In this document: positions 1 through 64,000 of the stretch, one piece after another
How the letters are laid out: each line of letters opens with the position of its first letter
How positions within the stretch are numbered: the first letter of the stretch is position 1
Source: an uncultured Pelagibacteraceae bacterium
GTDB taxonomy: Bacteria > Pseudomonadota > Alphaproteobacteria > Pelagibacterales > Pelagibacteraceae
DNA: 64,000 bases
Direction: 5' to 3'
Assembly (NCBI GenBank): GCA_902612605.1
Contig: CACMDY010000003.1
Span: 41,253-105,252 of the forward strand
Translations under genes and position numbers: made by a program
The notes under the pieces: model-generated
What the model saw: the letters and a program-made list of their open reading frames with translations, nothing else
Told to the model about the DNA's origin: nothing
Databases searched by the model: none

Positions 1-379
1 TTAACTCTAATGGTACTAAAATTGTAATAAATATAATCCAAAACAATAATGTTGCATATTTTATTCTGTAATAAACCAACGCGTAAGCAGCCATTAAAGA
101 TGTAACAACGGATAATATTGCAACTCCTGTAGCCATGATAAAACTATTAAAAAACATTTTTAATGCTGTTATCTCTTTAAAAAAACCACCCTGATATAAT
201 AAAACTCGTAAGTAATTTTCATAAAAGCTATCTCCTAAAAACATTTGGAGACCATTCATATTAATCATTGAACTCGTGTGCGTCGAGCTAGCAAAAATCA
301 TCCATACAGGAACTACCATGATTAGTATTCCAATGAGTAAAATTAAATGTGAAAAACTTGATGTGATAAATCTAGTCAT
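1..379 (-). CDS. ugpE: Glycerol-3-phosphate/carbohydrate ABC transporter permease, UgpE-like (partial, runs off the left edge)
   Basis: Not in the ORF track. Manual translation from the ATG at 379 gives an open hydrophobic frame MTRFITSSFSHLILLIGILIMVVPVWMIFASST...FNSFIMATGVAILSVVTSLMAAYALVYYR...FITILVPLEL to the window edge. The ATG overlaps the ugpA stop (TAATG). Confidence 0.85.
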   Translation of the reverse strand, partial: MTRFITSSFSHLILLIGILIMVVPVWMIFASSTHTSSMINMNGLQMFLGDSFYENYLRVLLYQGGFFKEITALKMFFNSFIMATGVAILSVVTSLMAAYALVYYRIKYATLLFWIIFITILVPLEL

Positions 380-1257
380 TAATTATAATGTATTTTCCCT
401 TCGATATATCTAAATTGAAAAATCGTAATTACTAATACAATCAACATCATCATTATTGATTGAGCTCCTGCACTTCCTAAATCCAGTCCTCTAAATCCAT
501 CCATGTAAGCTTTATAAACTAGAGTTCTTGTTTCACCGGAAGGAGCACCTATTGTTGTGGTATCAATAATTCCAAATGTATCAAAGAAAGCATACGTTAT
601 ATTAATAATTATTAAAAAGAATGTAGTTGGCATTAATAATGGGAATGTAATTGTCCAAAATCTTCTAAAACTATTTTTACAGTCAATCATTGATGCTTCA
701 ATTACAGATTTTTGTATAGCTTGAAGTCCAGCCAAGAAGAAAATAAAATTAGCACTGATTTGCTTCCAAGAACCAGCTATGATTACGTAAATATAAGAGT
801 CGAACACACTTTCGTACCAATTAAATCCCCACAGTTCGTGAAATAAATGATAAAGAAGACCAAATCTTTCACTAAAAAAATAATTTGCCATTACACCGAC
901 TACCGCAGGCGCAATTGCATAAGGCCAAATTAAAAGTGTTTTGTAAGTGCTTTTACCATGCATTACATTATTAGCCTGAACGGCAAGTAATAATCCAATT
1001 GAGCCTGTAATTAACGTAATAACAAAACTATAAATAATAGTAAATTTGAAAGCTATGAAATAAGCTGGATCATCAAAAATAAATAAAAAATTGTCAAACC
1101 ATACAAACTTCGATCCAAATCCAAAAGCATCTTGCATTGTAAATGCATCTCTAAAGGTTTGTATGATTGGCCAATATAAAAAAATTAACAATATACCTAG
1201 CTGCGGAGCTAAGAAAAGATATTGTGAATAGCTAGATTTGAATTGGACTTTTTTCAT
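379..1257 (-). CDS. ugpA: Glycerol-3-phosphate/carbohydrate ABC transporter permease, UgpA-like
   Basis: Multi-TM protein with LLIWPYAIAPAV and an EAA-type loop (LAGLQAIQKSVIEASMID). Lies between ugpB and ugpE homologues. Confidence 0.85.
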   Translation of the reverse strand: MKKVQFKSSYSQYLFLAPQLGILLIFLYWPIIQTFRDAFTMQDAFGFGSKFVWFDNFLFIFDDPAYFIAFKFTIIYSFVITLITGSIGLLLAVQANNVMHGKSTYKTLLIWPYAIAPAVVGVMANYFFSERFGLLYHLFHELWGFNWYESVFDSYIYVIIAGSWKQISANFIFFLAGLQAIQKSVIEASMIDCKNSFRRFWTITFPLLMPTTFFLIIINITYAFFDTFGIIDTTTIGAPSGETRTLVYKAYMDGFRGLDLGSAGAQSIMMMLIVLVITIFQFRYIEGKIHYN

Positions 1258-1272
1258 ACTTTTGTAAAAATA

Positions 1273-1304
1273 AATAAGGAGGGTAAATTAATGCCCTCCT
1301 TATT
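1273..1304 (-). terminator. Intrinsic terminator/stabilising hairpin after the substrate-binding gene
   Basis: Perfect 11-bp inverted repeat AATAAGGAGGG...CCCTCCTTATT, followed on the minus strand by UAUUUUU. Confidence 0.75.
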
Positions 1305-1317
1305 GTTTTAATTATTC

Positions 1318-2625
1318 TTACAAAGTTTTAGCAAATTGCTTTAACAATTTAGCTGCACCTTTGTCCATATTCTGCAATCCTTTTTCGATTGATATTTTGC
1401 CGTTTAACATTGGCTCAATATTTTCGTAAATTACTTCACGAATTTGGGGCCAGTTACCAGCTCTATATCCACCAGGAATAGTTGAACCTTCTAAGCTTAA
1501 TTGTTCACCAACTGCTTTATGATATGGAGAAGCTCTATAGAAATTTATAGTTTCAGCTAACTCTATACCACCTTTAGTCACTGCAGAGTAACCAGTCATA
1601 TTGTGATAATACAGATCCATTTCTGGAGAACCCATAAATTCTATAAATTTAGCAAGTCCTTTGTACTCTTCCTCAGTATGACCATTTAAGATCCAGTTAG
1701 CAGCACCACCTATAAAAGTTGGATACTCTTTTCCTTTGGTTACTGAATCCCAGTAAGGAATATGATTAACTGTAAAGTTTGGAACAACACCTTTCATTCC
1801 ACCAAATGATGCAGCAGAACCAAACCAAAATGCAGCTTCACCTGCTATAAATGGTGCTTGATTGTCTCCCCACGCTCTTCCTTTATAGCCATATAAACCT
1901 TTATCATACCATTCTTTAACTTTCTTCCAATGATAGACAAATGCATCAGTTTCAGCGAATAAAGTTTTTGTAGGAACAGCATCGTAACCATTATTTCCAT
2001 CTAACATTAATAAATTATGTCTAGAAAAGAAATTTTCAGTCCAAATCCATGGACTATGACTTTGAACTAAAGGAATGTATCCAGCAGCTTTGATTTTTGG
2101 AGCCATGGCCTCAAATTCTTCATAAGTTTTTGGCACAGATTCAATTCCAACCTCTTTCAAAATGTCCATGTTTGCATACATCAAACAAGTTGAACTATTG
2201 AAAGGTACACCAATCATTTTTCCATCAGAGTCGGCATAGAAATTTTTAATGCCTGGAATATAGTTGTCAGCATCTACATCAATGCCATATTTCTTAGCCA
2301 TTTCTTCAAAACCGATAACAACACCATTTTTTACTTGAGCTACCATGATTGCAGCACCAGCATCATAAACCTGTGAATAGTGTGGTTGGTCGCCTGCTCT
2401 AAATGCAGCAATAGTTGCCGCCATGTTATCTTCATAACTTCCTTTTCCTGTAGGAATGACCGTATATTGATCTTGTGAAGCGTTAAATCTATTTGCAATT
2501 TCAATAATTACATCACCAAGAAAACCACTGTTTCCGTACCACCAATGAATTTCTGTTTTTGAATAACTGTGTGATGTAAAAGAGAAAGTAAATAGAATTG
2601 TTAAAACACTAAGTATTTTTTTCAT
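1318..2625 (-). CDS. ugpB: Extracellular solute-binding protein family 1, UgpB-like (sn-glycerol-3-phosphate)
   Basis: Signal peptide; motifs EIHWW, YKGSYED-like, AAFRAG, PFNSST, GGA. Neighbours are ugpA/ugpE and glpD. Confidence 0.8.
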   Translation of the reverse strand: MKKILSVLTILFTFSFTSHSYSKTEIHWWYGNSGFLGDVIIEIANRFNASQDQYTVIPTGKGSYEDNMAATIAAFRAGDQPHYSQVYDAGAAIMVAQVKNGVVIGFEEMAKKYGIDVDADNYIPGIKNFYADSDGKMIGVPFNSSTCLMYANMDILKEVGIESVPKTYEEFEAMAPKIKAAGYIPLVQSHSPWIWTENFFSRHNLLMLDGNNGYDAVPTKTLFAETDAFVYHWKKVKEWYDKGLYGYKGRAWGDNQAPFIAGEAAFWFGSAASFGGMKGVVPNFTVNHIPYWDSVTKGKEYPTFIGGAANWILNGHTEEEYKGLAKFIEFMGSPEMDLYYHNMTGYSAVTKGGIELAETINFYRASPYHKAVGEQLSLEGSTIPGGYRAGNWPQIREVIYENIEPMLNGKISIEKGLQNMDKGAAKLLKQFAKTL

Positions 2626-2765
2626 ATCTATCCTTCTGTTAAGTTTATTTTATTTTTTATTAATACTTTATTAATGTTAAGATATTATGAAATTGTAAAT
2701 AATTGCATTTAAAAATTTTAAATTTCTAAAAGAGGTTGTATATTTTAAAACAAATCATAATTTAA

Positions 2766-3917
2766 ATGTCTAAAATATTTGATTTATTCATAATAGGTGG
2801 CGGTATAAACGGTGCAGGTATTGCAAGAGATGCTGCAGGTAGAGGTTTATCAGTTTGTTTAGCTGACAAAGGTGAGATTGGAGGAGCAACCTCATCTTGG
2901 TCGACGAAATTAGTACATGGTGGTCTTCGTTATTTAGAAAATTATGAATTCAAACTAGTTAGAGAATCTCTGAAAGAAAGAGAAATAGTTTATAAAATTG
3001 CCAGACATATTTCCAAACCGATTCCTTTTATAATTCCTTATGCAGATAAAATTCGACCAGCCTGGTTAATTAAAATTGGTTTATTTTTGTATGATAATTT
3101 AGGTGGCAAAAGCAATATACCAAAATCAAAAACGTTTGATCTTACAAAAAAATTTTCAAATATTCTTAAGCAAAAATACAAAACTGGTTTTCAATATTTT
3201 GACATACAAATTGACGATAAAAAATTAACGAAACTAAATGCTAAAGATGCAAAAAGAAATAAAGCTAAAATACTAGAATATAACAAAGTTAAAAAAGCTG
3301 AAATTATTGGCAATGAATGGATTATTAGTCTTGAAAAAGGTGAAAAAGTAAAATCAAAAATTTTAATTAATGCATCTGGACCATGGATAAACGAAACCTT
3401 AAATAAAAATATAAAAATTAAATCTAAGAAAAAAATAAGATTAGTTAAAGGAAGTCATATTATTACAAAAAAATTGTACAAAGAAAATGTTGCATTCACA
3501 TTTCAAAATACTGATAAAAGAATAATATTTGTGATACCTTATAAAGGGAAGTTTTCTTTAATTGGAACTACAGAAGTTGAGGTTAAATCACCAGAAAATA
3601 AAGGAATATCAAAAAAAGAAATTACATATTTAATTCGTTCAGTAAATAATTACTTAAAAAAACAAATCAGAACAAAGGACATTGTAGATACTTATTCAGG
3701 GATAAGACCTCTAATTGAAGATTTTAATACAGCTTCAAAAGTCACAAGAGATTATGTTTTTGATTTAAAAATTATAAAAAAATTACCTTTATTGAATATA
3801 TATGGAGGAAAACTAACCACCTACAGAAAATTGTCTGAAAAAGTCCTTTTTGACCTTAGAAAGTTTTTACCTAAAACAAAAAAAGGTCCATGGACACACA
3901 AAAAGAAGCTTCTCTAA
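2766..3917 (+). CDS. glpD: FAD-dependent glycerol-3-phosphate dehydrogenase/oxidase (short form, 383 aa)
   Basis: IIGGGINGAG, TSSWSTKLVHGGLRYLE, VKGSHI, YSGIRPL and GGKLTTYR motifs. Divergent from the ugp operon. Confidence 0.85.
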   Translation: MSKIFDLFIIGGGINGAGIARDAAGRGLSVCLADKGEIGGATSSWSTKLVHGGLRYLENYEFKLVRESLKEREIVYKIARHISKPIPFIIPYADKIRPAWLIKIGLFLYDNLGGKSNIPKSKTFDLTKKFSNILKQKYKTGFQYFDIQIDDKKLTKLNAKDAKRNKAKILEYNKVKKAEIIGNEWIISLEKGEKVKSKILINASGPWINETLNKNIKIKSKKKIRLVKGSHIITKKLYKENVAFTFQNTDKRIIFVIPYKGKFSLIGTTEVEVKSPENKGISKKEITYLIRSVNNYLKKQIRTKDIVDTYSGIRPLIEDFNTASKVTRDYVFDLKIIKKLPLLNIYGGKLTTYRKLSEKVLFDLRKFLPKTKKGPWTHKKKLL

Positions 3918-3922
3918 ACTTA

Positions 3923-4597
3923 ATGACCGTTAAATTTGAAAAATTAAAAAAAACAATAATTAAATGTAATAAATGCCCTAGACTTGTGAGGTTTAGAAAA
4001 AAAATATCTACGGAAAAAAGAAAACAATATATGGACCAAACTTATTGGGGAAAACCAGTTACAGGTTTTGGAGATATAAATGGAAAAATAATGATTGTTG
4101 GTCTAGCACCAGCTGCTCATGGTGGAACAAGAACAGGCAGAGTATTTACAGGCGATAAATCCTCAGATTTTTTATATAAATGTTTACACAATGTAAAAAT
4201 TGCCAATCAAAGTAATTCAGATCATATAAATGATGGATTAAAAATAAAAAATACCTTTATAACACCAGCTCTAAAGTGCGTTCCTCCAGGAGATAAACCA
4301 TTAAATGAAGAGTTAAAAAATTGCTTTGGTTATTTTAAATCTGAATTTGAAATACTTAAAAATCTAAAAATTATTGTGGCTTTAGGGAAAATTGCGTTTG
4401 ATACTTGTGTAAAATTTTATAGAGAAAATTTTGATTACACTGAGAGAGTAAAATTTAGTCATGGAACATATTTTAAATTACCTAACAATGTGTTGTTAAT
4501 GGGGTGTTATCATCCAAGTCCAAGAAATGTAAATACTGGACGAATAAATGAAAAACAAATGACTAAACTATTTAAAAAAGTAAAAGAACTAGTTTAA
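3923..4597 (+). CDS. Uracil-DNA glycosylase, family 5 (UdgB-like, [4Fe-4S])
   Basis: GLAPAAHGGTRTGRVFTGD motif, CxxC near the N-terminus, KCVPP and YHPSPRN. Start moved from 3890 to the ATG at 3923, just after the glpD stop. Confidence 0.85.
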   Translation: MTVKFEKLKKTIIKCNKCPRLVRFRKKISTEKRKQYMDQTYWGKPVTGFGDINGKIMIVGLAPAAHGGTRTGRVFTGDKSSDFLYKCLHNVKIANQSNSDHINDGLKIKNTFITPALKCVPPGDKPLNEELKNCFGYFKSEFEILKNLKIIVALGKIAFDTCVKFYRENFDYTERVKFSHGTYFKLPNNVLLMGCYHPSPRNVNTGRINEKQMTKLFKKVKELV

Positions 4598-4984
4598 TTT
4601 GTTAATAAGTGCTACTGGAAGTTTTACTGGTTTTCCCAACTTATTTAGAGATACTAATTTAATCTCTGCATCACATAAAATATCTGATTTTCTTTTAATT
4701 ACTTGTGACATTGTAATTGTAGTCAAAGTATTAGATTTTATTTTTGTGAAAACGGTAATTTTATCCTCAAATTTAGCTGGTTTTTTAAAATCTACGTTGC
4801 AAGTTTTTACTGCTATTAAAACATTATGTTTATCTAATAACTTTTTATTCGAATATCCCAAGGAATAAATAAGCTCAGATCTTGCTCTTTCAAAGTACTT
4901 TAAATAATTTGCGTGGTAAACTATTCCACCAAAATCAGTATCCTCATAGTATACTTTTAAATTATACTTAAATACTTTCATCAA
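4589..4984 (-). CDS. ybgC: YbgC/FadM-family acyl-CoA thioesterase (hotdog fold)
   Basis: VYYEDTDFGGIVYHANYLKYFERARSE signature. Confidence 0.85.
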   Translation of the reverse strand: MMKVFKYNLKVYYEDTDFGGIVYHANYLKYFERARSELIYSLGYSNKKLLDKHNVLIAVKTCNVDFKKPAKFEDKITVFTKIKSNTLTTITMSQVIKRKSDILCDAEIKLVSLNKLGKPVKLPVALINKLN

Positions 4985-5000
4985 TTGATATTAATAAAAT

Positions 5001-5654
5001 TTATTGAGAAGAAAAATAGATATTTTGATAGTAAGTAATTGATTTTTTCTTTGAATTATCTGTATCTGACATGATCGCTATACCATCTAGCTCATTAACA
5101 TCTAAATTATGGAATTTCTTGAAATCTTCTTTAACGTTTGCTTTGACAGTTACCCATTCATTTAAATTTGTTTTGGTAGTAGCAAGTACATTATCTATGG
5201 ACTTTTTAGTATATGGGCTTGGAAAGTTGCTTCCAACTTCTTGATTGCTTGAAAAAACATAATTTATTGCTCTATTGGATAAAGGTGTTGCTCCAGTTTT
5301 TTTAATGACGAATACTCTTCCTGCAAAGTCATGACCCTTTTTAGCTGTCTCATCTATCCCTGGTATGTCTTTCTCAATTTTCCAAGTAATATTTATGAAA
5401 GGTGTTTTATTTAGATCAATTTTAATCTCCTTACCTAGGCCAGAAGCAGCATTATCAGCAATAGCTTTAAGGTAATTACCATTTTCATCAGAGCCAACAG
5501 AATATTCAGTTTTATTATCTGCCCCTCTTACTTTTCTAACTGTCAATTCTGATAGTTCTTTCTCTGTAAACTCAAATACTTTTACTTCCTCAGAATACAA
5601 ATTAGTTTGAAACAACGCTGTAACTAAAATTAATTTAAATAAAAATCTAAACAT
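5001..5654 (-). CDS. Exported DUF3047-family protein
   Basis: Signal peptide. The pattern W-K...D..AGRVFV...INYVFSS...P.PY...WV....NV..DF...IAIMSDTDNS is typical of DUF3047. Confidence 0.75.
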   Translation of the reverse strand: MFRFLFKLILVTALFQTNLYSEEVKVFEFTEKELSELTVRKVRGADNKTEYSVGSDENGNYLKAIADNAASGLGKEIKIDLNKTPFINITWKIEKDIPGIDETAKKGHDFAGRVFVIKKTGATPLSNRAINYVFSSNQEVGSNFPSPYTKKSIDNVLATTKTNLNEWVTVKANVKEDFKKFHNLDVNELDGIAIMSDTDNSKKKSITYYQNIYFSSQ

Positions 5655-5749
5655 GTCCTCTCTATATAAAAGATAAAATAATTTTCAAATTCAAAATTTT
5701 GACATTATTTAAACATGCATAATTCATTATTGTTCTCTATTTAGATGAT

Positions 5750-5881
5750 ATGAAATTAACAGTTCTTTTTGGTTTGATGATTTATTGGTCTATAATTATA
5801 ACTGCACCTGTAATTTCAAAAAATTCAGAAAAAATCGGAGAAAAAAAGGTATTAATACCTCTTAAAAAACCAAGAATTTAA
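5750..5881 (+). CDS. Small single-TM hypothetical protein, 43 aa
   Basis: Manual translation: MKLTVLFGLMIYWSIIITAPVISKNSEKIGEKKVLIPLKKPRI*. It fills an otherwise empty intergenic gap and its stop overlaps the stop of the convergent dehydrogenase. TTGACA lies at 5699-5704 upstream. Confidence 0.6.
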   Translation: MKLTVLFGLMIYWSIIITAPVISKNSEKIGEKKVLIPLKKPRI

Positions 5882-6882
5882 GGCAGAAGCACTATCTTGG
5901 GTGCCGAACAGGTTCCATCATGAATTTCTTTAAAAGCTCCCCAACCATCTTTAAGATTTCTGTACTCAATCCATTCTATCTTGCCTAGCTTGTTATTAGT
6001 TAAAATATCAATAGTTTCACCAAATTCTTTGTTTGTGTAACAGTAAGTTCCAATAAAAGTAACTTCTTGAAGGGTTGCTTTCCTAAAATTAAAAGATCCA
6101 GCAGGCTGGGTTAATCCGATATGAACTATTATTCCTCCTGGTTTTACTACACTGATTGCCTGTTGTCGTGAAACTTCAAGTCCAACAGTGTCAAAAACTA
6201 AATCAAAGCTGCTCTCTTTTATATCTTTATGATCTGGCGACACTGTTTTTGCATCTACATATTTGGAGCATTCATTAAGTCTTTTTTGATTAGGATCAGA
6301 AATTGTCAAATTTGTATTACCTTGGATCTTGGATAAAATTAATGCACATAATAATCCAATTGCTCCGCCGCCCTGAACAAGCGTTCTACATTCATTTAAT
6401 GGTTTTTTCGATGCTTCTACAGCTAATAATACTGCATGATATGAAACTGCTGTTGGTTCTGCAACCGCAGCCTCTTTAACATCAAGCTTTTCAGGAACTT
6501 TGAAAATATTGTGATCTGGAACTGTAATGAGTTCAGCAAACGCACCTTGTCTTTCATAAGGTCTATTCATTCCTAAAAGAACTCTATCTGGACATAAATG
6601 TTCTCTTCCGCTCTTGCAGTATTCACAATTTCTACAAGTTATTAATGGATTAAGAACTGAAATTTGATCTTTAAGCTTTCCGTTAATTATTTGACCACTA
6701 ACTTCATGACCTAAAATTAACGGTGGGATTCTTCTCTCGTCTTTTCCGTGGTAAGCATGCATATCTGAGCCACAGATACCTGATGCATGAACTTTAAGAA
6801 TACTTTCTCCAGGTTTTTCAGAAGGTTCTTTTTCCTCCCTAAATTCCATCTCCTCAACACCAGTGTAGACAAGCGCTTTCAT
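5878..6882 (-). CDS. Zinc-dependent alcohol/polyol dehydrogenase (MDR; HpsP/sorbitol-DH-like)
   Basis: GICGSD, GHE, structural Zn motif CxxCxxCxxxxxxxC, EP and GxGxIG. Confidence 0.85.
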   Translation of the reverse strand: MKALVYTGVEEMEFREEKEPSEKPGESILKVHASGICGSDMHAYHGKDERRIPPLILGHEVSGQIINGKLKDQISVLNPLITCRNCEYCKSGREHLCPDRVLLGMNRPYERQGAFAELITVPDHNIFKVPEKLDVKEAAVAEPTAVSYHAVLLAVEASKKPLNECRTLVQGGGAIGLLCALILSKIQGNTNLTISDPNQKRLNECSKYVDAKTVSPDHKDIKESSFDLVFDTVGLEVSRQQAISVVKPGGIIVHIGLTQPAGSFNFRKATLQEVTFIGTYCYTNKEFGETIDILTNNKLGKIEWIEYRNLKDGWGAFKEIHDGTCSAPKIVLLP

Positions 6883-6884
6883 TA

Positions 6885-8339
6885 TTATTTATTATTCAAT
6901 AAATAATATACTAAATAAGATGTGAATGCTCCAATAATCCATCCAAATGATTGATATTGTATTAAGTTTTCATTTAGCAAAGATGATAAAGAAAATATTG
7001 ATCCAATTAAAAGAGCATACAATGCTTTGAGGTTCCAACCGTTACTGTAAATATATTCTGTATGTTCTTTAGGATAAAAAAGTTCTTTGTGATTAATTTG
7101 TTGTTTTTTAAATAAATAATAGTCTGCTACTAATACACCAAAAATTGGCCCAAAAGTCGTCGCTACGGCTTCAACAAATATCAAAAAATTAGCTTTGCTG
7201 AAAATTGAAAGCCAGAATGTTGAAATTAATAATCCAATAATTGATATTACAATTCCTGTTTTTTTTAACGTTAAAGAATTAGGGAAAAAATTTATCAATG
7301 TATTTTGCGAAGGAATATAATTTGCTATCAAATTAGTTGATAACGAAGAGATAATAATAAATATCAAACAAAAGAAAGTTAGAAAATTATTATTAAATTT
7401 TCCAATTATGTCATTTGGATTAGTAAGTAGACTTGAAGCGTTTAATCCTTTGCTAGTAAGAATAATATCTGAACCTAAAGTGATTAATACCGAGAAAAAA
7501 GAAAAGAGTATTAAATTCAATATTATACTTAAGTTTCCTTTGGTCATTTCTTTGTAATTCATTGAGTATCTAGAAAAATCTCCAAAAGTTAGAAGAACTA
7601 TTGCAAAATAAGCAAATAAAGTTCCTGTGATTGAAATTATTGGAGCGATATTTGACTGAATTGCAAAATTGCTAAAGACTAAGCTTAGTTTTATTCCATT
7701 AAGGAGTTCATTGTAATACTCAGATAAAATAACAATTAATAAAACAGATAGTCCTAAATATATTGAAAGACCTGAAAAATTAATAAATGATTTTAGAAAA
7801 TTCTGTCCTTTTGTAAAAAGGATGTATTGAAATATTAAAGTTAAAAATAAACAAACCCAATCAATTAAATTCAAACCAAAAAAGAATAATAGAAATATTT
7901 CATTCTGTAAGAGTTGATTATCAATTTTAAATAGAATGATCCTTGCAATATAACCAAGTGATTTTGATATAAAAAATGTTTGTACACCAAACATGAATAA
8001 GCCAACCAATCCTCTGATCATTCCTACATATCTTGCTCCTGTAAAACCCATTGAAAGTCTGAGAATTGTTGGAAAACTTAATCCACTACTTTGAGAAATT
8101 TTTCCAATAATGTTAGCAAAAAAGAAAACTAATAATCCTGCTAGCAATGATCCTGTTAAGACAACAAAAAAATTTAGATCATAGAATAAATATAAAGCTG
8201 AAATTAAAGAGAACCCAACTATTGTTTGGATATTTATCGCCCAAAAGTTAAAATAATTCTTCCAACTCCAGTCTCTATTATTAGGATTTATTGAAACTAA
8301 TTCCCAATTCCTTAATTGAAATTTTTCGCTTTGATTCAC
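6885..8339 (-). CDS. NCS1-family nucleobase:cation symporter (allantoin/uracil/thiamine-type)
   Basis: About 12 TM segments. Motifs NFW, GLSFP...R.SMG..GA, DFSRY, STNLIANYIP and GPIFGVLVADYY. Confidence 0.8.
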   Translation of the reverse strand: MNQSEKFQLRNWELVSINPNNRDWSWKNYFNFWAINIQTIVGFSLISALYLFYDLNFFVVLTGSLLAGLLVFFFANIIGKISQSSGLSFPTILRLSMGFTGARYVGMIRGLVGLFMFGVQTFFISKSLGYIARIILFKIDNQLLQNEIFLLFFFGLNLIDWVCLFLTLIFQYILFTKGQNFLKSFINFSGLSIYLGLSVLLIVILSEYYNELLNGIKLSLVFSNFAIQSNIAPIISITGTLFAYFAIVLLTFGDFSRYSMNYKEMTKGNLSIILNLILFSFFSVLITLGSDIILTSKGLNASSLLTNPNDIIGKFNNNFLTFFCLIFIIISSLSTNLIANYIPSQNTLINFFPNSLTLKKTGIVISIIGLLISTFWLSIFSKANFLIFVEAVATTFGPIFGVLVADYYLFKKQQINHKELFYPKEHTEYIYSNGWNLKALYALLIGSIFSLSSLLNENLIQYQSFGWIIGAFTSYLVYYLLNNK

Positions 8340-8361
8340 TTAAATGATATTAATCAATTAT

Positions 8362-9699
8362 TTACTGCTGTCCATACAAGAGAGTTGGCAACCACAGTAC
8401 TATTTTTGGATACGCTATGATTATAATTAATCCAATTATCTGCAATACCATGAACTGCATCATTCCAAGATAAATATCTTTTAAATCCCAACTTGGAACA
8501 ACACCTTTTAAAAAATAAGCGGATAACGCTACGGGGGGTGAAAGCCAGGCTGTTTGCAAATTAACAGCAACAAGGATTGCAAACCAAGTTAAATTAAATC
8601 CTAATGCTTCAACTAATGGTAAAATAATAGGAACGACTATCATAACAATAGGTACCCACTCTAAAGGCCATCCTAAAAGAAAAATCATAATCATGATTAT
8701 TCCTAAAATTAAATATTTATTCATCTCAAGTGATAAAAGGAAATCTGTTAAAACCATTGGAGTTCCTAATCTTGCAAACACTGCTCCAAAGAAATTAGAA
8801 GCAGCTACTAAAACCATAATTAATGCAGAAATTTCTAAAGTTTTAACTAAAGCATCTTGTAATTTTTTTAATGTTAATTTTTTGTAAGCTAATGAAAGCA
8901 ACAATGCACCACCTGCACCACATCCTGCAGCCTCTGTTGGTGTAGCAAATCCAAATAGAATACTACCTAATGCAGCAAATACTAAAGCAGCAGGTGGAAC
9001 TAATCCTAAGAAAAATTCTAGCCATAATTTTTTTAAATCTGTTGTTCTTAATTCTTCTGGTATGGGTGGACCTAATTTTGGGTTCATCATACATCTGAAT
9101 GTGGTGTATGCAGCATATAAGCATGCCAACAATATTCCTGGAACTATTGCTGCAGCAAATAAATCAGTTACGGGAATTTCCATAATTGGACCCATAACTA
9201 CAAGCATAATACTTGGAGGAATTAAAATACCTAAAGTTCCTCCAGCAGTAATTGTACCAGCAGCTAATTTTACATCATAATTTGATCTATTCATTGATTT
9301 TGCAGCCATAATTCCAAGAATTGTAACTGATGCACCAACTATTCCTGTAGCAGCTGCAAATATTACCGAAACAAATAAAACTGCATAATATAAAGAGCCT
9401 CTAACTCTTGCCAACATCATTTGGAAAGCTGAGAATAATCTCTCCATTAAACCTGCTTGTTCCATCATTATTCCCATAAATACAAATAAGGGGACAGCTG
9501 CGAGAGTTTGTTCGGTCATTACCATCGAAAATTGTAGTGTCATTAAATAGAAAACTAATTTTCCAAAACCCAAATAACCAAAAACAAAACCTAAAAAAAT
9601 AAGAGTAAATGAAATTGGGAAACCTATAAATATTGCAAACAACATCACACCAATAAGTATGAAACCTAAAATTGCTGGGTCTATTAAATGTGAAAGCAT
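8362..9699 (-). CDS. dctM: TRAP transporter large permease (DctM)
   Basis: LAAVPLFVFMG, AAATGIVGAS, AGGTLGILIPPSI, TPTEAA and LSPPVAL motifs. Confidence 0.92.
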   Translation of the reverse strand: MLSHLIDPAILGFILIGVMLFAIFIGFPISFTLIFLGFVFGYLGFGKLVFYLMTLQFSMVMTEQTLAAVPLFVFMGIMMEQAGLMERLFSAFQMMLARVRGSLYYAVLFVSVIFAAATGIVGASVTILGIMAAKSMNRSNYDVKLAAGTITAGGTLGILIPPSIMLVVMGPIMEIPVTDLFAAAIVPGILLACLYAAYTTFRCMMNPKLGPPIPEELRTTDLKKLWLEFFLGLVPPAALVFAALGSILFGFATPTEAAGCGAGGALLLSLAYKKLTLKKLQDALVKTLEISALIMVLVAASNFFGAVFARLGTPMVLTDFLLSLEMNKYLILGIIMIMIFLLGWPLEWVPIVMIVVPIILPLVEALGFNLTWFAILVAVNLQTAWLSPPVALSAYFLKGVVPSWDLKDIYLGMMQFMVLQIIGLIIIIAYPKIVLWLPTLLYGQQ

Positions 9700-10304
9700 T
9701 AACTACCTGGCCATTTACCTTTGACGGCTGCGTAATAACTTTTAAAGAGTTCTGAAACACCTTGTATTAGAAGGAAGACAATACCAATCCACAGACAAGA
9801 TTTTATCGGCCACATATATGGCATCCATGTTGTATCCATCCCTCTTTCGTTTCTCATTATACTTTCTTGGACAAAGCCTGTTGTCATATACAAAAAGACT
9901 ATTAATCCTGGAAAATAAAATAATAAGTAAAGCCAAAAATCTATTCTGCCTTGAGTTTTAACTTTGAAATTTCTATATAAAAAATCTGCTCTAATATGAA
10001 CACCTTTTGAAAGAGCGTATCCCGCTCCTAACATGAACAAGGCTCCGTAAAAAAATCTGCTCATATCATAAGCCCAAATTGTAGGGGCTAAAAATAATTT
10101 TCTTGCTAAAACTTCATAAACCATCCCAAGCATTAGTGGGATTGTAATCCAACAAACTATGTTTCCTATTAATTTACTAAATTTGTCTATGTTAACTATA
10201 GTTTTAGCCATCCAAGTTGGCATATCATCAGGCATCTTTCCAGATCCTGATCGCCTTTCGGCTATCATTTCATCTGAAATATCTAACTTTGGATTATCCG
10301 ACAT
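9699..10304 (-). CDS. dctQ: TRAP transporter small permease (DctQ)
   Basis: Four TM segments with YEV..R, APTIWAYD and HIRAD motifs. Lies between dctP and dctM. Confidence 0.9.
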   Translation of the reverse strand: MSDNPKLDISDEMIAERRSGSGKMPDDMPTWMAKTIVNIDKFSKLIGNIVCWITIPLMLGMVYEVLARKLFLAPTIWAYDMSRFFYGALFMLGAGYALSKGVHIRADFLYRNFKVKTQGRIDFWLYLLFYFPGLIVFLYMTTGFVQESIMRNERGMDTTWMPYMWPIKSCLWIGIVFLLIQGVSELFKSYYAAVKGKWPGS

Positions 10305-10322
10305 ATAATTTTTTGAAAAAAA

Positions 10323-10346
10323 AAGCGGGCTTATAAAAGCCCGCTT
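10323..10346 (-). terminator. Intrinsic terminator after dctP
   Basis: Perfect 10-bp inverted repeat AAGCGGGCTT-ATAA-AAGCCCGCTT, followed by a long U run on the minus strand. Confidence 0.8.
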
Positions 10347-10357
10347 AATAACTTTAT

Positions 10358-11455
10358 TTATTTCTTCAACGAATTAGCATAAGCCATTCCTAGCTTAGCA
10401 TTCGATGTTTGTGCACCAGACCAGAATGGTACAGCAGTATTAGCAAAGCTTATCATTGAATCATAAACTTCTTTAAAGAATGCGTTTTCTTTTGCATTTT
10501 TCTCTAAAGTCGCTTTCGCTGCAGCCATATAAGCTGGGAAATAATCAGCTGGTGTATCTTCAAGTATCACACCATGATTTTCAGTTAGATCTTTAAGTGC
10601 TAATCCATTAGTGTTGATTCTGTAAGCTAAAGCTCTCATCAACGATGCATCAGCAGCCATCTTCATTGAAAATTTCTCATGGTCAGTGAACTTATCGTAA
10701 GTGCTTTTGTTTAAGTAAAAGTCAGCATTTACGACTACTTGGTGCAAACCTTGTAGATAGTAGTGTTTTAATACTTTATGTATACCAAACACTTTATCTG
10801 GTTGAGGACAACACCACTCAGCAGCATCAATTGTTCCTGCTTCTAATGCTGGAAGAATATCTCCACCACCCATTGCAACTGAAGCTATTCCAATGTCTTT
10901 ATAAGTTTGACCTGGAATTCCTGGAGGAGTTCTGAACTTAAATGTTCTGAAATCATCCATGTCTTTGATTTTTCTTGGGAACCATCCTAAAGCTTCTGGA
11001 CCAACTGGTTGAAGCATGAAACCTTTAATGTCTCTTTTCATTTCTCCCCAAAGTCTGTCATATAGTTGTTCTCCACCACCATATAAAAACCATGATAAGA
11101 ATGCGATGTTATCAATTCCTACACCACCACCTGCTACTGGCGAACCAAATAACATAGCAGCTGGATGTTCTCCAGACCAATAGTGAGTCCAAGCAAATCC
11201 ACAATCAATCAAACCTTTATCAACAGCATCAAGAGTTTCTTTAACTCCAACTACTGTTCCTGCTGGCATAATTTCAAATTTTAGAGATCCACCTGTTAGT
11301 TTTGTTACGTTGTCAGTAAAGTCTTTTAACATTACCGCTTCATCACCTTTAGCGCTAATAACCGTCTGACACTTTAACGTTTTTGCAGCATTTGCATTTG
11401 AAATAAATCCAAATACTAAGAAAGCAGCAAACAACGCTGAAACGATTTTTTTCAT
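10358..11455 (-). CDS. dctP: TRAP transporter substrate-binding protein (DctP; TakP-like organic-acid subfamily)
   Basis: Signal peptide; FEIMPAG.VV, DAVDKG, YWSG, KFR.P.G, EI/DILPALEAGTIDAAEW motifs. Confidence 0.88.
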   Translation of the reverse strand: MKKIVSALFAAFLVFGFISNANAAKTLKCQTVISAKGDEAVMLKDFTDNVTKLTGGSLKFEIMPAGTVVGVKETLDAVDKGLIDCGFAWTHYWSGEHPAAMLFGSPVAGGGVGIDNIAFLSWFLYGGGEQLYDRLWGEMKRDIKGFMLQPVGPEALGWFPRKIKDMDDFRTFKFRTPPGIPGQTYKDIGIASVAMGGGDILPALEAGTIDAAEWCCPQPDKVFGIHKVLKHYYLQGLHQVVVNADFYLNKSTYDKFTDHEKFSMKMAADASLMRALAYRINTNGLALKDLTENHGVILEDTPADYFPAYMAAAKATLEKNAKENAFFKEVYDSMISFANTAVPFWSGAQTSNAKLGMAYANSLKK

Positions 11456-11590
11456 TATATCCCTCTCTTTTTATTTATAATGTTAAGATCCTCTCAAAAA
11501 TCTAAGGTACATACAAGTGTCATTTCGACGTTTTTATGAGAAAAATGTTTAAAATCATTAAATATTCATTAAAGATTATTTATAATAAAT

Positions 11591-13195
11591 ATGGACAAAT
11601 TTGATTACATAATTATTGGTGCAGGCTCAGCTGGATGTGTGTTAGCTAATAGATTAACAGCAAATCCTGATACCAAAGTTCTTTTACTTGAAGCTGGTGG
11701 TAAAGACACTAATCCATGGATCCATATTCCAGGGGGTTATTTTAAGACCATGCACAATCCAGATACTGACTGGTGTTTTAATACGGAAAAAGAGCCAAAC
11801 TGTGATAACAGGCAAATGGTTTATCCAAGAGGAAAAACATTAGGTGGAAGCTCATCTATTAATGGAATGCTTTATATTAGAGGTCAATCGAATGATTATA
11901 ATTACTGGAGACAATTAGGTAATGTTGGTTGGTCGTGGGATGATGTTCTACCCTATTTTAAAAAGTCTGAAGATTTTCAATTTGGAGAAAATGAATTTCA
12001 TGGTTCTGGAGGGCCAATTGCAGTTGAGAAAATTAGAGCAACATTTAAAGTTCTCGATCTATTTTTAGAAGCTGCTGAAGAGCATGGTTATAAAAGAACT
12101 GATGATTTTAACAACGGTGACAATGAGGGAATGGGATATTTTCCATTCACAATTAAAAATGGCTTTAGATGCAGTACAGCTGTAGGTTATTTAAATCCAG
12201 TTAAGAGTAGAAAAAATTTAAAAATAATTACTAAGGCTCATATTAAAAATATAGAATTTGAAAATAATAAAGCAAAAAAAGTAAATTATTGGTTAGATGG
12301 AAAAGAATTTTCTGTTGAAACTAATAAAGAAATTATATTAAGCGCAGGTACAATTGGTTCACCTCATATATTACAAGCATCAGGAATTGGTCCTGGAGAG
12401 CTTCTAAAAGAAAATAATATTAATGTATTAAAAGATCACCAAGGAGTTGGAAGAAATCTAACTGATCATTTAATGTTAAGACCTGTTTATAAAATTAAAA
12501 ATTTAGAAACTTTAAATGATATTTACTACAGTTTTACTAAAAAAATGTTGTCTGGTTTGAAGTTTCTTCTCTTAAGAAAAGGACCTTTAACAGTTGGAGC
12601 TAGTTATGTTTGTGGTTTTGTTAAAAGTGATGAACATTTAGAAACTCCAAATCTTCAATTTCATATTTCACCAGCAAGCACAGATCTTTTAGGAAAATCA
12701 GCTTTACATAAATTTCCAGCGTTCACTCCAACAATTACAAATGTAAGACCAACAAGTAGAGGGTCTATAGAACTAAAATCTCCAGACACTAGAGTTTCAC
12801 CAAAAATAAAAATGAATTATTTATCAACTGATGAAGATCGTGAAATTGCTGGAAAAGCTTTAAAGATTGTAAGAAAAATTGTTATGGAGTCTAAAGCTTA
12901 TAAAGATTACCAACCTGAAGAGCTTAGACCGGGAATCAATATTACTGATAATGAAGAATTAGCAACAGAAGCTGGAAAATTTGCAAATACTATATTTCAT
13001 CCTGTAAGCACATGTAGAATGGGTAAAGATGAAAATGCTGTTGTTAATGATAGATTAGTCGCTCACGGACTAGAAAATTTAAGGGTTGTAGATGCCTCTG
13101 TTATGCCTCATATCACATCAGGAAATACAAATGCACCGACAATAATGATTGCGGAAAAAGCAGCTGATATGATAATTGAGGATAGTAGAAGATGA
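11591..13195 (+). CDS. GMC oxidoreductase (choline dehydrogenase/AlkJ-like; substrate unassigned)
   Basis: GAGSAG FAD motif, GGSSSINGMLYIRGQ, catalytic HPVSTCRMG and GNTNAP. Confidence 0.88.
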   Translation: MDKFDYIIIGAGSAGCVLANRLTANPDTKVLLLEAGGKDTNPWIHIPGGYFKTMHNPDTDWCFNTEKEPNCDNRQMVYPRGKTLGGSSSINGMLYIRGQSNDYNYWRQLGNVGWSWDDVLPYFKKSEDFQFGENEFHGSGGPIAVEKIRATFKVLDLFLEAAEEHGYKRTDDFNNGDNEGMGYFPFTIKNGFRCSTAVGYLNPVKSRKNLKIITKAHIKNIEFENNKAKKVNYWLDGKEFSVETNKEIILSAGTIGSPHILQASGIGPGELLKENNINVLKDHQGVGRNLTDHLMLRPVYKIKNLETLNDIYYSFTKKMLSGLKFLLLRKGPLTVGASYVCGFVKSDEHLETPNLQFHISPASTDLLGKSALHKFPAFTPTITNVRPTSRGSIELKSPDTRVSPKIKMNYLSTDEDREIAGKALKIVRKIVMESKAYKDYQPEELRPGINITDNEELATEAGKFANTIFHPVSTCRMGKDENAVVNDRLVAHGLENLRVVDASVMPHITSGNTNAPTIMIAEKAADMIIEDSRR

Positions 13196-13770
13196 CCGAA
13201 CAAATAGTAATTTTTTTTCAAATAGTTTTTATCGATTTAGTTTTAGCAGGAGATAACGCAATTATAATTGGAATGGTTGCTTCTCAATTTCCAACCGAGC
13301 AAAGAAAAAAAATTATTTTTTGGGGAATTGGAGCAGCGGTAGTTTTAAGAATTATATTTACACTAATAACTGCTTATCTATTACAAATCACAGGACTTAG
13401 ACTTATAGGTGGAATATTACTACTTTATATATGTTACAGACTTTATGTGGATGTAATTAAAATGAATAGTAACGCTGAAGAAAATATCAAAAAAGTAGAT
13501 AACTCATCATTTATGAAAGCTATAACAACTGTAATTCTAGCAGATGTAACAATGAGTTTAGATAATGTATTAGGAGTAGCGGGTGCAGCTAGAGATCACT
13601 ACATGTTATTAATATTTGGTCTAGTTTTATCAATAGTTTTAATGGCTACTGCAGCAACATTGATATCTGGCTGGATTAAAAAGTATAAATGGATAGGATG
13701 GGTTGGATTATTAGCAATATTATTTGTTGCAATAGAGCTAATATATACAGACGTAAAACTATTTATATAA
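13192..13770 (+). CDS. TerC-family (YjbE-type) membrane protein
   Basis: DLVLAGDNAIII and ADVTMSLDNVLGVAG motifs. Confidence 0.88.
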   Translation: MTEQIVIFFQIVFIDLVLAGDNAIIIGMVASQFPTEQRKKIIFWGIGAAVVLRIIFTLITAYLLQITGLRLIGGILLLYICYRLYVDVIKMNSNAEENIKKVDNSSFMKAITTVILADVTMSLDNVLGVAGAARDHYMLLIFGLVLSIVLMATAATLISGWIKKYKWIGWVGLLAILFVAIELIYTDVKLFI

Positions 13771-14529
13771 ATGTATTTAAAAAAAATTAATTTAAAAAAT
13801 AAAGTTGCTTTAGTAACAGGTGCGGGAAAAGGTATTGGTAGAGCTTGTTCTATTGCACTTGCAGAAGCTGGCGCAACAATAATTGGAGTGAGCAGAACTG
13901 CTTCTGATCTTGATAAACTTCAAAAAGATATAAAAAAAGTTAAAGGAAAATTAGTTAAAATAACTTGCGATATAATGGATTATGAAGATCTTTCTTCTAA
14001 ATTAAAAAAAATTAAGAAAGTTGATATTCTTGTAAATAACGCAGGTACAAATATTCCTGAGCCTTTCGAAAAAATAAAACAAACAAGTATGAATTATCTT
14101 GTAGATTTAAATATGAAAGCAGCATTCAATGTTGCACAATTAGTAGTCCTAAAAATGTTAAAAAATAAAAAAAAAGGTGGGTCTATAATTAATATGTCTT
14201 CACAATTAGGGCATGTTGGTATGTCAGGTAGAAATGTTTATAACATGACAAAATTTGGAATTGAGGGATTAACTAAAGGAATGGGTGTTGAACTTGCAAC
14301 AAAAAATATCAGAGTAAACACCGTTGCGCCTACATTTGTTGAAACTCCAATGGTTAAAAAATTCTTTAAAAATAAAAAATTTAAACAACTAGCTTTAAGT
14401 AATGTACCCATGGGAAAAGTTGCAACAGAGTCTGATGTAGCTACAGCAGTATGTTTTTTAGCTTCAGATGCAGCAAGTATGATAACCGGGACATCAATTG
14501 TAATTGATGGGGGTTGGACAGCAAAATAA
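13771..14529 (+). CDS. Short-chain dehydrogenase/reductase (HpsO-like features)
   Basis: TGAGKGIG, NNAG, SSQLGHVG, YNMTK (YxxxK) and RVNTVAPT motifs. Confidence 0.88.
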   Translation: MYLKKINLKNKVALVTGAGKGIGRACSIALAEAGATIIGVSRTASDLDKLQKDIKKVKGKLVKITCDIMDYEDLSSKLKKIKKVDILVNNAGTNIPEPFEKIKQTSMNYLVDLNMKAAFNVAQLVVLKMLKNKKKGGSIINMSSQLGHVGMSGRNVYNMTKFGIEGLTKGMGVELATKNIRVNTVAPTFVETPMVKKFFKNKKFKQLALSNVPMGKVATESDVATAVCFLASDAASMITGTSIVIDGGWTAK

Positions 14530-15317
14530 TGAAAAGATTGTTGCTTTTTCTAGCAATTATATTTTCTACACACTCTCATGCTTTAGAGTTTCAAGGCAAA
14601 TTTTTACAAGGACATTTTATTTTAGGTAAAGCAGAAGCTGGATCAAAGGTATTTGTAGATAAAACACAAGTTAAAGTATCTGAGGATGGATATTTTGTGT
14701 TCGGTATTGATAGAGATCGAAAGTTTGATTTAGCTATTACTGAAATAAGTAATGGTAAAAAAAATAAAATTATAAAAAAAGTTTTTAAGAGAAAATATAA
14801 TATTCAAAGAATAGATGGTCTGCCTGAAAATAAAGTTACACCACCAGAGTCTGTTTATAAAAGAATTAAAGAGGAAAATGGAAGAATTGGAAAAGCAAGA
14901 GCCATCAATTCAGATTTAACTTTCTTTACTGAACAATTTATTATGCCAGTTAAAGGAATAATTAGTGGAGTTTACGGTAGCCAAAGAATTCTTAATGGCA
15001 AACCTAAATGGCCTCACTATGGAATTGATATTGCAGCTAAACAAGGAACTAAAATTAAATCATCAGGAACTGGAATAGTGACTATGGCAGAAGATGATCT
15101 TTATTATACAGGTGGTACTGTAATAATGGACCATGGACATGGAATTTCAACGATATATTCACATCTAGAAAATGTAATGGTTAAAGTTGGTGATAAAGTT
15201 AAACAAGGAGAAATTATTGGAACTGTTGGATCCACTGGAAGATCAACCGGGCCTCATTTAGATTTTAGGATAAATTGGTTTCAAACTAGACTTGATCCTA
15301 TGAGCATTCTTCAATAA
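14529..15317 (+). CDS. Exported M23-family metallopeptidase
   Basis: Signal peptide from the ATG at 14529 (TAATG overlap with the SDR stop). HYGID (HxxxD) and GPHLDF (HxH-type) zinc motifs. Confidence 0.88.
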   Translation: MKRLLLFLAIIFSTHSHALEFQGKFLQGHFILGKAEAGSKVFVDKTQVKVSEDGYFVFGIDRDRKFDLAITEISNGKKNKIIKKVFKRKYNIQRIDGLPENKVTPPESVYKRIKEENGRIGKARAINSDLTFFTEQFIMPVKGIISGVYGSQRILNGKPKWPHYGIDIAAKQGTKIKSSGTGIVTMAEDDLYYTGGTVIMDHGHGISTIYSHLENVMVKVGDKVKQGEIIGTVGSTGRSTGPHLDFRINWFQTRLDPMSILQ

Positions 15318-15326
15318 GTTCTGACT

Positions 15327-16100
15327 ATGAAAAATGAAATTAATCGTATTGCTAATAGACTAGTAAAAGCTTTCAACACAAATACAGTTATCAACCCTAT
15401 CCCGGTAAAATATTGTAAAAATATTAATTTAGCTAACAAACTTAGGAAATTGTGTGAAGATCAAATTAAAGATGAAACAATTGGAATAAAAGCAGGCGGA
15501 ACTGGAATTCAAGCTTTAAAAAAATTAAAGGAAAAAGAACCTTTTACAGCTAAAGTTTTTAAAAAAAGGTTAGTTAAATCTGGTCAAAATGTAAAAATTA
15601 ATCAACACACTAAAGGTATAGAGGTTGAAGTTTATTACTTTATCAAAAAATCTTTCTTTGATTTTAAAGGAAAAGTTACAAAATCAAATGTAACAAAATT
15701 TATTAAATTTATGGGACCTTGTTTTGAAATAGTTGGATTTAGACAAAGAAATAAAAAATTTACATATTTGGGAGATATTTGTGGGGATTTTGGATTTAAT
15801 ATAAAATTTGTAGTTGGACGAAAAACAAAATTTAAAAAATTAAATTTAAATAATTTAAAGACTTCATTAGTAAGTAAAAAAAATGGAGTAAAAGTAGGTG
15901 GAAACACAAATATTGTTTATATTAATCCATTAAATTCTTTAAGATTTGTTTTAAATAAAGTTAAGAAAGAAAAGATTAACTTAAATAAAGATTTTTATGT
16001 TTTCACAGGCTCAACTGTGGGAGTAGTTCCATTTAAAGGAAAAGGATTATACAAAGGAACAGTTGATAAAATTGGTTCTGTCAGTGTTAACATTCGTTAA
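15327..16100 (+). CDS. Fumarylacetoacetate-hydrolase-superfamily hydratase/decarboxylase (MhpD-like, divergent)
   Basis: GIKAG, IEVEV, PCFEIV, D...DFG and VFTGS motifs at positions matching 2-keto-4-pentenoate hydratase-like proteins. Confidence 0.65.
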   Translation: MKNEINRIANRLVKAFNTNTVINPIPVKYCKNINLANKLRKLCEDQIKDETIGIKAGGTGIQALKKLKEKEPFTAKVFKKRLVKSGQNVKINQHTKGIEVEVYYFIKKSFFDFKGKVTKSNVTKFIKFMGPCFEIVGFRQRNKKFTYLGDICGDFGFNIKFVVGRKTKFKKLNLNNLKTSLVSKKNGVKVGGNTNIVYINPLNSLRFVLNKVKKEKINLNKDFYVFTGSTVGVVPFKGKGLYKGTVDKIGSVSVNIR

Positions 16101-17251
16101 TGGGTCTTCATTTTAGTAAAGAAGAATTCTCAAATAGAAAAGAAAAGACACTTAATTCTATGAAAAATGAGGGTGTAGATGCTCTTATCATGTTTAGACA
16201 GGAGTCTATGTATTGGCTCACTGGTTACGACACTTTCGGATATGTTTTTTTTCAAGCATTAGTTTTAGATCAAAAAGGTAATGTAATATTATTAACTAGA
16301 GCCCCTGATCTAAGGCAAGCACAAAACACTTCCAATATTAATGATATAAGAATTTGGGTTGATAAAGATGGTGCTAATCCTGCTGAAGATCTCAAAATAA
16401 TTTTAGATGAATTAAACTTAAAGGGAAAAAAAATTGGTGTTGAATATGAAGCATACGGTCTAACAGGAAGAAATGCATTAAGACTTAATACAGTTTTACA
16501 AAACTATTGCTCAATTGAAGATAAATCAGAATTAATTACAAAACTAAGAGTAATTAAATCTAATGAAGAAATTAATTATGTAAAAAAAGCAGCAAATTTA
16601 GCTGACAAAGCTTTAGATGAAGTTTGGAAACATGCAAAAGCAGGAGTGAGTGAGTCTAAAATTTTAGCTGAAATGAATAGAGTTATTTTTGAAGGAGGTG
16701 GAGATTATCCTGCAAATGAATTTATTATAGGGTCTGGAAAGAATGCACTACTCTGTCGTTATCAAGCAGAAAAACAAATACTTAATAATCAAGATCAGTT
16801 AACCATTGAATGGGCTGGAACTTATAGGCACTATCATTCAGCAATGTTTAGAACAATACCCATAGGAAAAGCATATCCAAAACATCATAAAATGCATGAA
16901 GCTTGCGTTGAAGCCCTTAAAAATTGTGAAAATAAATTAAAACCTGGAAATAAAATTGGAGAAGTTTTTGATGTTCATGCAAAAACTTTTGATGATCGTG
17001 GCTTTAAAAATTCAAGAATGAATGCATGTGGCTACTCATTAGGTGCAACTTTTTCTCCCAATTGGATGGACTGGCCAATGTTATACACAGGAAATCCATA
17101 TGAAATTCAGCCTGGAAATATATTCTTTATGCATATGATATTGATGGATTCTGAAAATCAACTAGCAATGAATTTAGGTGAAACTTATCTTGTTACTGAA
17201 AAAGGTAATGAAAGATTAGGTGATCAAAAATTAGATCTTACAACCCTTTGA
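16100..17251 (+). CDS. M24-family creatinase/ectoine-hydrolase-like amidohydrolase
   Basis: N-terminal creatinase domain (HFSKEE...MYWLTGY) and pita-bread domain with EWAG..RHYH, CGYSLG and GETYLVT. Confidence 0.8.
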   Translation: MGLHFSKEEFSNRKEKTLNSMKNEGVDALIMFRQESMYWLTGYDTFGYVFFQALVLDQKGNVILLTRAPDLRQAQNTSNINDIRIWVDKDGANPAEDLKIILDELNLKGKKIGVEYEAYGLTGRNALRLNTVLQNYCSIEDKSELITKLRVIKSNEEINYVKKAANLADKALDEVWKHAKAGVSESKILAEMNRVIFEGGGDYPANEFIIGSGKNALLCRYQAEKQILNNQDQLTIEWAGTYRHYHSAMFRTIPIGKAYPKHHKMHEACVEALKNCENKLKPGNKIGEVFDVHAKTFDDRGFKNSRMNACGYSLGATFSPNWMDWPMLYTGNPYEIQPGNIFFMHMILMDSENQLAMNLGETYLVTEKGNERLGDQKLDLTTL

Positions 17252-17256
17252 AATTA

Positions 17257-17727
17257 TTAATTATTAGATTTCCATTTATTATTACAATCAAAGAAAGAGA
17301 TATATTTTTCATTATCTTTAGTGTTCATGTTTTTAGTGACTTCATGAATTAATTCACCAGTTGATCTATTTAAAAAGACTGACTCTGAGTATTTTTTTTC
17401 TTTATCTATATTTTTAAATAAGATTGTGTCGTTTTTAGCAATTCTGACGTCATCCTTACTAATATCTGAATAAGTATCTATAAATTCTGATAAACCATTA
17501 ATAGTAAGTTTACTTGGTTGTGCTGCCACAACTTTTAAAACTTTTTTTTTATCAACTTCAATATTATCAGCAGTAAAAGTTTGATAATTAAAATCTTTAT
17601 TTTTGATCATTATTTTTTCTAATTTACAATCAAAAGTCATTTTAAAATCATGGATGATATCAGTATTTTTAGAAAAACTAATTGATGATGAAAAAAGTAA
17701 AATTAATATCCAAAATATAATCTTCAT
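17257..17727 (-). CDS. Exported hypothetical protein, 156 aa
   Basis: Signal peptide, two Cys near the termini of the mature chain, abuts the upstream gene. No recognisable family. Confidence 0.7.
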   Translation of the reverse strand: MKIIFWILILLFSSSISFSKNTDIIHDFKMTFDCKLEKIMIKNKDFNYQTFTADNIEVDKKKVLKVVAAQPSKLTINGLSEFIDTYSDISKDDVRIAKNDTILFKNIDKEKKYSESVFLNRSTGELIHEVTKNMNTKDNEKYISFFDCNNKWKSNN

Positions 17728-18705
17728 TTATTTACCATATCGTATTTTACCATGTAAATCGTGTGCACTTTGCCACCCATTTTCTAACCTTGGTCCTCCA
17801 AAATAATCACCACATAAACCTAATTTTAAAGACTTATTCCATAAAGATAATTGTTTAAGTCGCTTTGAATTAGATGAATACATCCAGCCATGAATTCTTG
17901 AGTGATGAATTTTTTCAATTTTTAACTTTGTTAATTTTTCAAATTTTTTAACTAGTTGATTTGTATAGTATTTTCTTTTGTTTCTATAATCTTTCGTGAA
18001 TTTATTGCCGTATTTGTATGTGCTTTGAAGTGTCCATAAATCATACTTATAATTAAATCTTTTCTTACTATTTTCATATGCAGCCCAACCAAGCATTTCA
18101 TCATTAAAAAAGTAACTACTGTTTGATTGCTTAAGCTTATTTGTAACAATCATAACTGTTAAATTAGCATCCATTTTAACTTTTTGATTTAAATAAGATT
18201 TATTTAAATATTTTCGTCCTAATTTCTTACTTTGAGGAAATGGGCAGGTCAAAATAAGGTTTTTACATTTTTGTTTTAAATCGTTTTTAAATGTTAATTC
18301 CCAATAATCATTTAATCTTTTTATATTTGTAAGCTCATGTTCAAAATTACATTTAATTTTCTTTAATAAATGTTTGCTAATAGAGTTATTTCCCTTTGTT
18401 CCAATTAATTTTAAATGATTTTTAATTTCTTTAACTGTTTTATGTAGAAATAAATGATTGCCACCCCATTTTTTTAAAACTTTTTTTTTAATGAGTTGAT
18501 TAGTGAATGCTTTAAATTTTGTAGATTTTGGAGAGATATATTGAAGTCCATGGTCAAATCCAATTTTATCTTTATATTTTTTAAATGAACTTCTTCCACC
18601 AAAACCCCTTGCTTTGTCATAAACTGCAACAGAATATTTTTTATTTAATAAATTTGCGATCGTTGATCCTGAAATTCCTGATCCTATGATGCAAAAATCA
18701 AGCAT
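17728..18705 (-). CDS. Renalase-like NAD(P)/FAD-dependent oxidoreductase
   Basis: IIGSGISG, YDKARGFGGRSS, FDHGLQY, H.W.YS and LCGDYF.GPRLENGWQS motifs. Confidence 0.82.
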   Translation of the reverse strand: MLDFCIIGSGISGSTIANLLNKKYSVAVYDKARGFGGRSSFKKYKDKIGFDHGLQYISPKSTKFKAFTNQLIKKKVLKKWGGNHLFLHKTVKEIKNHLKLIGTKGNNSISKHLLKKIKCNFEHELTNIKRLNDYWELTFKNDLKQKCKNLILTCPFPQSKKLGRKYLNKSYLNQKVKMDANLTVMIVTNKLKQSNSSYFFNDEMLGWAAYENSKKRFNYKYDLWTLQSTYKYGNKFTKDYRNKRKYYTNQLVKKFEKLTKLKIEKIHHSRIHGWMYSSNSKRLKQLSLWNKSLKLGLCGDYFGGPRLENGWQSAHDLHGKIRYGK

Positions 18706-18723
18706 GATTTGTAACTTGATTGA

Positions 18724-19896
18724 TTAACAAAGATACTCAAGTGCCTTAAGTATTCCACCTTTTTTGTAAGGTATTTTAGATTTCATTAAACCCATTTCAA
18801 CACCAGCTAATGTTCCAGCTAACATGAGTTCGTTAAAATCACCTAAGTGGCCAATTCGAAAAATTTTTCCAGCAACTTTTGCAAGTCCTGTTCCTAACGA
18901 CATATTATAGTGATCTAAAATAGTTTTTCTTAAAAAATCTGCATCATGACCATCTGGAACCATTACTGCTGTTAATGAGTCTGAGTATTCTTCTGGATTT
19001 TTACAAAGTATTTCTAATCCCCACGAATTGACTGCAACTCTTGTAGCTTCTGCAAATCTTTTGTGTCTCTTGAAAACATTATCTAAACCCTCTTCTGTAA
19101 GCATATTAATTGCTTCATCCAAACCATAAAATAAATTTGTGGCTGGTGTGTAAGGAAAGTAACCTTTTTTATTATTTTCTAACATCGGTCCCCAATCCCA
19201 GTAAGATTTTGGTAATTCAGATGTTTTATATGCCTCTAAAGCTTTAGAGCTTATTGCATTAAATGAAAGTCCTGGTGGTAAAAGTAATCCTTTTTGAGAA
19301 CCACCAACAGTTACATCAACTTTCCACTCTTCATGTTTATAATCAATAGAACCTAATGAAGATATCGTATCAACAAATAATAAAGCTGGATGTTCCGCAT
19401 TATCCATAGCTTTTCTAATTTCTCCAATTCTACTTGTAACTCCAGTAGAGGTTTCATTATGTACAGCACAAACTGCTTTAATTTTTTTATCTTTGTCTTC
19501 TTTTAATTTTTGTTCAACAATGTTTGGATCGACACCTGTTCTCCAATCACCTTCAACAAAGTCTACTTCAATTTTAAATTTTTGAGCAATATCCCACCAA
19601 AGAGTTGAGAAATGTCCAGTTTCAAACATTAAAATTTTATCACCAGCACTTAAAGTGTTTACAAGTGCAGCTTCCCAAGCACCTGTTCCTGAAGCTGGAA
19701 AAATTATTACAGGTTCAGAAGTTTTGAAAATTAATTTTATTCTATCTAAAACTCTTAATCCTAATTCAGCAAAGTCAGGACCTCTATGATCTATAGTTGG
19801 ATAATCCATAGCCCTTAGAACTCTATCTGGAACGTTTGTTGGTCCTGGAATTTGTAAAAAATGTCGACCAGGTCTTATATTATTTGAAATTGCCAT
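18724..19896 (-). CDS. Class V aminotransferase, serine/alanine-glyoxylate type
   Basis: QIPGPTN, SGTGAWEA, HNETSTG, VDTISS, PLP-Lys motif GSQKG, YTP and RIGHLG. Confidence 0.9.
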   Translation of the reverse strand: MAISNNIRPGRHFLQIPGPTNVPDRVLRAMDYPTIDHRGPDFAELGLRVLDRIKLIFKTSEPVIIFPASGTGAWEAALVNTLSAGDKILMFETGHFSTLWWDIAQKFKIEVDFVEGDWRTGVDPNIVEQKLKEDKDKKIKAVCAVHNETSTGVTSRIGEIRKAMDNAEHPALLFVDTISSLGSIDYKHEEWKVDVTVGGSQKGLLLPPGLSFNAISSKALEAYKTSELPKSYWDWGPMLENNKKGYFPYTPATNLFYGLDEAINMLTEEGLDNVFKRHKRFAEATRVAVNSWGLEILCKNPEEYSDSLTAVMVPDGHDADFLRKTILDHYNMSLGTGLAKVAGKIFRIGHLGDFNELMLAGTLAGVEMGLMKSKIPYKKGGILKALEYLC

Positions 19897-19941
19897 ACCG
19901 CTGTATATGCTAAAGAAATTATATAAGCAAATTTATAATGT

Positions 19942-21096
19942 ATGACAAATAGTAGTAATTTAATTGATAGCTTAGAAGTTTATGTTCTTAATAATCCAGA
20001 TGAAGTAAAGCCACATTGGGTTAGTCACTTCATTGTACCAACAGCAAATGAACTCTTGATTAAAATTAAATCTAAAGATGGTCATTCAGGCTTTGGTTTA
20101 GCAACAAGCTATACTGATATAACCCCTATTATCAAACCATTTTCAAATGGCCTACAAGATTTAATAATTGGAGAAGATCCATTTTGTCCAGAAAAAATTT
20201 ATGAAAAAATTTTCAAATTAACTGATACTCGAACCAGTAGTGAAAAAAGTTGGAGCAGAGAAGCATTAATTAGAATTTCAGCAGCTTTAGATATTGCTTG
20301 TTGGGATTTGATAGGAAAAGCTTCAAATATCCCATTGTATAAATTGTTTGGAGGATACAGAAATAAAATTCCTGTTTATGTTACATGTGCTTATTACAGA
20401 GATGGAAAAGACGAAAAAGAATTAAGAGATGAAATCAAAAAATTAGTAAATATTGGTCATCAAAGTTTTAAAGTTAAAGTTGGAGGACTTAGTATCAAAG
20501 AAGACGCTAAGAGATTAGAAATTATCAGAGATGAAATTGGAGATCAAAAAGGTTTAATGATTGATGTTAATAGAGCATGGGATCTAAAAACAGCAATTGA
20601 GGGTGTAAAAGAATTTGAGAGATTTAATCCTACATGGATTGAAGAGCCTGTTAGATGGGAAGATGATAAAAGGACTTTAAAACTTTTATCAAAACAAACT
20701 AAAATTCCATTATCGGGTGGTGAAAGTGAAATAACTATTTTTGGATGTAGGTCCATGATTGAAGAATATGCAATACAAATATTGCAATTTGATTGTACAA
20801 TGTTTGGTGGTTTTACTAACGGAAAAAAACTTTCTGCACTGTGTGAGTTAAATCATATTGATGTAGCACCTCATCATGATTGTTACATTCATGCTCCATT
20901 AGTAGCATCTACTCCAGCTGGAAGAATAGTTGAGTCATTTGATGATGAGAGAGATCCTCTTCAAGCACAATTATTTGAAAATCCACATAAAATGAGTGAT
21001 GGATGGATACATTTAAATGAAAAACCTGGTTTAGGTTTAGAAATTTCAGAGGCCGCGTTAAAAAAGTTCGGTAAACTGGTTTACAAAAATAAATAA
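19942..21096 (+). CDS. Mandelate racemase/muconate-lactonising enzyme family (acid-sugar dehydratase-like)
   Basis: SAALDIACWDL.GK, KVK, metal ligands D-x-N / EEP / GES, and HH in the C-terminal barrel. Confidence 0.85.
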   Translation: MTNSSNLIDSLEVYVLNNPDEVKPHWVSHFIVPTANELLIKIKSKDGHSGFGLATSYTDITPIIKPFSNGLQDLIIGEDPFCPEKIYEKIFKLTDTRTSSEKSWSREALIRISAALDIACWDLIGKASNIPLYKLFGGYRNKIPVYVTCAYYRDGKDEKELRDEIKKLVNIGHQSFKVKVGGLSIKEDAKRLEIIRDEIGDQKGLMIDVNRAWDLKTAIEGVKEFERFNPTWIEEPVRWEDDKRTLKLLSKQTKIPLSGGESEITIFGCRSMIEEYAIQILQFDCTMFGGFTNGKKLSALCELNHIDVAPHHDCYIHAPLVASTPAGRIVESFDDERDPLQAQLFENPHKMSDGWIHLNEKPGLGLEISEAALKKFGKLVYKNK

Positions 21097-21113
21097 ACCT
21101 TTAATTAAGTTTT

Positions 21114-24017
21114 ATGCGGTTTAATTCAGATCAGATACAAAAAATTGGTAAAGAAATAAGCAGTAAAGTTGATGGAAAAACTTTATTCGATGAATTCTCA
21201 CGTGGAAGATACAGTACCGATGCTTCTGTATATCAAATTAAACCTCTTGGTGTAGTTCTTCCAAAAGATACCAATGATGTTTTAAGTTTAATGGAGTATT
21301 CACAAAAGAATTCCATACCTCTATTAGCTAGAGGTGGTGGAAGTTCTCAATGTGGCCAGACTGTTGGAGAAAGTGTTGTGCTGGATTACAGCAAACATCA
21401 AAATAAAATTTTAGAACTTAATGTTGAAGAAAAATATGTATGGGTTCAGCCAGGTGTCGTATTAGATCATCTAAATGCTTATTTGAAACCTCATGGTCTC
21501 TGGTTTCCAGTAGATGTTTCAACAAGCAGTAGAGCAACTATTGGAGGAATGTCAGCTAATAATTCCTGTGGATCTAGATCATTATATTATGGCAACATGG
21601 TTCATAACGTATTAGCAATTGAAGCAATATTAGATGATGGCTCTATATTTAATTTTGATCAAATAAATAAGAATTATTTAGCCACAAAGAACAATCAAGA
21701 TAGACTATATAAAATAATAGATAAATTTATCGATGTAAGACAACAGGTTGGAGGCGAAATTGATGCTAACTGGCCAACGACACAAAGAAGAGTTGGAGGA
21801 TATAACATTGATTTAATTGATCCAGAAGGATTTAATTCATCAAATCTTCTTGTTGGCTCTGAAGGAACATTGTCTTTATTTAATAAAATAAAATTAAAAT
21901 TATCAGAAATACCAAAGAGTAAAATTTTAGGTGTCTGCTACTTTGACAATTTCCATCAAGCAATGGAATTGTCTAAAGAGATTGTGAAATTAAAACCAAC
22001 TTGTGTTGAGTTGATGGACCAAAATTTATTAAATTTGGCAAAAGAAATCCCAATGTATGCTGGAGGTATAAAAAAATACATCAAAGGAAATCCTGAAGCT
22101 GTTTTGATGGTAGAATTTATTGATACCGAGAAAAGTGTATATGAAAAGAAAATAAAGGATCTAGAATATTTAGTTTTAAATCAAAACAAAAAAAATCAGT
22201 TTTCATATTACTCAGATTTATCAGAGCAGAAAGAAGTTTTTGAAATAAGAAAAGCTGGATTAAATATTTTGATGTCTATGAAAGGTGATAGAAAACCAGT
22301 TGCCTTCATTGAAGATTGTGCAGTTTCTCTAGAACACTTAGCTGAGTACACAGCAAGATTAAAAGAAATATTTAAAAAATATGGAACAAGTGGAATGTTT
22401 TATGCTCATGCATCTGTTGGAACACTTCACGTAAGACCAGTTTTAAATATGAAATCGGACAAAGATATACAAAACATGAGATCTATATCTGAAGAAGCTT
22501 TTGAAATGGTTAAAGATTATAAAGGTTCTCATTCTGGTGAACATGGAGATGGAATTGTTAGATCAGAATTCCATGAAATGATGTTTGGTAAAAAAATCAC
22601 AAATGCATTTGAAGAAATAAAAGATACATTCGATAGTAAAAACCTTTTAAATCCTGGAAAAATTGTTCGGCCATTTAAATCAAATGATAGATCTCTAATG
22701 AGATATAAATCAGGTTATCAAACTGAAAATATAGATACACATTATGATTGGTCTAATTGGGGTCAATTCTCTGATGCTGTTGAGATGTGTAATAACAATG
22801 GAGCTTGTAGAAAGTTAGATTCTGGTGTGATGTGTCCTTCTTACAGAGTAACTAAAGAGGAAAAAGATTTAGTTCGAGGTAGAGCAAATACTTTAAGATT
22901 AGCTTTATCTAACCAGCTCCCAGAAGGTTCATTTGCATCAAAAGAAATGTATGAAACTATGGAACTATGTGTCAGCTGTAAAGCTTGTCAAAGAGAATGT
23001 CCTATGTCGGTTGATATGGCTAAGATGAAATCTGAGTTTCTTTCTCATTACTATAAAAAATTTAGTATGCGTATTAAAGATAGAGTTATCTCAGATATGC
23101 CAAGACTTATTTGGTTATTAAAGATTGTTGCTCCAATATTCAACAAGGTTAAAAACCTACCTCTAATCTCAACAATTGTTGAAAAGTTTGGTTTTGCAAC
23201 AGCAAGGTCTATGCCTGAAGTTCAAAACCAGAACGCATTACGAGAGATTTACGAAAGTCAGACATTATCAGAGAATAAAGTAATTTTATTTGCAGATACA
23301 TTTAATATTAATTTTGAAAATGAAAATTTAGTTTATGCAATTAAAGTACTAAATAAATTTGGTTATCAAGCAATTATACCAAGTTTTGGAAAAGATAAAT
23401 TAAAGAGACCCCTTTGTTGTGGAAGAACTTATATCTCTTACGGTCAATTAGACAAAGCCTCGGAAGAGCTAAATAGGTTTAATGATTATGTTATACAAAA
23501 TAATTACATTGATTTACCAGTTGTAGGTATCGAACCATCCTGTTTACTAACATTTAACGATGAGTATCAGACTTTAAAAAATGTAAATAATAGAGAACAA
23601 ATTAAAAATAAATTTTATCTACTTGAGGAATTTATTTTAGAACAAATAAGAAATAACAATAATATTAAAGCTAATAAGTTTGATCAAAATGTATTAATTC
23701 ATGGGCACTGTCATCAAAAATCACAAGATAGAATGAAGGGGCTAACTAATCTTTTATCAGAATTAAATATTAATAATAAAATGATAGAGTCTAGTTGTTG
23801 TGGAATGGCTGGTTCATTTGGGTATGACAGTAAGACTTATGAAGTCTCCAAAAAAATGGCTAATCTTTCTTTAATACCTGCGATCAATAATAGTGATGAA
23901 AAAGATTTTATAGTTGCAAATGGTACAAGCTGCAGACATCAAATATCTGATTTATCTGAGAAAAAAGGTAAGCATGTCTCAGAATTATTATTTAAAATTT
24001 TTGAAACAGTTAATTAA
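21114..24017 (+). CDS. FAD-binding plus Fe-S-domain oxidoreductase (D-2-hydroxyacid dehydrogenase, GlcD-GlcF/YdiJ-type fusion)
   Basis: ARGGGSS, GSEGTL, HASVG.LH.RP, SGEHGDG, LNPGK, two CxxCxxCxxxCP-type ferredoxin motifs and CCG domains. Confidence 0.88.
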   Translation: MRFNSDQIQKIGKEISSKVDGKTLFDEFSRGRYSTDASVYQIKPLGVVLPKDTNDVLSLMEYSQKNSIPLLARGGGSSQCGQTVGESVVLDYSKHQNKILELNVEEKYVWVQPGVVLDHLNAYLKPHGLWFPVDVSTSSRATIGGMSANNSCGSRSLYYGNMVHNVLAIEAILDDGSIFNFDQINKNYLATKNNQDRLYKIIDKFIDVRQQVGGEIDANWPTTQRRVGGYNIDLIDPEGFNSSNLLVGSEGTLSLFNKIKLKLSEIPKSKILGVCYFDNFHQAMELSKEIVKLKPTCVELMDQNLLNLAKEIPMYAGGIKKYIKGNPEAVLMVEFIDTEKSVYEKKIKDLEYLVLNQNKKNQFSYYSDLSEQKEVFEIRKAGLNILMSMKGDRKPVAFIEDCAVSLEHLAEYTARLKEIFKKYGTSGMFYAHASVGTLHVRPVLNMKSDKDIQNMRSISEEAFEMVKDYKGSHSGEHGDGIVRSEFHEMMFGKKITNAFEEIKDTFDSKNLLNPGKIVRPFKSNDRSLMRYKSGYQTENIDTHYDWSNWGQFSDAVEMCNNNGACRKLDSGVMCPSYRVTKEEKDLVRGRANTLRLALSNQLPEGSFASKEMYETMELCVSCKACQRECPMSVDMAKMKSEFLSHYYKKFSMRIKDRVISDMPRLIWLLKIVAPIFNKVKNLPLISTIVEKFGFATARSMPEVQNQNALREIYESQTLSENKVILFADTFNINFENENLVYAIKVLNKFGYQAIIPSFGKDKLKRPLCCGRTYISYGQLDKASEELNRFNDYVIQNNYIDLPVVGIEPSCLLTFNDEYQTLKNVNNREQIKNKFYLLEEFILEQIRNNNNIKANKFDQNVLIHGHCHQKSQDRMKGLTNLLSELNINNKMIESSCCGMAGSFGYDSKTYEVSKKMANLSLIPAINNSDEKDFIVANGTSCRHQISDLSEKKGKHVSELLFKIFETVN

Positions 24018-24799
24018 ACTAAACTAGGAATAATTTTTCTTAAATCCATAGAAAGTTTAGGATTAATTTTTGAATAAATTACGCCCTTGCCTAATTTTTT
24101 TAATGCCAAAACTTTCCCATCTGGAGAAATAATCGTTGTATGACCAAACGTTTCTCTTTTAGGTGTGTTTTTTCCAGTTTGAGCTGGTGCAAAAATATAA
24201 CAAAAATTTTCAATCGCTCTTGCTCTTAAAAGTGGTAACCAATGTTTTTGTCCCGTAAACTTTGTAAAAGCTGATGGAACGGCTATAAAACTTAAATTTT
24301 TTTTTGATAAATTCCTATAAAGTTCAGGAAATCTTAAATCAAAACAGATTGTAAAACCTATTTTGCCCCAAGGTAAGTTGGCAGTGACTAATTTATTTCC
24401 TGCTTTAAAAGTTTTACTTTCTTTATGTTGTTCTTTATTTGGAATTTTAACATCAAACATATTAATTTTATCATAATATTTGATAATTTTTCCATTTGGT
24501 CCAACCAGTATAGATCTATTTCTGAGTTTGTTTTTAACCTTAACACAAATTGATCCGAGTAAAATCCATTTCTTATATTTTTTTGAAACTTCCCTAATTT
24601 TCTTCAAAATTGGATCTTTATTCATTTCATATGAATATTTAAAAAGTGTTTCTCTACTACTAGACATCAAAGAAGAGGTTTCAGGTGTAATAATTAAATC
24701 AGATTTATTTTTTATAGCTTCATTTACATATTTAACAATATCTTTGAAATTATTTTGATAATTTTCTCCACTAGATAATTGTATGCAAGCTATTTTCAT
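24014..24799 (-). CDS. Carbon-nitrogen hydrolase (Nit1/deaminated-glutathione-amidase-like)
   Basis: Catalytic triad motifs PE, YDKINMFD and ICFDLRFPE; also PSAFT and ARAIEN. Confidence 0.88.
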   Translation of the reverse strand: MKIACIQLSSGENYQNNFKDIVKYVNEAIKNKSDLIITPETSSLMSSSRETLFKYSYEMNKDPILKKIREVSKKYKKWILLGSICVKVKNKLRNRSILVGPNGKIIKYYDKINMFDVKIPNKEQHKESKTFKAGNKLVTANLPWGKIGFTICFDLRFPELYRNLSKKNLSFIAVPSAFTKFTGQKHWLPLLRARAIENFCYIFAPAQTGKNTPKRETFGHTTIISPDGKVLALKKLGKGVIYSKINPKLSMDLRKIIPSLV

Positions 24800-25473
24800 G
24801 TTTGAAATCCATATTTTTTTTCTAAATATTTAATAACATTATGAATTATAAAAGTCATAAACAAGTAAATACCTCCTGCCACAATAAATACCTCTACTGG
24901 CTTAAACGTTGTTGAAATTATATATTTAGCAACACCAGTTAAGTCCATAAGTGTGACTGTACTTGCTAGAGATGTTCCTTTAAGCATTAAAATAATTTCA
25001 TTTCCATAAGCTGGTAAAGATTGTTTTATTGCAATAGGAATCTGTATTTTTGTAAAAATAATTTTTGAAGGTATACCTAGGCTTCTTCCAGCTTCTAAAT
25101 ATCCAGGTTTTATTGTTTGAAAAGCTGATCTTAATATTTCTGAAGTATAAGCCCCAGTATTTAATGAAAATGCAATTATCGCGCACCAATATGGTTCTTT
25201 TAAAACTACCCACAAAAATGTTGTTCTTAAGTATTCAATTTGACCTAATCCAAAATATATTATGAAGATTTGAACTAATAAAGGTGTTCCTCTAAAAATA
25301 TATGAATACCCATAAGCAAATTTATTAATCAACTTATTATTATTCATCCTCAAGATTGCAAAACCTAACCCAATAAAAAGTCCAAGAATTAAAGATACAG
25401 ATAATAGTTTAAGAGTAATCAAAGTTGCGTTTAACAACTTAGGAAAACTATTAATCATTAATTCAATATCCAT
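24796..25473 (-). CDS. occM: Polar amino-acid ABC transporter permease (HisM/OccM)
   Basis: FRGTPLLVQIF, LNTGAYTSEILR, GNE.ILMLKGTSLAS motifs. Confidence 0.85.
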   Translation of the reverse strand: MDIELMINSFPKLLNATLITLKLLSVSLILGLFIGLGFAILRMNNNKLINKFAYGYSYIFRGTPLLVQIFIIYFGLGQIEYLRTTFLWVVLKEPYWCAIIAFSLNTGAYTSEILRSAFQTIKPGYLEAGRSLGIPSKIIFTKIQIPIAIKQSLPAYGNEIILMLKGTSLASTVTLMDLTGVAKYIISTTFKPVEVFIVAGGIYLFMTFIIHNVIKYLEKKYGFQT

Positions 25474-26165
25474 TAATAACCTTTGCTATATTTTGTTTCT
25501 AATCTGTTTAACAATTGCATACTTAAAAATGTTAGCATTAAGTATAAAACTGCTGCAAACGAGTAAAAAAATAATGGATCTCTAGTTGAGCCAGCCGCAA
25601 TATAGGATTGTCTCATTATTTCAACTAAACCCGTTACAGATATAAGAGAAGTATCTTTTAATGTAATTTGCCAAACATTACTTAAGTTTGGAATTGCTAG
25701 TCTTAGCATTTGAGGCAAAATTATTTTAAAGAAGTAAATATATTTATTAAAACCTAAAACTTTAGCAGCTTCGAACTGACCTTTATCAATTGATTGTAGG
25801 GCTCCTCTAAATACTTCAGTTGAGTAAGCTCCCGATATTATCCCTATTGAAAATGAACCAGTTAAAAAAGCATTAATTTCGATGTAATCATTATAACCAA
25901 ATATTGAAGCAACAAACATAATTGCTCCACTTCCACCAAAGAAAAATAAATAAATTACTAGTAGCTCAGGTACACCTCTAATAACAGTGGTGTAAGCATT
26001 ACCAATAGAATTAAGAAATTTGTTATTAGATAATTTTAATGGAGTAAATAAAGCAGCAAATATAAAGCCTATTATCATTGCGGTTATTGAAACCGCAATT
26101 GTCATTAAGGTTGCAAAGAATAATTCGTCTCCCCAACCTTTATCACCAAAATATAGAAGTTCCAT
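25473..26165 (-). CDS. occQ: Polar amino-acid ABC transporter permease (HisQ/OccQ)
   Basis: GWG N-terminal motif, IRGVPEL, GAYSTEVFRGA, GQFEAA and LKDTSLIS. Confidence 0.85.
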   Translation of the reverse strand: MELLYFGDKGWGDELFFATLMTIAVSITAMIIGFIFAALFTPLKLSNNKFLNSIGNAYTTVIRGVPELLVIYLFFFGGSGAIMFVASIFGYNDYIEINAFLTGSFSIGIISGAYSTEVFRGALQSIDKGQFEAAKVLGFNKYIYFFKIILPQMLRLAIPNLSNVWQITLKDTSLISVTGLVEIMRQSYIAAGSTRDPLFFYSFAAVLYLMLTFLSMQLLNRLETKYSKGY

Positions 26166-26171
26166 AATATA

Positions 26172-26191
26172 GGTGGCTAACTATAGCCACC
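26172..26191 (-). terminator. Hairpin between the amino-acid SBP and permease genes (weak terminator or stabiliser)
   Basis: Perfect 8-bp stem GGTGGCTA-ACTA-TAGCCACC, ending 6 nt before the permease ATG. The U tract is weak. Confidence 0.55.
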
Positions 26192-26204
26192 CATAAATAA
26201 TTTA

Positions 26205-27032
26205 TTACATAGAAGCGTCAAAACCAAAATGTTTTATAGCAAGCTTACTAATAATGCCATCATCTCTAGCTTTATCAATTGCTGCATTAAAATCATTTAA
26301 TAATTTCGAGTCACCTTTTCTAATACCAACTCCAACACCATTACCAAAATCTCCACCTGCAAATGTTGGTCCAGTTAATACAACTCCTTTACCAGATTTT
26401 TCTGCATAATCAGTAAAAGCAACAGCTGCAGCTAGTGCTGCATCTATTCTACCAGCAGATAAATCTAAGTTTACTTCATCTTGAGTTTTGTAAGTTCTAA
26501 TTTTTACATTACCCATTAAACCAGACTCTAAGAAGTTCTGGTGAATTGTTGCTGTTTGTACACCAATAGTTTTACCTTTAAAGGCTTTAGTCAAAACATC
26601 TAATGTTGCTTGTTCATCAGCACTGACGTCAGATAGATTTATAGCTGACATTGTTTTAAGACCTTCGTTTTTCGATCCTTTCATTACAGCTAGAGATGCA
26701 ACTTCATCAGCATAACCTTGAGAAAAGTTTATTGTTTTCATTCTTTCGCCAGTTATTGACATTCCAGCCATGATGGCATCAAATTTTCTTGAGACTAAAG
26801 CTGGTATCATTCCATCCCAGTCTTGCTCAACAATAGTACAATCATGATTCATTATTTTACATAATTCATTTGCTAATTCCACTTCAAAGCCAATCAAATT
26901 TCCTGCTGAGTCTTTAGAATTCCAAGGTGGATATGCACCTTCAGTTCCAATTTTAATTTGATCTGCAATTGAAGAAATTGTTAGGAATGATGATATTAAA
27001 ATACCAAGTCCTAATACTTTTAATTTTTTCAT
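26205..27032 (-). CDS. occT: Polar (basic) amino-acid ABC substrate-binding protein (HisJ/ArgT/OccT family)
   Basis: Signal peptide; IGTEGAYPPW, GFEVE, QDWDGMIPAL and AGMSITGER motifs. Confidence 0.88.
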   Translation of the reverse strand: MKKLKVLGLGILISSFLTISSIADQIKIGTEGAYPPWNSKDSAGNLIGFEVELANELCKIMNHDCTIVEQDWDGMIPALVSRKFDAIMAGMSITGERMKTINFSQGYADEVASLAVMKGSKNEGLKTMSAINLSDVSADEQATLDVLTKAFKGKTIGVQTATIHQNFLESGLMGNVKIRTYKTQDEVNLDLSAGRIDAALAAAVAFTDYAEKSGKGVVLTGPTFAGGDFGNGVGVGIRKGDSKLLNDFNAAIDKARDDGIISKLAIKHFGFDASM

Positions 27033-27090
27033 TTTTTTCCTCCAAAATTTTGAAGATTATTTCATAAAATTATTGTTTTAAAAAGAAAAA

Positions 27091-28131
27091 TTAATGATTT
27101 ATTGAAGAGGAAAAATTCCAAGAACAATCGAAACTTGGTATGTAAACTCTTGAAAGTTTTGTATTTCCAAAATTTTTGTTAAAAACATTTAACCAATTTT
27201 CAACTTGTTTTGGTTTTTTATCTTGGCTTCCAACTTGAGCAGTAATTACACCTTTAGGTTTTAAAATTCTTTCTAAAGATGACATATTTTTTGCAGCTAA
27301 ATCTATGCAAAATTGATCATCGTTAAGATCAACAAAAATTTGATCATAAGAATTATCTTTGACTGATTTAATGCTCTCAAATGCATCCCCCCAAACACAT
27401 TTAACTGAATTTTTTTCTGTCGCCTTTTCTCCTATTTTGCTTAAATGTTTATCACATACATCAACAACTTCAGGATCTAATTCATACCAATCTATAAATC
27501 CAAAATTTTGTGAAATACATTCTCTTGCTACACCACCGTCACCTCCACCGATAATTGCAGCTTTCTCTTTATTTGAATTCAAATTAAGACCAGAATTTAC
27601 AAAATTTGAGCTATATAAATGTTCATCACTCTCTGCAACTTGTATCTCATTATCAATAAATAAAGCTTTTCCAAACTGTTCTAAATCTAATATTTCAATA
27701 TATTGTCCTGCTTTGGATTTAAAATTTTCTAATACTTTATTTACAACATAAGATTTTTTTAATCCTGGTGAACTATAGTTATCATGATATAAATCAATCG
27801 TATCTCTGTTAAATTCCTTAATAATAATTTGTTTATGTTCTATTTCTTCTTTAATTACTTTAAGAGCAACTGATGGTGAAACTTTACCACAAGTAAAAAA
27901 ATCAAAGCTTATAATTTCATTTTCTGGGAAAGTGTGAAAGCTTATATGGCTTTCTGCTAACAGAGCTACCAATGTAAAACCTTGGGGCTCAAATTTATAT
28001 TTTGATATTTTTAAAACTGTTACTTTTGCTAATTTTGCAATTTTATAAACCAACTTTTCATAAAATGATGGATCATATTCTTTTTTAGTTCCAATGATAT
28101 CTAGAGTTATGTGTTCACCAACTTTTGTCAC
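27091..28131 (-). CDS. speDE: S-adenosylmethionine decarboxylase-spermidine synthase fusion (SpeD-SpeE)
   Basis: N-terminal pyruvoyl domain with FEPQG, LLAE|SHISFHTFPE and DFFTCG. C-terminal aminopropyltransferase domain with GGGDGG, YELDPEV, GDA and VDLND. Confidence 0.9.
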   Translation of the reverse strand: MTKVGEHITLDIIGTKKEYDPSFYEKLVYKIAKLAKVTVLKISKYKFEPQGFTLVALLAESHISFHTFPENEIISFDFFTCGKVSPSVALKVIKEEIEHKQIIIKEFNRDTIDLYHDNYSSPGLKKSYVVNKVLENFKSKAGQYIEILDLEQFGKALFIDNEIQVAESDEHLYSSNFVNSGLNLNSNKEKAAIIGGGDGGVARECISQNFGFIDWYELDPEVVDVCDKHLSKIGEKATEKNSVKCVWGDAFESIKSVKDNSYDQIFVDLNDDQFCIDLAAKNMSSLERILKPKGVITAQVGSQDKKPKQVENWLNVFNKNFGNTKLSRVYIPSFDCSWNFSSSINH

Positions 28132-28134
28132 CTA

Positions 28135-28779
28135 TTAACCTCTTTTATAATTTTTAGCTTTTTTTAAAACTTTATTCATTTCCTTTATAGAAAGAATTTT
28201 TGGCTTTCCAAGCTTAAGTGCGGTTATATACTGTAAACTCAAATTTTCAACTTCTTGCGCTAATTCAAAAGCATCAGGTAAATTTTTACCAAATGCAATC
28301 TGACCGTGATTTGCAATCAAACAGGCTTTTCTATTATTCAAAGCTTTTATTATATATTTTGAAAGCTCTCTTGTTCCATAAGTTGCGTATTTTGCACATT
28401 TAATATCGTTACCTCCTGCGAGTGCAACCATGTAATGAAAAGCTGGAATAGGTTTTTTGTGGACAGATAAGGCTGTTGCATTAGTTGAATGTGAGTGAAC
28501 TATTGCTTGAGCATCTTTCTTTTTAATGTAAATATCTTGATGAAATCTCCATTCTGATGAAGGTTTATATTTTTTTTCATATTTTCCATCTAGACTTACA
28601 AACACTATATCTTTAACTTTTAATGATGAATATTTTTTTCCTGATGGGGTAATTAAAAAACCATTTTTATATCTAACTGATATATTTCCAGATCTTAAAG
28701 CTGATAATTTTTTATCATTAAGCATTTTGGAAAACTTAATAACATCATTTTTCTTTTTGTTAGTTTTTGAATAGACCAT
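28135..28779 (-). CDS. Class II (Zn) aldolase, FucA-type; probable 5-(methylthio/deoxy)ribulose-1-phosphate aldolase (Ald2/DrdA-like)
   Basis: SGNIS, ITPSG, PSSEWRFH, HSHS, AFHYMVA, YATYGT and NHG motifs. Directly downstream of mtnA. Confidence 0.8.
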   Translation of the reverse strand: MVYSKTNKKKNDVIKFSKMLNDKKLSALRSGNISVRYKNGFLITPSGKKYSSLKVKDIVFVSLDGKYEKKYKPSSEWRFHQDIYIKKKDAQAIVHSHSTNATALSVHKKPIPAFHYMVALAGGNDIKCAKYATYGTRELSKYIIKALNNRKACLIANHGQIAFGKNLPDAFELAQEVENLSLQYITALKLGKPKILSIKEMNKVLKKAKNYKRG

Positions 28780-29839
28780 TTAAACCTTCGGTAGAGGCTT
28801 CGCATATACCTTTTTCTGTTACAAATGCTGTAACATACTTAGCTGGTGTTACATCAAAAGCTAAATTTAATGATTTGCTCTTTTCGGGATATATTAAAAC
28901 TTTATCGACTTTATTATCTTTGTTAATTCCATCCACATGAGAAAGTTCTTTTGGATCTCTTTCTTCTATTGGAATATCTTTAGAGTTTTTTAAATTCCAA
29001 TCTATAGTTGAACTTGGTAAAGCAACATAAAAAGGTACCTTATTATCATGAGCAGCAAGAGCTTTTAAATATGTGCCAATTTTATTGCACACATCTCCGT
29101 TAGATAATGTCCTATCTGTTCCAACAATACACATATCGACCTGTCCTCTTTGCATTAATATTCCACCTGTATTATCTGCTATAATTGTATTTGGAATTTC
29201 TTCTTCATTAAGTTCATATGATGTGAGGTTTGCTCCTTGATTTCTTGGCCTAGTTTCATCTACCCATACATGTATTGGTATTCCTTTTTTATGTGCATGA
29301 TAAATAGGAGAAGTTGCCGTTCCCCAATCTATTGTAGCTAACCAACCTGCATTGCAATGTGTGAGAATATTTACGGTATCTTTCTTTTTATTATATATAT
29401 CTTCAATAATATTTAATCCATTTTTACCAATACTTTCACAAAAGCCCTCATCTTCTTTACAAATTTCTTTAGCTTCATTGAGTGCAACATTAAATAAATC
29501 TCCAGGTTCAACAAATGATAGTTTATTGTTCATTCTATGCACTGCCCATTGAAGATTTATAGCCGTTGGCCTAGAAGCAACTAATTCTTCCGAACTTTTT
29601 TTTATAAAATCTAAACTGTTATTTTCTTTTATAGCTAAAACTAGTCCAAATGCAGCTGTACCTCCGATTAATGGAGCACCTCTCACCTCCATTGTTTTTA
29701 TGGCATTTATCGCGTCTTTAACTGAACTTAATTCTTTTATTATAAATTTATGTGGAAGCTTTGTTTGATCTATTATTTTTACAACTTGTTTTTCTTCATC
29801 AAACCAAATTGTTTTATATTCAACGCCATTAATTTTCAT
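28760..29839 (-). CDS. mtnA: S-methyl-5-thioribose-1-phosphate isomerase
   Basis: VRGAPLIG, SRPTAINL, LTHCNAG.LAT, ETRP..QGA.LT and GTDR...NGD..NKIGT motifs. Confidence 0.95.
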   Translation of the reverse strand: MKINGVEYKTIWFDEEKQVVKIIDQTKLPHKFIIKELSSVKDAINAIKTMEVRGAPLIGGTAAFGLVLAIKENNSLDFIKKSSEELVASRPTAINLQWAVHRMNNKLSFVEPGDLFNVALNEAKEICKEDEGFCESIGKNGLNIIEDIYNKKKDTVNILTHCNAGWLATIDWGTATSPIYHAHKKGIPIHVWVDETRPRNQGANLTSYELNEEEIPNTIIADNTGGILMQRGQVDMCIVGTDRTLSNGDVCNKIGTYLKALAAHDNKVPFYVALPSSTIDWNLKNSKDIPIEERDPKELSHVDGINKDNKVDKVLIYPEKSKSLNLAFDVTPAKYVTAFVTEKGICEASTEGLNGLFKN

Positions 29840-31278
29840 TATTTTAAATTATCAATAAAATATTTACTAGCAATGGCAGCAGTTTCTCCACCATTGTCAC
29901 CACCAGTTGTCGTACCTCTTTTTCCACATTTTTTATAAATCTTCACATACATTTTTCTGTATAATTTGTTTGCTTCTCCTGATTTAGCAGATGCTTTTTC
30001 AAAATCTTTTTGCCACTTTTTAATATCCATTTTAAATTCTTTTTTCATAACATCAGATAGACTTTCAGATATAAAACCCTGGTCATTTAATTTCCAACCA
30101 TCTGGGACGTACATTTCACATTTATTGAAGTGAACACATCCTTTACATTTACTTGCCGGAGAATCTGTATAAAAATCATGGTGCCATCCATCTTTTACAA
30201 TTACCTCGACATCTGCACCTGCTTTTTTTAATCTTTCAGCATAATCTTCACAAAATCTTGCTGGTGTATAATCATCTGCACCTCCAAGTAAAAATAATAA
30301 TTTAGTTTTTGTAGGAGTTGGATTTTCAAATCTCATATTAAAACAATCTGGAGCCATGGGTAATGATGCAAGAAAATATCTATCTTTTCCAATTACTGCC
30401 TCTGAAAATTTTTTTTCAGCTGCCATGTATGAAGCTGTTCCACCTCTTGATAAACCAGTAATTCCTAATTTTGTAGCATTAACGCGAGGATGCTTATCTA
30501 ATATATCGTAAGCAACTAATGCATCCAATTCTCCAGCGTTAATTGAGACTTTGCCTTGATTTTTGTGAACATTCTCTGTTCCCCTGCTTGTAAAATTATC
30601 TATCTCAAAAATACCTATATTATTTTTTAATAATTGATTTTTAAAATCATTACGCCAAGACTGAAGGGGATTTGTAAACTCGCTGGGCCCTCCACTACTA
30701 TGCACAGTCACAACAACTGGTAAATTTTTTCCCTCTTTTGGTAAAATTAACTTTCCAGATACTTCAACTGGAGAATTAATATAAGATCCATTTATGATTA
30801 CCAGAGGAATACCTGGATTGTAACTTGTAAATTTAATTATTTCTTCACTTGCCTCACTTAAATACTTTAAAGGGGTGAAATGTGCAGGACGATCAACTTT
30901 AAAAAACCTACCTTTGCACCTCCACGGTTTTTCAAATGGCATTCTAGCTTTTAAAGATGCTTCATTTCCATTAATAAATTCACCTTTAATTTTTAATTTT
31001 TCTGAGCCCCACTCCCATTTCCAACTTTTTGTAATAGAAACCTTATTATCTTTAATTGTACCAACAAATTTTATATTTTCTCTTCCCCAGTTCTTTTGTT
31101 CAAAAGGTCCTAATTGAAATTTATTATTTTCAACATTTACTATATAAGAAGACTCATACCATTCATTTCCACCTTGTTTGCAACCAAGATCTATTTTCCA
31201 TGAATTGGGATATTCCTCAGCCGTAAGATTATTATTCCAAAGTAATGATAAAATAATTAGAATTATAATTTTTTTCAT
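29839..31278 (-). CDS. Exported alpha/beta hydrolase (dienelactone-hydrolase-like) with an extra N-terminal domain
   Basis: Signal peptide; oxyanion HSSGG, nucleophile GLSRGG, acid GGADDY, His in GWHHDF; 8 Cys. Confidence 0.75.
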   Translation of the reverse strand: MKKIIILIILSLLWNNNLTAEEYPNSWKIDLGCKQGGNEWYESSYIVNVENNKFQLGPFEQKNWGRENIKFVGTIKDNKVSITKSWKWEWGSEKLKIKGEFINGNEASLKARMPFEKPWRCKGRFFKVDRPAHFTPLKYLSEASEEIIKFTSYNPGIPLVIINGSYINSPVEVSGKLILPKEGKNLPVVVTVHSSGGPSEFTNPLQSWRNDFKNQLLKNNIGIFEIDNFTSRGTENVHKNQGKVSINAGELDALVAYDILDKHPRVNATKLGITGLSRGGTASYMAAEKKFSEAVIGKDRYFLASLPMAPDCFNMRFENPTPTKTKLLFLLGGADDYTPARFCEDYAERLKKAGADVEVIVKDGWHHDFYTDSPASKCKGCVHFNKCEMYVPDGWKLNDQGFISESLSDVMKKEFKMDIKKWQKDFEKASAKSGEANKLYRKMYVKIYKKCGKRGTTTGGDNGGETAAIASKYFIDNLK

Positions 31279-32204
31279 TTTATTCGTGAAGCGATGTATT
31301 CTTTAATTGTTGGATTATAATACTGAAAACAAAGTCCAACATCCATATTATGACCCTTTTTTACTGGTTCCTCCCAGTCATCTCCTTTTCTCTTACATCT
31401 CTTTCCATTAATTTTATAATTTTCTGAAATTATTATTCTTTTCATTCCAGGAATTTCTTCTAACCAATCAGATAATAATCCTTCATATTTATCCTTAGGA
31501 TGTGTGAAGGCTAATATAGGAACTTTTAAATTATTTTTAATTTCGTCATTCATCTTTTGTCGAACATCATGAGGTCCTTGATTTTTTTTTCTAAATTTAG
31601 CCATTGCTTTTTCTACACCATTTTTCTTTACTTTATATTTTGAAGACAATTTTCCAAAACATGCTTGCATATAAGATATGCCTCCACCCACCTTATCTGG
31701 GTACCTGGACATAAACAATAACGTGGTTAAACCACCACAAGAATGTCCTGTAACAAAAACTTGTTTTCTTGGTACTCCCGCATCTACAAATTTTTCAATT
31801 AATTCTAAATTTAATTCTACTCTTTTATCTAATATATGCTTACCTTCATAAATTTTTGGTTGAGGCTTTAAATACCACCAATCCTTTTTTTTAGACATAT
31901 CTCCTCTAAGATGATTTGAGCATAAATTATAAACCATTATTTTTTTTCCATTAACCTCTTGGTCTATCAAAGATGCATGATTTCTTAACATTGATACCCA
32001 TGTACAATTTTTTGTGGTATCATTTTCGTCTTGTCCGTGATTATAAATTAAAATAATTTTATTTTTAGGATCCTTAATTTCAAAATTCTTAATCAATCTA
32101 ACCTCTTTATTAATGAATCCGCTTTCATTAATCTTATCGTTAGGTCCTGCATAAGCTAGAGTTGAAAATAATATAAAAGTAAAAATTAGTGATATCTTTC
32201 TCAT
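31275..32204 (-). CDS. Exported alpha/beta hydrolase of unknown substrate
   Basis: Signal peptide; YNHGQ, nucleophile elbow GHSCGG, candidate Asp in HPKDKY and His in KGHNM; 6 Cys. Confidence 0.72.
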   Translation of the reverse strand: MRKISLIFTFILFSTLAYAGPNDKINESGFINKEVRLIKNFEIKDPKNKIILIYNHGQDENDTTKNCTWVSMLRNHASLIDQEVNGKKIMVYNLCSNHLRGDMSKKKDWWYLKPQPKIYEGKHILDKRVELNLELIEKFVDAGVPRKQVFVTGHSCGGLTTLLFMSRYPDKVGGGISYMQACFGKLSSKYKVKKNGVEKAMAKFRKKNQGPHDVRQKMNDEIKNNLKVPILAFTHPKDKYEGLLSDWLEEIPGMKRIIISENYKINGKRCKRKGDDWEEPVKKGHNMDVGLCFQYYNPTIKEYIASRIK

Positions 32205-33076
32205 TTTTTTAAAAGTATCCTTCCTGCTACTGTTTTAAGTTTATCTTTTGTTTTTTGTGTTCTTTTTTCTGGGGCTGTAATTATAGCTACATCTAAACAA
32301 TTATTAGTTGGATCATTAGGATCTATGTGATTTTCAAAGTTCTCTATCAAATTTTTAATCATATTTTTTGCTTTTGCTGCATTGTCTAAAAGTACTTTTA
32401 TTACTTGTTGAACGTCAACATTTTCATGATCTGGATGCCAGCAATCATAATCTGTTACCATCGATACTGAAGCATATCTAATTTCTGCTTCTCTTGCTAG
32501 CTTAGCTTCTGGCATATTTGTCATTCCAATAACATCTGCTTTCCATGATCTATATAGATTTGACTCTGCTAATGTAGAGAATTGTGGACCTTCCATGACG
32601 ACATAAGTTCCACCTTTTTGAAAAGGTATATTTTCTTTTTTAATAGCATCTTCGCAAGCATTCATTAGCCCACTTGAAGTTGGATGTGCCATTGATACAT
32701 GTGCAACAATCTCATCATCAAAAAAGGTTTTGTTTCTTGCAAAAGTCCTATCAATAAACTGATCAACAATAACAAATTTACCTGGAGGTAAATCTTCTTT
32801 TAAAGATCCGACAGCTGAAACAGAAACTATGTCAGTGATTCCGAGTTGTTTAAGGGCGTCTATATTGGCTCTAAAATTTATTTTTGAAGGAGAAATGAAA
32901 TGACCTTTTCCGTGTCTTGGAAGAAAATAAATTTCTTTATTATTGTATTTTGCCTTTAAAATTAAATCAGACGGTTTTCCCCAAGGTGTGTTTAAATCTA
33001 ATGTTTCCCTATCTTTAAACTCTTCAACATCATAAAGACCGCTTCCGCCGATAATTGCCAATTTATTATTTGCCAT
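32201..33076 (-). CDS. mtnP: S-methyl-5'-thioadenosine phosphorylase
   Basis: IIGGSG, PRHG, EGPQFSTLAES, IGMTNMPEAKLARE and TDYD motifs. Confidence 0.95.
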   Translation of the reverse strand: MANNKLAIIGGSGLYDVEEFKDRETLDLNTPWGKPSDLILKAKYNNKEIYFLPRHGKGHFISPSKINFRANIDALKQLGITDIVSVSAVGSLKEDLPPGKFVIVDQFIDRTFARNKTFFDDEIVAHVSMAHPTSSGLMNACEDAIKKENIPFQKGGTYVVMEGPQFSTLAESNLYRSWKADVIGMTNMPEAKLAREAEIRYASVSMVTDYDCWHPDHENVDVQQVIKVLLDNAAKAKNMIKNLIENFENHIDPNDPTNNCLDVAIITAPEKRTQKTKDKLKTVAGRILLKK

Positions 33077-33088
33077 AATACATTTTAG

Positions 33089-33096
33089 ATTATAAT
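33089..33096. promoter_or_regulatory. Candidate shared (bidirectional) -10 element for mtnP and apt
   Basis: The palindrome ATTATAAT gives TATAAT on both strands inside the 28-nt divergent gap. Confidence 0.4.
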
Positions 33097-33104
33097 TAAG
33101 TTTT

Positions 33105-33632
33105 ATGGATTTAAAAGAACATATTAGATCAATTAAAGACTATCCTAAAAAAGGAATTCTTTTCAGAGATATAACAACACTTATAAAAAATGAAAAGGCA
33201 TTCAAAGAATGTATTAACCAAATTGTTGAAAGATCAAAAAAATTCCAGTTTGATAAAATTGCAGCTGTAGAATCTAGAGGCTTTGTTTTTGCATCAGCTA
33301 TTTCTTATATACTTGATAAACCGTTCATAATGTTGAGAAAAAAAAATAAATTACCTGCTGATGTTCATTCAGTAGACTTTGAACTTGAGTATGGAACAGC
33401 AACAATAGAAGTCCATAAAGATTCTTTTGACGAAGGTGATAAAGTCTTAATTATAGACGATTTAATTGCTACTGGCGGCACTGCAGAAGCTGCTGCTAAA
33501 TTAATAGAGATATCAAAAAGCAAGGTTGCAGGTTTTATTTTTGTAATTAATTTATTTGATCTTGGTGGTACTGAAAATCTTTTGAAAAAGGGTTATGAAG
33601 TAGAAAATCTTTTAGATTTTCCTGGACATTAA
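33105..33632 (+). CDS. apt: Adenine phosphoribosyltransferase
   Basis: DYPKKGILFRDI, ESRGF, LEYGT and PRPP motif IIDDLIATGGT. Confidence 0.96.
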   Translation: MDLKEHIRSIKDYPKKGILFRDITTLIKNEKAFKECINQIVERSKKFQFDKIAAVESRGFVFASAISYILDKPFIMLRKKNKLPADVHSVDFELEYGTATIEVHKDSFDEGDKVLIIDDLIATGGTAEAAAKLIEISKSKVAGFIFVINLFDLGGTENLLKKGYEVENLLDFPGH

Positions 33633-34477
33633 TTTGCTGTCATTATTGCTTGAAAGGGACCACTTCCAATCCAAATTGAGTCTGCGCCCGTGTTTGATAA
33701 ATGCATACCCTCTCCAACATTAAATGTCATACTTAAAGAAGTTGTTGCTCCAGTAACTATGATAGGATCTGCAAATTTTACTAGACCTTCTAGCTTTACA
33801 ACTTCACCTGTGTTAGCTGCTCTATGTTCGTTACTATCAACTAAATATCCAACAATACTCGCTGTTGTTCCATTTATATTATCAACTTCAGCCTTTGACG
33901 AGAATGCATCGTCATGTGCACCAAATTGAGCTAATGTTTCAACAAATTTTCCTGGTGTTATAGCGCTTGAACCGCAAACAGAATTTCCAGTATGAGTGCT
34001 ACCTTTTGCATGTGTTCCAGAGCCAGCTTTTGTTCCACAAAAAACTCCAGTTCCACTGGATGTTCCTGTTTTAGCACCACTAAGCTCGCCTGCCCATGTT
34101 AAACCAAAGGTATTATCCATGTAAGCATATCCATGAGTATAAGTTCCATTTGGAGGTCGTGTATAAGTTCCATCAAGAACAATTTCAGCTCCTTGAGTTA
34201 CAGCTGCAGTAGCCCCACTTGAATTATTAAACACTTGAGAACAAGGAGTTAAAACAACTGTAGATGATGTTGTTGCTTCAGTTGGGGCACTAGTACATAA
34301 ATACAGTTTATAAATTACTATCTCATATTCAGCAGGTGCTGTATCACAACCACTGTTAATATCACTTTCTGATACAACTCCTGAAGATATCGTGCAAGCT
34401 TCAGCTTTATTAGCATTAAACATTTCAAAAATAAAAATTGTAGATAAAACTAAAAATAAATACTTAATATTTTTCAT
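33629..34477 (-). CDS. Exported Ser/Thr/Gly-rich hypothetical protein with 6 Cys (predicted beta-rich)
   Basis: Signal peptide ending AEA. Translationally coupled to the upstream barrel gene (TAA-ATG with an AGGAGG SD). No family recognised. Confidence 0.8.
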   Translation of the reverse strand: MKNIKYLFLVLSTIFIFEMFNANKAEACTISSGVVSESDINSGCDTAPAEYEIVIYKLYLCTSAPTEATTSSTVVLTPCSQVFNNSSGATAAVTQGAEIVLDGTYTRPPNGTYTHGYAYMDNTFGLTWAGELSGAKTGTSSGTGVFCGTKAGSGTHAKGSTHTGNSVCGSSAITPGKFVETLAQFGAHDDAFSSKAEVDNINGTTASIVGYLVDSNEHRAANTGEVVKLEGLVKFADPIIVTGATTSLSMTFNVGEGMHLSNTGADSIWIGSGPFQAIMTAN

Positions 34478-35326
34478 TTAAAATCCTCCTGCCTTAACAG
34501 TAAAACCTGCTCCTTTTTTCTTAATTACATTTTCTCTTCTAACCTTTTCATGCATTCTATCTTTCATGGAAATTCTTTCAAAGGCATCACTACTAAATAG
34601 AGAAGTGCCAGGATTTTTTATACTATTGCTATACTTAAGATTGATAAAACTTTGATCATTGTGATGATCGTAATTAGTATGACCAATTTCAAATGATAAC
34701 CCAGAATTTGGTACTTTAATCTGAGTAGAGATTTCTAAACCTTGAAAATCTTTTCCACCAGAAACTTCAAAATCGAAAGCTTTCAAATAAGCTTTCATAG
34801 ATGGTATATATGGAAGATGTGCACCTAACTCAACATCGAAACCATCAATAGCCTCTTCATTTTTGTTATCTTTTCCTTTTTTATTAGAGCTTTGGGCAAA
34901 ATACTGATTGTAATTTAAATCAAGAATAGAAGATTTAATCTCAGCACCAATGCTAAATCTTTGGTGCTCATAATCAAATTCATAATCATAAAAAGCATTT
35001 ATACCAAATAATATACTTTCATCATCAGATAAATATCTTTGTCCAAGTCCGAAATTAAATGTTTCTCTGTCACTGTCGTGTAAAAATAATGATCCTTGGA
35101 AAAAAGATAAATCTGAGCTATCTTCTGAAAATATCTTAAATGTTTGTATTCCAATTTCTGGTTTAATAGTTTCAATTTTTTTTATTGAAAAATCTGTATT
35201 TTCAAAATTCTCCTCCAAAAAACTTTCTAAAGAAGAATAAAATCTATCTACTACTTCATCTACTTTAGCAAAAGAAGCTGAGATAAAAAGCAAATTAAAT
35301 ATAAGAATTTTTAATAAAAATTTCAT
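34478..35326 (-). CDS. Inverse-autotransporter (intimin/invasin) beta-domain protein without a passenger
   Basis: Signal peptide. N.GLGQRY...LFGINAFYDY...HQRFSIGAE...N.Y...DGFDVEL...LPY.P and a terminal KVRREN pattern resemble the intimin/invasin barrel and linker. Ends in Phe. Confidence 0.8.
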   Translation of the reverse strand: MKFLLKILIFNLLFISASFAKVDEVVDRFYSSLESFLEENFENTDFSIKKIETIKPEIGIQTFKIFSEDSSDLSFFQGSLFLHDSDRETFNFGLGQRYLSDDESILFGINAFYDYEFDYEHQRFSIGAEIKSSILDLNYNQYFAQSSNKKGKDNKNEEAIDGFDVELGAHLPYIPSMKAYLKAFDFEVSGGKDFQGLEISTQIKVPNSGLSFEIGHTNYDHHNDQSFINLKYSNSIKNPGTSLFSSDAFERISMKDRMHEKVRRENVIKKKGAGFTVKAGGF

Positions 35327-35370
35327 ATTTTATTTATAAAGATATATTCAACAATTGAAAGGTTTAAGAA

Positions 35371-35447
35371 TGGTAGCGGGAAGTGGGATCGAACCACTGA
35401 CCTCGGGCTTATGAGTCCCGCGCTCTAACCAACTGAGCTACCCCGCC
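35371..35447 (-). tRNA. tRNA-Met (anticodon CAT), most likely elongator
   Basis: Reverse complement GGCGGGGTAGCTCAGTTGGTTAGAGCGCGGGACTCATAAGCCCGAGGTCAGTGGTTCGATCCCACTTCCCGCTACCA folds as a cloverleaf. 77 nt, TTCGA T-loop, encoded CCA. Confidence 0.95.
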
Positions 35448-35462
35448 TTAAATAATTGTTGG

Positions 35463-35490
35463 TTTATACTACTTTTATTTTTTGATGCAA
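35463..35490 (-). promoter_or_regulatory. sigma70-type promoter for the tRNA
   Basis: TTGCAT-16 nt-TATAAA on the minus strand, 15 nt upstream of the tRNA 5' end. Confidence 0.6.
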
Positions 35491-35498
35491 ACAAGATT

Positions 35499-35612
35499 TC
35501 ACTTGTTTTTTTTCTTGTCTTTTTTAATTTTTCTTTTTTCCTTCAGAGAAAGTTTAGCTTTTTTCATTACACTAGAATCTTTAAAGGATTTGCCACTATA
35601 TCTTTTTGACAT
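35499..35612 (-). CDS. Small highly basic protein, 37 aa
   Basis: Manual translation: MSKRYSGKSFKDSSVMKKAKLSLKEKRKIKKDKKKNK*. The ATG directly follows the stop of the upstream gene. An alternative ATG lies at 35567. Confidence 0.5.
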   Translation of the reverse strand: MSKRYSGKSFKDSSVMKKAKLSLKEKRKIKKDKKKNK

Positions 35613-36062
35613 TTAATTTATTTGTTCAAAAAACTTATCTTTTAATTGGTATGTGAATGGATATTCTTTTCCAATTGGTTGAAATTTGGTTTTGATTACA
35701 ATTACATTTTGTTTATCCAATTTAAATTTCCAAGTTAATTTAATATCTCCAGAAAAAACTCTTAACTTACCTAAGTTTGTAAATCTCCATCCATCCTCTG
35801 AGATAATTTTACCATCTTGATATCTTTTATAACTTGTTTCATCAAATATATAAGTTACAACACCTTGATTTCTCTCATCATCCAAAGTTATTGCATAATT
35901 ATTTAAAAATTCGGCTGTTTGAGATTTATTCAAACTTTTCTTAGATATAGATTTCAAAAAGTCAGTAGTTTTATCAATTGTTTCATCTATTTTATCTTTG
36001 GCTAATGAGATAGATGATAAAAAAAGAAAAATGAAAAGAATGCTAAATATTTTTTTAAACAT
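35613..36062 (-). CDS. Exported hypothetical protein, 149 aa
   Basis: Signal peptide, in an operon with the AEC transporter. No family recognised. Confidence 0.72.
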   Translation of the reverse strand: MFKKIFSILFIFLFLSSISLAKDKIDETIDKTTDFLKSISKKSLNKSQTAEFLNNYAITLDDERNQGVVTYIFDETSYKRYQDGKIISEDGWRFTNLGKLRVFSGDIKLTWKFKLDKQNVIVIKTKFQPIGKEYPFTYQLKDKFFEQIN

Positions 36063-36068
36063 AAATTT

Positions 36069-36992
36069 CTAATTTAATAAATTTATAGTAAATAAAAAGG
36101 TAAATATTGAAGCAAATGTTGAGATAAATATTGCCTTAATTATATTTTCCGGACTTACATTATATGCAGAACACATAACAATTGAGGTGGCTCCACAAGG
36201 GCCAACGCTTACCAACAAGGCTCCAACAAAATTTACTGGATTTGATAAACTAAAGAATGTGTAACCTAAAATTAGCAAAATCAGAGGTGATATAATAAGT
36301 TTTAATATTGAAATAGTGATTGTTAATTTATTGAAAACATTTTTTGAATAAAAAGATAGAATAATACCAATTGCAAATAAACCAACCGGCATCACACATG
36401 CTGCCAGTCTTTGAAGAATATACTCAAATGGGGTTTCGTCTATATTGATTTTTGAAATTCTTATTATCAATCCAATTAATATTGCTAATATCATAGGATT
36501 TAATATTAGATTTCTTAGAAACTGAAATAATTTAATTTTTTTTTTTACAGTAAGTTCTAAAAAGAAACTAACTATAGATAGTAAAACTACACTATCCATT
36601 AAAATAATACCTGATATCTGAGTTATCGTACTACCAGCAAAAAAAATCTCTGCAATAGGTAAAACTAATATTACGTGATTTGATAAAGCAACAGTTAAAG
36701 CCCAAATAATAGATTCTTGCATTGATCTTTTAAAAGTATTTTTAGTTAATAAAAAAGCAAATATTCCACTTGTTAACTGCATTAAAAAATATGATGAAAT
36801 TTGAGATACATCTATTTCCCCAACATCACTTTGCGCAACTAGTTTTATGATTAAAGCTGGTACAGCTATATAAAATGAAAATAAATTAAATATTTTAGCT
36901 TTTTGTAAATCAAATATTTTAATATATCCTAAAATATAACCAATAAGAGTAATGCCTATAAATGGTGTTAACCCTAGAAAGACCTGAAACAT
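36069..36992 (-). CDS. AEC (auxin efflux carrier) family transporter
   Basis: About 10 TM segments; YIAVPALI, NP.ILAI.IG, PVGLFAIG, KL.ISP and GPCGAT motifs. Confidence 0.85.
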   Translation of the reverse strand: MFQVFLGLTPFIGITLIGYILGYIKIFDLQKAKIFNLFSFYIAVPALIIKLVAQSDVGEIDVSQISSYFLMQLTSGIFAFLLTKNTFKRSMQESIIWALTVALSNHVILVLPIAEIFFAGSTITQISGIILMDSVVLLSIVSFFLELTVKKKIKLFQFLRNLILNPMILAILIGLIIRISKINIDETPFEYILQRLAACVMPVGLFAIGIILSFYSKNVFNKLTITISILKLIISPLILLILGYTFFSLSNPVNFVGALLVSVGPCGATSIVMCSAYNVSPENIIKAIFISTFASIFTFLFTINLLN

Positions 36993-37780
36993 TATTGAAC
37001 AGTAATTCTATGCATGATTCTATCTCCTTTAAAAGCTGTAGCTTGATGAAGCATAGATCTATTATCCCAAATAGCTAATTGGTTCTTTTCCCATTCTAAA
37101 GAATATTGAAAACTTTTTTTTAATTGGTGTTTAAATAAATAAGTTTTTAATTTTTTATCAATTTTGCTGTTATTAAAACGAATAAAGTGTCCAGGACTAC
37201 AGTATAAAGTATATTTACTATTTATTTTTCTTATTAATTTATGCTTAGAAATAAGTTCTTTGGCTTTTTTCCCCTTTTCTTTCTCTCTTTCTAATCTTGT
37301 TACAGAAATGGGTCCTTCAGAAGAAAATATACATTTTTCATTTTTAAACTTTCTTTTAAAGTTAGCTGGTAATTTTTCATAAGCTAAATATTGGGAACAA
37401 AAATCTGTATTTGCCTGACCTTTTTTTGGAACTAATTTAGATAACAACATTGTAAATCTAGGCGGCTTTTTAGTATAAATTGAATCTGTGTGAAATTGCT
37501 CACCAAAGCTAGGGCCTTTATCTGTAGATTTTCTTTGAACAACAGTTATTTGAGGATATTTTTTATTCAATCCTTTAAGTCGTGGATAGTTTGCAAGTTT
37601 TCCAAATTTTTTTGCAAATTTTACATAGTGAGCAGAGTTTAATTTTTGGTTTCTAAAATAAATCATCCCATATTTTGATAAGGCAGATTTAATTTTTTTT
37701 AATTTAGAATTATTAATTTTATTTAAATCACAGATTAATTCTGCACCTATATTTTTTTTATTAGGAATAATTTTAAACAT
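36992..37780 (-). CDS. TauD/TfdA-family Fe(II)/2-oxoglutarate dioxygenase
   Basis: IGAE, G.IYFRNQ, facial triad FHTDS (HxD) and IWDNRSMLH, terminal R..HR. Confidence 0.88.
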   Translation of the reverse strand: MFKIIPNKKNIGAELICDLNKINNSKLKKIKSALSKYGMIYFRNQKLNSAHYVKFAKKFGKLANYPRLKGLNKKYPQITVVQRKSTDKGPSFGEQFHTDSIYTKKPPRFTMLLSKLVPKKGQANTDFCSQYLAYEKLPANFKRKFKNEKCIFSSEGPISVTRLEREKEKGKKAKELISKHKLIRKINSKYTLYCSPGHFIRFNNSKIDKKLKTYLFKHQLKKSFQYSLEWEKNQLAIWDNRSMLHQATAFKGDRIMHRITVQ

Positions 37781-38648
37781 TTTTTAAAAAGAAACTTTTA
37801 AATTGTTTTATTGTTTCTTTGGGATTTTGCTCTGGTATAAAATGTCCAGATTTAACAGCAACACCTAAAACTTTTTTATTCGAATATTTTTGCCAGATTT
37901 TAATAGGTTTAAATTGTTTGCCAATAACTCCATTTTTTCCCCATAAAACTTGAACAGGAATATTTAATTTTTTCTTTCGATCATGTCTGTCGTGATCAAG
38001 ATCAATAGTAGCAGATGCTCTATAATCCTCACATGATCCATGTATTCTATTTGGCTGCTTGAAGCACTTTAGATAACCCTCTTCAACTTTTCCAAATTTA
38101 TGATTACCTGACCATTTATCTAAGCAATACTTCATCCATTTTCTTGGATCACTCATTATCATTCTTTCAGGTAACCATTTAGGCTGAATTAAAAAAAACC
38201 AATGAAAGTAAGCTTTTGCAAAATCTCTAGTTGTAAGTTCGTACATATCTAAAGTTGGACAAATATCTAAAACGCTAAGAGCAAGCACATTTTTTCTGTG
38301 GTCTCTTGCCAATCTATGAGCAACTCTTCCACCTCTATCATGGCCTGCAACATAAAATTTACTATACCCTAATTTTACCATCATTTGTTTCATGTCGCTC
38401 GCCATTTCTCGTTTTGAATAATTATAATGTTCATTATCAGATGGTGGAGCTAAACTTTTTCCATAACCTCTTAAATCTGCCGCAACTACAGTAAAGCTTT
38501 TTGATAACTCAGGAGCTGTTTTGTGCCACATTAAATGTGTTTGAGGATAACCATGAAGCAATAATAAAGGAGGACCATCTCCTTTAACTTTGCAAAAAAC
38601 TTTCCCTTTTTTTACTTTTACGTATTTACTTTTAAAACCTTCGAACAT
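37773..38648 (-). CDS. Fluoroacetate/haloacetate dehalogenase-like alpha/beta hydrolase
   Basis: HGYPQT, GHDRGGR (D104, R105, R108), LDI (D128), YFHW (H149, W150), CEDYR and SGHF match the fluoroacetate dehalogenase residue set. Confidence 0.8.
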   Translation of the reverse strand: MFEGFKSKYVKVKKGKVFCKVKGDGPPLLLLHGYPQTHLMWHKTAPELSKSFTVVAADLRGYGKSLAPPSDNEHYNYSKREMASDMKQMMVKLGYSKFYVAGHDRGGRVAHRLARDHRKNVLALSVLDICPTLDMYELTTRDFAKAYFHWFFLIQPKWLPERMIMSDPRKWMKYCLDKWSGNHKFGKVEEGYLKCFKQPNRIHGSCEDYRASATIDLDHDRHDRKKKLNIPVQVLWGKNGVIGKQFKPIKIWQKYSNKKVLGVAVKSGHFIPEQNPKETIKQFKSFFLKNV

Positions 38649-38770
38649 TTATTTAATTTAATTTATATTTTTATAATCCAATCAGTAATTTTAAAATTGT
38701 TAAAATACAACGTTAATAAGGTCAATTATTAAATTGAATTATCACTCATTGGATGTATACCTTCATTTTT

Positions 38771-39805
38771 GTGAGAATTGAAGAAGAGCTAAAACTAGAT
38801 TATTCAGACGTACTTTTTAGACCAAAAAGAAGCACTCTTAAAAGTAGAAAAGACGTTAATTTAAAAAGGACTTATCGTTTTAAATACAGTAAAAACGAAT
38901 GGTCTGGAATTCCTATAATGGCAGCAAATATGGATGGTGTAGGCGTGCTTGGTGTTGCCGAAAAATTATCTGAATACGGAATGATTACATGCTTAACAAA
39001 ACAGCATGATGTGAAAAAAATAAAACAATTTAAAAAAATTAAATCAATATATCCAAATGTAGCTTTAAGTATTGGAACAAAAAAAGAAGATTTTCAAAAT
39101 TTAGATAAAGTTTTAAAAGAATTTAGTTTCATTAAATTCATCTGTATTGATGTTGCAAATGGTTATTCAGAGCATTTTAGTAAATTTTTAAAATCTGTAA
39201 GAGATAAATATCCAACGAAAACAATTATAGCTGGTAATGTAGTTACAGCCGATATGACCCAAGAATTAATTTTATCAGGCGCAGATATTGTAAAAGTTGG
39301 AATTGGACCAGGAAGTGTCTGTACAACCCGAATACAAACTGGAGTTGGCTATCCTCAGTTAAGTGCGGTAATAGAATGTGCCGATGCAGCTCATGGATTG
39401 GGTGCACATATAATTGCAGATGGTGGATGCACATGTCCAGGTGACGTTGCTAAAGCATTTGGTGGAGGAGCTGATTTTGTTATGCTTGGAGGAATGTTTG
39501 CAGGTCATGATGAAGGTAAAGGAAAATTGGTAAAATCTAATGGCTCAAAGTATGTTGAATTTTACGGATCAAGTTCTGAAACTGCAAATAACAAACATTA
39601 TGGTGGACTTTCAGACTACAGAAGTAGCGAAGGCAGAACAGTAAGAGTTAAGTACCGTGGTAAAATTAATGATACCATTTTAAATATTTTAGGTGGTGTG
39701 AGAAGCAGTTGTACATATGTTGGAGCGCCCTCTTTAAAACAATTAAGTAAGTGCACAACTTTTGTAAGAGTTACTAAGCAATTTAACGATACATTCACTA
39801 AATAA
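38771..39805 (+). CDS. guaC: GMP reductase
   Basis: GTG start gives (M)RIEEELKLD...[10 protein letters not shown], as in E. coli-type GuaC. Also [24 protein letters not shown] and ADGGC. Confidence 0.93.
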
Positions 39806-40879
39806 ATGAAAGAGTATTCTATAGCTTCTATTGCTGGTGACGGCATTGGAAAAGAAGTTGTACCTGAAGCGCAAAAAATTTTAAAAGAAATTTCTCAGCA
39901 ACATCAATTTAAATTAAATATAGAAGATTATGATTTCGCATCATGTGATTATTACGAAAAGCACGGAAAAATGATGCCAGATGACTGGAAAGATAAATTA
40001 ACTAAACACGATGCAATTTTCTTTGGTGCGGTTGGTATGCCAGATAAATATCCTGACCACATAACACTTTGGGGATCATTGTTAAAATTTAGAAGAGAGT
40101 TTGATCAATTTATTAACTTAAGACCTGTAAAACTTTTTGAAGGTGTAAATGCTCCATTAGCTAATAAAAAGCCAGGTGATATTGACATGATAATTGTAAG
40201 AGAAAATACTGAAGGTGAATACTCATCAGTCGGTGGAAGAATGTATCAGGGAACTGATAGAGAGGTAGTTATTCAAGAAACAATAATGTCAAAATATGGT
40301 ATAGATAGAGTTCAACAATTTGCTTTTGAATTAGCTAAAAAAAGAAAAAGAAAAAAATTAACAAGTGCAACAAAATCTAATGGAATATCAATTACAATGC
40401 CTTATTGGGACGAAAGATTTAACGAGAATAAAAAGAATTATTCTGATGTGGAAACCGATCAGTACCATATTGATATATTAGCTGCTAGATTTGTTCTAAG
40501 TCCTGAACGTTTTGATGTGATAGTCGCATCAAACCTTTTTGGAGATATTTTATCAGATCTAGGACCGGCTTGTACTGGTACTATTGGAATTGCACCATCT
40601 GGAAATATAAATCCAACAAATAAATACCCATCATTGTTTGAACCAGTTCATGGATCAGCACCAGATATTGCGGGACAAGGGATAGCTAATCCAGTGGGTC
40701 AAATTTGGTCAGCTGCAATGATGTTAGATTACTTAGGTGAAAAAGAAGCATCTGATAGAATAGTAAAATCAATTGAATTAACTCTTAAAGATAAAAACAG
40801 TCGAACAAAAGATCTTCAAGGGTCTAGTAATACAGAACAGTGTTCAAAAAAAATTTTAGATAATCTTAGTTCAGTTTAA
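39806..40879 (+). CDS. dmlA: Tartrate dehydrogenase/D-malate dehydrogenase (decarboxylating)
   Basis: GDGIGKEV, FGAVG.P, DHITLWG, NLRP, RENTEGEYS, SNLFGDILSDL and FEPVHGSAPDIAG motifs. Confidence 0.88.
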   Translation: MKEYSIASIAGDGIGKEVVPEAQKILKEISQQHQFKLNIEDYDFASCDYYEKHGKMMPDDWKDKLTKHDAIFFGAVGMPDKYPDHITLWGSLLKFRREFDQFINLRPVKLFEGVNAPLANKKPGDIDMIIVRENTEGEYSSVGGRMYQGTDREVVIQETIMSKYGIDRVQQFAFELAKKRKRKKLTSATKSNGISITMPYWDERFNENKKNYSDVETDQYHIDILAARFVLSPERFDVIVASNLFGDILSDLGPACTGTIGIAPSGNINPTNKYPSLFEPVHGSAPDIAGQGIANPVGQIWSAAMMLDYLGEKEASDRIVKSIELTLKDKNSRTKDLQGSSNTEQCSKKILDNLSSV

Positions 40880-40894
40880 AATTTAATCAAAATT

Positions 40895-41776
40895 ATGAAT
40901 TTATTAAAAAATAAATCTATTACCAAAGTTATAATTTTATCTATATCAGGATTTTTTATTTTAGTTTGCCAAGACTCTACTGCAAAATATCTTGGAACAC
41001 TAATGCCATTAAATCAAGTTATTTGGGGTAGATTTTTTTTTCACTTTGTTATTATTTTAATTTTATTTGCAATATTAAAACCTAAGTTAAACTTAAAAAG
41101 CAATTTTAAAATTAATATTATTAGATCCATATTAATGGTGTTTGCTACTTTTTTTTTTATTCATTCTTTACAAAAATTTGACCTTGTAGATATCTATGTA
41201 GTTTTCTTCTCAGCTCCGTTAATAGTATCAATTCTGACAGCATTATTTTTAAAAGACATTCTTTCACCTAAAGGTATAATTTTAATGTTATTAAGCTTCG
41301 GGTGTATAATTTATTCAATGAGTCCTAGTATGAAAGTCTTAAGTTTAGACTTGATTTTTCCTTTGGTGCCACCAGTATGTTGGGCTTTATATCAATTTTT
41401 TACAAAATTTATTTCTGGTAATAACGATCCTTTAGTGGCGTTATTTTATGCTGCTGTTGTAGGTGCTATAGTTTTTTCTATTTATGTAATTTTAGACTGG
41501 ACTCCTATTGAAAATAAAAGGTTGTGGATTTGGTTAGTATTTCTAGGTGTATTAGGTTTTACTAGTCACCTTTTAATTATATTTGCAATTCAACTATCAA
41601 ATTTATCTTTTGTAACTAATTTTCAATATTCACAATTAATTTGGTCAACATTAATCAATTTTTATATATTTGGAGTACCTTTTGATTTTAATAAAACTTT
41701 TGGAGTTATTGGAATAATAGTTTTTGGGGTTTTATTTGTTCAGGCCGAAAGTAGAAAAAAGAAAATTAATTCTTAA
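40895..41776 (+). CDS. DMT/EamA-family transporter
   Basis: About 10 TM segments with duplicated EamA-like halves (VIWGRF, F.APLI...L...FLK, FQYSQLIW). Confidence 0.85.
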   Translation: MNLLKNKSITKVIILSISGFFILVCQDSTAKYLGTLMPLNQVIWGRFFFHFVIILILFAILKPKLNLKSNFKINIIRSILMVFATFFFIHSLQKFDLVDIYVVFFSAPLIVSILTALFLKDILSPKGIILMLLSFGCIIYSMSPSMKVLSLDLIFPLVPPVCWALYQFFTKFISGNNDPLVALFYAAVVGAIVFSIYVILDWTPIENKRLWIWLVFLGVLGFTSHLLIIFAIQLSNLSFVTNFQYSQLIWSTLINFYIFGVPFDFNKTFGVIGIIVFGVLFVQAESRKKKINS

Positions 41777-44216
41777 AATCTTTATTGTTTAGAGGTTTTT
41801 CTAATACCTCAACTGGATATTTTTGTTTTTCAATTTCAATGTATATATTTTTGTCTTTTAATGTTTCAACTGTATTTCCAGAATTGACATATCCAAATGA
41901 AAGATTTTTATCATAACAAAAAGAATAATTTCCTGAAGTTGTTCTACCAATTATTTTGTCATCCATATAAATTGGTTCTTCATGTAGTAAAAGTGGCTCA
42001 CCTGGTTTGCTATCTTTAAGAGTAAACATCATCATCCTTTTATCTAATCTTTGGTCCTTAATTTTTAACAGAGCATCTTTTCCAATAAAGTTGACATTTT
42101 TTTTATAACTAATTGCAAATTTTAAACCTGCTTGATACTGATTTTCTTCTGGTGAAATATCATGTCCCCAGTGAACAAATCCACATTCCATTCTCATAAT
42201 ATCCATAGCATGCATTCCACAATGAGACAGTTCAAAGTTTTTTCCTTCTTGAATCAGAATTTCATATAAATTCTTAGCAAAACTTGATTCAACATAAAGT
42301 TCAAATCCCAATTCACCAACATAAGAAAGTCGTTGAGCCCAAACTCTAACACCATTTATCATTATGAACTTTCCAGTTCCAAACTTAAATTTATCGTTAC
42401 TAAAATCATCATTGCTTATTTTCGAGATCATCTCTCTACTCTTTGGACCAAACAATCCTAAACAACAAATATCCTCTGTTACATCTTTAAAAGATACGTC
42501 TTCATTTAAATATTTTAAGATATGGTATTTATCGTGTTCTCTTGTAGCTGCAGAGCTTACAACTCTAAAAAAGTTTTTATCCATACATACAACAGTTAAA
42601 TCTGTTTCTATTCCCCCATCTTCATTCAGCATATGAGTATATGTTGTTTTACCAATTTCGTTTTTAATGTTAGCGGTACATAACTTTTGAAGTTCTTGAT
42701 GAGTTTTTTCCCCTTTTAAATCAAACTTTGAAAAAGTTGAAAAATCAAAAAGTCCAACATTTTTTCTTGCATTTAAAGTTTCATGCTTTGCTGATGGGTA
42801 CCAATTTTGATAATTAAAACTATATTCATATTTAGGTTCTTTACCATTTAAAGAATACCACATCGGCCTCTCAAAACCTCCTGCAACTCCAAAGCAAGCT
42901 CCAGCATTTTTTAATTCCTCGTGATAAGGTAAAAGCTTTTGATTTCTTGATGTATTGTGCTGTTTAAATGGCCAATGCATTCCATACAAATCACCAAGTG
43001 TTTCTGTAACTCTTTCCATAATAAAGTTTTTTGAAGAGTGAAATTTCTGAAATCTTTTAATATCTAATGAAAATAAATCCTCATTTATATGTCCGTTCAT
43101 CATCCATTCAGCTGTTACTCTGCCCGCACCACCTGAACTTGCTATTCCAATACTATTAAAACCACAACACGTGTATAAATTTTTTAACTCAGGAGTTTCA
43201 CCTAATAAATACTGTGTATCTGGAGTAAAAGATTCTGGGCCTGAAAAAAATTTTCTAATTCCTGCGCTTTCTAACATTGGTAATCTATGAAATGATTTTT
43301 CTAAATACGGTTCAAAATGATCAAAGTCATCAGGAAGTTCTCCAAAAGAAAAATCATCAGGTACTCTTCCTGTCTCCTTAAATGCTGGTTTTGCATTTGG
43401 TTCAAAAATTCCAACAAGCATTTTCCCCGCATCTTCTTTCAAATACAAACATGCATTATAATCTCTTAAAACGGGAAGATTTTGAGGTAAATCTTTCATT
43501 GGCTCGGTAATTATATAAAAATGTTCATTTGGGTATAAAGGAACACTAACATTAATTTCTTCACCTAGTTGTCTAGACCACATTCCTGTAGCCATAACTA
43601 CATACTCACAATCTATAATACCTTTTTCTGTTTCTACTCCGCTTATTCTTGAATTTTTTGTAAGTATTTTTTTTACAGGAGTTTTTTCAAAAATTTGAGC
43701 ACCTTCCATTCTTGCAGCTTTTGCAAGAACGTTAGTAACTCCAACAGGATCTGCTTGTCCATCTTTTGGCATGTAAACGCCACCTACAAGATCTTCACTA
43801 TGTATCACTGGATATAATTCTTTTAGTCTTTTATGATTTAAAACTTCTACTTCAACATCAGACAATTGTGCAGTCGTTGCTTGTCTTAATAATTCTTGCA
43901 TTCTTTCTTTAGTAGAAGCAACAGTAATTGCACCATTCTGCTTCATTCCAGTTGATAATCCTGTGGTCTTTTCTAATTCTTTATAAAGATCTAACGAGTA
44001 TTTTCTAATTTTAGTAATTGTAGATGATGCGCCTAATTGACCTAGAAGACCTGCTGCGTGCCAAGTAGTTCCTGATGTTAATTGATCTCTTTCAAGTAAT
44101 ATTACATCTTTCCATCCAAATTTAGCTAAATGATAAGCACAAGATGTTCCTGCAACACCTCCACCTATAACTACTACTTTACATTCTTTTGGTAAATCTT
44201 TAATCATTCTTAACAA
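41766..44216 (-). CDS. FAD-dependent oxidoreductase with GcvT-like THF domain (sarcosine dehydrogenase-like)
   Basis: GGGVAG, covalent-FAD motif TTWHAAGL, GPESFTPD, GFERP, YVGELGFELY and MECGFVHWG. Confidence 0.88.
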   Translation of the reverse strand: MLRMIKDLPKECKVVVIGGGVAGTSCAYHLAKFGWKDVILLERDQLTSGTTWHAAGLLGQLGASSTITKIRKYSLDLYKELEKTTGLSTGMKQNGAITVASTKERMQELLRQATTAQLSDVEVEVLNHKRLKELYPVIHSEDLVGGVYMPKDGQADPVGVTNVLAKAARMEGAQIFEKTPVKKILTKNSRISGVETEKGIIDCEYVVMATGMWSRQLGEEINVSVPLYPNEHFYIITEPMKDLPQNLPVLRDYNACLYLKEDAGKMLVGIFEPNAKPAFKETGRVPDDFSFGELPDDFDHFEPYLEKSFHRLPMLESAGIRKFFSGPESFTPDTQYLLGETPELKNLYTCCGFNSIGIASSGGAGRVTAEWMMNGHINEDLFSLDIKRFQKFHSSKNFIMERVTETLGDLYGMHWPFKQHNTSRNQKLLPYHEELKNAGACFGVAGGFERPMWYSLNGKEPKYEYSFNYQNWYPSAKHETLNARKNVGLFDFSTFSKFDLKGEKTHQELQKLCTANIKNEIGKTTYTHMLNEDGGIETDLTVVCMDKNFFRVVSSAATREHDKYHILKYLNEDVSFKDVTEDICCLGLFGPKSREMISKISNDDFSNDKFKFGTGKFIMINGVRVWAQRLSYVGELGFELYVESSFAKNLYEILIQEGKNFELSHCGMHAMDIMRMECGFVHWGHDISPEENQYQAGLKFAISYKKNVNFIGKDALLKIKDQRLDKRMMMFTLKDSKPGEPLLLHEEPIYMDDKIIGRTTSGNYSFCYDKNLSFGYVNSGNTVETLKDKNIYIEIEKQKYPVEVLEKPLNNKDFKN

Positions 44217-44228
44217 ATTAGTATTGAT

Positions 44229-45239
44229 TTATGATTTAGTAAAGCGACTTATATTGCTACCTTCACGAGTCATTTCATTCTCAATCCATTTAAAAGTTTT
44301 TGTCAAACCTTCCTTTAAACTCATCTTGTAACTCCAATTGAGTACTTTTTTTGCAAAATCGTTATTGCTAGATCTGCCTCTAACACCTTTTGGTTTATCT
44401 AATTGATGGTTTTTTTTTAAGTTACTAATGCCAGAAATATTTTCTATAATTTCAATCATTTGATTTATGGAGACTTGCTCATCACTTCCAATGTTCATTG
44501 GATCGGAGCAATTAGAATCAAATAATCTCAATGTTCCTTCCACACATTCGTCAACATATAGAAATGTTCGAGTTTGATTTCCGTCTCCCCAAACATCAAT
44601 AGTTCCAGCATTTTTTTTTTTTGCTTCTATAACTTTTCTACACAATGCAGCGGGTGCCTTTTCTCTCCCACCATCATAAGTTCCATAAGGTCCATAAATA
44701 TTATGATATCGTGCAATTCTTACTTGGATTCCATAATCTTCAAAAAAATGTCTGCACATTCTTTCACTAAATAATTTTTCCCATCCATATCCATCTTCGG
44801 GATCTGCTGGATAGGCATCCTCTTCTTTTAATCCTTCAATAAATACTTTGTCCTGTTTAGATATATTATAAGCGCATGCACTTGATGAAAAAAAATATTT
44901 TTCAATTTTATTTTCTTTTGAAGCTATTAATAAGTTTGTATTTATTAACACAGATTGCATGCATTCAGCTTTATTATTTTCAATAAAACCCATACCTCCC
45001 ATATTGCATGCCATATTAAATACATAATTAACTTTGTTTGTTACTTTCATACAATTTGAAATATCTTTCATATCCATAGAATAATGATTTTCAACATTAT
45101 CAAAATCCTGAAACCAAAATTCTTTAGGTTTAATATCGCATGCTACTACTTTATTTCCATTTTCTAGAATTCTTTTTATTAGATGACCCGCAATAAAACC
45201 ACCTGCACCTACTACTAATATTGTTTTATTTTTATCCAT
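44229..45239 (-). CDS. NAD-dependent nucleotide-sugar epimerase, GDP-mannose 3,5-epimerase-like
   Basis: GAGGFIA, NMGGMGFI, SSACAY, YGWEKL, RYHNIYGP, GREKAPAALCRK and GVRGR motifs. Confidence 0.82.
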   Translation of the reverse strand: MDKNKTILVVGAGGFIAGHLIKRILENGNKVVACDIKPKEFWFQDFDNVENHYSMDMKDISNCMKVTNKVNYVFNMACNMGGMGFIENNKAECMQSVLINTNLLIASKENKIEKYFFSSSACAYNISKQDKVFIEGLKEEDAYPADPEDGYGWEKLFSERMCRHFFEDYGIQVRIARYHNIYGPYGTYDGGREKAPAALCRKVIEAKKKNAGTIDVWGDGNQTRTFLYVDECVEGTLRLFDSNCSDPMNIGSDEQVSINQMIEIIENISGISNLKKNHQLDKPKGVRGRSSNNDFAKKVLNWSYKMSLKEGLTKTFKWIENEMTREGSNISRFTKS

Positions 45240-45287
45240 AAGCCTGAATGTATGAATTATAATAAATTAAAAATAATTAAAAATAAA

Positions 45288-46343
45288 TTAAAAGCAAACA
45301 ATATGATCAATATGAATGGGTCTTTTTATACCAAATTTTTCATCAACTTCATGTTGATGAATATGATGAGAATGCACAAAAACTGGTATTAATTTATTAC
45401 TTAATGTTTTTAATGTATAAATAAAATTTGAACCTCTGAATTTTCTATCTACTACTTCAAGTTTAAGATTACTTGCATCATCGTGTTGTAAGTCTTCTGG
45501 CTGTATTAAAAGTTTTACTTTAGATCCTATTGGGAAAGGTCTTGCAAAATTTCCTGTGATTGTTCCTAAATCCTCGTTTTCAAGACTTTTTGGACTAGTA
45601 ACTTCAGCTGGTATTAAAGTTCCTCTATTTAAAAAATTAACTACCTCTACTGAATTTGGTAAATGATAAACGTTATATGGATCGTCATATTGCTTTAATT
45701 CACCATCTAATATTATTCCACATTTGCTGCCTAGATAAAAAGCTTCGTAAGAATCATGTGTAACAATTATTGTTGTTATTTTAGAATTTGTTAAAATTTG
45801 CTTTAATTCAACTTGAATTTCCTCCTTAAAACTTTGATCTACATTAGATAATGGCTCATCAAGCATTAGTAAATCTGGCTGAGAGACCAATGACCTTGCT
45901 AAAGAAGCTCTTTGGGCTTCACCGGCACTAATCTCATGTGGAAATTTATTTAATATTTTGTTTAAGTTTAAAAAATTAATTACTTCTTTAGTTTGTATTT
46001 TTTTATCATCTTTCACTCTATCTGAACCAAGATTAATATTTTTTTCTATATTGTAATGAGGAAATAAGCTGTTCTCTTGAAATGATAGAGCAATATTACG
46101 ATTTTCTGGTTCGATATGAATATTTTCAGAAGAAATTGTTCTGCCTTTTAGATTAATTTTACCTTTATTAATTTTTTCTAAACCTGCAATAGTTCTTAAT
46201 ATTGTAGTTTTGCCTATGCCTGATGGGCCAAGTAAACATACAATTTCACCTTCATTTTCAATTTTTAAAGAAACATTATTAACTTTATTTTTCCCGCCAG
46301 CAGCAAAGGATACATTTTCAATTTCAAAAAAATTATTAGCCAT
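45288..46343 (-). CDS. fbpC: Fe(III) ABC transporter ATP-binding subunit (FbpC/FutC-type)
   Basis: Walker A GPSGIGKT, signature ISAGE, Walker B LMLDEP, C-terminal TOBE-like region. Confidence 0.88.
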   Translation of the reverse strand: MANNFFEIENVSFAAGGKNKVNNVSLKIENEGEIVCLLGPSGIGKTTILRTIAGLEKINKGKINLKGRTISSENIHIEPENRNIALSFQENSLFPHYNIEKNINLGSDRVKDDKKIQTKEVINFLNLNKILNKFPHEISAGEAQRASLARSLVSQPDLLMLDEPLSNVDQSFKEEIQVELKQILTNSKITTIIVTHDSYEAFYLGSKCGIILDGELKQYDDPYNVYHLPNSVEVVNFLNRGTLIPAEVTSPKSLENEDLGTITGNFARPFPIGSKVKLLIQPEDLQHDDASNLKLEVVDRKFRGSNFIYTLKTLSNKLIPVFVHSHHIHQHEVDEKFGIKRPIHIDHIVCF

Positions 46344-47953
46344 TAGTCTTTCAAAATAAATTTAGACGTAATCAAAATAAATGTACTTGCAATTAATATC
46401 AAGAATAATGATGGAACTGCTGCAGCCTCTAAGAGATCTTGAGATGCAAAAATATATGCTGTTGTAGCGAATGTTTCAAAGTTAAATGGTCTCAATATCA
46501 AAGTTATAGGTAATTCTTTTATTACTTCTATAGTAATCAATATCCCTATAAGAAAAACAGAATTTTTTAAATAAGGAACATGAATTCCTAAAAAAGTTTT
46601 TATTTTCGAGTAACCAAGAAGATAAGAACTTTCATCAATTGACCTATTTATTCTTTCATAACCAGTTTTCAAACCGTTATAAGCTAATGAATAAAATCTG
46701 ATAAAATAAACTATTACTAAACCAAAAATAGATCCTATAAATACTCTCTTTATAGAATTAAATTCAAAGGCTTTTATAAAAGTATTATCAAACCAAGCAA
46801 TAAAAGTGATGAATGCTACAGCTAAAATTACACCAGGGATTGCATAACCAGTAATAGAAAATGTTGTAAGATAATTTAAGAATTTACTTTTAGTTACTCT
46901 GTTTCCATAATTTGAAATAAATGAAAAAATTACTAGAACAACACTTGATAAAAATACCAAGTAAATTGTGTTTATAAATAATTGAAAAGTATTTAAATCA
47001 AATAAATTTTTTGGAAAAATTATTGTCCAATACAACATTTGTAAAACAGGGAATAAAAAGCTGACTAAAAAAACTAAAAAACAAAATCCGAATGCTAAAG
47101 ATCCTTTTGAAAAGTTTAATTTAATTTTCTTCTTTTCTTTAATTCCTCCCTTAACTGGAGAGTGATATTGAGCTTTTTTTCTTGAGATATTCTCAATAAA
47201 GAAAAGTCCTAGAATAAATAATAGTAAAAAAAATGAGAGTTGATTTGCAAAAGCTAAATCGTCAAATGATATCCATGAATCATATATTCCTGTAGTAAGA
47301 GTTGCTATTCCAAAGAATGATACTGCTCCAAAATCTGATAATGTTTCCATAGCAACTAATGCCAAACCCGCAACTATCGCTGGTCTTGCAGATGGTAAAA
47401 TGATTTTAAAGAAAGACTTATATTTTGAAAAACCTAGATTTTGTCCTAATTCTATTAAATTTTGAGACTGATAATGAAAAGATGCTCTAGTTAGAACATA
47501 AACATATCCAAATAGTGAAAAAGAAATAGATAAAATAGCACCAAGCATACCATCAAATTTTGGGATGGATTGATTGTATTCACCAGGTCCAAATAAAGAT
47601 TTCAATATTGAATATAGTGTTCCAAAGTTTTCAAAAAAAGCAGTTAATGAATAAGCATAAATGTAAGCAGGTACTGCAAAAGATAATATTAAAGCCCATT
47701 TAAAAAATTTAACGCCTGGAAATTCATAAAATGATACTACATATGCACAGCCTACACCTAAGATTAATGTAAGAAATAAAACTCCTAAAAGTAATATTAA
47801 AGAATTATAAATATATTCAATTAAAAATGTATTTTTTAAAATATCAAAGTAGTTAGTTGTTTCTTGGAAGAAACTTGCAAACACAGTCAAAATTGGAATT
47901 GCAACAACAAATGAAACTAAAAATGAAGAAAGGTACCATGAATTAAATTTCAT
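46343..47953 (-). CDS. fbpB: Fe(III) ABC transporter permease (FbpB/FutB-type)
   Basis: Duplicated permease domains; PAYIYAY, PSARPAI.AG.ALV.METLSDFG, GYAIPG and KELP.TL.LRPFNFET motifs. Confidence 0.9.
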   Translation of the reverse strand: MKFNSWYLSSFLVSFVVAIPILTVFASFFQETTNYFDILKNTFLIEYIYNSLILLLGVLFLTLILGVGCAYVVSFYEFPGVKFFKWALILSFAVPAYIYAYSLTAFFENFGTLYSILKSLFGPGEYNQSIPKFDGMLGAILSISFSLFGYVYVLTRASFHYQSQNLIELGQNLGFSKYKSFFKIILPSARPAIVAGLALVAMETLSDFGAVSFFGIATLTTGIYDSWISFDDLAFANQLSFFLLLFILGLFFIENISRKKAQYHSPVKGGIKEKKKIKLNFSKGSLAFGFCFLVFLVSFLFPVLQMLYWTIIFPKNLFDLNTFQLFINTIYLVFLSSVVLVIFSFISNYGNRVTKSKFLNYLTTFSITGYAIPGVILAVAFITFIAWFDNTFIKAFEFNSIKRVFIGSIFGLVIVYFIRFYSLAYNGLKTGYERINRSIDESSYLLGYSKIKTFLGIHVPYLKNSVFLIGILITIEVIKELPITLILRPFNFETFATTAYIFASQDLLEAAAVPSLFLILIASTFILITSKFILKD

Positions 47954-47979
47954 ATATTATAATCCGCCTTATAATCATG

Positions 47980-48023
47980 AAAATCAAAAGTGCCCATGGT
48001 TTAGGAGACCTAACCATAGGCAC
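47980..48023 (-). terminator. Intrinsic terminator between the Fe SBP/small ORF and the permease
   Basis: Minus-strand RNA GUGCCUAUGGUUAGG-UCU-CCUAAACCAUGGGCAC forms a 15-bp stem with one G-U pair and one bulge, followed by UUUUGAUUUU. Confidence 0.78.
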
Positions 48024-48036
48024 AAACTTTAGAAAA

Positions 48037-48210
48037 TCAAAAATTAAATACTTTTAGGATATGCGGAACCTCCTTAGTTTTAATTTCAGACAATTTTCTA
48101 TTATTTACACGTTTATTGATTTTTTCACACTCCGAAGCACATGCAGGACAGGCTTTGGTAGATTTATTATAATCAACTTCCGTAGTAAATTTTTTTTTAA
48201 CAGCTGTCAT
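48037..48210 (-). CDS. Small Cys-motif protein (CxxCxxxC), 57 aa
   Basis: Manual translation: MTAVKKKFTTEVDYNKSTKACPACASECEKINKRVNNRKLSEIKTKEVPHILKVFNF*. The ATG immediately follows the SBP stop, and the ORF stop lies just before the terminator. Confidence 0.65.
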   Translation of the reverse strand: MTAVKKKFTTEVDYNKSTKACPACASECEKINKRVNNRKLSEIKTKEVPHILKVFNF

Positions 48211-49233
48211 TTACTTCCAACCAGCAGCTAACATTACTTCTAATGCGTCTGCTTGTTTTGCACCGTATGACTTAACACTTGTTTTAGTATCCATTACAAA
48301 GTTCATCTCTTTGCCTGGAACTAAATCATTAGGTGTTACACCATCGATCATTGGATACTCAAAAGTATTATTTACAATGTGATTTTGAGCCTCTGTTGAT
48401 AATAAAAACTCAACTAATTTTACAGCATTAGCTTTGTTTGGTGCATGTTTAAGCATACCAGCTCCACTAATATTTATGTGCGTTCCTCTATCTTGTTGAT
48501 TAGGGAAAAAAGGCATTACTTTTTTTGCTGCTTCTTGTTGTTCAGCACCTTTTTTTCCAGATAACATCAATGCATGATAGTATGTATTTGCAACAGCAAT
48601 ATCAGCTTCTCCAGCTGCAACAGCCATGATTTGAGCACGGTCGTTACCTTTTGGAGTTCTAGCCATGTTTGCTACAACAGCTTTAGACCATTCTGCTGTT
48701 TTAGCTTTACCATTATTCTTAACTAGTGAAGCAACTAAAGACTGGTTATAAATGTTATTAGATTTTCTTATTACTAATCTACCTTTCCATTTTGGATCAG
48801 CTAGACCTTCGTAAGTCATGCCATTTAGTTCATTTGCATTTACTCTTTCAGGTGAATAATAAATTATTCTTGCTCTCTTAGCTATTCCAGTCCATTTAGC
48901 AGATCTAAATTGTGTAGGTACAGCATCCTTAATAGCTTTTGACCAACCAGCATTTTGCATCATGCCTTTGGCTGCGAATGCACCTAATCTTCCAGCATCA
49001 GCTGTGATGTATAAATCTCCAACACAGTCTGCTCCCTCTTCTGTAATTCTTTTTTGCAGGGCTTTATCTTTACCTGATACTACGTTTACTTTAATTCCTG
49101 TTGCTGCTGTGAACTTTTCATATAATTGAATGTCAGAATCATAGTGTCTTGCACTAAAAATATTGACCTCAGCTGCAATCGTAAAACTTGAAATTAAAGC
49201 AAAAAACAATGAAATTATTGTCAATTTTCTCAT
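48211..49233 (-). CDS. futA: Fe(III) ABC transporter periplasmic binding protein (FutA/FbpA/Sfu-type)
   Basis: Start moved from 49302 to 49233 (AAGGAG SD, signal peptide MRKLTIISL...). Motifs SARHY, TADAGRL, RARII.YS, SNNIYNQSL, GNDRAQI, ANTYY and EYP. Confidence 0.92.
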   Translation of the reverse strand: MRKLTIISLFFALISSFTIAAEVNIFSARHYDSDIQLYEKFTAATGIKVNVVSGKDKALQKRITEEGADCVGDLYITADAGRLGAFAAKGMMQNAGWSKAIKDAVPTQFRSAKWTGIAKRARIIYYSPERVNANELNGMTYEGLADPKWKGRLVIRKSNNIYNQSLVASLVKNNGKAKTAEWSKAVVANMARTPKGNDRAQIMAVAAGEADIAVANTYYHALMLSGKKGAEQQEAAKKVMPFFPNQQDRGTHINISGAGMLKHAPNKANAVKLVEFLLSTEAQNHIVNNTFEYPMIDGVTPNDLVPGKEMNFVMDTKTSVKSYGAKQADALEVMLAAGWK

Positions 49234-49281
49234 TCTACTCCTTAAATTTATATTTATATTAAACGTAATTTGTCCTGCAAT

Positions 49282-49350
49282 GCGGATGATAACTATTCTC
49301 AATGAAAATGATTATCAATTGCAATATTGTCGCAATTGATAATCAATCGC
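49282..49350. promoter_or_regulatory. Three Fur-box-like operators, two forming a 14-bp inverted repeat
   Basis: Against GATAATGATAATCATTATC, 49304-49322 (minus) matches 15/19, and 49282-49300 and 49332-49350 each match 13/19. The perfect IR is 49309-49322/49332-49345. The region lies directly upstream of the Fe(III) SBP. Confidence 0.7.
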
Positions 49351-49378
49351 AATTAGTGCTGTTTTTTGGATAAATTAT

Positions 49379-50269
49379 TTAAAATTCCCACTCAGAAATT
49401 TTACTGTAAAGGAAGTTTCTAAAAGCTTGAACTCTAGCAACATTTTTAAGTGATTGAGGATATACAAAGTGTGCCTCTGTTGTTGGACCTTGAACACTTG
49501 GTAAAACTTTAACGATATTTGGTTGTTTGACAGTTAAGTAATCTGGTATTGCAGCTAATCCTACACCACTTTGAACGGCTAATAGTAAACCATAAACACT
49601 GTTTACTCTCATTACAGTTTTTCTTTTTTTATTATCTTTCATTCCAAGTTTTAATGCCCAATCTGGATTATAAACAGGAGATGGAGCTCCTCTACCAAAT
49701 GAAATAAAGTTGTGCTTATTTAAGTCATTAATTGTCTTAGGATATCCGTGTTTTTCTAGGTATTTTGGTGATCCATATATATGATAGTTAATATCAATCA
49801 GCTTTTTTTGAATATAGTTTAACTGTTTTGGTCTTCTCATAAATATACCAATATCCGCTTGTCTTGTACTTAAATCTAGTTCTCTATCATCAAATATCAG
49901 TTCAACTTCAATTTCAGGATTGAGTTGCATAAATTCTTGGATTCTTGGTGTTAACCAGGTTGTTCCAAAACTAACTACTGTTGTTACTGACAGTTTTCCG
50001 GAAGGTTTGTGTTTTTTATCTCCTAAGGTTGTTTCTACCTCTTTTAATTTAGAAATAACTTCATGTGCTGTTTTAAATACATATTCTCCATTTTCAGTTA
50101 GTGTTAAACCTCTCGCATGACGTTCAAATAATTTAACTTTTAAATCTTCTTCTAAAGATTGAATTTGTCTACTAATTGCAGATTGACTTAGATTTAGAAT
50201 TACTGTTGCGCTTGTAAAACTACCTGCCTCAGCAACTGCATGAAATATCTTTAATTTATCCCAATCCAT
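49379..50269 (-). CDS. LysR-family transcriptional regulator
   Basis: MDWDKLKIFHAVAEAGSFT...LSQSAISRQIQSLE helix-turn-helix, LFERHARGL and a LysR substrate-binding domain. Confidence 0.95.
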   Translation of the reverse strand: MDWDKLKIFHAVAEAGSFTSATVILNLSQSAISRQIQSLEEDLKVKLFERHARGLTLTENGEYVFKTAHEVISKLKEVETTLGDKKHKPSGKLSVTTVVSFGTTWLTPRIQEFMQLNPEIEVELIFDDRELDLSTRQADIGIFMRRPKQLNYIQKKLIDINYHIYGSPKYLEKHGYPKTINDLNKHNFISFGRGAPSPVYNPDWALKLGMKDNKKRKTVMRVNSVYGLLLAVQSGVGLAAIPDYLTVKQPNIVKVLPSVQGPTTEAHFVYPQSLKNVARVQAFRNFLYSKISEWEF

Positions 50270-51270
50270 TATTTATTTACATCCACTACTATTTTATGTT
50301 TTAAATTTCCTTTTAATATATCTGGATAGACATTTAATAATTCATCTAATCCAATAGTATTTACTGATTTCTCTAAAATATTAAAATCTAACAAAGCAGG
50401 AAATTCTCCCCATACAAACTCTTTTCTTTTTTTACTGATGTTAACAGAGTCTACTCCCCATAATTTTACTGCTCTTAATATAAATGGAATTACTGATGTA
50501 TTTAATTTATTACCACTAGTATTTCCACATATAGCAACAATTCCTTTTGGTTTAGTTTGAGCAATTGCATTCGATAAAATGTTACCACCAACGGTATCTA
50601 CAACGCCATCCCATGTTCCTTTATCTATTAATCTTGCTTCACCCTCAAATTCTTTACGATCTATAACGTTTTTTGCACCAAGTTCTTTTAGATATTCAGC
50701 TTTATCTGGTTTTCCAGTTATAGCTGTTACATTAATTCCCATTTTAGCAAGAACCATTACTGCAACCATACCAACACCTCCTGTAGAACCAGTTACCAAT
50801 ACATCGTTTACTTTTGATTGCATTAATAGTTCCTCTCTTGCTTTAACTGCAAAGGCACATAACAAACCTGTAAGACCAGCAGTTCCCAAAATCATAGCTT
50901 GTTTATTTGTCATTCCCTCAGGTGTTTTTGTAATATGATCTTTTTTTACTTTTGCATATTGAGAATATCCACCATCAAAAAGTTCTCCTGCTCTACAACC
51001 TGTTAATATAACTCTGTCTCCTTCTTTAAATTCTTCACCATCTCCTTGTGCAACAGTTCCAGAAAAATCAATACCAGGTATTCTTGGATACTCTTTAACT
51101 AATTTACCACCATCTTTTAGTATCATTGCATCTTTCCAATTAAGATCGGAATAATCTATCTTAACTAGCACCTCACCATCTTTAAAATGATCTAAACTTA
51201 GTTCTTTGACTTCTCTTGTAAAATTTTCGTTCTGATTGTTTATTACAACTGCTTTAAATGAGTCCGCCAT
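50269..51270 (-). CDS. acuI: Acryloyl-CoA reductase AcuI/YhdH family (MDR)
   Basis: YSDLNWKD, PRIPGIDFSG, GGYSQYA, GTAGLT, VTGSTGGVG, VDTVGG, PFILRAV.LWGVDS motifs. Confidence 0.85.
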   Translation of the reverse strand: MADSFKAVVINNQNENFTREVKELSLDHFKDGEVLVKIDYSDLNWKDAMILKDGGKLVKEYPRIPGIDFSGTVAQGDGEEFKEGDRVILTGCRAGELFDGGYSQYAKVKKDHITKTPEGMTNKQAMILGTAGLTGLLCAFAVKAREELLMQSKVNDVLVTGSTGGVGMVAVMVLAKMGINVTAITGKPDKAEYLKELGAKNVIDRKEFEGEARLIDKGTWDGVVDTVGGNILSNAIAQTKPKGIVAICGNTSGNKLNTSVIPFILRAVKLWGVDSVNISKKRKEFVWGEFPALLDFNILEKSVNTIGLDELLNVYPDILKGNLKHKIVVDVNK

Positions 51271-51285
51271 GTTTATCAGTAAATA

Positions 51286-51888
51286 TTATTTTGCAATAAA
51301 TCGCAAATATCTATTTTGATAACTTAAATCGTCTTTAAACTGTCCAAGATAAAAATTTGTAACTGTGGTAGCTTGCTCTTTTTTTATACCTCTCATAGTC
51401 ATACACTGATGAGTTGAATCTATTGTTACCGCAACTCCTTTTGCATCCAACGACTCCATTAAAGTATTAGCGATCTGAACAGTTAATCTTTCTTGTGTTT
51501 GTAATCTTTTAGAAAATACTTCTACTACTCTTGCTATTTTACTTAATCCTACAACTCTTTGATTTGGAATGTATGCTACATGAGCAATTCCTATAATTGG
51601 TGCCATGTGATGTTCGCAATGACTTTGAACTGAAATATTTTTCTGAACAACCATATCGCTATAGCCTTCAACATCACCAAATGTTTTATCTAGAACTGCT
51701 TTAGGATCTTCTTTATATCCCTTGAAATATTCTTTAAACGCTTTTGTTACTCTTTTTGGAGTTTCCAATAAACCTTCTCTAGTAGGATCTTCACCTAGCC
51801 ATTTAAGAATTTTGACAAAAGCTTCTTCAGCTTCTTTATCAGTTACTTCATTAATTTTTTTTTCGTTTTCGTTTTTTACTAATTTCAT
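51286..51888 (-). CDS. folE: GTP cyclohydrolase I
   Basis: REGLLETPKRV, SHCEHHMAP, GLSKIAR, RLQTQERLT and HQCMTMRG motifs. Confidence 0.96.
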   Translation of the reverse strand: MKLVKNENEKKINEVTDKEAEEAFVKILKWLGEDPTREGLLETPKRVTKAFKEYFKGYKEDPKAVLDKTFGDVEGYSDMVVQKNISVQSHCEHHMAPIIGIAHVAYIPNQRVVGLSKIARVVEVFSKRLQTQERLTVQIANTLMESLDAKGVAVTIDSTHQCMTMRGIKKEQATTVTNFYLGQFKDDLSYQNRYLRFIAK

Positions 51889-51945
51889 GACGTGCTTTTA
51901 TATATATAAAACCTTAATTTTAAAATATTTAATATATTTATTATT

Positions 51946-52434
51946 ATGTTAGATAATTCCACATATATGTTTAAAAAAAGAGAAAATGTAGCAGAAATAG
52001 AAGAAGGTAAGCTTTTATCTCCTAAATTCGACAATGATGGATTGATTCCAGTCATTACAACATGCTCAAAAACAAAAGAAATATTAATGCATGGGTATAT
52101 GAATGTTGAAGCCTTAAAGTTAACTATTGAAACTAAAGAAGCTCATTACTGGAGCAGATCAAGACAATCAATTTGGCACAAAGGAAAAACAAGTGGGTTT
52201 GTTCAAAAAGTAAAGGAGATTCGAATTGATGATGATCAAGATGCAGTTTGGATGACTGTAGATATTGGCGAAGGCTCTAGTTGCCACGTTGGGTACAGAT
52301 CCTGTTTTTACAGATCTGTTCCTTTGGGTAAAATTGATAATGCAAGACAAATCGAAATGAAATTTGAAGAAGAAGAAAAAAAATTTGATCCAGAGGTTGT
52401 TTATAAAGGACAACCTAATCCAACAAAAATATAA
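51946..52434 (+). CDS. hisI: Phosphoribosyl-AMP cyclohydrolase
   Basis: GLIP, M.GYMN, YWSRSR...WHKG.TSG, DDDQD and CHVGYRSCFY motifs. The start may be the internal ATG (MFKKRE). Confidence 0.95.
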   Translation: MLDNSTYMFKKRENVAEIEEGKLLSPKFDNDGLIPVITTCSKTKEILMHGYMNVEALKLTIETKEAHYWSRSRQSIWHKGKTSGFVQKVKEIRIDDDQDAVWMTVDIGEGSSCHVGYRSCFYRSVPLGKIDNARQIEMKFEEEEKKFDPEVVYKGQPNPTKI

Positions 52435-52441
52435 AAAATTA

Positions 52442-53050
52442 ATGAAAGTTTTAAGTCCGTTTGGACCAAAAATTGCTGTTGTTAAAATTCCATTAAACTT
52501 GGTAAAAAAAATTAATGATGAAGTTGAAAGTATTATTAAAGATAAAAAAAAATTGAAATCAAATGATTACTCAAAAAAGTTAGTAGGTCAAGTTGAGCAA
52601 GAAATTGAATTAAAAAATAAATTTATTAAAAAAAATTTAAAAAGTTTTATTTCTAAAAGTGTAAATCAATATTTAAAAAAAAATCTTAATAAGAAGTCAA
52701 AAAATATTAAAATTAAGAATTTATGGGTCGTAAGACAATTTAAAAATGATTATAACCCTGTACATTTTCATGATGGTAATGTTTCTGGAGTTGGTTATTT
52801 AAAAATTCCTAACAATTTAACAAAGGGACACAAAAAAATTAAAACTAACGGAACAATTGATTTTATTTATGGATCTAAATCTTTTTTGAACAATTCTATA
52901 TTTAATCATAAACCAAAAGTTGGTGATCTTATCTTATTCCCAAATAATTTGATGCATACTGCATATCCATTTAAATCTGATGGTGAAAGAAGATCATTTT
53001 CTTTTAACATAGATATTGATAAAAAATTAACAAGATTATTTCATGGCTGA
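52442..53050 (+). CDS. Putative Fe(II)/2OG-dependent oxygenase (TIGR02466-like)
   Basis: WVVRQ...NPVHFH, SGVGYL, G.LILFP..LMH.AYP and RRSFSFN motifs. Start moved from 52364 to the ATG after hisI. Confidence 0.75.
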   Translation: MKVLSPFGPKIAVVKIPLNLVKKINDEVESIIKDKKKLKSNDYSKKLVGQVEQEIELKNKFIKKNLKSFISKSVNQYLKKNLNKKSKNIKIKNLWVVRQFKNDYNPVHFHDGNVSGVGYLKIPNNLTKGHKKIKTNGTIDFIYGSKSFLNNSIFNHKPKVGDLILFPNNLMHTAYPFKSDGERRSFSFNIDIDKKLTRLFHG

Positions 53051-53417
53051 TAAACAAAAAAACGTTTTAGACGAAGACTTGGAGTTATGTTCAAATGATC
53101 CTTTAACTGGATGGTATAGAGATGGATGTTGTAATACTGATGAAAATGATCATGGTGTTCACACCGTTTGTGCAAAAGTAAATACTGAATTTTTAGAATG
53201 GTGTAAAGAAGCAGGCAATGATTTAATTACACCTCATCCTGAGTTTGGTTTTCCGGGTTTAAAAGATGGAGATAGTTGGTGTGTGTGTGCAGGTTGGTAT
53301 GCTAGAGCTTTAGAAGCGGGAAAAGGATGTCCAATTTATTTAAAAAAAACTCATAAAAACACTTTAAAGCTTATTCCAATTGAAACCTTAAAAAAGTTTG
53401 CAATCGATTTATCTTAA
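53043..53417 (+). CDS. DUF2237-family protein
   Basis: NVL...LE.CS.DP.TGWYRDGCC...D.G.HTVC...GLKDGD.WCVCA.W pattern. Confidence 0.88.
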   Translation: MADKQKNVLDEDLELCSNDPLTGWYRDGCCNTDENDHGVHTVCAKVNTEFLEWCKEAGNDLITPHPEFGFPGLKDGDSWCVCAGWYARALEAGKGCPIYLKKTHKNTLKLIPIETLKKFAIDLS

Positions 53418-55037
53418 TTACATATTTCCGTATTTAGGTCCACCTCCACCTTCTGGTGTGACCCAAGTAATATTTTGAGATGGCTCTTTAATATCACAAG
53501 TTTTACAATGTATGCAATTTTGTGCATTTATTACAAATTTTTGAACAGAATTTACTTCTTGAACTTCATAAACTCCTGCTGGACAATATCTTTGTGCAGG
53601 CTCATCAAATTTTTCTAAAGTATATTTTATTGGCAAATCTGGATCTTTAAGTTTTAAGTGGACTGGCTGATTATCATCATGAATTGTACCTGTTAAATAA
53701 ACCGAACTAGTTTTATCAAAAGTAATAACGTTATCAGGCTTAGGATAATCAATTTTTGGCATTTTATCTGCTGGTTTTAAAGCTTCATGATCAGCGTGTT
53801 TATGCTTTAATGTGAAAGGAAGCTTTCCTCTAAATAAAATCTGGTCAATTCCAGTAAATAATATACCTAGAATTAAACCCCAAGAGAAACTTGGTTTTAC
53901 ATTTCTCGCCTCATATAATTCTTTGTAAACCCAACTTTCTTTAAATTTTTGTTCATATGTAGATAAATTTATATTTTTTGTAAGATGCTCATAAATTGTT
54001 TCTGCAGCGATCATTCCACTTTTCATTGCAGTATGAGACCCTTTTATTTTAGGCATATTTAACGTTCCCGCGTCACATCCAACTAACAAAGCACCTGGCA
54101 TAAACATCTGAGGTAAACTCTGTATACCTCCCTCAATTAAAGCTCTTGCGCCATAAGTAATTCTTTTTCCACCTTCAATTATTTTTTTTATATCTGGATG
54201 AGTTTTAAATCTTTGGAATTCATCGAAAGGTGAGAGATGAGGATTTTGGTAATCTAATCCAATTACGTAACCAAGAAAAACTTGTTTATTTTCTGCATGA
54301 TACATAAAACTTCCACCGTAGGTGTTATTGTCTAAAGGCCATCCAGCAGTATGCATTACTAAACCTTCTGTATGATTTTTTTCATCTATCTCCCAAATTT
54401 CTTTAAAACCAATTCCATATTGTTGAGGATTTTTACCTTTATCCAACTCAAACTTCTTAATTAATTCTTTTCCTAAGTGACCTCTGCATCCTTCTGCAAA
54501 GACTGTAACTTTTGCATGTAATTCCATTCCTGGTTCATAAGTATCTTTTTTATTTCCCTCTTTGTCGATACCCATATCTTGAGTTGCAATACCTTTAACT
54601 GATCCATCATCATTATATAAAACTTCACTTGCTGGAAATCCTGGGAATATTTCAACTCCTAATCCTTCAGCCTTCTCTGCTAACCATCTACAAAGATTTG
54701 CAAGACTTATAATATAATTGTTATGATTTTGTTGAACCTTAGGAAGCAGCCATGTTGGCCAACTTAATGATTTTTGTTTTCCTAAAAATAAAAATTTTTC
54801 TTTTGTAACTTTTGTTTTAATGGGAGCATCTAATTCTTTCCAATTAGGTATTAGTTCGTCTAAAGCACGTGTTTCAAACACGTTCCCTGATAAAATGTGT
54901 GCACCTATTTCAGATGCTTTCTCTAAAAGGCAGACATTAATATCTGGATTTAACTGCTTTAATTTAATTGCAGTTGAAAGTCCTGATGGTCCGCCACCTA
55001 CGATGACAACATCGTATTCCATCACTTCTCTGGACAT
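53418..55037 (-). CDS. etfdh: Electron-transfer flavoprotein-ubiquinone oxidoreductase
   Basis: GGGPSG, GAHILSG, YGARAL.EGG, KIKGSHTAMKSG and C-terminal CPAGVYE...NCIHCKTCDIK Fe-S motif. Confidence 0.95.
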   Translation of the reverse strand: MSREVMEYDVVIVGGGPSGLSTAIKLKQLNPDINVCLLEKASEIGAHILSGNVFETRALDELIPNWKELDAPIKTKVTKEKFLFLGKQKSLSWPTWLLPKVQQNHNNYIISLANLCRWLAEKAEGLGVEIFPGFPASEVLYNDDGSVKGIATQDMGIDKEGNKKDTYEPGMELHAKVTVFAEGCRGHLGKELIKKFELDKGKNPQQYGIGFKEIWEIDEKNHTEGLVMHTAGWPLDNNTYGGSFMYHAENKQVFLGYVIGLDYQNPHLSPFDEFQRFKTHPDIKKIIEGGKRITYGARALIEGGIQSLPQMFMPGALLVGCDAGTLNMPKIKGSHTAMKSGMIAAETIYEHLTKNINLSTYEQKFKESWVYKELYEARNVKPSFSWGLILGILFTGIDQILFRGKLPFTLKHKHADHEALKPADKMPKIDYPKPDNVITFDKTSSVYLTGTIHDDNQPVHLKLKDPDLPIKYTLEKFDEPAQRYCPAGVYEVQEVNSVQKFVINAQNCIHCKTCDIKEPSQNITWVTPEGGGGPKYGNM

Positions 55038-55061
55038 AATGATAATTTCTTACAGTATTTG

Positions 55062-56015
55062 CTATTTTTGTATAGTGTTTAATTTGTTCAATTCTGACAA
55101 AAACTGAGGAAGAGCCTCAAAAAGATCTGCTTCTAATCCGTAATCTGCGACACTAAAAATTGGAGCTTCACCGTCTTTATTTATAGCCACAATAACTTTG
55201 CTTTCTTTCATTCCTGCTAAGTGCTGTATCGCACCTGAAATTCCAACTGCAATATATAAATCTGGGACTACCACTTTACCCGTTTGTCCTACTTGATGAT
55301 CATTCGTAATATAACCTGCATCAACTGCTGCTCTAGATGCACCAATTGCTGCATTAAGTTTATCCGCAATATCACTTATTAATTTGAAATTTTCGCCATT
55401 TTGCATTCCTCTGCCACCAGAAATAACTATTCTAGCTGTTCCAAGCTCTGGTCTGTCTGACTTAACTTCTTCTTTCTTTAGAAATTTAGTTGATGAACTA
55501 GCTTCTGCTGGATCAGATTTTGTAATTTCAGCAGATCCACCACTCTTATCAGCAGGGTCAAACGACGTCGGTCTAATAGTAACACATTTTTTTTTGTCAT
55601 TACTTTTAACCGTAGCAAAAGCATTTCCTGCATAAATTGGTCTTAAAAAAGTATCCTCAGAAATAACTTTAATTATATCGCTCACTTGCGAAGTATCTAG
55701 TAATGCTGCAATTCTTGGCATTAAATTTTTGCCAAATGTATTTGCTGAGCTTACAATATGTGAATAACTTTCTGCATGCTTAATTATTGCTGCTGTATAA
55801 TTTTCAGCAATGTAGTTTTCATAAATTTTATTATCAACGTGAATAACTTTTTTTACATTTGGAACTTCAGATAAAGATTTTGCAACATCATCAGCTTGAT
55901 GACCTAAAACCAAAACATGAAGATCCTCATTTATTTGAGAAGCTGCAGTTATAGCATTATAGGTAAATGGTCTAACCTCTTTATTATTATGTTCTGCAAT
56001 TAATAATACTGACAT
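55062..56015 (-). CDS. etfA: Electron-transfer flavoprotein alpha subunit
   Basis: [20 protein letters not shown] and [26 protein letters not shown] motifs. Confidence 0.96.
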
Positions 56016-56765
56016 TTAAATTACCTTAGCCTCATTTTTTAATTTTTGCACTAATTCTTCTACACTAGCGACTTTTATTCCAGCTTTTCTTTTTGGTGGT
56101 TCCTCAACTTTAATTTGTTCGATTCTAGGATTAATATCAACTCCTAAATCTGAAGCATTTAACTGTTCTATTGATTTTTTCTTCGCTTTCATAATATTTG
56201 GAAGCGAAGCATATCTTGGTTCATTTAGTCTTAAATCACATGTAACAATAGCTGGAACATTTACTTCAATAGTTTCTAAACCTTCATCAATTTCACGAGT
56301 TACTTCTAATGCATTATCTTTAACTTCAATTTTCGATGCAAAAGTTGCTTGAGGCCAATTTAATAAAGCTGCAAGCATCTGACCAGTTTGATTACAATCA
56401 TCGTCAATTGCTTGTTTTCCCATAAACACCAAATCAGGATTTTCTTTTTCTACAATTTTTTTCAAAATTTTTGAAACTGCTAATGGCTCAATCACATTAT
56501 CAACTTTGACATGTATTCCCCTATCCGCTCCAACAGCTAATGCTTTTCTAACAGTTTCTTGAGCTTTTTCTTCACCGATTGTAATTGCAACTATTTCTTT
56601 AGCTTTGCCAGCCTCTTTAATTTTTACTGCTTCTTCTATTGCATTATCATCTGGTGGATTTGTTGACATTTTAACGTTGTCAGTAACAACACCAGAACCA
56701 TCTTCTTTAACTCTTATTTGAACGTTGTAATCAATAACTCTTTTAACTGCGACTAATATTTTCAT
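56016..56765 (-). CDS. etfB: Electron-transfer flavoprotein beta subunit
   Basis: [29 protein letters not shown] and [15 protein letters not shown] motifs. Confidence 0.96.
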
Positions 56766-59197
56766 TAAGCACTTAATAAATTGTTTTCTGGATCGTAAGG
56801 ACTTTCATCTAAAATTGTAGCATCATATTTCTCACCTAATATTTCAATTTTAAGTTTTTGTCCAACATTTGCTAATTCTGGTTTAACCATACCTAATGCT
56901 AATGATTTTCCAATTCTAAAACCAAAATCTCCTCCTGTAGCTCTTCCTATAACACTTCCATTTTCATAAATTGGATTGTTGCCTAATACATCTGCATCTT
57001 TTGGATTATGAACCTCCAAGGTAACAAGTTTGTTATCAAAACCTTTTTCTCTCCACTTGTTTAATGCTTCAAGTCCAATAAAACTTCCTTTATTAGGATG
57101 TATAAATCTATCAAGACCACTTTCATAAGGTGAGTATTCTATTGATAGTTCTGTTCCAACCAATTTATACGATTTTTCCACTCTCAAACTATTCATTGCT
57201 CTAATACCATATGGCTTTAGTCCAAGATCTTGTCCTGCTTCCATAAGTTTATCAAAAATGTGATTTTGATATTCAATTGGATGATGAAGTTCCCATCCTA
57301 ATTCACCAACAAAATTAACTCTCATAGCATTTACTGGTGCGTACCCTACATCAACCATTTTTGCACTTAGCCATTTAAAGTTTTCATTTGAAAAATCATC
57401 TTTTGAAACTCTTTGCATTAACTCTCTTGCTTTTGGACCTGAAACAACCAAAACTCCATTACTATTAGTTAAATTTTCAAACTGCACTGAACCGTCTGAA
57501 GGCATCCATTTTAAAATCCAATCATGATCTAATCTTTGGAAAGCTCCTGCTGATACTAAATAAAAGCTATCATGTGACTCTCTCATAATAGTAAATTCAG
57601 AATGAACTCCGCCTTTAGTATTTAAAGCATGACATAAATTAATTCTTCCAACTTTTTTTGGTAATTTGTTTGCAACTAAATTATCTAAAAATTCCTCAGC
57701 ACCAGGTCCTTTAATTCTACATTTTGCAAATGCAGTCATATCCAAAAGACCAACATTTTCTTTTACATTTTTGCATTCTTTTTCCATTGCATTGAACCAT
57801 TTTGATCTTCTAAATGACCAATCATCTTTTTGCTCCATTCCATCAGTTGCAAAAAAATTAGGTCTTTCCCATCCAAATTTTTGACCAAACACTGCTCCTA
57901 AATTTTTCATTCTGTCATAACATGGCGCTGTTCTTAATGGTCTTGCTGCTGGTCTTTCTTCATCAGGAAAGTGGGTTATGAAAACGTGACTGTAGGCTTC
58001 TTCATTTTTAGCTTTTAAATATGATTTAGAGCAATAATCTCCATACCTTCTTGGTTCAACACCAAGCATATCAATTGTGGGTTCACCATCTACAATCCAT
58101 TCAGCAAGTTGCCATCCTGCTCCACCTGCTGCAGTGATACCAAAACTATGACCTTCATTTATCCAAAAATTTTTCAATCCCCAAGCAGGACCAACAATTG
58201 GGTTACCATCAGGTGTATAACAAATTGCACCGTTATAAACTTTCTTAACTCCTACCTCTCCAAACGCAGGGACTCTATGTATTGCACCTTCAATGTGTGG
58301 AGCCAATCTATCCAAATCTTCCTGAAATAATTCATATTCAGAATCTTTTGATGGTCCATCTACATAACAAGCTGGTGCTCCATCTTCATATGGTCCTAAA
58401 ATTAATCCACCTGCTTCTTCTCTCATGTACCATCTGCTATCACTATCTCTTAAAACTCCCATCTCTGGTAGTCCATCTTTTTTTCTTTTTTGAATTTCTG
58501 GATGAGGTTCAGTAACAATGTATTGATGTTCTACTGGGATTACTGGAATATCTAAACCAACCATCTTTCCAGTTTGTCTTGCAAAATTTCCTGAACAAGA
58601 AATAATATGTTCACACTCTATAGATCCTTTATCTGTTTCAACAACCCAACCATCTTTGGTTTGTTTCATTCCAACAACATTTGTATTTCTATAAATTTCT
58701 GCTCCTCTATTTCTTGCGCCTGTAGCAAGAGCTTGTGTTAAATCTGCTGGTTGAATATATCCATCTTCAGGGTGTTGTATTGCACCTACTAAATCTGATG
58801 TATTACATAATGGCCAGATTTCCTTAACTTGGTCTGGAGTTAAAAATTTTACATCAACACCTATTGTTTGAGCAACACCTGCGTATTGAAAGTATTCATC
58901 CATTCTATCTTTAGTGCTTGCTAATCTAATATTTGATACAACGCTGAAACCTACATTCTTACCTGTCTCTTCCTCTAAAGTTTTATATAAATTGACAGCA
59001 TACTTATGAAGTTGTCCTACAGAATAACTCATATTAAATAGTGGTAATAAGCCCGCTGCATGCCAAGTTGAACCTGATGTTAGTTCTTTTCTTTCAATTA
59101 AAGCAACATCTGACCAACCTTTTTTTGCTAAGTGATAGAGTGCGCTAACCCCTACTACTCCACCACCAACTACAACAACTTTTGCTTTGGATTTCAT
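56765..59197 (-). CDS. FAD-dependent oxidoreductase with GcvT-like THF domain (dimethylglycine dehydrogenase-like)
   Basis: [38 protein letters not shown] and [10 protein letters not shown] motifs. Coupled to etfB (TAATG). Confidence 0.88.
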
Positions 59198-59243
59198 TCT
59201 CAGATTCCTACTAAATTTTAATTACTAACGAAACAAAATTCTA

Positions 59244-59447
59244 TTATTCATCATCTGCGTCACGCCAGCCCATTCTGAACATTAAATAAGCGGCAACTAT
59301 AACGGAAATTGTACCTACTACCATGCCAATATTAATCCCAACTTCACTTCCCCAAAAATACCACCCAAGTTGAGTAGATGAAATTGTTGGAAAGCATAAT
59401 ATAAACATTAGAATTGCGTACCTAATATACATTGGAGGCTTTTTCAT
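59244..59447 (-). CDS. Small two-TM membrane protein, 67 aa
   Basis: Start moved from 59501 to 59447 (TAATG overlap with the upstream stop). Sequence MKKPPMYIRYAILMFILCFP... has two hydrophobic helices. Confidence 0.7.
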   Translation of the reverse strand: MKKPPMYIRYAILMFILCFPTISSTQLGWYFWGSEVGINIGMVVGTISVIVAAYLMFRMGWRDADDE

Positions 59448-59908
59448 TATATTGATGATCCCATTGGTATTGGTTGTGAAACCGCTGTTGTTAGCCAGCA
59501 ATCTAAAAGATTGCCTTCTTTATTATTCTTTTCAACTTTCCATTTAAATTTAAAATATTGTTTGTCCTTATCCAAGACAACAACTTCATAAGTTGCCATT
59601 GCACTTGATTTGTAAATTTCAGTTACTGTATTTTCTTTGTGATCAATCAGCATCGAGTATGAAGCCCCTTTTAACATTCTTTTAAATCTATCTAATGGAC
59701 CTGTCATCCTTTGATTATTTGGATGTGCAAATTCCCATGTTTGCTCAATCCCTCTATCTTTATATGGACTGTCATTTTTCATTAATGCCTTTAATTGAAT
59801 TAAAACAACTTGTTTTGGATCTATATTCACACTTGGTTTTAAAACATCGGCAAATGAAGAATTAAAATAAAAAAATGTAATTAAAAAAAATAAAATTTTG
59901 AATTTCAT
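59447..59908 (-). CDS. Exported DUF4864-like protein
   Basis: Signal peptide; P..VV.IQL.AL..ND, G.E..WEFA.P.N...GP..RF..M...Y.ML and C-terminal W.T.AV pattern. Confidence 0.65.
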   Translation of the reverse strand: MKFKILFFLITFFYFNSSFADVLKPSVNIDPKQVVLIQLKALMKNDSPYKDRGIEQTWEFAHPNNQRMTGPLDRFKRMLKGASYSMLIDHKENTVTEIYKSSAMATYEVVVLDKDKQYFKFKWKVEKNNKEGNLLDCWLTTAVSQPIPMGSSI

Positions 59909-59974
59909 ATTTTAAATTTATCTTAAATTTAAAATGAAATAAAAGGTCTTAATATCACACTTAATAATTTGATA

Positions 59975-60400
59975 TTATATAGTTTTGAATAATCTATCGT
60001 ATTCGTTTTTAATACATTTATTAGAGATATAATAAATTTTATTTTGAGAGACTAATTTAGCTGCATTTTCGTTGTGAATTCCTAATTGCAACCATAATAC
60101 ATTTGCACCAATTTCTATTGTTTGTTTTGCTATTTCCTCAGCCTCTTCACTAGGTCTAAAAACATTAACAATTCCAACATGATCTTTAATATCCGTTAGT
60201 TTTTTATAAACTGGTTCACCATGTATAATTTTATTATCTGTTACTGGATTAACAGGAAAAACTTTGTAACCTGTATTTCTTAAATATTTCATTATTATAT
60301 TGGAAGTTTTTTTTGAGTCTGGGCTTGCTCCGACAATTGCTATCGTCCTATAACTTAAATATAGTTCTTTTATTTTTTCATCTAAAAGTGTTGTATCCAT
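59975..60400 (-). CDS. CoA-binding domain protein (YccU-like), paralogue 2
   Basis: TIAIVGAS, PVNP, VNVFRP, LWLQLGI and NKC motifs. Confidence 0.88.
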   Translation of the reverse strand: MDTTLLDEKIKELYLSYRTIAIVGASPDSKKTSNIIMKYLRNTGYKVFPVNPVTDNKIIHGEPVYKKLTDIKDHVGIVNVFRPSEEAEEIAKQTIEIGANVLWLQLGIHNENAAKLVSQNKIYYISNKCIKNEYDRLFKTI

Positions 60401-60408
60401 AATTTGAT

Positions 60409-60858
60409 TTAAATTTTAAGATCTAGTCGCGGTTTCCAAAATGGTCTGAAGAGTTCAATTTTTGGACATCTATTCATAACTACTTTTAAACCTGCATCTT
60501 CAGCAATTTTTGCTGCATCATGATTAATTACACCTATTTGTCCCCATAATACTTTTGCTCCAATTGATATTGCCTCTTCAGCAATTCCATAAAGATCCTC
60601 AGATTTTCTAAATACTTCAACCATATCAACAGGTCTATCGATAGCAGATAAATTTGGATAAACTTTTAAATTTCTAATTTCCTTTATACCTGGTTTAGGA
60701 TTTACAGGTATCATGTCATAACCAGTTTCATGCAAAACTCTTAGCACACCATAACTAAATTTAGTTTTATCTGGGCTAGCACCAACCATAGCAATTGTCT
60801 TAACTGAGCTTAAAATATCTTTTAAATATTCAGCGCTATAAGGTTCGTTGTGGTTCAT
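60409..60858 (-). CDS. CoA-binding domain protein (YccU-like), paralogue 1
   Basis: TIAMVGAS, PVNP, VEVFR, LWGQIGV and MNRCPKIE motifs. Confidence 0.9.
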   Translation of the reverse strand: MNHNEPYSAEYLKDILSSVKTIAMVGASPDKTKFSYGVLRVLHETGYDMIPVNPKPGIKEIRNLKVYPNLSAIDRPVDMVEVFRKSEDLYGIAEEAISIGAKVLWGQIGVINHDAAKIAEDAGLKVVMNRCPKIELFRPFWKPRLDLKI

Positions 60859-60860
60859 GT

Positions 60861-61226
60861 TTATTTTTTTTCTTCCTTTTTACTCGCGATATCTGCTTTT
60901 AATTCATGAGGTTCTAAAGGATCTAGGAAAGGATTTCGATACAATTTATCATGACTTTCAACTCCTATCTCAATTGTGCAATCTGTTTTTGCTTTAGCAA
61001 CACATAAAATAATATATCCATCATTGATTTGTCTATTGTTTAAAGCAACTTGAGAACGTTGATCTACTTCTCCATTAATTAGTTTAGCTGCACATGTAAT
61101 ACATCCCCCATACTGACATCCGTATGGAAGATCGACACCTTGATCTCTTAATTCGTTTAATAAAGGTTTTTTTCCACTGACTTCAAATGCACTGTTATTT
61201 CTGTTTGAAATTGTAATCTTTGTCAT
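60861..61226 (-). CDS. Plant-type [2Fe-2S] ferredoxin with C-terminal extension
   Basis: LPYGCQYGGCITC...ILC (Cx4Cx2C...C). Start moved from 61247 to 61226 (ATGA overlap with the SBP56 stop). Confidence 0.9.
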   Translation of the reverse strand: MTKITISNRNNSAFEVSGKKPLLNELRDQGVDLPYGCQYGGCITCAAKLINGEVDQRSQVALNNRQINDGYIILCVAKAKTDCTIEIGVESHDKLYRNPFLDPLEPHELKADIASKKEEKK

Positions 61227-62575
61227 AGCCAGATGTCGCTTGTGCAATCTCCACCTGGATATCTACTTTCATGGCACCTACTAGGTCCATTTGGTTCTTT
61301 ACCAAAATCAACAATAAAATCTTTATTAATTTTCATCCCACCATTTTCAACATCACAATCAATCATAATCATTGCTCCACCCTGCTTTCTTATTTCAGGA
61401 TAAAATTGATTATCCCATGTAGAAAATAATGATGTTGTTACATACATTCTTTTACCATCTAAGGATAATTGATACATTTGAGGTCCACCAGCAATTTTGA
61501 CACCGTTTACTTCTGGAGCCTTTCCTAACAATCCACCCATCCAAACTTGACCAGTTAATTTAGGTTTGTGCGGATCTGAAATATCATATTGCCTCATATC
61601 TCCATGAAGCCAATTATTTATATAGAGATATTTATCATCCATTGAAACTAATATCGCTGACATAACTCCAGGTACAGGGATTGGCCAATCAGGATGTGGT
61701 TCATTTTCAACATCAATTATTTTTTCCCATTCCCATTTTCCCTCTTTTGATTTCCAAAAATGAATTACATTTGCGCTTAGCGCTGCACCGCAAAATCCAT
61801 GACTACTGTCGGGATTATGCATAAATTTTACTTCTAATGGTATTAAACCATCTTCACCTAAATACATTGTTTGAACTGGCTCTTTTTTTTTAAAATCCCA
61901 GACATGAAGTCGTCTACCATATTTCAAATGACCAACTTCCTCTAAATCAAATCCAGGCATAAAAGTATTAGGAGCCGCCCATTCAGAACTAACCATCACA
62001 TTATGTCTTGGTTGGTACCAGAAGTCATAACTAAAAGGTATGTCTCCCATTGAATTTTCCCATCTACCTACAATTTCAAAATCTTTATTCAAATGTAAAT
62101 ATCCTCCTGGTGCTTCTCCTCGAGCGTCTCCAAGAAAAGAAATGATAATTTCAGAACCTAGGCAATGAACTGTATGTGGTCCTGATAAATTAGTTTTTTT
62201 CTTTATTTCAGATCCATCTACTACTTTATGTATTTTTGGAGCTCTAGGATCGGATGCAGTATCAACAACATAAATATTATTTGATCTAACACCTGGAACT
62301 AATAAATATTTTCTGCTCATGTTTGAGTCACCATGGCAAGAAGAACATGCATTCCATCCCATGTGATGCAATTCATCACCAATACCTGGCATTTCAAGTC
62401 TATGAATTACTTTAGAATATGTGGGGCTTTGAGGATCAACATCGACAGTTGCTAAATAGTCTGGTTTTTGTATTCCCGTCCCTGTGTAGATAGCTATTGT
62501 ATATAAAAGCTTTTCTTTTGGCGCTTTTATTGCTTCTGCAGGACTAGCATATCCAGGACCACAGCATCCATCCAT
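61223..62575 (-). CDS. Selenium-binding protein 56 family (SELENBP1/methanethiol-oxidase-like), cytoplasmic
   Basis: CCGPGY.SP, PDYLATVDVDP, DELHH.GWN.CSSC, YDFWYQPRHNVM.SSEWAAP, NWLHGD, GGPQM.QLSLDG and RYPGGDC.SDIW motifs. No signal peptide. GGAG SD. Confidence 0.93.
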   Translation of the reverse strand: MDGCCGPGYASPAEAIKAPKEKLLYTIAIYTGTGIQKPDYLATVDVDPQSPTYSKVIHRLEMPGIGDELHHMGWNACSSCHGDSNMSRKYLLVPGVRSNNIYVVDTASDPRAPKIHKVVDGSEIKKKTNLSGPHTVHCLGSEIIISFLGDARGEAPGGYLHLNKDFEIVGRWENSMGDIPFSYDFWYQPRHNVMVSSEWAAPNTFMPGFDLEEVGHLKYGRRLHVWDFKKKEPVQTMYLGEDGLIPLEVKFMHNPDSSHGFCGAALSANVIHFWKSKEGKWEWEKIIDVENEPHPDWPIPVPGVMSAILVSMDDKYLYINNWLHGDMRQYDISDPHKPKLTGQVWMGGLLGKAPEVNGVKIAGGPQMYQLSLDGKRMYVTTSLFSTWDNQFYPEIRKQGGAMIMIDCDVENGGMKINKDFIVDFGKEPNGPSRCHESRYPGGDCTSDIWL

Positions 62576-62635
62576 GATTGATTTTCTCCTTTGATTACAA
62601 CTTAAACTTTTTTTTAAGTGACTTCAACTTAATGG

Positions 62636-63409
62636 TTATTTGTTTTTCCAACTTGGATTTCTTTTTTCAATAAAAGCACTAATACCCTCTTTGGCATCAT
62701 AAGATGACATATTAAGTGTCATCATCTTACTTGTGTAATCATAAGCTTTACCTAATGGCATTTCTAATTGTTTATAAAAACCTTTTTTACCTATTTTGAT
62801 GGTTAAATTTGATTTTGAAGATATTTTTTTTGCAATATCTAAAACTTTTTTATTCAAAGTTTTTGGACTGTAATGATCATTAATTAATCCAATTTCCTTT
62901 GCATATTTTGCACTAATTGGATCACCGGTAAGTAGCATTTCCATCATTCTTTTTCTACTGATTTTTCGACTGACAGCGACCATTGGAGTACTGCAAAATA
63001 ATCCAATTTTTACTCCAGGTGTAGCAAATGTTGCTGAGTTTGTACTATATGCAAGATCACAACTTGCTGCTAATTGACATCCAGCTGCGTAAGCTGCTCC
63101 ATGTACTTTAGCTATCACTGGTTTGTTTCCTTCAACAATTTGCATCATAAGTTTTGAACAAAGTTTAAACAGTTTTAGATGATTAGATCTATTTTTTATA
63201 CCTCTTACCTCTTTTAAATTGTGACCTGCACTAAATCCTTTGCCAGCCCCTTCTAAAATAATAACTCTAGTTTCTTTATCGTTATCTAATTTTTTGAATG
63301 CTTTTAATAAAGACGAAAGAGTATTGTATGATAAGGAATTATAAGTTTTTGGATCATTAATTAAAACTCTTTTAACACCCGGTGATACTTTATTTATTTT
63401 TACAGTCAC
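62636..63409 (-). CDS. Enoyl-CoA hydratase/isomerase (ECHDC3-like)
   Basis: FSAGHNL, HG.A.AAGCQL.ASCDL, TPGV.IGLFCSTP and EG..AF.EKR motifs. Confidence 0.9.
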   Translation of the reverse strand: MTVKINKVSPGVKRVLINDPKTYNSLSYNTLSSLLKAFKKLDNDKETRVIILEGAGKGFSAGHNLKEVRGIKNRSNHLKLFKLCSKLMMQIVEGNKPVIAKVHGAAYAAGCQLAASCDLAYSTNSATFATPGVKIGLFCSTPMVAVSRKISRKRMMEMLLTGDPISAKYAKEIGLINDHYSPKTLNKKVLDIAKKISSKSNLTIKIGKKGFYKQLEMPLGKAYDYTSKMMTLNMSSYDAKEGISAFIEKRNPSWKNK

Positions 63410-63784
63410 TTATTTTAATTTACCTTCTTCTCTCATCTTGGCTCTAATTTTAGTTGCTGAAATTTTTTGGATTTCTTCAGACAAAACTATTTCTTCAATT
63501 TTATATCCAACACCTCTTCCATAACAAATATTTGTAATATTAGGAACAAGCATAATTTTGAACCTGCCCTCAAACTCTGGATTAAGTTTTTCTTCAATAT
63601 TTTTCTTAACTGTTTCAAAATCAAATGGATTATCATCAACACCTTGTACATCTCTAATTTGAATACATACTTGTCCTGTTTTTTTTATAATTTCCTTAAA
63701 TAGAGTATAGTGACCATCATGAAACGGTTGCCATCTTCCTAACATTTGAGCAGTTGGTTTTTTATTGTCCCATTGATACGTCAT
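63410..63784 (-). CDS. Minimal HxGH-type nucleotidyltransferase (cytidylyltransferase-like)
   Basis: MLGRWQPFHDGH, YGRGVGY and ISATKIR motifs. Start moved from 63817 to 63784 (ATGA overlap). Confidence 0.75.
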   Translation of the reverse strand: MTYQWDNKKPTAQMLGRWQPFHDGHYTLFKEIIKKTGQVCIQIRDVQGVDDNPFDFETVKKNIEEKLNPEFEGRFKIMLVPNITNICYGRGVGYKIEEIVLSEEIQKISATKIRAKMREEGKLK

Positions 63785-64000
63785 TTTTTTATCTCCTTTA
63801 AAATCTTTGGTGCCCAAGACTTAGCATCTTGCGATGTAACATGAAAATCATATTTTTCTGGTTTAACAAACATTTTATTAGTGTCATCAAACCTACCTTC
63901 TTTTATAGTATCTACCCAAACTACATAATCTGCAGGAAATAAACTTCTTGCCTTTGGAGTTGGGCAAATAAAATCCGCAATCACATAATTTCCTTCATCT
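63781..64000 (-). CDS. P-loop kinase, adenylyl-sulfate-kinase (CysC)-like, C-terminal part (partial)
   Basis: The frame stays open to the right edge: ...DEGNYVIADFICPTPKARSLF..VWVDTIKEGRFDDTNKMFVKPEKYD. This resembles the C-terminal half of short CysC-like proteins. The P-loop itself is outside the window. Confidence 0.6.
   Translation of the reverse strand, partial: DEGNYVIADFICPTPKARSLFPADYVVWVDTIKEGRFDDTNKMFVKPEKYDFHVTSQDAKSWAPKILKEIKK

Follow-up and report, generated by a model that had tools for sequence, protein, structure and literature searches.

A SAR11 gene for a SELENBP1-type SBP56 protein lies in a conserved three-gene module with a plant-type ferredoxin and a CoA-binding protein

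The SBP56 gene of a SAR11 Pelagibacteraceae genome was found to form a module with the genes for a plant-type [2Fe-2S] ferredoxin (Fer2) and a CoA-binding protein of the CoA_binding_2 family (CoA1). This three-gene module recurs in at least four phyla and we regard it as real with near certainty. The whole stretch of DNA that was analysed, 64 kb in length, is referred to here as the window. We lean towards reading the cluster as a cytoplasmic module for the oxidation of methanethiol (a short alkyl-thiol), in which the Fer2·CoA-binding pair would serve as the physiological partner of the SBP56 enzyme. The partners probably act in electron transfer and sulfur handling, although the specific roles suggested for them below are tentative and may well prove to be different. 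The novelty of the locus lies in the linkage, which appears unreported, and not in the type of enzyme.

Direct reading of the sequence placed five ORFs on the minus strand, in the order ECH-fold protein, SBP56, Fer2, CoA1 and a second CoA_binding_2 protein (CoA2). The features of the locus are:

63410..63784, minus strand: small cytidylyltransferase-like protein (weak CTP_transf_like and NMNAT-like matches)
62636..63409, minus strand: ECHDC3-type crotonase-fold protein (ECH), 257 aa (NCBIfam PRK08139, PDB matches)
62576..62635, minus strand: ECH-SBP56 spacer, 60 nt (direct sequence reading)
61223..62575, minus strand: putative SBP56/SELENBP1-type (RdMTO-type) cytoplasmic methanethiol oxidase, 450 aa (Pfam SBP56, motifs)
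60861..61226, minus strand: plant-type [2Fe-2S] ferredoxin (Fer2), 121 aa (Pfam Fer2)
60409..60858, minus strand: first CoA_binding_2 protein (CoA1), YccU-like, 149 aa (Pfam CoA_binding_2)
59975..60400, minus strand: second CoA_binding_2 protein (CoA2), a divergent paralogue, 141 aa (Pfam CoA_binding_2)

The SBP56 stop and Fer2 start codons overlap as ATGA (…tgg cta TGA / ATG aca aag…), bearing out the coupling of the two genes that had been proposed. Fer2 is likely to start at the ATG at 61226 (MTKITISN) rather than at the TTG at 61247 given by the ORF lister, since the former matches the starts of its orthologues. Gaps of 2 nt and 8 nt separate Fer2 from CoA1 and CoA1 from CoA2, respectively. 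In the ECH-SBP56 spacer a Shine-Dalgarno-like AGGAG precedes the SBP56 ATG by 13 nt; promoter and terminator signals were sought in this spacer and none above chance was found. The stop codon of the cytidylyltransferase-like gene abuts the ECH start. This gene lies upstream of ECH in SAR11 loci only and is outside the cross-phylum module. A profile scan of every ORF of 60 aa or more from 59244 to 63984 identified Fer2, CoA_binding_2, ECH, DUF4864 and a CTP-transferase-like protein as the immediate neighbours of SBP56. Within the window the cluster has no flanking dmd genes; the AcuI-family gene that had been pointed out in the same window is present, about 9 kb from the cluster.

On its sequence, the SBP56 protein is very probably an orthologue of the characterised SELENBP1/RdMTO-type methanethiol oxidase. 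Residues 4-450 aligned with positions 2-453 of the 453 positions of the Pfam SBP56 profile (PF05694) at 692 bits. The only solved structure to match was the archaeal protein 2ECE (432 bits), with an alignment beginning at residue 9, and the N-terminus, MDGCCGPGYASPAEAIKAPKEK, contains no hydrophobic or twin-arginine segment on reading. In an alignment of 19 sequences the HH (H70/H71), HTVH (H134/H137) and NWLHGD motifs named in the original prediction were present and invariant, as were D184, E248, C77, C138 and C444. The proposed copper ligands of RdMTO, His75/76, His139/142, Asp189 and Glu253, correspond to H70/H71, H134/H137, D184 and E248, all at the same offset of 5. All three cysteine motifs of 'cluster 1' were also invariant in the alignment (GWNAC77S, HTVHC138 and GGDC444T), and these together with an N-terminal CC are common to RdMTO and the window protein, neither of which has a signal peptide; motifs and ligands taken together are co-linear with an offset of 4-5 residues. 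Orthologues in Rhodobacteraceae, SAR116, gammaproteobacteria and Acidimicrobiia share 85-90% identity with the protein, the Rhodobacteraceae members sampled approximately 88%.

The same subtype has already been characterised (PMC10936201, PMC13603461), and the description of the system as an undescribed intracellular route of methanethiol oxidation must therefore be withdrawn. RdMTO of Roseobacter denitrificans, a member of 'cluster 1' (GWNACS / HTV(I)HC / GGDCS(T)), was demonstrated by Cao et al. in 2024 to degrade methanethiol, with detection of a Cys-S-S-CH3 adduct and with sulfane sulfur as the product (PMC10936201). It was later shown, in 2026, to be a copper-dependent oxidase converting methanethiol to H2S, H2O2 and HCHO, with approximately 53% identity to human SELENBP1 and with free methanethiol, ethanethiol and propanethiol among its substrates (PMC13603461). 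The window protein differs in that its host is a SAR11 bacterium and that it is known from sequence alone. Human SELENBP1 belongs to the same family, is cytosolic and has the same proposed copper ligands and a conserved C-terminal RYPGGDC(S/T)SDIW, but is a eukaryotic protein that stands alone, without a ferredoxin or a CoA-binding protein at its side.

Assignment to MtoX was rejected, the match to NCBIfam NF052453 reaching 162 bits against an equivalog cutoff of 650. The MtoX described by Eyice et al. (2018, PMC5739008) from Hyphomicrobium sp. VS and Ruegeria pomeroyi shares with the window protein the SBP56 superfamily, the oxidation of methanethiol and a connection with DMSP catabolism. In many bacteria an IclR regulator is encoded upstream, in the MtoX and the RdMTO-type systems alike. 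MtoX is, however, a periplasmic protein with a signal peptide, its gene is transcribed together with the maturation genes SCO1/SenC and MauG (PMC5739008), and its single conserved cysteine lies in TCQSPYM rather than in three cysteine motifs. The profile scan from 59244 to 63984 gave no match to SCO1/SenC or MauG near SBP56. The distinction originally drawn, that of a cytoplasmic SELENBP1-type protein and not MtoX, thus stands on the profile score, the lack of a signal peptide and the lack of mauG/sco neighbours. The SBP56 protein of Sulfurisphaera (Sulfolobus) tokodaii (2ECE) and the RlMTO-like bacterial paralogues have the same fold and no signal peptide and are of a different subtype. In Nioella and in two soil contigs, paralogues of this 2ECE/RlMTO type occur within a few kb of the trio, without a Fer2/CoA pair of their own.

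Fer2 adjoined SBP56 in the same orientation in all 81 genome loci, and a co-oriented CoA_binding_2 gene directly followed Fer2 in each of the 80 loci with room for one. These loci were drawn from Pelagibacteraceae, Rhodobacteraceae, SAR116, Granulosicoccaceae, Spiribacter, Hyphomicrobiales, Geminicoccaceae and Acidimicrobiia. A reverse search from the Fer2 subfamily found SBP56 directly upstream in 75 of 75 metagenome loci and CoA_binding_2 adjacent in 68 of 72; among the loci sampled the Fer2 subfamily was never found without SBP56. Fer2 and CoA_binding_2 are fused in frame at eight loci (one genome locus and seven metagenome contigs), and Chloroflexota keep the linkage with the gene order swapped. 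The percent identities of SBP56, Fer2 and CoA1 co-vary (r = 0.90-0.96), and both Fer2 and CoA1 carry conserved tails specific to their subfamilies. This linkage is far above chance expectation, and its strong conservation, including in SAR11 and Rhodobacteraceae, means that the original prediction survives the refutation test it had set itself, the lack of a conserved linkage with the ferredoxin and CoA-binding genes. The linkage thins among more distant bacterial homologues (68-77% identity): three of ten had SBP56 alone, two had Fer2 only and one had only a nearby CoA-binding gene. The partnership was not found in the literature searched, and a term search of the two RdMTO papers (PMC10936201, PMC13603461) returned no mention of a ferredoxin, an operon or a gene cluster.

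Beyond the trio the neighbourhood is more varied. In the loci examined no ferredoxin reductase was consistently linked to it. In many loci the gene immediately after the CoA-binding gene encodes a rhodanese, and persulfide-dioxygenase-like genes are nearby. A PRK08162 acyl-CoA synthetase follows ECH in eight loci and DmdA-like genes are present in 23; the match to the DmdB model was far below cutoff.

Fer2 matched Pfam Fer2 at 50 bits and TIGR02008 at 74.5 bits, slightly under the cutoff of 81, and its four cluster cysteines (C-x4-C-x2-C…C) are invariant. It carries a conserved C-terminal extension, SHDKLYRNPFLDPLEPHELKADIA, which marks it as a distinct plant-type ferredoxin subfamily. All NCBIfam matches to YfaE and to MmoC, BenC and PaaE, the Fer2-bearing reductases of multicomponent oxygenases, were far below their cutoffs, that to YfaE being a weak similarity. 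Those systems resemble the present one in that a plant-type [2Fe-2S] domain adjoins or is fused to a Rossmann-like domain and serves a single oxygen-using enzyme; unlike in MmoC, BenC and PaaE, the partner domain here is a flavin-less YccU-type CoA_binding_2 protein and not a FAD/NAD reductase.

CoA1 matched Pfam CoA_binding_2 (PF13380) over its full length at 127 bits and PDB 2DUW at 122 bits; the PDB relatives are 2DUW, PH1109 and TT1466. It is 70-76% identical across phyla and ends in a near-invariant motif, RCPKIELFRPFWKPRLD. CoA2 (116 bits to PF13380, also over its full length) has no ELFRPFWKPRLD tail, is 43% identical to CoA1 and is confined to the SAR11 subclade of the window; in other SAR11 subclades this region is occupied by a Flavodoxin_2 oxidoreductase or by a BT1 transporter. 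CoA2 is a lineage-specific extra outside the conserved module. Of the tandem YccU-like partners previously described, both genes are real, but only CoA1 is the conserved partner.

Under the reading we favour, SBP56 would cleave the C-S bond of methanethiol oxidatively to give formaldehyde and either sulfide or enzyme-bound sulfane sulfur. Fer2 would dock through its conserved C-terminal tail and pass single electrons to or from the metal/cysteine site of SBP56; these might allow full reduction of O2 without free cytoplasmic H2O2, or resolve a persulfide intermediate. CoA bound by the CoA-binding protein might, through its thiol, accept or relay sulfur as a CoA persulfide, to be handed on to the neighbour-encoded rhodanese and persulfide dioxygenase in other taxa or, in SAR11, reduced to sulfide for assimilation. 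We know of no chemistry in which a YccU-type CoA-binding protein has an assigned role. Against a role as partners, RdMTO and human SELENBP1 are active alone in vitro and eukaryotic SELENBP1 occurs without them. RdMTO was expressed alone in E. coli in both studies (PMC10936201, PMC13603461), and basal activity therefore does not depend on the partners.

Alternatively, Fer2 and the CoA-binding protein may be maturation or maintenance factors, which load the metal or reduce it, or else maintain the cysteines or the cofactor of the active site in working state. This explanation is unlikely. Cytoplasmic copper enzymes are, to our knowledge, very unusual in bacteria, so that metallation may need help. 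Dedicated maturation genes have a parallel in the MauG and SCO1 genes of MtoX operons (PMC5739008), and in the YfaE ferredoxin of ribonucleotide reductase, to which Fer2 shows its weak similarity. RdMTO produced in E. coli in the absence of its neighbour genes contained only about 0.17 Cu per protein, and the authors pointed to a possible lack of chaperones (PMC13603461). Human SELENBP1, however, is active although it reaches no more than 0.4 Cu per protein in the absence of such factors, and no metallochaperone is known among [2Fe-2S] ferredoxins or YccU-type proteins. With the ATGA overlap and the other tight junctions, the genes may well be expressed at similar levels, as one would expect of subunits more than of a chaperone needed in catalytic amounts.

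The ECHDC3-type crotonase is a frequent fourth neighbour of the trio. Genes of its PRK08139 family recur close to the trio in three phyla (represented by SAR116, Rhodobacteraceae, Spiribacter, Levibacter and Anaerolineae), and their position and orientation vary. The window protein matched Pfam ECH_1 (PF00378) at 182 bits, indicating a crotonase fold, and PRK08139 at 338 bits (cutoff 313). Its top PDB matches were 3MYB (216 bits) and human ECHDC3 (2VX2, 214 bits), all others scoring 131 bits or less; with 2VX2 it aligns from end to end and shares the motifs SAGH(D/N)LKE and GLFCSTP. The two catalytic glutamates of ECHS1 (GGC-E-LA and QP-E-I) are replaced by Q and G in an alignment with human ECHS1 (2HW5, 8ZRU), replacements common to 2VX2 and 3MYB. 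With both canonical glutamates absent, the earlier label of enoyl-CoA hydratase was replaced by that of an ECHDC3-type crotonase fold. We know of no established function for ECHDC3, and a literature search for it together with methanethiol returned only an unrelated proteomics study.

Such neighbours raise the possibility that the substrate is CoA-linked and not free methanethiol. A sulfur-containing short acid would be activated by the neighbouring acyl-CoA synthetase and converted by the crotonase, and the CoA-binding protein would deliver the resulting thiol, thioether or mixed disulfide, CoA-bound or released, to SBP56. As many as three CoA-related genes accompany SBP56 (CoA_binding_2 almost without exception, the PRK08139 ECH and PRK08162), and the 23 loci with DmdA-like genes point the same way. 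We nevertheless consider this quite unlikely, as free methanethiol, ethanethiol and propanethiol are oxidised by RdMTO (PMC13603461), the linkage to ECH and the synthetase is absent from the soil lineages sampled, and the DmdB score argues against it. The crotonase lacks both hydratase glutamates, and among its 50 PDB matches at E<1e-20 neither DmdD nor an AcuH-like structure appeared to be the closest: no chain named DmdD was present, and 5XZD, presumably an AcuH, scored only 105 bits.

That the three genes are functionally uncoupled passengers of a horizontally spread mobile cassette is strongly disfavoured and most improbable: the 85% identity of SBP56 between SAR11 and Acidimicrobiia, unusually high for distant phyla, suggests horizontal spread, but the linkage outlasts swapped gene order, divergence of Fer2 to about 50% identity, varied flanks and gene fusions, the Fer2 subfamily was never seen apart from SBP56 in the loci sampled, and in base composition the window gives no hint of recent acquisition.

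A bolder form of the methanethiol oxidation reading, which we think unlikely, is that SBP56 and the Fer2·CoA-binding pair form a three-component system with a reaction unlike that of the isolated enzyme, and that ECHDC3 and SELENBP1 belong to one pathway. Were this so, the reaction might be ferredoxin-coupled and free of H2O2, with CoA persulfide or sulfide as product, which would settle the dispute between H2S plus H2O2 and sulfane sulfur as products. The recurrent ECHDC3 linkage would then place human SELENBP1 and the orphan ECHDC3 in one conserved thiol/acyl-CoA pathway.

The SBP56-Fer2-CoA1 unit is transcribed in the ocean. Contigs from marine metatranscriptomes, which are unstranded assemblies and may contain DNA, cover every gene of the cluster and bridge every junction, including the ECH-SBP56 spacer. 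In NAC11-7 Rhodobacteraceae, three genes in a row that are annotated as CoA-binding, ferredoxin and selenium-binding protein shift their expression together (PMC10203303).

The window has a G+C content of approximately 30%. Its SBP56 gene, encoding a SELENBP1-type protein, is 99-100% identical to those of Pelagibacteraceae single-cell genomes (e.g. AG-912-A14 and AG-900-I13), which indicates that the window derives from a SAR11 bacterium. The cluster described in the original prediction, consisting of a crotonase-fold gene (ECH), SBP56, a [2Fe-2S] ferredoxin (Fer2) and two CoA_binding_2 genes (CoA1 and CoA2), is present on the minus strand as follows, preceded by a small cytidylyltransferase-like gene (CTL):

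63784-63410, minus strand: CTL gene, small and cytidylyltransferase-like; its stop abuts the ECH start
63409-62636, minus strand: ECH-fold gene, head to tail with its neighbours
60 nt between ECH and SBP56, minus strand: spacer containing AGGAG
62575-61223, minus strand: SBP56 gene, 450 aa; Pfam SBP56 692 bits
From the ATG at 61226, minus strand: Fer2 gene; its start overlaps the SBP56 stop as ATGA
60858-60409, minus strand: CoA_binding_2 gene CoA1, 2 nt after Fer2
60400-59975, minus strand: CoA_binding_2 gene CoA2, 8 nt after CoA1

A promoter and terminator scan gave as many hits as expected from shuffled sequence and therefore does not define the operon boundaries. Contigs of four marine metatranscriptomes, unstranded and perhaps derived in part from DNA, covered the cluster gene for gene at similar depth with 93-100% identity, bridging the CTL/ECH, ECH/SBP56, SBP56/Fer2, Fer2/CoA1 and CoA1/CoA2 junctions. 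Coverage from CTL to CoA2 is compatible with a single transcript, and the SBP56, Fer2 and CoA1 module appears on this basis to be expressed in SAR11. In a field study of NAC11-7 Rhodobacteraceae, consecutive genes for a 'CoA-binding domain protein', a 'ferredoxin' and a 'selenium-binding protein' were differentially expressed in the same direction, with ratios of 0.42, 0.34 and 0.47, and were placed by the authors in three unrelated categories (PMC10203303). Directly upstream of CTL, at 63781-64000 and running past the window end, lies a gene for a P-loop protein matching APS_kinase/AAA_33, found in 27 SAR11 loci (136 aa; L014:4385-4795); with CTL it forms a small nucleotide-kinase/nucleotidyltransferase pair.

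The SBP56 protein scored 162 bits against the NCBIfam equivalog for MtoX, the periplasmic methanethiol oxidase (cutoff 650). It has no signal peptide, and the SCO1 and MauG genes that are hallmarks of MtoX operons (Eyice et al. 2018, PMC5739008) are missing from its neighbourhood. Identity with MtoX was therefore rejected, and the prediction of a cytoplasmic protein distinct from MtoX holds. The copper ligands proposed for the Roseobacter denitrificans methanethiol oxidase RdMTO (His75/76, His139/142, Asp189 and Glu253; PMC13603461) correspond to H70/71, H134/137, D184 and E248, which are invariant in a 19-sequence alignment. Judged by sequence, the protein has every defining feature of the 'cluster 1' methanethiol oxidases of Rhodobacteraceae. 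RdMTO degrades methanethiol (PMC10936201) and is a strictly Cu-dependent oxidase, approximately 53% identical to human SELENBP1, that yields H2S, H2O2 and formaldehyde (PMC13603461); methanethiol and short alkyl thiols were oxidised in vitro by the RdMTO subtype alone (PMC13603461). The suggestion that a cytoplasmic, SELENBP1-type bacterial methanethiol oxidase was undescribed has thus been overtaken by these two papers, and the window protein is a further member of a known enzyme subtype.

The family is abundant and exceptionally well conserved: near-identical marine SBP56 sequences form clusters with thousands of members, and the SAR11 protein has 85-90% identity with its counterparts in Rhodobacteraceae, SAR116, Granulosicoccaceae, Spiribacter and Acidimicrobiia, and 75-77% with Chloroflexota proteins. 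The former range (L074, L076, L078 and L081) is far above our expectation for lineages so distant, and implies that the whole module has spread horizontally, that constraint is extreme, or both. Among the protein matches, a suspected fusion of 563 aa (P0066) proved to be a chimeric assembly with an unrelated tail, and a 604-aa protein (P0002) is encoded on the same 81-kb contig as a normal trio of SBP56, Fer2 and CoA1 (L001). A 414-aa match labelled 'Methanethiol oxidase [Nymphon striatum]', from a sea spider (P0078), is 77% identical to the SAR11 protein, well above the approximately 53% shared by RdMTO and human SELENBP1, and therefore probably represents bacterial contamination of, or transfer into, the animal assembly.

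Conservation of the linkage was assessed in both directions. An SBP56 alignment was scanned against one genome per species, and the best 80 loci of 593 relatives, together with one metagenome contig, were compared. Fer2 immediately followed SBP56 on the same strand in all 81 of these loci, and CoA_binding_2 directly followed Fer2 in every locus with room for it (80/80). Ten distinct contexts of more distant homologues (68-77% identity) were also sampled. The trio was kept in Chloroflexota, with CoA_binding_2 preceding Fer2, and in its original order in two other lineages; two contexts kept Fer2 alone, one had only a CoA-binding gene 2.9 kb from SBP56, and three had neither partner. In the reverse direction, an alignment of diverse Fer2 partners scanned against metagenome contigs returned 80 loci from soil, rhizosphere, sediment and sea water. 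At least 200 nt of sequence preceded the ferredoxin in 75 loci, and SBP56 lay directly upstream of it in all of these, so that no member of this Fer2 subfamily was found without SBP56 among them. Of the 72 loci with room for CoA_binding_2, 68 had it next to Fer2. The predicted linkage with ferredoxin and CoA-binding genes is therefore conserved. Sequence identities of the three proteins rise and fall together from locus to locus (r = 0.90-0.96), a correlation to which shared phylogeny contributes.

Seven metagenome contigs from the reverse scan encode Fer2 and CoA_binding_2 as a single ORF, with the junction …LYRNPF-(6-10 aa)-MDHDQDYPADYL…, one of them (L103) retaining more of the ferredoxin tail. 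The same fusion occurs in one SAR11 single-cell genome (L030). Such fusions indicate that ferredoxin and CoA-binding protein function as a physically associated pair. A search of a 5.8-billion-protein set with Fer2 gave 3,699 matches, of which the 120 listed were all SAR11-like, 117-135 aa in length, and included no fusions. A 123-aa ORF preceding CoA_binding_2 in another locus (L090) was found not to be a ferredoxin.

The ferredoxin possesses the four cysteines of plant-type [2Fe-2S] ferredoxins (best PDB match 74 bits) and a C-terminal extension of approximately 30 residues, SHDKLYRNPFLDPLEPHELKADIA, conserved from SAR11 to Actinobacteriota, of which the core SHD-x-LY-x-NPF is conserved everywhere. 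Aligned diverse partners share the signature C-x-YGGC-x-x-CAA … GV-x-x-H-x-x-x-Y-x-NPF. CoA1 is 70-76% identical between phyla and has the near-invariant end RCPKIELFRPFWKPRLD. CoA2 is only 43% identical to CoA1, lacks the RCPKIELFRPFWKPRLD tail and is limited to the window's own SAR11 subclade; in other subclades a Flavodoxin_2 NAD(P)H oxidoreductase or a BT1-family transporter lies downstream of CoA1 instead. CoA2 is thus an accessory paralogue outside the module, and a tandem duplication was discounted on the same identity and tail. Of the tandem YccU-like pair that the original prediction coupled to SBP56, CoA1 stands as a conserved partner while CoA2 does not. A literature search on YccU, PF13380 and YneT returned noise only, with no functional information on CoA_binding_2 proteins.

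The ECH product scored 338 bits against NCBIfam PRK08139 (cutoff 313). Among proteins of known structure, it is closest to human ECHDC3 (2VX2, 214 bits) and a mycobacterial homologue (3MYB, 216 bits), with which it shares the motifs SAGH(D/N)LKE and GLFCSTP; other crotonases in the PDB scored at most 131 bits. In canonical crotonases such as human ECHS1, hydration is performed by two glutamates. Alignment with ECHS1 places Gln and Gly at these positions, replacements also found in ECHDC3 and 3MYB. Since both catalytic glutamates are replaced and its closest relatives are ECHDC3-type, neither an ordinary hydratase nor a methylthioacryloyl-CoA hydratase of the DmdD kind is likely from the sequence; its former label of enoyl-CoA hydratase gives way to ECHDC3-type, and the idea of a methanethiol-releasing DmdD-like enzyme was downgraded. 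Members of PRK08139 near the trio elsewhere always exceeded the cutoff (363-428 bits). In SAR116, Rhodobacteraceae, Granulosicoccaceae and Hyphomicrobiales the gene lies downstream of the trio, in Anaerolineae it comes immediately behind Fer2, and in Spiribacter and Levibacter it is encoded on the other strand. This recurrence in differing arrangements supports a functional tie to the trio; in the soil lineages sampled, ECH was absent from its vicinity. We know of no established function for ECHDC3, for which the linkage offers a first functional lead, and the sole paper found to mention both ECHDC3 and methanethiol was an unrelated proteomics study.

Outside SAR11, a divergent IclR regulator lies near the module in 26 loci, as also in MtoX operons. 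Also recurrent are persulfide-dioxygenase-like (Blh/ETHE1-type) genes and a gene for a single-domain rhodanese that immediately follows the CoA-binding gene; a DmdA-like aminomethyltransferase (366 bits, cutoff 410) occurs in 23 loci and a PRK08162 acyl-CoA synthetase follows ECH in eight. Such surroundings suggest that methanethiol and sulfane sulfur are handled here in a DMSP/methionine context. In Nioella and in soil contigs, two cytoplasmic SBP56 subtypes occur together, a second paralogue of the archaeal 2ECE/RlMTO type being located within a few kb of the trio (L065:1555-2955 in Nioella; L095 and L097:1-1059 in soil, followed by rhodanese). In two unrelated contigs, SBP56 is accompanied by an FMN-dependent 2-hydroxyacid dehydrogenase-like gene, a TPP enzyme and a GcvT-like gene (L087:8030-10952 and L090:706-3437). 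No specific family could be assigned to the FMN_dh and TPP-enzyme neighbours of these Chloroflexota-type loci, the latter being acetolactate-synthase/2-hydroxyacyl-CoA-lyase-like and under all family cutoffs.

Taken together, we infer that bacterial SBP56 normally works with the ferredoxin and CoA-binding pair. In the reading that we prefer, the ferredoxin would exchange single electrons with the SBP56 active site, either to keep H2O2 from being released in the cytoplasm or to resolve the intermediate, a Cys-persulfide or mixed disulfide, that Cao et al. reported (PMC10936201). The thiol of protein-held CoA could accept or relay sulfur, which would pass to rhodanese and persulfide dioxygenase or, in SAR11, to sulfide for assimilation. 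Cytoplasmic cuproenzymes are rare in bacteria. It is therefore an attractive alternative that Fer2 and the CoA-binding protein are maturation or metallation factors, the more so as recombinant RdMTO is poorly metallated, with low copper occupancy (PMC13603461). A further possibility is that the enzyme really acts on a CoA-linked substrate, made by way of the ECHDC3-type enzyme and the acyl-CoA synthetase. That the linked genes merely hitch-hike together is very unlikely.

Methanethiol is a major intermediate in marine DMSP and methionine breakdown and the substrate of human SELENBP1, and SAR11 cells are sulfate-reduction-deficient. At least 31 SAR11 species-level genomes carry the module, which bears on the balance of DMSP-derived methanethiol released and consumed and on the reduced-sulfur supply of these cells. 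The mechanism of SELENBP1-type oxidases is disputed, as are their products, H2S and H2O2 (PMC13603461) or sulfane sulfur (PMC10936201), and the published biochemistry was all done with the protein alone. Partners that travel with the gene across phyla, sometimes fused to each other, suggest that these assays lacked components and offer a way to test the mechanism directly. No paper tying SBP56 or methanethiol oxidase to a ferredoxin or CoA-binding protein came up in full-text searches; the module, the fusions and the recurrent ECHDC3-type neighbour are absent from the papers found.

Translations beyond CoA2 revealed, downstream, a secreted DUF4864 protein, a dimethylglycine-dehydrogenase-like gene, ETF-β, ETF-α and ETF-QO. 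The wider surroundings contain:

41766-44216 and 56765-59197: two FAD+GcvT dimethylglycine/sarcosine-dehydrogenase-like genes
49379-50269: LysR regulator, adjoining the acrylyl-CoA reductase-family gene
50269-51270: acrylyl-CoA reductase-family gene; TIGR02823 379 bits (cutoff 297), AcuI equivalog below cutoff

The ETF and ETF-QO genes sit between the nearer dehydrogenase-like gene (56765-59197) and the remaining genes. The region 41766-59197 is a one-carbon/demethylation neighbourhood, among whose scanned genes no dmdA, dmdB or dmdC was found. Of the proposed AcuI and C1 enzymes, an AcuI-family gene is thus present, approximately 9 kb from the cluster.

In 17-18 SAR11 loci, genes for the alpha subunit of a Rieske/ring-hydroxylating oxygenase and for a small SAM methyltransferase lie ahead of the APS-kinase-like, CTL and ECH genes (L011:3194-4369 and L011:2561-3190, upstream of the cluster and outside the window), with no reductase partner for the Rieske enzyme seen nearby. 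Approximately 4.5-5.6 kb upstream of SBP56, beyond the window end (64000), SAR11 loci have an EgtB-like gene (DinB_2 + FGE-sulfatase) beside an EgtD-like gene (Methyltransf_33, histidine-specific methyltransferase; L007:373-1590 and L013:1590-2552), which suggests ergothioneine-type thiol-histidine biosynthesis in the window's SAR11 clade, near the thiol-oxidase module. After the cluster, 59244-59908 encodes the DUF4864 protein, with a signal-peptide-like N-terminus, and an 85-aa hydrophobic ORF without family match; every SAR11 subclade has DUF4864 downstream of the module, and no other taxon does.
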